Origin: Aulosira sp. DedQUE10
Lineage (GTDB): Bacteria > Cyanobacteriota > Cyanobacteriia > Cyanobacteriales > Nostocaceae
Assembly (NCBI GenBank): GCA_034530935.1
Contig: JAVRCF010000137.1
Coordinates: 1 to 14,573, forward strand
Reading direction: 5' to 3'
DNA length: 14,573 nt
Shown: positions 1-14,573 of the stretch, piece by piece
Numbering within the stretch: the first letter of the stretch is position 1
Layout of the letters: each line of letters starts with the position of its first letter
The notes under the pieces: model-generated
Databases searched by the model: none
Told to the model about the DNA's origin: nothing
The model's input: only the letters and a program-made list of their open reading frames with translations
Program-made: the position numbers and the translations under genes

Positions 1-12
1 GGTTTTGAAGAC

Positions 13-38
13 CAATGAAATTGGTGACAATTTCATTG
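13..38. repeat. Perfect inverted repeat / hairpin CAATGAAATT-GGTGAC-AATTTCATTG (10-bp stem, 6-nt loop)
   Basis: Read directly: 13-22 is the reverse complement of 29-38. It lies distal to tandem array A relative to the minus-strand methyltransferase gene. There is no U-tract on either strand, so a terminator role is uncertain. Confidence 0.6.
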
Positions 39-57
39 AGTTTAATAGCCTGTGGGA

Positions 58-204
58 GTTGTACCTTTGAGGCTGAAGGTTGTGGTTTTAAGCTTGGGGG
101 TTGTGGCTTGAAACGTGGGAGTTGTACCTTTGAGGCGGAAAGTTGCGGCTTTGAGCAGAAAAGTTGCGGCTTTGAGCAGGAAAATTGCACCTTTGAGCCT
201 GAAA
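58..204. repeat. Tandem array A: seven contiguous 21-nt units, consensus GTTGYRSCTTTGAGSNKGAAA
   Basis: Units start at 58, 79, 100, 121, 142, 163 and 184, each exactly 21 nt. Units 5 and 6 differ at one base, and an eighth degenerate unit follows (205-225). The 21-nt (7-codon) period keeps frames open on both strands, which explains ORFs 15..278 and 42..227. Confidence 0.9.
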
Positions 205-215
205 TGTCGAGCTTG

Positions 216-243
216 CCCAATGCCCAATTCCCAATTCCCAAAT
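216..243. repeat. STRR-like heptamer tandem repeat (CCCAATG CCCAATT CCCAATT CCCAAAT)
   Basis: Four consecutive heptamers are read directly, and they abut or overlap the stop codon of the minus-strand ORF ending at 243. Short tandemly repeated heptamers are typical of heterocystous cyanobacteria. Confidence 0.7.
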
Positions 244-1694
244 TAAACTTGATAAACCTCATGCCCTCTAATTTCTAGACCATGTGCAGCGAGGCATTTT
301 TCCCAACCTTCACGGGTGCCGATATCGCTTTTTTGCTGGAGTAGCCCTAGTTGCTGTTCTTGCTGGGTGAGTTTAGCAAATTCTTCGTAGCGGGGGTAGT
401 TGGGTGTGACAAAGGTTTCTTTACGATGCAGAATTGGGGGATTTTTCCGGGTTTCGTAGTCGCGGTGGGTGATTTTTAAGGTCAGGAAGTCAATAATGAT
501 ACTGGCTTTTAAAGCGGGATGGGGATCAGTGTCGAATTCTGGGTAAAACAGATAGCAGATTTGCGGTTTATCGGTGCAATATTTGATTAAGGTGGCACCA
601 TCTACACGTCCAATTGTACGGCTGGCGCAGCCTTCATAGATTCGCAGCAAAGCATCGAGTTCTGCAAGGGCCCAAACGTGGACGTAAAGGGCCCCACGGG
701 TATGTTTACCAATTTTGCTTTTTTCGCAGGCTGTTTGCACTACCCTGGGTTGACCTAAGCTAAAAAGTTTTTGGTCGGCGACTCCACAAGCTTCTTCGTA
801 GCTGCCAAAAAAGGCTTTGATGTCGTGACGGATTTCTGGGGCGAGTTTCTGCCATGAGGGGCGTTGCTCAAAGTGAGTCAGGGCGAGATAAACTTGGATA
901 TCCAGAGAGCGACGATATGCGATCGCATCCCATTCGGCTTCGTCGGTAGCTTGTAATACTACGCTAAAGGCGCGGCGGAAGTTACCAAATTCACTCAGTA
1001 GTTCCTGTTCATTACTCAATTCACCTTTAACGGGTAATCTTCCGCGTTGAGTGAAAAAAGCCATCAATGGTGCGAGTAGTTCTTGATAATCTTCAAATCG
1101 CTTGCTGGGTATGCGGACTCTGGGCGTAGAACTTCGAGAAAAGAAGCGGATAGCTTTATAACTTTCTTTTTCGGCTTCATCTCGAAATACAAAGTAAACG
1201 CCTAAAGCCACGGGTACAGCATCTACATTTAGTACCTCATTAATGTAACTTTTAAGTTCTTCTTGCTCGTAATATTTCTGAAAAGTATTGCGGCGAGTAA
1301 CAATACCATCGCTGTAAGCTAATTGTGTTTTACTTGGGGCGTTAATTAGAATTTGTGCAGCGACAATTAAGACTTTGCGGGTAAGTTCCCACGCTTTGAT
1401 TAAGCTTTCGCGACGTTCCTGGGGGTCTTCAATGACGTTAAGGACATAACCCAAGTTGACAACATCAGCGGCGGTGATTTCATCATCAGGATAATAATAA
1501 GGGTCCCAGCCTGCACTGGTGTACCCTAAATTTGCCACGCGCAAGACATCGCCACCGTAGCCGCAACCGTAGTCAAAAAAGGTAGTTTCGGAATTGAGGA
1601 TTGCCCATTCTATAGCCAATCGTACCGGACGAGAGATGTCAGTGCGTGCGATCGCAGCTCGATGACGCTCAATTTCTAAGTAGCTCTCCGACAT
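243..1694 (-). CDS. Putative SAM-dependent methyltransferase of the DNA phosphorothioation-associated type (TIGR04096-like), with a long uncharacterised C-terminal region
   Basis: 483-aa ORF. It has the class-I methyltransferase motif I FDYGCGYGGD (res ~40-49), followed by GWDPYYYP and VVNLGYVLNVIEDP. The N-terminal pattern matches my recollection of the cyanobacterial dnd-associated putative methyltransferase family. It sits 72 nt downstream of dndE on the same strand and contains two HIP1 sites (919-926, 1648-1655). I recognise no motif in the C-terminal ~330 aa. Confidence 0.7.
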   Translation of the reverse strand: MSESYLEIERHRAAIARTDISRPVRLAIEWAILNSETTFFDYGCGYGGDVLRVANLGYTSAGWDPYYYPDDEITAADVVNLGYVLNVIEDPQERRESLIKAWELTRKVLIVAAQILINAPSKTQLAYSDGIVTRRNTFQKYYEQEELKSYINEVLNVDAVPVALGVYFVFRDEAEKESYKAIRFFSRSSTPRVRIPSKRFEDYQELLAPLMAFFTQRGRLPVKGELSNEQELLSEFGNFRRAFSVVLQATDEAEWDAIAYRRSLDIQVYLALTHFEQRPSWQKLAPEIRHDIKAFFGSYEEACGVADQKLFSLGQPRVVQTACEKSKIGKHTRGALYVHVWALAELDALLRIYEGCASRTIGRVDGATLIKYCTDKPQICYLFYPEFDTDPHPALKASIIIDFLTLKITHRDYETRKNPPILHRKETFVTPNYPRYEEFAKLTQQEQQLGLLQQKSDIGTREGWEKCLAAHGLEIRGHEVYQV

Positions 1695-1766
1695 AAGAGC
1701 ATTTACGATTTTGAAAGGATGTAGGATGTGTTAGCAGCAGCATAACGCACCATGATTTATATCCTG

Positions 1767-2153
1767 TCAATCTTTCACCGCTAATTCAATTAAATCTTCA
1801 ATTTTCTTGATATTTGGATCGCCAGCTAAGTAACCAATTCCCCGATGCAAATGTAGGCGAAATTGGGTTGCTAGAGTTTCTTTATCAGTAGCGTAACCGT
1901 CGTTGTGACAACGTTGCTTGAGGGCGAGGAGAAGAATGTCAGACATTTCGCCACCAAATACGCGCCAGGTTAATTCCACGTTGCTATCTTGGGGGATGGG
2001 GACTGGGGAAGGTGGGGTTGCTTCTGCCAGAGAACGGCAAAATGCCCATCGACATAATATATTCCATTGGTCAATTTTGGTGTTGCGGCGAAGTTTAAGC
2101 AGTTGGTCTTTGGCGGTTTGGGAAAGTTTGATTCTTTCAATTGGGGATTCCAT
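1767..2153 (-). CDS. dndE: DNA sulfur modification protein DndE
   Basis: 128 aa, the typical DndE size. The N-terminal pattern IKLSQTAKDQLLKLRRNTKIDQWNILCRWAFCRSLAE matches the DndE signature as I recall it (l.ls..a...L..Lk..Tgi..wNilcRwA...SL). It lies next to a dnd-associated methyltransferase, and dndD is on the same strand in the window. Confidence 0.8.
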   Translation of the reverse strand: MESPIERIKLSQTAKDQLLKLRRNTKIDQWNILCRWAFCRSLAEATPPSPVPIPQDSNVELTWRVFGGEMSDILLLALKQRCHNDGYATDKETLATQFRLHLHRGIGYLAGDPNIKKIEDLIELAVKD

Positions 2154-2186
2154 GATTAAAGGTTAAAGGAATACTTTATATCCGAC

Positions 2187-2472
2187 ATTCCGCACTTCGT
2201 TTTGTAATATGCCAATATTACAAATATTAGACTAATGCTGGTTGAATAGCGATGTCTATCTTGAAAAGTTCAGAATCTCCTTCTCCTATCGGAGACGCTG
2301 CGCGAACGGAGACGCTACGCGAACGGCGGAAACCGCCGCTCCGACTTTTCGCTACGACGGGCTACGCCTACGCCAAAAGCCGAGAAAATATCAGTGTTAA
2401 TACTTAATAATACCAACAATTTTTTGGAAATTTTCTTGAAGTATCAATGTATGACATTTTGAAGTGCGGAAT
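2187..2472. repeat. MITE-like / small dispersed repeat-like element bounded by a perfect 12-nt inverted repeat (ATTCCGCACTTC ... GAAGTGCGGAAT)
   Basis: 2187-2198 is the exact reverse complement of 2461-2472. The interior has a GC-rich core with a tandem 17-mer (GGAGACGCTGCGCGAAC 2291-2307 / GGAGACGCTACGCGAAC 2308-2324) and a GGCGG-AAA-CCGCC hairpin (2325-2337). These motifs resemble repeats common in Nostoc intergenic DNA. I identified no target-site duplication. Confidence 0.4.
2203..2222. promoter_or_regulatory. Palindrome TGTAATAT-GCCA-ATATTACA about 50-70 nt upstream of the dndE start; candidate operator/promoter element
   Basis: 2203-2210 is the reverse complement of 2215-2222. It is followed by a second AATATTA copy (2223-2229). 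A TATAAA -10-like box on the minus strand lies ~21 nt upstream of the dndE ATG. Function is inferred from position only. Confidence 0.3.
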
Positions 2473-2792
2473 CTGGGTTAGATGATAGCTTGCCGAATTT
2501 AATTTAATGGAGAAAACAACAATATTTTCATGAAGTTTCATTGTATTTTTTTTTCAGACTTTCCAACATCAAGACTTTAAGAAGGTTAGTAGTAACTTCA
2601 ATTTGTTTTGATAAACAACGTTTTATTTAAGCATGAAATTACGTAAAAATTAGCAAAATACCGAGAGAAAATAGTCTATCAACATTTGACGCTGCATCCA
2701 GTGGCATTACTCAGGCTATAAAGCAAAACCGGCGAATAATATGATAATTAAACCCAAATTAGGTTGGGATATGTCCAGCCTACTTGTATTTC

Positions 2793-2830
2793 AGACATCA
2801 GATATTTAGCTAGGTTTGATGTCAGTTTTA
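2793..2830 (+). other. Hairpin GACATCA-N16-TGATGTC followed by AGTTTTAATT, in the leader of the 2862 ORF (terminator/attenuator-like)
   Basis: The 7-bp stem (2793-2799 / 2816-2822) is read directly. A T-rich tract follows, and the structure ends ~32 nt before the ATG at 2862. Confidence 0.3.
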
Positions 2831-2861
2831 ATTGAGCATTCCTGTTCATAGAAGGTAAATT

Positions 2862-3740
2862 ATGTCACGTTTTTCTGAAAAGTTTTTCAGCCAACTCCTA
2901 GACTTTTCTGATCTGGAGAAAACAATAGCATCAACAATGCGTTTAGCAGCACAAAGTCCTATTTCGTTCTATCTTTTCTTCCAGCGTTACACATATTTCA
3001 ACGGCTATGCATCTGCTGTGATTTCCAGGCTAGCGAGTTCTATTGCCATGTCTCGCTATTTGTTTACTGACTCTGAAATCTTGGTAACTGAGGAGGCAGA
3101 TAGAGGATTCCAAATTTCTGCTGAGATTATGGTTGCGGCATCTGATGAAGGAGCATACGGAATTACACATCGTGAACTAGCTCAATTGCTGCTCACAAAA
3201 GCAGGAGACTATGCAGGACTCTCTAGCGATGATCGCAACCAATTTTTTCAGGTTCCTGCTTGGTTAGATGAGATTGTCAAGGATGTGATGACTGCTTACC
3301 AGGGAACACCTGGTGATGTTGTTTCCCTAATTCGAGCAATCGGATTTCATGCGGCTTCGGAAATGCTGGGCGATCGCGAGTATGCCCTAATTGACATGAT
3401 TGTCCGTTATGAAAACCAAGGAGTTGGATTTGACCGCTATTTCAAAGAACAGACTACTCCTGTCCAAATCCGAGGTCATCGTTATGATCCCTGGTGCTAT
3501 ATTTTAATCCACGGCAAGCATGAAGGTTCCGGCGCAGAAGCTAGGCACTTTTTGCATGTTGTAGAAGCTCTGAATATGGTAGTTCGCTATCGCCCTGAAT
3601 CAGAGCAACAAATTGTGGAGTGGGTGCTTGAGGGTTATCAAGCATTTGTAGAGTTACAACAGCGCTTGTTCAAAGAACTTTATCGTGAATGTTTGGAACT
3701 GCTTGAGAATTCAAATACAGCGAATTTGATATCTGTTTAA
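2862..3740 (+). CDS. Hypothetical protein; possible heme-oxygenase-like-fold iron-containing redox enzyme (PF14518 / HDO-like)
   Basis: 292-aa ORF, predicted all-helical and soluble. The segment AEIMVAASDEGAYGITHRELAQLLLTKAG resembles the dE.G....H..L..ll..lG core of the iron-containing redox enzyme / heme-oxygenase-like family. Further candidate carboxylate/His ligands are E167 (HAASEMLGD) and H217/H220/E221/H229/H232/E235. It contains a HIP1 site at 3370-3377. Coding status is likely (~0.9), and the product call is tentative (~0.4). Confidence 0.55.
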   Translation: MSRFSEKFFSQLLDFSDLEKTIASTMRLAAQSPISFYLFFQRYTYFNGYASAVISRLASSIAMSRYLFTDSEILVTEEADRGFQISAEIMVAASDEGAYGITHRELAQLLLTKAGDYAGLSSDDRNQFFQVPAWLDEIVKDVMTAYQGTPGDVVSLIRAIGFHAASEMLGDREYALIDMIVRYENQGVGFDRYFKEQTTPVQIRGHRYDPWCYILIHGKHEGSGAEARHFLHVVEALNMVVRYRPESEQQIVEWVLEGYQAFVELQQRLFKELYRECLELLENSNTANLISV

Positions 3741-3924
3741 CTGGCGAACTCTCGGATCTCTCTAAGGTGCATAGACCAATTCGCTCTTTTCCTGATGTTG
3801 ATTTAGATGGGAGCATCTCACTTTTGTAAAAATATCATTAGTTTGGCCAATGGAATTCGTGGCTATACATACAAAACCCGCGTGGTACGAGGGTTTCAAA
3901 TTCCTCAAGTCCGCGCAGGCGGCT

Positions 3925-3957
3925 TACACAAACGTAGGCTTCACCTACGTTTGTGTA
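3925..3957 (+). terminator. Perfect 14-bp stem hairpin TACACAAACGTAGG-CTTCA-CCTACGTTTGTGTA, part of a cluster of small-dispersed-repeat-like hairpins (3873-3957)
   Basis: Read directly. It is preceded by AAACCC...GGGTTT (3874-3896) and CCGC-GCAG-GCGG (3911-3922) hairpins. It lies 185 nt downstream of the 2862..3740 ORF and before the 4033 ORF. Only a weak T-run follows (GGCGTGATTTCT), so it may equally be a repetitive extragenic element. Confidence 0.4.
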
Positions 3958-4032
3958 GGCGTGATTTCTAATAGTCGGGTATATTTGCTGCATCTACTGC
4001 TCATCCATAAACTGGGAAATTAATCAAAAATA

Positions 4033-4689
4033 ATGTTTACTTGGCAAGCGGTAATTGGTGTAGTTGCAGGTTTTCTCTCCCTATTAGGTTTTCTACCGTA
4101 TCTAGTTAGTATCTATCAAGGAAAAACTCGACCCAATAGAGTAACTTGGTGGATTTGGGCGATTGTCGGTCTCATCCTTTGCTCCAGCTATTACTCCTCT
4201 GGAGCTGTTAACACGATATGGGTTCCAGTCTGTTCAGCAGTTGGTCATCTGATTATTGCCATTCTTGCCATTAAATATGGTGAGGGTGGTTGGAACCGCT
4301 TTGACCGAGGGTGTCTATTAAGTGCTGGTATTAGTCTTTTACTTTGGTGGCAGTTTAGCTCTCCCATCATTGCCCTTGTGATCAATATCGGGATTGATTT
4401 TCTAGGTGCATTACCCACAATCAGAAAGTCCTACTATCAACCACAGACAGAAGATCCTTTCACATGGACAATATTTCTGTCGGCACATACACTTAATCTT
4501 TTTGCCCTCAAAAATTGGTCTTTTGCACTCTCAGCTTATCCGCTCTACTTATTTTGCTCCACTGCTACCATCGTTATATTTCTTCTGCGTTCTAAAATGC
4601 AAAGTCAACCAACCGCTTACAAACAGCGCAGAAGCAGAATAATGAACAAAAGCAGGACTTTTTTTGCTCTGATCACGCACTCTAAGTAG
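4033..4689 (+). CDS. 7-TM integral membrane protein with internal duplication; PQ-loop / SWEET-like (3+1+3) architecture
   Basis: 218 aa. I count seven hydrophobic segments (about res 5-27, 37-54, 60-80, 92-108, 111-130, 143-159, 163-185). Helix 1 and helix 5 end in a related motif 106 residues apart: [22 protein letters not shown] (18-39) versus [22 protein letters not shown] (124-145). This resembles the LPQ..k.y..kst.g.s PQ-loop signature. The basic C-terminal tail is probably cytoplasmic. Confidence 0.6.
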
Positions 4690-4727
4690 TTAATGAACAT
4701 TCTAGCGATGTAAACTTCACATCCAAT

Positions 4728-7559
4728 TTGGGAATCTTAGAGTTAGAAAGCCATGAAGATTTGAATAAAGCAACAAACTCGAGTATGTCATTAAAACTCA
4801 TCCCTAGCCAGATTTATAAAGATGGCAAAGCTAAAAAAATCTCACTGCGTTTAATTCTTGTTGTCCCTTTTGTGATGCAAATTGTTACAACTGTGGGTCT
4901 GACGGGATATCTATCGCTACGTAATGGACAAAAAGCTGTTAATGAATTAGCAAATCGATTGCTAACTGAAGTAAGTGAACGCATAGATCAACACCTAGAT
5001 AGCTATATGCAAGTTCCTCAGAAGGTTGTTCTGCTGACCTCTGATGTGATTGATATGGGCTTGTTGGATTTACAAAACAAACAACAACTGGGACAGTTTT
5101 TCTGGAGGCGAATAAAATCATTTGATATCGGCTATATTCTCTTTGGGTTTCAAACAGGTGATTATATTGCCTCTGGATATCTCTTTGGTGACAATCGCAT
5201 TACTATTGATGAATTATCTCCAAAAGATTACAAGGGCAGTACTCATTTATATAGTTGGGCAACCGATAGCCAGGGCAAACGCACCAAGATTATTCAAGAT
5301 AATGGAGAATTTATTGCCAAGAATGAGGGCTGGTATGCAGAGGCCGTAAAACAAGGCAAATCGGTTTGGAGTCCGGTTTATAACTGGTTAGTACCGCCAT
5401 TTAACTTATCTATTGCAGCTAGTCGTCCTATCTATGACTCCAATCATAATCTGCTTGGTGTAATTGCTGCAGAACAACGTCTTTCACAAATTAGTGATTT
5501 CTTGAGCCAATTGAAAGTCAGCCAAACGGGAAAAACCTTTATTATTGAACACAATGGTTTTTTGATTGCCAGTTCTAGTAATGAACAACCCTTCACAATC
5601 AAAAATCAAAAACCCCAACGCCTTTCTGTATTTGAGAGCAAAGACCCACTTATCCAAGCAACTGCAAAACATTTGACTGAACGCTTTGGCAACTTCAGTA
5701 AAATTCGCAATTCTCAGCAAATTGATTTTCTACTCAAGAGTAAGCATCAGTTTGTCCAGGTCACTCCTTGGCGCGATGAGTGGGGACTCAATTGGCTGAT
5801 GGTTGTCGTAGTGCCTGAAGAAGACTTTATGGCTCAGATTCATGCCAATACTCGTACAACAATTATGTTGTGTTTATTAGCTTTAGGACTAGCAACTGTG
5901 TTGGGTTTTTATACATCTCGCTGGATTACCCAACCCATTCTGGAATTGAGTCAGGCTTCTGAGGCGATCGCTGATGGTAAACTTGAGCAGCAAGTAGAAG
6001 AGTCCCATGTTAATGAACTCAGTGTTCTCTCTCAATCGTTCAACCGTATGGCACAGCAGTTGCGCGAGTCTTTCACTATCTTGGCAAAGAGCAATGAAGA
6101 ATTAGAAATCAGGGTTGAGGAACGCACGACCGAACTTAAGGAAGCTAAAGAAGCTGCTGATAGTGCCAACACAGCCAAAAGTGAATTCCTTGCCAACATG
6201 AGCCATGAACTACGTACACCTCTCAATGGGATTTTAGGCTATGCCCAAATCCTTCAAACCTCGAAAAATCTCACAGAGAAACAGCATAGAGGCATCAATA
6301 TTATTAATCAATGTGGCTCACACCTCCTGACCCTAATTAATGATATTCTTGACCTCTCCAAAATCGAAGCCCGGAAAATGGAATTGCATCCTACAAGTTT
6401 TCATTTTCCTTCTTTTCTGCAAGCAGTTTCTGAAATTTGTCGCATTAAAGCCGAACAAAAGGGTATTACTTTTGTTTATCAACCTGATGAACGACTGCCA
6501 ATTGGCATCCAAGCTGATGAAAAACGTTTGCGTCAAGTTTTGATCAATTTATTGGGCAATGCGATTAAGTTTACTGAAAAAGGTACTGTCACATTTGAAG
6601 TAAAAATTCAGCAGATTAAAAATCGCGATCAAGACAAACCATTAACCTACCAAATTCGCTTCCAAGTGGAAGACACTGGTGTAGGTATGGCTAGTGAGCA
6701 AATAGAGAAAATCTTTTTACCCTTTGAGCAGGTAGGTAACATTAAAAAACAATCAGAGGGAACAGGATTAGGTTTAGCTATTAGTCATAAAATTGTTGCC
6801 ATAATGGGCAGCACTATAGAAGTGCAAAGCCAACTGGAACAGGGTAGCATTTTTTGGTTTGATATAGAAATCCCTGAAGCACAAGAATGGGCAAATAAAT
6901 CTAAAGTTTCTCAACAGGAAACGATTGTTAGTTTTAAAGGCGAAAAACGAAAAATTCTAGTAGTAGATGACCGTTGGGAAAATCGGTCTGTATTAGTTAA
7001 TCTGTTGGAACCCATTGGTTTTGAAATTGTAGAAGCAGAAAATGGACAAGAAGCATTAGTAAAAACTGCTGAGTTTCTGCCTAACTTGATGATCACCGAT
7101 GTTAATATGCCAGTGATGAATGGATTGGAGATGATACAAAATTTGCGAAATTCTCCCGATTGGAAAGATTTAAAGATAATTGTCTCATCAGCAAGTGTGT
7201 TTGACTCTGATAAGCAGAAGAGTTTAGATGCAGGCGGCGATGACTTTCTTCCCAAGCCTGTGCAAGCATCTGACCTATTTGAAAAATTACAGACTTATCT
7301 AGAACTAGAATGGATTTATGAGGACAAATCAACATCCTTACCAATTATAAAAGAAATAGTTATTCCTCCAATGGAGGAACTAAATCAGTTATATGAACTG
7401 GCATTACAATGTCGGATTAAAGCGCTACAAAATAAATTAAATCAACTAGAAAAAATGGATATTAGGTTTAGACCTTTTATTGAAGAAATACAACATTTAG
7501 CGCAAAAATTCCAAATAGAAAAACTTCAAACTACTCTAAATAAGTATATTCAATTATAA
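4728..7559 (+). CDS. Hybrid sensor histidine kinase: TM - Cache-like extracytoplasmic domain - TM - HAMP - coiled coil - HisKA - HATPase_c - receiver - helical C-terminal extension
   Basis: 943 aa from the TTG at 4728; the first in-frame ATG is at 4785 (MSLKLIPS...), an equally plausible start. The N-terminal TM motif [36 protein letters not shown] is characteristic of cyanobacterial Cache-type kinases. A second TM lies at about res 376-397. The H-box is SHELRTPLN (His codon 6204-6206). N/G boxes are [12 protein letters not shown] and DTGVGM...GTGLGLAI. The receiver has VVDD...MITDVNMP (Asp codon 7098-7100) and a K in FLPKP. There is a HIP1 site at 5964-5971. Confidence 0.9.
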
Positions 7560-7625
7560 ATAAATGAGGTTCTAGTTTGTGAAAATGTAATTCTTTACGA
7601 TAATTTTTTATAAAAATGTAAAAAA

Positions 7626-9059
7626 ATGCATAATTCAGAGACAAATTTAATTTTAATTGTTGATGATACTCCTACAAACTTAGAAATGCTATCGGAAGCT
7701 CTAGCAGATGCAGGATTTGATGTGGCAGTTGCAACTACTGGAGAAATTGCAATTAAGCAAGTTGAATATGCTCCACCAAAACTGATTTTGTTGGATGTAA
7801 TGATGCCGGAAATTGATGGATTTGAAACCTGTTATCGATTGAAGGCAAATCCTAAAACAAAACATATTCCGATAATTTTTATGACTGCCCTTGCTGATAC
7901 AGTAGATAAAGTCAAAGGTCTGTCTTTAGGTGCTGTGGATTACATCACTAAGCCGTTTCAGCAAGCGGAGGCCCTAGCCCGTATTCAAATTCATTTACAG
8001 CTGCAAAATATTAGTGCAGAAATGGAGAAACAAAATGCACGTCTTCAACAAGAAATTGAAGAACGAGTAGCGGCAGAATTAGCTTTACAGAAGCTAACTC
8101 AAGATTTAGAGCACCGGGTAGAAGAGAGGACAAAGGAACTCTCCCAAGCACTGCAAGATTTACAAAAAACTCAAGTGAAGCTGATCCAGTCAGAAAAATT
8201 AGCTACACTGGGTCAGTTAGTAGCAGGTGTTGCACACGAAATTAATAATCCAGTCAACTTTATACATGGCAATCTTGAGTATGCCAGTTCCTATATTCAA
8301 GACTTGCTAGAACTCATCAAACTCTATCAGACTCAGTACCCTAATCCAACTCCAGAGATTGCTAACAAATCAAATGAAATTGAACTAGAGTTTCTCAGGC
8401 TAGATTTACCAAAAATAGTCTCTTCAATGGCAGTTGGGACTCAACGGATTCAGGAAATCGTCAAATCTTTCCGCAACTTCTCCCGTCATGACGAAGCTGA
8501 AGTCAAAACAGTAGATATCCACGATGGGTTAAACAGTACACTAATGATCATCGACCATCGCTTGAAGGAGAAAGCAGGCTGTCCGGCGATTCAAGTGATT
8601 AAAGAGTATGGAAATTTGCCTCGAGTTGAGTGCTTTGCCGGAAAAATGAACCAGGTTTTTCTCAACGTCCTCAGCAATGCAATTGATGCTTTGGAAGAGT
8701 TCATGGAAAATGAGCATTGTTTTCGTTGTACCCGATCGCCGATGATTCGGATTCAGACAGAAGTTCTGGAAGGCGATCGCATTGCTATTCGAATTGCTGA
8801 TAATGGACTAGGAATCGCAGAAGCAGTTCAAAAGCGATTGTTTGACCCCTTCTTCACAACTAAACCTGCGGGTAAAGGAACTGGTTTGGGGATGTCGATT
8901 AGCCATCAGATTGTGGTTGAAAAACACGGTGGCTCGTTGTACTGTATCTCCAGCCCAGGGAAAGGTGCGGAGTTTGTAATTGAGATTCCAATTCAGCAGG
9001 TAAATTTCGTTGCAAATAAGCAGCGTAGCGAAGTGGCTCTTGCGGGCTATTGGATCTAG
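7626..9059 (+). CDS. Receiver-histidine kinase (N-terminal REC, coiled coil, HEINNP-type HisKA, HATPase_c)
   Basis: 477 aa. The REC domain has IVDDTPTN, LLDVMMP (Asp57 codon 7794-7796) and ITKPF. The H-box is GVAHEINNPVNF (His codon 8235-8237). ATPase boxes are LNVLSNAIDA, DNGLGI and GKGTGLGMSI. I found no TM or obvious sensory domain. The start is 66 nt downstream of the hybrid kinase. There is a HIP1 site at 8773-8780. Confidence 0.9.
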   Translation: MHNSETNLILIVDDTPTNLEMLSEALADAGFDVAVATTGEIAIKQVEYAPPKLILLDVMMPEIDGFETCYRLKANPKTKHIPIIFMTALADTVDKVKGLSLGAVDYITKPFQQAEALARIQIHLQLQNISAEMEKQNARLQQEIEERVAAELALQKLTQDLEHRVEERTKELSQALQDLQKTQVKLIQSEKLATLGQLVAGVAHEINNPVNFIHGNLEYASSYIQDLLELIKLYQTQYPNPTPEIANKSNEIELEFLRLDLPKIVSSMAVGTQRIQEIVKSFRNFSRHDEAEVKTVDIHDGLNSTLMIIDHRLKEKAGCPAIQVIKEYGNLPRVECFAGKMNQVFLNVLSNAIDALEEFMENEHCFRCTRSPMIRIQTEVLEGDRIAIRIADNGLGIAEAVQKRLFDPFFTTKPAGKGTGLGMSISHQIVVEKHGGSLYCISSPGKGAEFVIEIPIQQVNFVANKQRSEVALAGYWI

Positions 9060-9066
9060 TTTGACC

Positions 9067-11049
9067 TTAGTAAAAATACTTGTTTTCTATTACTGTTGTT
9101 TGGCGAGTGGTGGAGTTGTATTCTAATAGGTATTCGTGGGCGATCGCTTCATTCTCTCTCAGTACCTCTACTTCTTTTTTACCTATTTCAGTATCAGTGG
9201 ATAGCAAAATTACCTGATGGCTGGCGGAAGGAAAGTAACGTTCTACTAAGTTGCTGCGGTGGGAGGAGTCGAGTCTTCCGAGTGGTGTGTCAATTGCTAC
9301 CGGAAGACGACGACCGGAGACTCGTGCTAAACCCCACAAAAATGCGATCGCCAGAAGTTGTTTTTCGCCAGCAGAAAGGCGATGTTTGGGGACTGGCTGG
9401 CCGTTTAAATCGTAAAGCGAAAGACTGAAGGTATGAGTGTCAATAGCCACGCGATGGACTAAATCGGATTTGTGTAGCAAGTAACGAAAGCACTCTGTCA
9501 CTTCGACTTCTAATTTATTGAGTTTTCTCAGGGTTAATTTCTTCCGAAAAAGTTTGAGAGTATCTTGAACTTTTGCAGCAGATGTGATTATATGTTCTCT
9601 ATTTTTGCGGTCGATATTCGTTTCACTATATTTTTCTAAATATTTTTTAGTATTGTCAATCTCAGTTGCTAATTCCTCCAAACGGCGTTTGGCTATTTCC
9701 CAAGCAGCTTTAGCTTCCGCAACTTGCTGTTGTGCTTGTTGTAATTCATCAACCAGCCTTTGATATTCTTCTGGTGAGGCTGCGGTTTGAATTTGCCTTT
9801 CTAAAGTGATAATTTCTTCTTCTTGAGACTGAAGAAATGTAATTTTATCTTTAGCCTTGGTTTTCGCATACTCAAGGTAATGATGAATCATATTATCTAA
9901 CTGATGCAGGGTTTCTGTATCAGCCAATAACCAAGGTTCAGTGATGACTGCGTTATCTAAATCTTGATTTTCTTGGGTGATAAATTCTTGAATCTGAGTT
10001 ACTGCTTCGTCTGCAAGAGCTAATTTATTAATCAAGTTGAGTAACTTTTTATCTCGCTCAATTAATAAATCATGAGCCACTTTCGCTTGTTGAACGCGAA
10101 ATTCTTTTTCGCCTTGGCTGTAAGCTTCATTTAGTAGAGGTGCAATCAATCCCAGAGGTAAAACATCAGCAGCTAAATCACATAGCGATTGACGGATTTT
10201 TTCTGTTTCCCCAATTCTTTCTAGCTTTTGTTTCTCTAACTGGCTGCGTTCTCCAGCAATTTTACCACCCTCAGAAATAAATTTATTCACAGCTTCCTGC
10301 TGTCTATTTTCGGCTGCTATTAAATTTTCTTGGAGAGATGTAATTAATTGCGATTCTACATTATACGCCTCTTGAGCCTCTTTCAACTTGTCTTCAATTT
10401 CTTCTAAATTTGCCAAATCTTTAGTATCAGCAAGTTCCTTGCGTTTGCGGTTGACTAAAATATCTAAATCCACTGCTAATCTTTCTGCCAACTCTAGCCC
10501 TAAAAGTCCGCTAATAGCATCTACTACAATTGGCGGTGGTACTTCCTGTTCTGCAAGTTCTTTAACTTGTTCGCCATCGAATAAAAATAAGTTAGAAATT
10601 CCTAGAGGTAGAAGATTTTCAATATATTCATCCCAAATATTTACTAAAGCCGTATCCAACCATTCATGGGCATCTAAAATCCCTAAATGGTCTTTACCAT
10701 CTTTAGGATTTTTTTCCCAAGTACGGACAACACGGTATTTTACTGGCTGGTCATTTTCGATATGTTCAAAAACTAATTCAATGCGCGTTTTCTCAACTGG
10801 CTCAGCTTTACTATTAACGCATTGAGTTAAGAAATCGCTATAACTTAAGTTACCACGGGTTGAACATTGGGCGCGATGACCATAAAGGGCGAGGCGAATT
10901 GCATCCATAAGGGTGGTTTTTCCGCCACCATTCATTCCACCTAACAGAATAATAGGGCGAGAATTTTCACTATTTCTTGGGTCAAGATTGATTACCTGTT
11001 TACCAGCGTAGGGGCCAAAGTTTTGTAATACGAGTTCAAGAAATATCAT
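9067..11049 (-). CDS. dndD: DNA sulfur modification protein DndD (SMC/ABC-like ATPase)
   Basis: 660 aa. The N-terminus MIFLELVLQNFGPYAGKQ...GGMNGGGKTTLMDAIRLALYG contains Walker A. A long central coiled coil follows. The C-terminus LSAGEKQLLAIAFLWGLARVSGRRLPVAIDTPLGRLDSSHRSNLVERYFPSASHQVILLSTDTEI has the ABC signature, Walker B and D-loop, and matches the DndD family pattern as I recall it. HIP1 sites lie at 9140-9147 and 9344-9351. Confidence 0.85.
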   Translation of the reverse strand: MIFLELVLQNFGPYAGKQVINLDPRNSENSRPIILLGGMNGGGKTTLMDAIRLALYGHRAQCSTRGNLSYSDFLTQCVNSKAEPVEKTRIELVFEHIENDQPVKYRVVRTWEKNPKDGKDHLGILDAHEWLDTALVNIWDEYIENLLPLGISNLFLFDGEQVKELAEQEVPPPIVVDAISGLLGLELAERLAVDLDILVNRKRKELADTKDLANLEEIEDKLKEAQEAYNVESQLITSLQENLIAAENRQQEAVNKFISEGGKIAGERSQLEKQKLERIGETEKIRQSLCDLAADVLPLGLIAPLLNEAYSQGEKEFRVQQAKVAHDLLIERDKKLLNLINKLALADEAVTQIQEFITQENQDLDNAVITEPWLLADTETLHQLDNMIHHYLEYAKTKAKDKITFLQSQEEEIITLERQIQTAASPEEYQRLVDELQQAQQQVAEAKAAWEIAKRRLEELATEIDNTKKYLEKYSETNIDRKNREHIITSAAKVQDTLKLFRKKLTLRKLNKLEVEVTECFRYLLHKSDLVHRVAIDTHTFSLSLYDLNGQPVPKHRLSAGEKQLLAIAFLWGLARVSGRRLPVAIDTPLGRLDSSHRSNLVERYFPSASHQVILLSTDTEIGKKEVEVLRENEAIAHEYLLEYNSTTRQTTVIENKYFY

Positions 11050-11285
11050 TTATCTCTGTTGGTTGGATGAAATACTGGAGGAAGAGAATTTTGGTTACAC
11101 AGGGAAGCAATTATAAAACACCGGGCTGGACTTTTAGCATGAAAAATGTTTTCTACTCAATTGAAAATAGCTATCAAACAAGCCTTACCAAAGTAAATCT
11201 TAATAGATTTGGATTATTTATTCCCAAATGAGTTGGGCTAGATTAAAATTTCCATCAGTATAATCTCGTATTTAATGCTTAAACT
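11050..11285. promoter_or_regulatory. Divergent intergenic region between dndD and the NLR-like locus, with candidate -10 boxes on both strands
   Basis: A TATAAT box on the plus strand at 11259-11264 lies 21 nt before the ATG at 11286. A TATAAT box on the minus strand (plus-strand ATTATA at 11110-11115) lies ~60 nt before the dndD ATG. Neither has a convincing -35 element, so the calls rest on position only. Confidence 0.3.
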
Positions 11286-11660
11286 ATGGAGCCTGTGACA
11301 CTGACAGCAGCCGCGATCGCTACCTTAGTTATTACGAAAGCTTTTGAAAAAATTGGTGAAATCCTAGGCGAGAAGGCTTTAAAGCAAGGTGGTAACTTAT
11401 TATCGCTGCTCAAGCGCAAAGAACCTACTATAGCGAAAACTATTGAACTGGCTCAAACACAACCTTTAGATTACGGTCAAGCTTATCTCATTGGGCAGCA
11501 AGTAGAGGAAGCGGCAAAGAAAGATAATGAAATAGCTGAAGCTGTCGCAGCCTTGGCAAAGGAAGCACAACCGCAATTAACTCAAACTATTGAAAATTAT
11601 CAAGGGATAATCATCAAAGGCGGAACTAATACTATTTCTGGCAATACCTTTAACTTCTGA
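11286..11660 (+). CDS. 124-aa helical protein with a hydrophobic N-terminal helix and a G/N/T-rich C-terminal tail; probable N-terminal effector/adaptor module of the downstream NB-ARC protein
   Basis: ATG start with a TATAAT box upstream. The N-terminus is MEPVTLTAAAIATLVITKAFEKIGEILGEKALKQ (hydrophobic, then amphipathic). The middle is Ala/Glu/Lys-rich and helical. The tail is NYQGIIIKGGTNTISGNTFNF. The ORF ends at TGA 11658-11660, which is in frame with the next ORF. There is a HIP1 site at 11313-11320. Confidence 0.7.
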   Translation: MEPVTLTAAAIATLVITKAFEKIGEILGEKALKQGGNLLSLLKRKEPTIAKTIELAQTQPLDYGQAYLIGQQVEEAAKKDNEIAEAVAALAKEAQPQLTQTIENYQGIIIKGGTNTISGNTFNF

Positions 11661-11720
11661 CTACAGCCGCCTGAACGGGAACAGGTAAAGTCTCATCCCC
11701 TTAGTGAAATACCGCAAAAT

Positions 11721-12971
11721 TTGCCCCTTAGTGGAGTGGTAATATTTGTTGGACGTGGGGAAGAATTGCAAAAACTCCACAAACTTTTGCAGCAAAATCA
11801 ACAAGTAACCATTGCTGCGATCGCGGGGATGGGTGGAGTTGGGAAAACAGAACTCGCCTTACAATATGCCATCCAGTACCGCGACAATTATCAAGGTGGA
11901 ATTTGCTGGTTGTTGCCAAAATCTGGGGATATTGGCGTGCAAATTGTCCAGTTTGCCAGAACGCAGCTTGATTTAAACCCGCCGTCAGATTTCGATTTAC
12001 CCGCGCAAGTGCAATACTGTTGGCGGCGTTGGCGTGAGGGTGATGTACTGCTGGTGTTGGATGATGTTGCTGATTACCAGAAAGTCAAACCTTACCTATC
12101 GTCGCTATCTTCTCGGTTTAAAATACTGATTACCACTCGCCAGCACTTGGGATGCATAGCAGAATTATCCTTAGATGTATTGCAACCAGAGGCGGCGCTG
12201 GAATTATTAAAGTCAATTATTGGGGTTGAACGGGTTGAACAGGAAAATCACCGCACCCCCCAAATAGCATTACAGTTATGTGAGTGGCTGGGATATTTGC
12301 CTTTGGGTTTAGAGTTGGTGGGGCGGTATCTGGCGCGGAAACAAGATTTATCTTTAGCAGAAATGCTGCGACGGTTGGAGAAAAAGCGACTAGAACAACC
12401 CGCACTTGGTAAGCCAGAAGCCGACATGACAGCACAACGGGGTGTGTTAGCAGCCTTTGAGTTGAGTTGGCAAGAATTACAGGATAGCGATAAACAACTG
12501 GGCTGTTTATTGAGTTTATTTGCAACCGCACCCATACTTTGGAATTTGGTGGAACAGTGTTTACCACAGGAAGACGGGGAAGATTTAGAAGAAATTAGAG
12601 ATGATAAATTGCTAAAACTGCATTTACTCCAGTGGAAAGGTGAGGGAGTCTATCAATTACATCCCCTGCTGCAGGAGTTTTTCCAATATAAGCTTACAGC
12701 TTTAGAGCAGGCAGAGGAATTAAAGCATTCTTTTTGCAAAGTAATAGTAGCAGTTGCTAAAAAGATTCCTGATTATCCTACCTTTGAGCAAATCACTGAT
12801 GTCAATTTGGCAAAACTCTACTACTTACAAGGACGTTATACACAAGCAGAACCATTGTATCTGCAAGCATTGGAGATTTATGAGCCACGATTAGGGGTGA
12901 ATCATCCTAACACTGTCAAGTTTCGTGAAAATTTGGCAAATCTTCGCGCCCAACTCTCCTCAGAACAATAA
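11721..12971 (+). CDS. NB-ARC (STAND/NLR-like) NTPase with a single residual TPR unit; probably N-terminally truncated or interrupted
   Basis: The P-loop is GMGGVGKT (11826-11849). Walker B is LLVLDDV, followed by KILITTR and a GLPL-like LPLGLELVGRYLA motif. The C-terminus is the TPR_10/12-type NLAKLYYLQGRYTQAEPLYLQALEIYEPRLGVNHPNTVKFRENLANL. The only available start is TTG 11721, which falls inside the conserved-looking IPQNLPLSG..FVGR linker. The 20 codons upstream are sense codons in the same frame back to the TGA at 11658. There is a HIP1 site at 11817-11824. Confidence 0.8.
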   Translation: MPLSGVVIFVGRGEELQKLHKLLQQNQQVTIAAIAGMGGVGKTELALQYAIQYRDNYQGGICWLLPKSGDIGVQIVQFARTQLDLNPPSDFDLPAQVQYCWRRWREGDVLLVLDDVADYQKVKPYLSSLSSRFKILITTRQHLGCIAELSLDVLQPEAALELLKSIIGVERVEQENHRTPQIALQLCEWLGYLPLGLELVGRYLARKQDLSLAEMLRRLEKKRLEQPALGKPEADMTAQRGVLAAFELSWQELQDSDKQLGCLLSLFATAPILWNLVEQCLPQEDGEDLEEIRDDKLLKLHLLQWKGEGVYQLHPLLQEFFQYKLTALEQAEELKHSFCKVIVAVAKKIPDYPTFEQITDVNLAKLYYLQGRYTQAEPLYLQALEIYEPRLGVNHPNTVKFRENLANLRAQLSSEQ

Positions 12972-13019
12972 AATTCCAGTTCTCAGCTTCATCATTCAAG
13001 CTTTTATCTCCAAGTTCCG

Positions 13020-13187
13020 TGTTCTGAACTCAAAGTTTAGTGTTCCAAACGAGAACGTTCCTGTTTCAACCTCGAAGCTTCGTGTTCCAAACGAGAATTT
13101 TCCTGTTCCAAACGAGAACGTTCTTGTTCCAAGCTCGAAGTTTCGTGTTCCAAACGAGAATGTTCCTGTTTCAAACTCGAAGTTTCC
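13020..13187. repeat. Tandem array B: eight contiguous 21-nt units of two interspersed subtypes (TGTTCCAAACGAGAAYGTTCC and TGTTYCAARCTCGAAGYTTCG)
   Basis: Units start at 13020, 13041, 13062, 13083, 13104, 13125, 13146 and 13167, each exactly 21 nt. Degenerate units flank the array (about 12978-13019 and 13188-13208). The array begins ~50 nt after the NB-ARC stop. The periodicity explains the spurious ORFs 12925..13242 and 12996..13235. Confidence 0.9.
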
Positions 13188-13188
13188 T

Positions 13189-13260
13189 GTTCTGAGGTGG
13201 AATGATGGTGTTATGGAGGAGGAGTGTGGTGTCATGAGGTAGGATGAAGAGCGATAGATT
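13189..13260. repeat. Direct repeat copy A (pairs with 13818-13879)
   Basis: Hand alignment of GTTCTGAGGTGGAATGATGGTGTTATGGAGGAGGAGTG...ATAGATT against copy B gives about 45 of 61 aligned positions identical, with one 11-nt indel. Confidence 0.6.
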
Positions 13261-13368
13261 TAAAATGGAATCCATTCCAACTGATCTATCCATTCTTCTG
13301 CCTCAGTCGTCTCCCAAATTAGCAAGAGTTCTTGTGCTATCGTAGGGTTCAGACGCAAAACATCTGAT

Positions 13369-13442
13369 GTAGGTTGCCTTGAGCAAGGTGAAACCCAACA
13401 AACTCGGGAAAACGTTGGGTTTCGTTCCTCAACCCAACCTAC
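13369..13442. repeat. Nested inverted-repeat element (GTAGGTTG...GAAACCCAAC-N14-GTTGGGTTTC...CAACCTAC), Nostoc-type dispersed palindromic repeat; possible terminator for the DUF433 gene
   Basis: The outer 8-bp arms are 13369-13376 / 13435-13442 and the inner 10-bp arms are 13390-13399 / 13414-13423, read directly. The motif TTGGGTTTCGTTCCTCAACCCAACCTAC is one I recognise as recurrent in Nostoc/Anabaena intergenic DNA. It lies 22 nt downstream of the DUF433 stop. Confidence 0.6.
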
Positions 13443-13463
13443 AATTTTCCCTAATGTTATACT

Positions 13464-13802
13464 TCATACTTCAGTTGACTTTTTAATATTCAAGAGACGT
13501 TGTACCAAAGGTGAAGGATGAGCAACCGATTCTTGGTAACGCTGTTCACGCCATGCAGCTAAACGTGATAAAGAAGCATTGATGCTGGCTCGATTATGGA
13601 GATAGTAAGTAACAGTAGCATGAATCTGCTCTAAACTTAGAGTTGGTAGATTAGCCGCAATTTCTTCTGGTGTATATCCTTCCAAATAATAATCAAGCAC
13701 ATTGTCAATGCCGATGCGATGTCCTTTGATGCGAATATCATCCTCGGATAAAAAGTCAAAATAATCTTCTAGCTGCATTGCCAGACCCCAAATGGAGTTC
13801 AT
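13464..13802 (-). CDS. DUF433 domain protein (antitoxin-like, helix-turn-helix)
   Basis: 112 aa. The segment IRIKGHRIGIDNVLDYYLEGYTPEEIAANLPTLSLEQIHATVTYYL matches the DUF433 pattern (r..GtRi.v..vl......G.s.eeI...yp.lt.e.i.aal.Y) as I recall it. No intact partner ORF is adjacent. Confidence 0.75.
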   Translation of the reverse strand: MNSIWGLAMQLEDYFDFLSEDDIRIKGHRIGIDNVLDYYLEGYTPEEIAANLPTLSLEQIHATVTYYLHNRASINASLSRLAAWREQRYQESVAHPSPLVQRLLNIKKSTEV

Positions 13803-13817
13803 TGCTATATTATCTCA

Positions 13818-13879
13818 CTTCACAGATGGAATGACGGTGTTGTGAAGGCGGGGTGCAGCTTACTGAAGTAGAATAGATT
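13818..13879. repeat. Direct repeat copy B (pairs with 13189-13260); forms the 5' leader region of the DUF433 gene
   Basis: CTTCACAGATGGAATGACGGTGTTGTGAAGGCGGGGTG...ATAGATT, aligned by hand to copy A (see the copy A feature). Confidence 0.6.
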
Positions 13880-13963
13880 GCTTGCAAAAGTGCCTAACGA
13901 CTAATATCATTTCACGAAATGCCTGATACAAATGATCAATCTCTAATTCTTTCCCCCTGTCCG

Positions 13964-13989
13964 TTGAGACGCGATTAATCGCGTCTCAA
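13964..13989. terminator. Perfect 26-nt palindrome TTGAGACGCGATTAATCGCGTCTCAA just 3' of the minus-strand CBM-like gene; hairpin terminator or dispersed palindromic repeat
   Basis: The sequence is self-complementary over all 26 nt, read directly. It lies 18 nt downstream of the stop at 14007. No U-tract follows on the minus strand. The GAGACGCGATTAATCGCGTCTC core is a motif I recall as recurrent in Nostoc genomes. Confidence 0.45.
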
Positions 13990-14006
13990 GCCAGCCCCCC
14001 TGCCTC

Positions 14007-14573
14007 TTAATTATTTGCTGGAACCAGTTCCACATCTGCACAGGAACCACCTGTCAGGCTATAGTCATCTACCTGAACCCAGCTATCTTGACCCAATGCC
14101 CAGAATCCTGTGAAGATATTGTACTGAGTTTTATTGCCGGTTCTAAATGATAGCGTCAGAGGCGTGTAGCGAGGTAAGCTACCAAACTTGATTTCTGAAA
14201 ACACCTTCTGCCTAGCATCTCGCACTCCAAAATAACCGTCTGTAACGTTGCCCGATGTGCGTATATATGCTGTTAACTTATATTGAGTGTTGGGTTGTAG
14301 TCTAACGCGTTGACGAATACCATTCCATCCAGAAGTATTCCGCATCCAGACATTGTTTTTACCCCCATTGCTGTAGCCCAATCCGATATCAACGCCAACT
14401 CTACCTTCTCCAACCCAAGGGCTGCTGAGTCTTTGTCTAGTCTGTGCTTCAAAGTCTCCACTTGTGAGGGGGGAAGTACATGAAGCTTGAGCCTGAGTAG
14501 AGCAGAAATTAAGGGCAGTTACAGCGGTTAAGAATACTGCTATTTTGCTGATAGAGAACTGTTTGCTAGCCAT
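14007..14573 (-). CDS. Secreted protein with a carbohydrate-binding-module-like beta-sandwich domain (CBM_4_9-like)
   Basis: 188 aa. It has a Sec-type signal peptide MASKQFSISKIAVFLTAVTALNFCSTQAQA. It also has GDFE...W...G near the domain start and a beta-rich pattern (YKLTAYIRTSG, YFGVRD, WVQVDDYSL) typical of CBM/galactose-binding-like folds. The ATG coincides with the last bases of the window, so a longer upstream start cannot be excluded. Confidence 0.6.
   Translation of the reverse strand: MASKQFSISKIAVFLTAVTALNFCSTQAQASCTSPLTSGDFEAQTRQRLSSPWVGEGRVGVDIGLGYSNGGKNNVWMRNTSGWNGIRQRVRLQPNTQYKLTAYIRTSGNVTDGYFGVRDARQKVFSEIKFGSLPRYTPLTLSFRTGNKTQYNIFTGFWALGQDSWVQVDDYSLTGGSCADVELVPANN

Follow-up and report, generated by a model that had tools for sequence, protein, structure and literature searches.

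A probably dispersed dnd gene cluster in Aulosira sp. DedQUE10, with dndD and dndE-methyltransferase at a distance from each other and no dndB or dndC in the window

The canonical cluster dndABCDE is represented by Streptomyces lividans, Salmonella Cerro 87, and E. coli B7A. IscS stands in for DndA in many clusters, and the substitution by housekeeping IscS is established in E. coli (PMC3519819). For cyanobacterial dnd clusters, Jian et al. (2021) described "various configurations", an "incomplete dnd gene cluster", and "disorder of the operon structure"; the DndD lineage was monophyletic and vertically inherited, and the DndFGH module was reported missing from Cyanobacteria (PMC8569181). Other related systems are PbeABCD, or CxC-ATPase, systems (Xiong et al. 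2019, PMC6459918; re-annotated in PMC10853773) and the neighbourhoods listed by Rakesh et al. (2024) that hold only the DndDE pair. The same authors argued that DndD/CxC-DndE cores can recruit methylases instead of phosphorothioation (PT) enzymes (PMC10853773).

We compared a 14,573-nt stretch of DNA from Aulosira sp. DedQUE10 (the window, Table 1) with these systems. It has the same equivalog-level DndD and DndE as canonical dndABCDE, with intact ATPase motifs, and lacks dndA, as many IscS-using clusters do (PMC3519819). However, there is no single operon: dndC and dndB are outside the window and 32 kb to 693 kb away in relatives, dndD and dndE are parted by 6.9 kb of opposite-strand genes, and a TIGR04096 methyltransferase is added after dndE, without dndFGH. 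With the Nostocales-type clusters of Jian et al. (PMC8569181) the window has in common the DndD lineage, the disorder, and the lack of dndFGH, and differs in having a 6.9-kb two-component insert in its dndD-dndE spacer. PbeABCD systems resemble the dndB/dndC half found in relatives, which carries a PbeA-like SF2 helicase, a 57-aa protein, and a PbeC-like CxC ATPase, whereas none of their genes is in the window and the window ATPase is DndD-type, not CxC-type. The clade's PbeA-like helicase also differs in lacking the N-terminal nuclease region, since its match to the model is confined to the helicase section (positions 239-681 of 682). As in the DndDE-only neighbourhoods of Rakesh et al. (2024), DndD and DndE occur here without DndA, DndB, or DndC, plus the methyltransferase, but here 6.9 kb and genes on the other strand lie between the pair. 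In 14 other Nostocales species, too, dndE is missing from the 6.5 kb or more next to dndD. Because dndC is found elsewhere in the genomes of the window's clade, the system is not truly dyad-only.

Table 1. Features of the window, in order of position
Feature	Position	Strand	Size	Family or remark
DNA phosphorothioation-associated putative methyltransferase (dnd_rel_methyl)	243..1694	-	483 aa	TIGR04096
dndE, DNA-binding partner of DndD	1767..2153	-	128 aa	PF08870, TIGR03184
Divergent intergenic region	2154..2861	.	708 bp	
First gene of inserted block	2862..3740	+	292 aa	ORF, no assigned family
Second gene of inserted block	4033..4689	+	218 aa	ORF
Hybrid sensor histidine kinase	4728..7559	+	943 aa	Pfam dCache_1, HAMP, HisKA, HATPase_c, REC
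Response-regulator/histidine kinase	7626..9059	+	477 aa	Pfam REC, HisKA, HATPase_c
dndD, canonical non-CxC coiled-coil ABC ATPase, Dnd modification module	9067..11049	-	660 aa	TIGR03185
dndD upstream region	11050..11285	-	236 bp	Presumed promoter of dndD in the split-cluster lineage
124-aa ORF and truncated NB-ARC/TPR (NLR-like) gene	11286..12971	+		Pfam NB-ARC, TPR; not part of dnd

All gene calls and coordinates of the earlier note checked out, and the dndD and dndE assignments stood with HMM scores far above the curated cut-offs. DndD scored 731.9 bits against the TIGR03185 equivalog (cut-off 245.85), with residues 1-659 on profile positions 1-650 of 650. Its ATPase motifs were all intact, namely Walker A (GMNGGGKT at 38), the signature (LSAGE at 558), Walker B (VAIDTP at 584), and STD at 617. 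The protein contains no CxC motif, its only cysteines being at 62, 77, 290, and 520. DndE matched PF08870 (152 bits, cut-off 25) and TIGR03184 (138.4 bits, cut-off 71.85) over its full length, and was 92-97% identical to the DndE of relatives. The product of the downstream gene matched TIGR04096 over its full length (712.6 bits, cut-off 150), and the gene adjoins dnd genes. What the earlier note called "dndE-methyltransferase" is indeed both genes, but as two ORFs 72 nt apart and not as a fusion. The methyltransferase carries a class-I SAM-binding motif (DYGCGYGGD, residues 41-49) in its N-terminus, followed by a C-terminal domain of about 280 aa whose fold was not recognised. It had no Pfam match; its AF2 model had a pLDDT of 73, and the best Foldseek matches in the PDB were weak and to small-molecule class-I methyltransferases (E of at least 0.019). 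Pfam, NCBIfam, and PADLOC found no DndA, DndB, DndC, DndFGH, Pbe, or Ssp protein encoded in the window, in agreement with the statement that dndA/B/C and a restriction partner were missing nearby, and neither the window nor any other fetched locus encoded a cysteine desulfurase. In Logan, the window sequence matched one 4.2-kb contig only.

The separation of dndD from dndE by the four opposite-strand genes (2862-9059) was confirmed, with a gap of 6,913 nt and hence no immediate operonic linkage; the same gap in Tolypothrix PCC 7910 is 8 bp. Region 2180-9071 had no counterpart in the relatives compared, and among these the insert is therefore specific to the window. No credible family was found for the 292-aa protein in Pfam, NCBIfam, or PADLOC (PF21411 was sub-threshold, 19.2 bits versus a cut-off of 27), and a homologue was absent from all searched loci (L001-L086). 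The 218-aa protein had no family match in the same three collections, and its hydrophobic stretches, judged by eye, suggest a multi-pass membrane protein. The inserted sensor-kinase operon is unrelated to dnd, and the closest pairs of similar kinases were on Nostocales plasmids (64-68% DNA identity). A 302-bp element bounded by inverted repeats (2179-2480), which contains a 17-nt tandem repeat (2290-2326), sits precisely at the insert's left breakpoint, where homology to relatives ends (about 2179-2181). In other species the dndD-dndE spacer is occupied by PemK TA pairs, 23S_rRNA_IVP, T5orf172, histidine kinases, TreS/Mak, BrxL+DUF4007, or DUF726 genes. Judged from this heterogeneous cargo, the spacer is an insertion hotspot in which unrelated and defence-type genes have landed repeatedly.

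The split cluster was compared across the closest large assemblies sharing the window's dndD-dndE-methyltransferase block. The split was 32 kb in Tolypothrix PCC 7910 (dndC 8,357,274-8,358,941, dndD 8,390,675-8,392,654) and 57 kb, on one contig, in Calothrix FACHB-156 (dndD 28,426-30,405, dndC 87,159-88,868). The dndB/dndC and dndD loci of Fremyella NIES-3275 were 693 kb apart, the two halves in PCC 7601 were on different scaffolds, and Calothrix brevissima NIES-22 is probably also split, given the distant locus tags of its methyltransferase (NIES22_35760) and DndB (NIES22_40890). The dndB/dndC half of the split relatives came with a Pbe-like module of SF2 helicase, 57-aa protein, CxC-type ABC ATPase, and dnd_assoc_4. 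Two contiguous relatives, L002 and L025 (DndD 93% and 92% identical), had the full order dndB/dndC-dndD-dndE-methyltransferase. The earlier proposal that the cluster is scattered thus gained support by comparison, from intact dndB/dndC and Pbe-like modules lying 32 kb to 693 kb away in relatives, and not from the source genome itself. The DndC PP-loop was the canonical SGGKDS in PCC 7910 and FACHB-156, and SWGKDS in NIES-3275 and PCC 7601 (identical protein, P0242) and in PCC 7101. Since DndB was also truncated beside an IS in PCC 7601/NIES-3275 and PCC 7101, relatives with the same NB-ARC junction as the window, their copy of the dndB/dndC half may be impaired. No phosphorothioate chemistry or expression data for the strains compared were found in the searched literature.

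Upstream of dndD, the 236-bp intergenic region and the NLR-like gene were present as described, but the latter is truncated relative to its PCC 7601 (L004) orthologue (416 versus 688 aa) and is preceded by the 124-aa ORF. A perfect TATAAT box (11115-11110) lies 60 nt before the dndD ATG, in a segment presumed to be the promoter. About 170 nt of dndD-upstream sequence was conserved in the window, PCC 7601, and PCC 7910 (L006), and differed in the contiguous-cluster relatives L002 and L025. The dndE-methyltransferase promoter would have to lie in 2154-2861, where minus-strand promoter-like hexamers occur at 2682-2655 and 2447-2419, in a scan not enriched over shuffled sequence. Only 7 nt lie between the end of the opposite-strand genes and the dndD stop, as the stop codon of the second kinase gene and that of dndD are convergent, and the TATAAT segment is conserved in split-cluster genomes; from this it follows, as the earlier note had suggested, that dndD and dndE-methyltransferase are separate transcription units. 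Further upstream, 11658-12803 had 87% DNA identity to PCC 7601 and 13963-14573 was likewise syntenic with it. By this synteny, the NB-ARC flank marks an upstream junction common to the window and Tolypothrix PCC 7601/Fremyella NIES-3275. The split of dndD from dndB-dndC was probably inherited, because the window has the dndD-upstream sequence in common with PCC 7601 and PCC 7910 and the NB-ARC flank in common with PCC 7601.

Across a survey of 80 Nostocales dndC loci, dndD was missing from the surrounding 9 kb or more in eight and dndE from 6.5 kb or more in 14, and nine had a gap of more than 1 kb between dndD and dndE. This is the pattern that Jian et al. (PMC8569181) had described. On the gene orders surveyed, fragmentation of dnd is common in Nostocales, and the dispersed arrangement of the window is ordinary for the group and not a new variant. 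That note had reserved the name "ordinary dispersed cluster" for intact dndBC just beyond the window, a conserved gene order, and demonstrable PT modification. For gene content and order the description nearly applies, as relatives carry intact dndBC beyond the block and the order is conserved. The dN/dS values were 0.08-0.14 for dndD, 0.03-0.07 for dndE, and 0.04-0.065 for the methyltransferase, and in split genomes 0.06-0.17 for dndC, 0.06-0.085 for dndB, and 0.03-0.065 for the PbeC-like gene. Between split genomes, dN/dS was 0.093 for the window versus PCC 7601 (dS 0.62) and 0.099 for PCC 7601 versus PCC 7910. The split dnd halves are under purifying selection. This and the Pbe-like module alongside dndB/dndC are, by sequence comparison, what is new relative to PMC8569181.

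Taken together, we consider it quite likely that the window is the dndD and dndE-methyltransferase half of a Nostocales dnd system, with an old split and a later 6.9-kb insertion. The ancestral order would have been dndB/dndC-dndD-dndE-methyltransferase. In a Tolypothrix/Calothrix sublineage that includes the window, an old rearrangement would have separated dndD-dndE-methyltransferase from dndB/dndC, which would have stayed beside the Pbe-like module. In the source organism, the 6.9-kb block of two unassigned genes and a two-gene two-component unit would later have entered, on the opposite strand, the insertion-prone dndD-dndE spacer. dndD would be transcribed from its own conserved promoter and dndE-methyltransferase from one somewhere in the divergent intergenic region. 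Going by the closest large assemblies, dndB/dndC should be present in the source organism's own genome. By analogy with established Dnd biochemistry, DndD (ABC ATPase) and DndE (DNA binding) would assemble in trans with a DndC encoded elsewhere and a housekeeping cysteine desulfurase, and the assembled complex would write phosphorothioate into DNA; the window's system may accordingly be predicted to be active in phosphorothioation.

A different history, also raised in the earlier note, is that dndD, dndE, and the methyltransferase were orphaned by loss of dndB/dndC and are heading to pseudogenes, with the insertion a sign of relaxed constraint. Decay of a dnd cluster does occur in this group, as the sequence of the close relative L087 (GCA_032153685.1) indicates, where DndD is down to a 93-aa fragment and the methyltransferase and DndB are split; the IS-truncated DndB and the SWGKDS DndC of NIES-3275, the truncated NB-ARC gene next to the window's dndD, and the absence of dndC from the window point the same way. 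However, all three ORFs of the window are full length with intact motifs, dN/dS is 0.03-0.14 even among genomes that all carry the split, and a canonical dndC under purifying selection is kept in PCC 7910 and FACHB-156. We therefore regard a decaying remnant as unlikely.

We give similarly little credence to an autonomous module, in which a DndDE scanning pair recruits the TIGR04096 enzyme for a methyl mark or for some modification other than the PT sulfur step, or acts otherwise without DndC. Separation from dndC would then mean functional independence, dndB/dndC with the Pbe-like module and dndD with dndE-methyltransferase being separable and dndE-methyltransferase the tightest unit, which we likewise think improbable. 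The methyltransferase comes after dndE in 40 of the 48 Nostocales loci, goes with dndD-dndE and not with dndC in every split genome, and is under very strong purifying selection (dN/dS about 0.05); the methylase recruitment argument and the DndDE-only neighbourhoods of Rakesh et al. (2024, PMC10853773) fit such a module, and no functional characterisation of TIGR04096 was found in the searched literature. Against this, dndC is under purifying selection in every split genome examined, and most Nostocales carry the methyltransferase and dndC in one cluster. In addition, the enzyme has no DNA-methylase motifs, the structures that it weakly matches are class-I methyltransferases acting on small molecules and RNA, and seven of the 48 dndCDE loci with dndE have no methyltransferase although their downstream sequence spans at least 4 kb. 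The window protein called DndD could also be read as a PbeC-type CxC ABC ATPase, that is a restriction component, and the locus as a Pbe-like defence module, since the PADLOC PbeC model PDLC02731 gave it 988 bits versus 800 bits for the best DndD model. This is very improbable: the protein lacks the CxC motif and scores 732 bits on the TIGR03185 equivalog, and its gene holds the dndC-dndD-dndE position in contiguous relatives. The clade's true CxC paralogue (690 aa, CIC at 338-340) instead reaches 1179 bits with another PbeC model but just 127 bits with PDLC02731, and its 172 bits with TIGR03185 are below the cut-off. For these reasons PDLC02731 appears to be a cyanobacterial DndD model under the wrong label.

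These observations leave the understanding of Dnd systems as it was. Disordered cyanobacterial clusters have already been published (PMC8569181). For annotation, a Nostocales dndD without an adjacent dndC does not imply an incomplete system. The halves of a dnd system can be separated by tens to hundreds of kilobases and yet be strongly constrained, and a Pbe-like (CxC ATPase) module accompanies dndB/dndC in the window's clade, although cyanobacteria have been described as being without PT restriction partners.

The genes of the window were called by six-frame ORF listing together with HMM scans, and the gene calls of the earlier note were borne out. Four plus-strand genes did separate dndD from dndE, the last of them being convergent with dndD, with 7 nt between the two stop codons. 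The 236-bp divergent intergenic region described upstream of dndD was also present, and beyond it lay a 124-aa ORF and an NB-ARC/TPR (NLR-like) gene encoding 416 aa versus 688 aa in its PCC 7601 orthologue, short of about 1 kb of TPR-coding sequence. What had been written as dndE-methyltransferase, as if a fusion, turned out to be two ORFs with 72 nt between them, one for DndE and one for a dnd-associated methyltransferase (MT). The Walker A, signature and Walker B motifs were all kept in DndD. Scans with Pfam, NCBIfam and PADLOC profiles gave no match to DndC, DndB, DndA, DndFGH, Pbe or Ssp components, so that the claimed lack of dndA/B/C or a restriction partner held within the window. Rfam and tRNA scans of the window detected nothing.

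Features of the window and of the compared loci (all coordinates in nt)
Feature	Position	Strand	Remarks
MT, 483 aa	243-1694	minus	TIGR04096 'DNA phosphorothioation-associated putative methyltransferase', 712.6 bits
dndE	1767-2153	minus	PF08870, 152 bits; TIGR03184, 138.4 bits
302-bp element	2179-2480
17-nt tandem duplication	2290-2326		inside the 302-bp element
Two proteins, 292 aa and 218 aa	between dndE and kinase genes	plus	no credible family match
REP-like sequence, 37-56 nt	3845-3900
Hairpin, 17-bp stem	3922-3960		after the REP-like sequence
dCache/HAMP hybrid histidine kinase	4728-7559	plus
Response-regulator/histidine kinase	7626-9059	plus
dndD	9067-11049	minus	TIGR03185, 731.9 bits (cut-off 245.85), end-to-end match
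TATAAT	11115-11110
NB-ARC/TPR gene	11721-12971
21-nt-period tandem array	52-198		in mechanical ORF 15-278 (+), 87 aa
21-nt-period tandem array	12999-13244		in mechanical ORF 12925-13242 (+), 105 aa; PCC 7601 (L004) 6732-6920
Match to 7-nt-period arrays	212-241		arrays e.g. L013 13215-13334, L061 19578-19634
Palindromic element, about 80 nt	13368-13449		copies: L004 9845-9926; L063 17216-17400 (two); L064 5785-5872; L095 4546-4612
PCC 7910 dndC	8,357,274-8,358,941	plus	about 32 kb from dndD
PCC 7910 dndD	8,390,675-8,392,654	minus
FACHB-156 dndC	87,159-88,868	minus	about 57 kb from dndD, one contig
FACHB-156 dndD	28,426-30,405	plus
NIES-3275 dndC	near 2.556 Mb		about 693 kb from dndD
NIES-3275 dndD	near 1.862 Mb
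PCC 7601 dndC	scaffold JH930368.1		separate scaffold from dndD
PCC 7601 dndD	scaffold JH930361.1
SWGKDS dndC, NIES-3275 (L089)	10001-11668
SWGKDS dndC, PCC 7101 (L051)	10001-11668
Nodularia D-E kinase gene, L012	14763-16913	same as dnd
Nodularia D-E kinase genes, L015	14467-16605, 17439-20255	same as dnd
IS200-like Y1 transposase gene, L002	9504-9917		adjoins REP-like sequence

The best PADLOC match of the window ATPase was a model named PbeC (PDLC02731, 988 bits), with the best DndD model at 800 bits. PbeC was defined as a CxC-type ABC ATPase by Rakesh et al. 2024 (PMC10853773), and the window ATPase had no CxC motif. A 690-aa paralogue adjoining dndB/dndC in relatives carried CIC at residues 338-340 and scored 1179 bits on another PbeC model, 127 bits on PDLC02731 and 172 bits, below cut-off, on TIGR03185. 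The missing CxC motif and the cross-scores of the paralogue therefore ruled out PbeC and identified the window gene as canonical DndD, the PADLOC label being a naming problem. Given how differently PDLC02731 scored DndD and the CxC paralogue, automated defence-system calls in Nostocales could mislabel DndD as PbeC.

The DndD family was widespread across Nostocales. Two close relatives, an ENA contig (L002) and Aulosira ZfuVER01 (L025), with DndD 93% and 92% identical to that of the window, had the complete order of dndB, dndC, dndD, dndE and MT, and the spacers of their clusters held small mobile or toxin-antitoxin genes. The dndD-dndE-MT set occurred without dndC within 10 kb in Tolypothrix PCC 7601/Fremyella NIES-3275, Tolypothrix PCC 7910 and Calothrix FACHB-156 (DndD 90%, 88% and 89% identical to the window's). 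A DndC protein search with the L002 query returned no Tolypothrix among the best 120 matches listed, because the Tolypothrix alleles were only 75-77% identical to the query. Absence of dndC from the split genomes was ruled out when cluster look-up yielded the DndC of PCC 7601/NIES-3275 (EKE98720.1/BAY90015.1) and the DndB of PCC 7910 (QIR41096.1). The suggestion that the cluster is scattered across the genome thus stood in all three of the closest genomes with large assemblies, each of which had the dndB/dndC half; for the source genome itself, we infer that half. NIES-22 is probably split as well, judged from the distance between its MT and DndB locus tags only. Window DndD had an exact match in one 4.2-kb Logan contig (SRR25993473), and the Logan-only DndC matches (proteins P0125 and P0243) came from samples other than that of the window.

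In the split genomes, the dndB/dndC locus comprised, in order, LexA, a 493-aa SF2 helicase (TIGR04095 dnd_restrict_1, 669 bits; the PADLOC PbeA match covered the helicase part of the model only), a 57-aa small protein, the 690-aa CxC ATPase, a porin and a Uma2-family gene, dnd_assoc_4 (with an HNH gene too in some genomes), DndB followed by DndC in divergent orientation, and a 231-aa ORF with a Bax1/XPB pair. The clade thus does possess the 'missing' modification and restriction-like partners, but encodes them at a separate locus. The Pbe-like module lay upstream of dndB in five comparison loci (L007, L089, L090, L093 and L096), and its helicase lacked the HKD nuclease region that PbeA models include. 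BLASTP of dnd_assoc_4 against DndE, as a possible cognate (PbeD), gave no significant match. Phosphorothioation restriction components were considered absent from Cyanobacteria by Jian et al. 2021 (PMC8569181).

DNA homology of the window to its relatives was limited to 214-2179 (MT and dndE) and to 9072-11090 and beyond (dndD and upstream), and 2180-9071 had no counterpart in the compared relatives. The 6.9-kb insert is a lineage-specific, unrelated two-component operon, and dndD must be transcribed separately from dndE-MT, as had been proposed. A mobile-element origin of the insert was rejected, since no terminal direct or inverted repeats flanked both ends, no transposase was found within it, and a plasmid search returned only distant histidine kinase paralogues. 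The only structural clue to insertion was the 302-bp element. It has 31-nt inverted repeats at its ends and is placed precisely on the left breakpoint, and 26 nt separate it from the dndE ATG downstream.

We further mapped DndC, DndD, DndE and MT on the best 80 species-representative Nostocales dndC loci. dndD lay within 10 kb in 68 of these, 8 had none within at least 9 kb, and 4 ended early. Where dndD was present, dndE followed downstream in 48/68 loci and was missing for at least 6.5 kb in 14/68. The gap between the two genes was at most 100 bp in 13, 101-1000 bp in 26 and more than 1 kb in 9 of the 48, and MT came directly after dndE in 40. Cargo of this D-E spacer included PemK toxin-antitoxin pairs (common), 23S_rRNA_IVP four-helix proteins, T5orf172, histidine kinases (Nodularia), a TreS/Mak fusion, a BrxL fragment with DUF4007, and a DUF726 hydrolase. 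The insert of the window is one more insertion into a permissive spacer. The fragmentation reported earlier is real, but ordinary for Nostocales. Jian et al. 2021 (PMC8569181) found dnd genes enriched and vertically inherited in Nostocales, with dndFGH absent there, and described 'various configurations', 'incomplete dnd gene cluster' and 'disorder of the operon structure' in cyanobacteria. Although histidine kinases occupy the D-E spacer in Nodularia too, we considered that chance could account for this and set aside a recurrent functional link, given the differing kinase architectures, the large number of kinases in Nostocales and the otherwise mixed cargo. The sensor parts of the Nodularia kinases were a phosphonate-binding/PAS module and an amino-acid-permease-like module, and their cores were 51-55% identical to the second kinase of the window.

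Several small repeats were also observed. At least nine other Nostocales loci carried the REP-like sequence, between dndC and dndD or between dndB and dndC. The 21-nt-period arrays flank the region; the left one, if translated, would give Cys-rich heptads (e.g. SCTFEAE, GCGFKLG), and the right one is conserved in PCC 7601. Just downstream of the MT stop, a short stretch matched 7-nt-period tandem arrays of other Nostocales loci, which resemble cyanobacterial heptamer repeats. The MITE-like palindromic element gave matches on both strands and recurred in several Nostocales loci; in PCC 7601, a copy lies between a conserved TATAAT and the dndD start codon.

A stretch of some 170 nt preceding dndD was shared by the window, PCC 7601 and PCC 7910 and differed from the corresponding sequence in the relatives with contiguous clusters. 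This stretch contained a perfect TATAAT 60 nt before the dndD ATG. Moreover, the NB-ARC gene and the right-end gene of the window were syntenic with PCC 7601. The dndC/dndD breakpoint was thus probably already present in a shared ancestor of these genomes.

Based on these comparisons, the window likely carries the dndD/dndE-MT half of a Nostocales dnd system whose genes are dispersed. The least ordinary reading, that DndD, DndE and MT could act as an autonomous module, seems improbable. DndD-DndE was regarded as a co-evolving scanning core by Rakesh et al. 2024 (PMC10853773), who listed neighbourhoods with the DndDE pair only and proposed methylase recruitment by such cores. TIGR04096 received only passing mention, in a single paper, in the literature searched. 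MT had a class-I SAM-binding motif (DYGCGYGGD, residues 41-49) in its N-terminal part. Confidence in its AlphaFold model (mean pLDDT 73) was restricted to roughly the last 280 residues and was low in the N-terminal half. The PDB structures matched by Foldseek, all weakly, were class-I methyltransferases of small molecules and RNA (E ≥ 0.019), with no DNA methylase among them. Assigning a function from structure was given up for the low-confidence N-terminal half and the lack of a PDB match at E < 0.01; a sequence search of the PDB gave nothing below E = 0.2.

The earlier note had also considered that the cluster may be decaying, which we regard as very unlikely, although some features favor a remnant. 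The PP-loop of DndC was SWGKDS in place of canonical SGGKDS in NIES-3275 (P0242, the same protein in PCC 7601) and Tolypothrix tenuis PCC 7101, the canonical motif being kept in PCC 7910, FACHB-156 and L002. DndB of NIES-3275 was truncated, with 433 aa and a DDE transposase (IS) alongside. Another close relative (L087; GCA_032153685.1, JASEJY010000224.1) had a clearly decayed cluster, with DndB split, DndC intact, DndD reduced to a 93-aa fragment, DndE present and MT in pieces of 251 aa and 242 aa. Against decay, pairwise Nei-Gojobori dN/dS among the window, L002, PCC 7601 (L004), PCC 7910 (L006) and L025 was 0.08-0.14 for dndD, 0.03-0.07 for dndE and 0.04-0.065 for MT, and these ranges also held where both genomes were split (dS 0.27-0.62). 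In the split genomes, the ratios were 0.06-0.17 for dndC, 0.06-0.085 for dndB and 0.03-0.065 for the CxC ATPase. Between four Tolypothrix/Calothrix loci (L089, L093, L096 and L051), dndC was 75-82% identical at the amino acid level (dS 0.75-1.3), with dndB at 91-96% and the CxC ATPase at 96-98%. That dndC was far more diverged and yet had a low dN/dS suggests its allelic replacement by recombination in these genomes. Together, the substitution ratios indicate that both halves of the dispersed system have been under purifying selection ever since the split, a pattern that speaks for continued function in trans rather than for decay.

What the first reader, a model, noticed from the sequence alone, without database searches (positions are those of the whole stretch)
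11286..12971. NLR-like gene split by a single in-frame TGA: N-terminal module and NB-ARC-TPR share one reading frame
Seen: ORF 11286-11660 ends at TGA 11658-11660. The next 20 codons (LQPPEREQVKSHPLSEIPQN) are all sense codons in the same frame and run directly into the NB-ARC ORF. None of these 20 codons is ATG, GTG or TTG. The first possible start (TTG 11721) cuts into the IPQNLPLSGVVIFVGRGEEL linker, which in my experience is conserved upstream of the P-loop in cyanobacterial NB-ARC/TPR proteins. Inference: there are four candidate explanations. It could be a nonsense-mutated single gene (effector domain-NB-ARC-TPR), a sequencing error, programmed TGA read-through, or a two-gene effector/NLR pair whose NLR lost its own N-terminus by deletion. 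Each of these bears on how a bacterial NLR-type immunity or cell-death switch is being lost or regulated.
Basis: partly seen in the sequence, partly recalled or inferred. Interest (0 to 1): 0.7.

Follow-up and report, generated by a model that had tools for sequence, protein, structure and literature searches.

The report
Conserved leaky stop joining effector and NLR
The TGA between the small gene and the NB-ARC gene is not a fresh mutation: it is kept in dozens of cyanobacteria, between a cell-death "Bell" protein and its immune receptor, and its features suggest that ribosomes sometimes read through it to make a fused protein.

Summary
ORF 11286-11660 ends in TGA, and 20 sense codons with no ATG/GTG/TTG lead in frame into the NB-ARC ORF.

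It is not a recent nonsense mutation or a sequencing error. The 124-aa product belongs to the Bell-domain family of Dyrka et al. 2020 and is 79% identical to their example RCJ33357.1.

- Of 78 intact homologous loci, 68 end in TGA (background 19%).
- 67 of those 68 continue in frame for at least 99 codons. None of the 10 TAA/TAG loci does.
- The codon after TGA is CTA in 61 of 68.
- Linker indels are all multiples of three.
- No start codon is conserved. In one locus the only candidate is the P-loop Met.
- Synonymous sites in the linker are three times more conserved than in the flanks.
- A hairpin supported by covariation sits 8 nt after the UGA.
- In TAA/TAG relatives the NLR has its own ATG and its own copy of the Bell C-terminal amyloid-like motif. 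TGA-type NLRs have neither.

Best explanation: programmed UGA read-through gives abundant free Bell protein plus a rare Bell-motif-NLR fusion (confidence about 0.6; no protein evidence). I found no description of this in the searchable literature.

Separately, this window's NLR lacks about 1.1 kb of TPR array.

The parts
11286..11660 (+). Bell-domain protein gene (124 aa plus TGA). It has a helical N-terminal domain and a Gly/Asn-rich C-terminal tail.
   Evidence: ORF. There are 164 homologous clusters, nearly all stand-alone proteins of 117-160 aa ending at the same place. The protein is 79% identical to the small protein of L025, which is RCJ33357.1, the Nostoc Bell-domain example of Dyrka et al. 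2020. AF2 predicts helices up to about residue 106 and a disordered tail, with mean pLDDT 63. pN/pS is 0.25.
11592..11657 (+). C-terminal amyloid-signalling-like motif ENYQGIIIKGGTNTISGNTFNF (putative BASS-type motif).
   Evidence: The same motif stands at the N-terminus of classic NLR partners in related loci. Examples are L067 (MTTENWNGINIKGGNPVIN...), and P0290, P0264, P0309, P0333 and P0348. Amyloid formation itself was not tested.
11658..11663 (+). Conserved in-frame stop in a weak context: TGA CTA.
   Evidence: TGA is present in 68 of 78 intact loci, against a 19% TGA background. The +4 base is C in 64 of 68, and the next codon is CTA in 61 of 68.
11661..11720 (+). 20-codon linker (LQPPEREQVKSHPLSEIPQN). 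It is open in frame, has no start codon, and is conserved at the nucleotide level.
   Evidence: pS is 0.14, against 0.40-0.43 in the flanking coding sequence, and pN/pS is 1.39. All indels are multiples of 3. It is homologous to the translated linker of the classic NLR in L067.
11669..11686 (+). Predicted RNA hairpin starting 8 nt after the UGA: GCCUG - AACGGGAA - CAGGU.
   Evidence: RNAalifold. Pair counts on 44 loci show 99.5% of cells paired and two pairs with compensatory changes (CG to UA; CG to UG, UA or GC), with 14 double-change cells against 2.7 in shuffles, 0 of 500. The window itself carries the compensated U-A pair. The hairpin is absent from the 15 'type B' loci. Folding the window sequence alone gives no significant signal.
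11721..12971 (+). NB-ARC-TPR (NLR-like) ORF, as listed from its first possible start, TTG. It is continuous in frame with 11661. The P-loop GMGGVGKT is at 11826-11849, NB-ARC at about 11763-12395, and the single remaining TPR unit at about 12795-12953.
   Evidence: NB-ARC pN/pS across loci is 0.34. No conserved start codon exists across 55 loci.
12803..12837 (+). Junction of an in-frame loss of about 1.1 kb (helical linker plus about 8 TPRs) relative to the closest relative.
   Evidence: In blastn against L001 (Aulosira sp. ZfuVER01), window 11178-12802 matches L001 3894-5517 and window 12838-13337 matches L001 6643-7165. Homologues are 690-920 aa, against 416 aa here.

Best explanation
The locus is a Bell-domain / NLR cell-death module of the amyloid-signalling kind, in which the effector gene and the receptor gene form one reading frame interrupted by a conserved leaky UGA. 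Most ribosomes stop at the UGA and make the free 124-aa Bell protein with its C-terminal amyloid-like motif. A minority decode the UGA, most likely with tRNA-Trp, helped by the weak UGA-C(UA) context and a hairpin 8 nt downstream. These ribosomes continue into the linker and the NB-ARC-TPR, giving a rare Bell-motif-linker-NLR fusion. The fusion has the same order (motif, linker, NB-ARC) as the N-terminus of classic NLR partners that carry their own motif copy. By analogy with those systems, a ligand-activated, oligomerised fusion would nucleate the amyloid fold and template the abundant free Bell protein, which then kills the cell. What is shown: conservation of the TGA, the frame, the context, the RNA-level constraint and the missing start and motif. 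What is inferred: read-through itself, the inserted residue, and the amyloid and cell-death steps. In this particular window the receptor has lost most of its TPR sensor array, so this copy may be defective.
For: 1. The small protein is a Bell-domain protein. It is 79% identical to the L025 product, which is RCJ33357.1, named as a Bell domain in Dyrka et al. 2020.
2. 68 of 78 intact Bell genes end in TGA, against 19% TGA among other ORFs in the same loci (binomial p 1e-38). 67 of 68 TGA loci continue in frame for at least 99 codons, against 0 of 10 TAA/TAG loci (Fisher p 9e-12) and 3 of 311 background ORFs.
3. TGA is followed by C in 64 of 68 loci and by CTA in 61 of 68. UGA is the leakiest stop, and C at +4 or a UGA-CUA context favours read-through (review PMC7026636).
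4. The stop-to-P-loop distance is 150, 153, 156, 159, 162 or 168 nt. Five separate indels lie between the TGA and the first possible start, and all are multiples of 3.
5. No start codon is conserved in 55 NB-ARC loci, and none has an ATG start. The first ATG/GTG/TTG lies after the FVGR motif in L009, L043, L053 and L072, and in L078 it is the P-loop Met itself. NB-ARC is nevertheless under purifying selection (pN/pS 0.34).
6. Linker synonymous sites are about 3 times more conserved than in the flanks (pS 0.14 against 0.40-0.43). A hairpin 8 nt after the UGA has compensatory changes.
7. In all TAA/TAG relatives the NLR is in another frame, starts with ATG 7-71 nt after the stop, and carries its own copy of the Bell C-terminal motif. 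TGA-type NLR ORFs lack both.
8. TAA/TAG loci are interspersed among TGA loci at 5 or more places in the Bell tree, so these features switch together repeatedly.
9. The same TGA-CTA joint links Bell to other modules: nSTAND1-WD40, another NB-ARC, TM+PsbP-like and TM+PPC.
10. The one fused homologue found, P0024, has TGG (Trp) at the stop position.
Against: There is no protein, ribosome-profiling or reporter evidence; the whole case is comparative. The hairpin is short (5 bp), is missing from 15 'type B' loci, and is not significant when the window sequence is folded alone (z = +1.0). Its arms also encode amino acids, so some covariation could be coincidental. The UGA-CUA rules come mostly from eukaryotes and viruses, and conserved programmed read-through of chromosomal bacterial genes is, to my knowledge, barely documented. 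Most loci do have a TTG or GTG in NLPLSGVV that annotation pipelines use, so independent initiation is possible in many of them. The loci are related, so the p-values overstate independence. P0024 is a rearranged chimeric copy next to integrase fragments and is weak evidence for Trp. In L077 and L080 an ATG or GTG directly follows the TGA, which suggests ordinary coupling there.
Confidence: 0.6

Rival explanations
1. These are two ordinary genes. The TGA is only a terminator. The NLR is initiated independently, or by termination-reinitiation, at the TTG or GTG within NLPLSGVV or at a rare start codon. The shared frame is a relic of an ancestral fused gene, and the conserved linker RNA serves initiation (a standby site or regulator).
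For: Annotation pipelines call such starts (P0001 from GTG, P0002 and P0003 from the TTG equivalent). 50 of 55 loci have a TTG, GTG or ATG before the FVGR motif. Bell and NLR pairs are usually closely linked and probably co-translated (Dyrka 2020). In L077 and L080 a start codon directly follows the TGA.
Against: The candidate start is not conserved: TTG alternates with TTA, CTC, ATA and CTT, and GTG with GTA, GCG and ACT. Five loci have none before FVGR. A 55-member family without a single ATG start is odd, while all classic relatives use ATG. Reinitiation needs no particular frame, yet the frame is kept through 5 indels and no stop ever arises. It does not explain the exclusive use of TGA with C/CTA. 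An NLR made this way would lack any N-terminal signalling motif, unlike every classic partner.
Confidence: 0.25
2. A recent nonsense mutation, or a sequencing or assembly error, split a single effector-NB-ARC-TPR gene in this genome, so this is a pseudogene in the making.
For: The window comes from a MAG. The same NLR has lost about 1.1 kb of TPR array. A fused homologue with TGG exists (P0024). Rare all-in-one Bell-STAND proteins exist (P0517).
Against: The TGA sits at the identical position in 68 of 78 loci from isolates and MAGs of many genera. Stand-alone Bell proteins of about 125 aa form hundreds of clusters. Truly disrupted copies look different: L022, L033 and L037 have premature TAA or TAG inside the Bell ORF.
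Confidence: 0.03
3. The UGA encodes selenocysteine, directed by the downstream hairpin acting as a bacterial SECIS.
For: An in-frame UGA followed at short distance by a conserved hairpin with a G-rich loop.
Against: [quoted passage not shown] 2006, PMC1794560). No homologue has Cys at this position: there is Trp in P0024, and H, S, Y or I in classic NLR linkers. The position is an inter-domain linker, not a redox site. There is no Rfam match, and type B loci lack the hairpin.
Confidence: 0.02
4. The conserved junction sequence is mainly a DNA-level recombination joint. It lets Bell cassettes be swapped onto different receptor genes, and the frame and TGA are carried along passively.
For: The same TGA-CTA-CAG-TCG-CCC... 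joint precedes unrelated downstream modules. A few discrete linker haplotypes (types A and B) combine with different Bell motif types. In L071 the GGGAACGGGT core is shifted by 1 nt relative to the frame.
Against: It does not explain why the stop is always TGA, why the frame is always kept, or why the receptor lacks a start. Compensatory changes in the hairpin point to an RNA rather than a DNA constraint. This reading is compatible with read-through rather than an alternative to it.
Confidence: 0.1

Closest known systems
Bell-domain / NLR gene pairs with bacterial amyloid signalling sequences (BASS; Dyrka et al. 2020, bioRxiv 10.1101/2020.01.06.895854) and the E. coli Bab/Agp antiphage system (Ibarlosa et al. 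2024, bioRxiv 10.1101/2024.11.07.622273)
   Same: The protein family is the same: the L025 product is their RCJ33357.1. The layout is the same too: a collinear, adjacent NB-ARC-TPR receptor, and a Gly/Asn-rich C-terminal motif which in related loci is duplicated at the NLR N-terminus.
   Different: Here the NLR ORF has no copy of the motif and no conserved start codon. Instead it lies in frame behind a conserved UGA-CUA. The paper defines pairs by a motif shared between two separate proteins, and its text does not mention stop codons or read-through.
Fungal HET-S/NWD2-type amyloid signalling and 'all-in-one' NLRs (as summarised in Dyrka et al. 2020)
   Same: The logic is the same: an NLR presents a short prion-forming motif that templates a membrane-targeting helical effector. 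Both two-gene and single-polypeptide architectures exist.
   Different: This would be a third, intermediate architecture, in which one ORF gives both products through a leaky stop. No sequence homology to HeLo was shown here, and Foldseek gave no hit.
Viral programmed read-through (Q-beta coat/A1 at UGA; Sindbis nsP4 at UGA-C; MuLV Gag-Pol at UAG plus a structure about 8 nt downstream)
   Same: A leaky stop separates an abundant short product from a rare C-terminally extended fusion. The context is UGA with C at +4, and an RNA structure starts about 8 nt after the stop (review PMC7026636).
   Different: This is a chromosomal bacterial defence locus, not a virus. The structure is a simple 5-bp hairpin, and its efficiency and the inserted residue are unknown.
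E. coli prfB (RF2) recoding site CUU UGA CUA (from my own knowledge, not tested here)
   Same: The stop context UGA-CUA is identical and is recognised poorly by RF2, so the outcome would depend on RF2 activity.
   Different: prfB uses a +1 frameshift with an upstream Shine-Dalgarno-like element. Here the downstream ORF is in the zero frame, and no slippery codon or SD-like element is present.

Membership tests
Bell-domain proteins (Dyrka et al. 2020) | Sequence homology to named Bell-domain members | tested here: met
   The window protein is 79% identical over 124 aa to the L025 product. That product is exactly RCJ33357.1, which is listed as the Nostoc Bell domain in the paper's Fig. 1C legend.
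Bell-domain proteins (Dyrka et al. 2020) | A helical domain of about 100 aa followed by a short C-terminal extension | tested here: met
   The AF2 model has helices at 8-16, 23-26, 29-45, 47-58, 63-79 and 81-106, and a tail at 102-124 with pLDDT below 50. Mean pLDDT is only 63.
Bell/BASS-NLR amyloid-signalling gene pair | The same short motif at the Bell C-terminus and at the N-terminus of the separately translated adjacent NLR | tested here: not met
   The window NLR ORF (from TTG 11721 or GTG 11736) has no copy of ENYQGIIIKGGTNTISGNTFNF. The feature is met only in TAA/TAG relatives such as L067, L074, L048, L058 and L060. It would be met here only through read-through.
Bell/BASS-NLR amyloid-signalling gene pair | A collinear, closely linked NB-ARC or NACHT repeat protein | tested here: met
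   The NB-ARC ORF follows in the same orientation, 0 nt away in frame.
Bell/BASS-NLR amyloid-signalling gene pair | The motif forms amyloid or prion and transmits activation; Bell causes cell death | not testable with these tools
   This needs fibril, prion and toxicity assays.
NLR-like STAND NTPase (NB-ARC-TPR) | NB-ARC domain with an intact Walker A motif | tested here: met
   PF00931 scores E 2.8e-16, and GMGGVGKT is at 11826-11849.
NLR-like STAND NTPase (NB-ARC-TPR) | C-terminal repeat (TPR) sensor array | tested here: not met
   Only one TPR_12 unit remains. About 1.1 kb is missing relative to L001, and homologues are 690-920 aa.
Programmed stop-codon read-through | Stop identity and its 3' context are conserved across diverged homologues | tested here: met
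   TGA in 68 of 78 loci, C at +4 in 64 of 68, and CTA in 61 of 68.
Programmed stop-codon read-through | The downstream sequence is open in the zero frame, frame-preserving, and under protein-level selection | tested here: met
   67 of 68 loci continue for at least 99 codons, and indels are multiples of 3. NB-ARC pN/pS is 0.34. The 20-codon linker itself shows no protein-level constraint (pN/pS 1.39).
Programmed stop-codon read-through | A 3' stimulatory RNA element, or suppressed synonymous variation, next to the stop | tested here: inconclusive
   pS is 0.14 against about 0.4 in the flanks. A hairpin with two covarying pairs occurs in 44 loci. It is absent from 15 type B loci, and its function is untested.
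Programmed stop-codon read-through | The extended protein is actually produced | not testable with these tools
   This needs mass spectrometry, Western blots, reporters or ribosome profiling.
Selenoprotein gene | Cys-containing homologues at the UGA position, and Sec machinery in the lineage | tested here: not met
   No Cys was found: Trp in P0024, and H, S or Y in classic linkers. [quoted passage not shown] The machinery was not searched for in these genomes.
Nonsense-mutated pseudogene | Orthologues carry a sense codon at the position | tested here: not met
   Only one rearranged homologue has TGG. All the others have a stop.

The most novel reading that the evidence does not exclude
Many cyanobacterial Bell-NLR (and Bell-other-sensor) immune loci use programmed UGA read-through, set by a UGA-CUA context and a 3' hairpin. 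They thereby make two products from one ORF: an abundant free pore-forming-type effector, and a rare effector-amyloid-motif-receptor fusion that seeds it. This would be a third NLR architecture, between the two-gene and all-in-one forms. It would also be one of the first conserved chromosomal read-through families in bacteria. Its output could be tuned by RF2 activity, so that disturbed translation termination feeds into the death switch.
Probability: 0.5. Interest if true: 0.85.

Novelty: new variant of a known kind. Interest (0 to 1): 0.78.

Why it matters
Bell/NLR amyloid signalling is a recently recognised bacterial counterpart of fungal and animal cell-death signalling. So far it has been defined by two separate proteins that share a motif. 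If a large share of the cyanobacterial loci instead link effector and receptor through a conserved leaky UGA, three things follow.

1. Current annotations of hundreds of NLR genes have wrong N-termini, and motif-pair searches systematically miss these systems.
2. The effector:receptor ratio would be set in the way viruses set Gag:Pol, which is a new regulatory principle for bacterial immunity.
3. It would give a conserved, experimentally tractable case of programmed read-through in a bacterial chromosome, with a defined cis element of 40-60 nt.

All three can be tested directly with reporters and proteomics in Nostoc or Anabaena.

Tried and rejected
- **Pfam, NCBIfam and PADLOC on the small protein:** no hits.
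- **Structure of the small protein:** the AF2 model had low confidence (pLDDT 63). Foldseek against PDB gave nothing below E 0.9, and a PDB sequence profile search gave nothing meaningful. No structural link to HeLo, Bab or MLKL could therefore be shown.
- **Rfam on 11000-12200:** only chance-level matches.
- **Folding the window sequence alone:** no better than shuffles.
- **Type B linkers:** no supported structure.
- **Metagenome pattern scan for the junction:** only one extra locus, which also had TGA in frame.
- **Junction-profile protein search for fused homologues:** it returned no proteins with a sense codon at the stop. It did return classic NLR N-termini, which proved informative.
- **An alternative coding frame as the cause of linker conservation:** rejected, because the +1 frame hits TAA at once in CTA-AAG variants (reading).
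- **Frameshifting:** rejected, because the NLR is in the zero frame and there is no slippery site.
- **Terminator or attenuator role for the hairpin:** no terminator-like sites were found.
Full report
**Observation.**
- An ATG-started ORF runs 11286-11660 (124 aa) and ends in TGA at 11658-11660.
- The next 20 codons (LQPPEREQVKSHPLSEIPQN) are sense codons in the same frame, and none is ATG, GTG or TTG.
- From TTG 11721 the ORF runs to 12971. It carries an NB-ARC domain (PF00931, E 2.8e-16) and a single TPR_12 unit.
- The window is a contig of an Aulosira sp. DedQUE10 MAG. NCBI annotated the NLR from GTG 11736 (P0001, 411 aa) and the small ORF as a hypothetical protein.
- The neighbours are dnd DNA-phosphorothioation genes and two hybrid histidine kinases, so the setting resembles a defence island.

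**What the small gene is.** It has no Pfam, NCBIfam or PADLOC match, but it belongs to a large family.
- 164 clusters were found by word-indexed search and 473 by exhaustive HMMER. Nearly all are stand-alone proteins of about 120-160 aa that end at the same position, with ...GNTFNF...NQTFNF and similar endings.
- The homologue in locus L025 (79% identical) is exactly RCJ33357.1. That is the Nostoc punctiforme protein shown as a Bell-domain example by Dyrka et al. 2020.
- In that paper, Bell proteins carry a C-terminal amyloid signalling motif (BASS) that is repeated at the N-terminus of an adjacent NLR.
- AF2 gives a helical bundle with a disordered C-terminal tail, but at low confidence. Fold and sequence searches of the PDB gave nothing.

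**The TGA is conserved, not new.** I fetched 80 homologous loci from one genome per species and analysed them with scripts.
- Of 78 intact Bell genes (window included), 68 end in TGA, 8 in TAA and 2 in TAG. Other ORFs in the same loci use TGA 19% of the time.
- In 67 of the 68 TGA loci the frame stays open for at least 99 codons after the stop. In the 10 TAA/TAG loci it never does. Among 311 other ORFs it does so 3 times, with a median of 9-13 codons.
- In 55 loci the in-frame continuation is an NB-ARC protein. Its P-loop lies 150, 153, 156, 159, 162 or 168 nt after the stop.
- These loci span Nostoc, Aulosira, Calothrix, Tolypothrix, Komarekiella, Dendronalium and Amazonocrinis. They also include Aerosakkonema and Coleofasciculus, where the Bell protein is only about 50% identical.
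- This excludes a fresh nonsense mutation or a sequencing error. Truly broken copies look different: L022, L033 and L037 have premature TAA or TAG inside the Bell ORF.

**Signals around the stop.**
- The base after TGA is C in 64 of 68 loci, and the next codon is CTA in 61 of 68. UGA is the leakiest stop, and C at +4 or a UGA-CUA context favours read-through (review PMC7026636). From my own knowledge, UGA-CUA is also the poorly terminated stop of the E. coli prfB recoding site.
- The 20-codon linker does not evolve like ordinary coding sequence. Its synonymous sites are three times more conserved than those of the Bell and NB-ARC parts (pS 0.14 against 0.43 and 0.40), and its amino acids are nearly free to change (pN/pS 1.39). 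This points to an RNA-level constraint.
- RNAalifold predicts a hairpin that starts 8 nt after the UGA: G(C/U)C(C/U/G)G - AACGGGAA - C(G/A/C)G(G/A)(U/C). In 44 loci, 99.5% of cells pair and two pairs show compensatory changes. There are 14 double-change cells, against 2.7 in shuffles (0 of 500).
- In the window the hairpin is at 11669-11686 and carries the compensated U-A pair.
- A second linker haplotype (type B, 15 loci) lacks this hairpin and has no supported structure. Folding the window alone gives no significant signal, and Rfam has no match. The hairpin is therefore a moderate, not a decisive, piece of evidence.

**The frame is kept, and the NLR has no start of its own.**
- Five separate indels lie between the TGA and the first possible start: -9, +3, -6, -12 and -12 nt. 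All are multiples of three, and no stop ever arises.
- No start codon is conserved. The Leu of NLPLSG is TTG, TTA, CTC, ATA or CTT. The following Val codons are GTG, GTA, GCG or ACT.
- In L009, L043, L053 and L072 the first ATG/GTG/TTG lies beyond the conserved FVGR motif. In L078 the only candidate is the Met inside the P-loop.
- None of the 55 loci has an ATG start. Yet the NB-ARC region is under purifying selection (pN/pS 0.34), so it is translated.

**Comparison with classic relatives.**
- In all ten TAA/TAG loci the NLR lies in another frame and starts with ATG 7-71 nt after the stop.
- Each of these NLRs begins with its own copy of the Bell C-terminal motif. In L067, for example, Bell ends ...ENWKGINIKGGNSTINNPNFNF* and the NLR begins MTTENWNGINIKGGNPVINISQSERAKLNPPKHLPYQG....
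- A junction-profile search returned many such NLR N-termini, for example P0290: MINENSQGINVKGGTNTVTGNTFNFHSSEKPFKTIKHIPKIGSENFVGRE.
- The read-through product of the window would have the same order: motif, linker of about 20 aa, then NLPxSG..FVGR. The linker DNA of L067 is homologous to the TGA-type linker but lacks the 5' arm of the hairpin.
- On a tree of the Bell helical domain, the TAA/TAG loci are interspersed among TGA loci at five or more places. Stop type, frame, ATG start and motif copy therefore switch together repeatedly.
- The TGA-CTA joint also links Bell to other in-frame modules: nSTAND1-WD40 (L070), another NB-ARC (L071), and TM+PsbP-like and TM+PPC proteins.
- All-in-one Bell-STAND fusions without a stop exist but are rare (P0517).
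- The only fused homologue of this subfamily, P0024, has TGG at the stop position. It is a rearranged chimeric copy next to integrase fragments.

**Interpretation.** The best-supported explanation is programmed UGA read-through. Most ribosomes terminate and make free Bell protein. A few continue and make a Bell-motif-NLR fusion. This supplies the receptor with the signalling motif that classic receptors encode themselves.
- The steps beyond translation are inferred by analogy with Bell/BASS, Bab/Agp and HET-S/NWD2, and nothing here tests them. Those steps are NLR oligomerisation, amyloid templating of the free Bell protein, and membrane damage.
- I put about 0.95 on the claim that the in-frame TGA is a conserved, selected feature, and about 0.6 on read-through being how it works.
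- The main rival is independent or re-initiated translation from the variable TTG or GTG. It cannot explain the exclusive TGA, the kept frame, or the loci without any start.
- Selenocysteine is unlikely. [quoted passage not shown]
- A DNA-level role of the joint in cassette shuffling is possible, and it is compatible with read-through.

**Novelty.** The Bell/NLR system is known, and this very protein family is in the founding paper. That paper's text has no mention of stop codons or read-through. Its method looks for motifs shared by two annotated proteins, so it would not score these loci as pairs. No paper in the searchable library combines read-through with Bell domains. I therefore class this as a new variant of a known kind, with the caveat that the library is incomplete.

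**This particular window.** Against the closest relative (L001, Aulosira sp. ZfuVER01, 88% identical and syntenic), the window NLR lacks L001 5518-6642. That is about 1.1 kb, covering the helical linker and about eight TPRs. The junction is at about 12803-12837 and the frame is preserved. This copy may therefore be a defective receptor, or the MAG assembly may have collapsed. Read mapping would decide.

Noticed in passing
window 12803-12837 (within the NLR ORF): There is an in-frame loss of about 1.1 kb (helical linker plus about 8 TPR units) relative to the syntenic locus L001. The NLR is 416 aa, where homologues are 690-920 aa. This could be a real deletion or a collapse in the MAG assembly.
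   Followed up: partly
window 243-2153 (-), 9067-11049 (-), 4728-9059 (+): The dnd phosphorothioation genes are split. A dnd-associated methyltransferase (243-1694) and DndE (1767-2153) lie about 7 kb from DndD (9067-11049). Between them are two hybrid histidine-kinase/response-regulator genes and two ORFs with no family (2862-3740, 4033-4689). The Bell-NLR locus directly abuts DndD.
   Followed up: no
window 13014-13244: Just downstream of the NLR stop there is a tandem repeat array with period 21/42/63 nt (consensus TGTTCCAAACGAGAAGGTTCC...). A similar array follows the NLR in L001 (blast hits at L001 6815-7020).
   Followed up: no
L071:4403-4440: In Calothrix rhizosoleniae the conserved core GGGAACGGGT after the TGA is shifted by one nucleotide relative to the reading frame. 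This argues that the core is conserved as nucleotides rather than as codons.
   Followed up: partly
L077:4451-4459 and L080:3840-3848: In two Coleofasciculus/Symploca loci the TGA is followed directly by ATG or GTG, still in the same frame (CHASE2 protein in L080). These may use ordinary stop-start coupling rather than read-through.
   Followed up: no
L022, L033, L037 (Bell ORF at about 4001): Three loci have Bell genes broken by premature TAA or TAG, while the downstream TGA junction and NLR remain. These are examples of real decay, and they contrast with the conserved TGA.
   Followed up: partly
L082:3001-5692 (P0024, Nostoc sp. CALU 1950): The only homologue with a sense codon (TGG) at the stop position is a chimera. 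A TPR fragment is fused to a start-less Bell domain, and it sits next to phage-integrase and DUF4158 fragments. It is probably a rearranged dead copy.
   Followed up: partly
L075 and L079 (TGA at 4400), L073 (TGA at 4427): Here the in-frame continuation after TGA-CTA/CTG is only 124-133 codons with no Pfam match. It is followed by a membrane-protein-like ORF of 330-400 codons in the +1 frame, starting about 360-390 nt after the stop. The architecture is unexplained.
   Followed up: no
P0121, P0163, P0219: The JGI names given to some Bell homologues (NADH dehydrogenase subunit G, undecaprenyl pyrophosphate synthase, V-ATPase subunit C) are evidently spurious.
   Followed up: no
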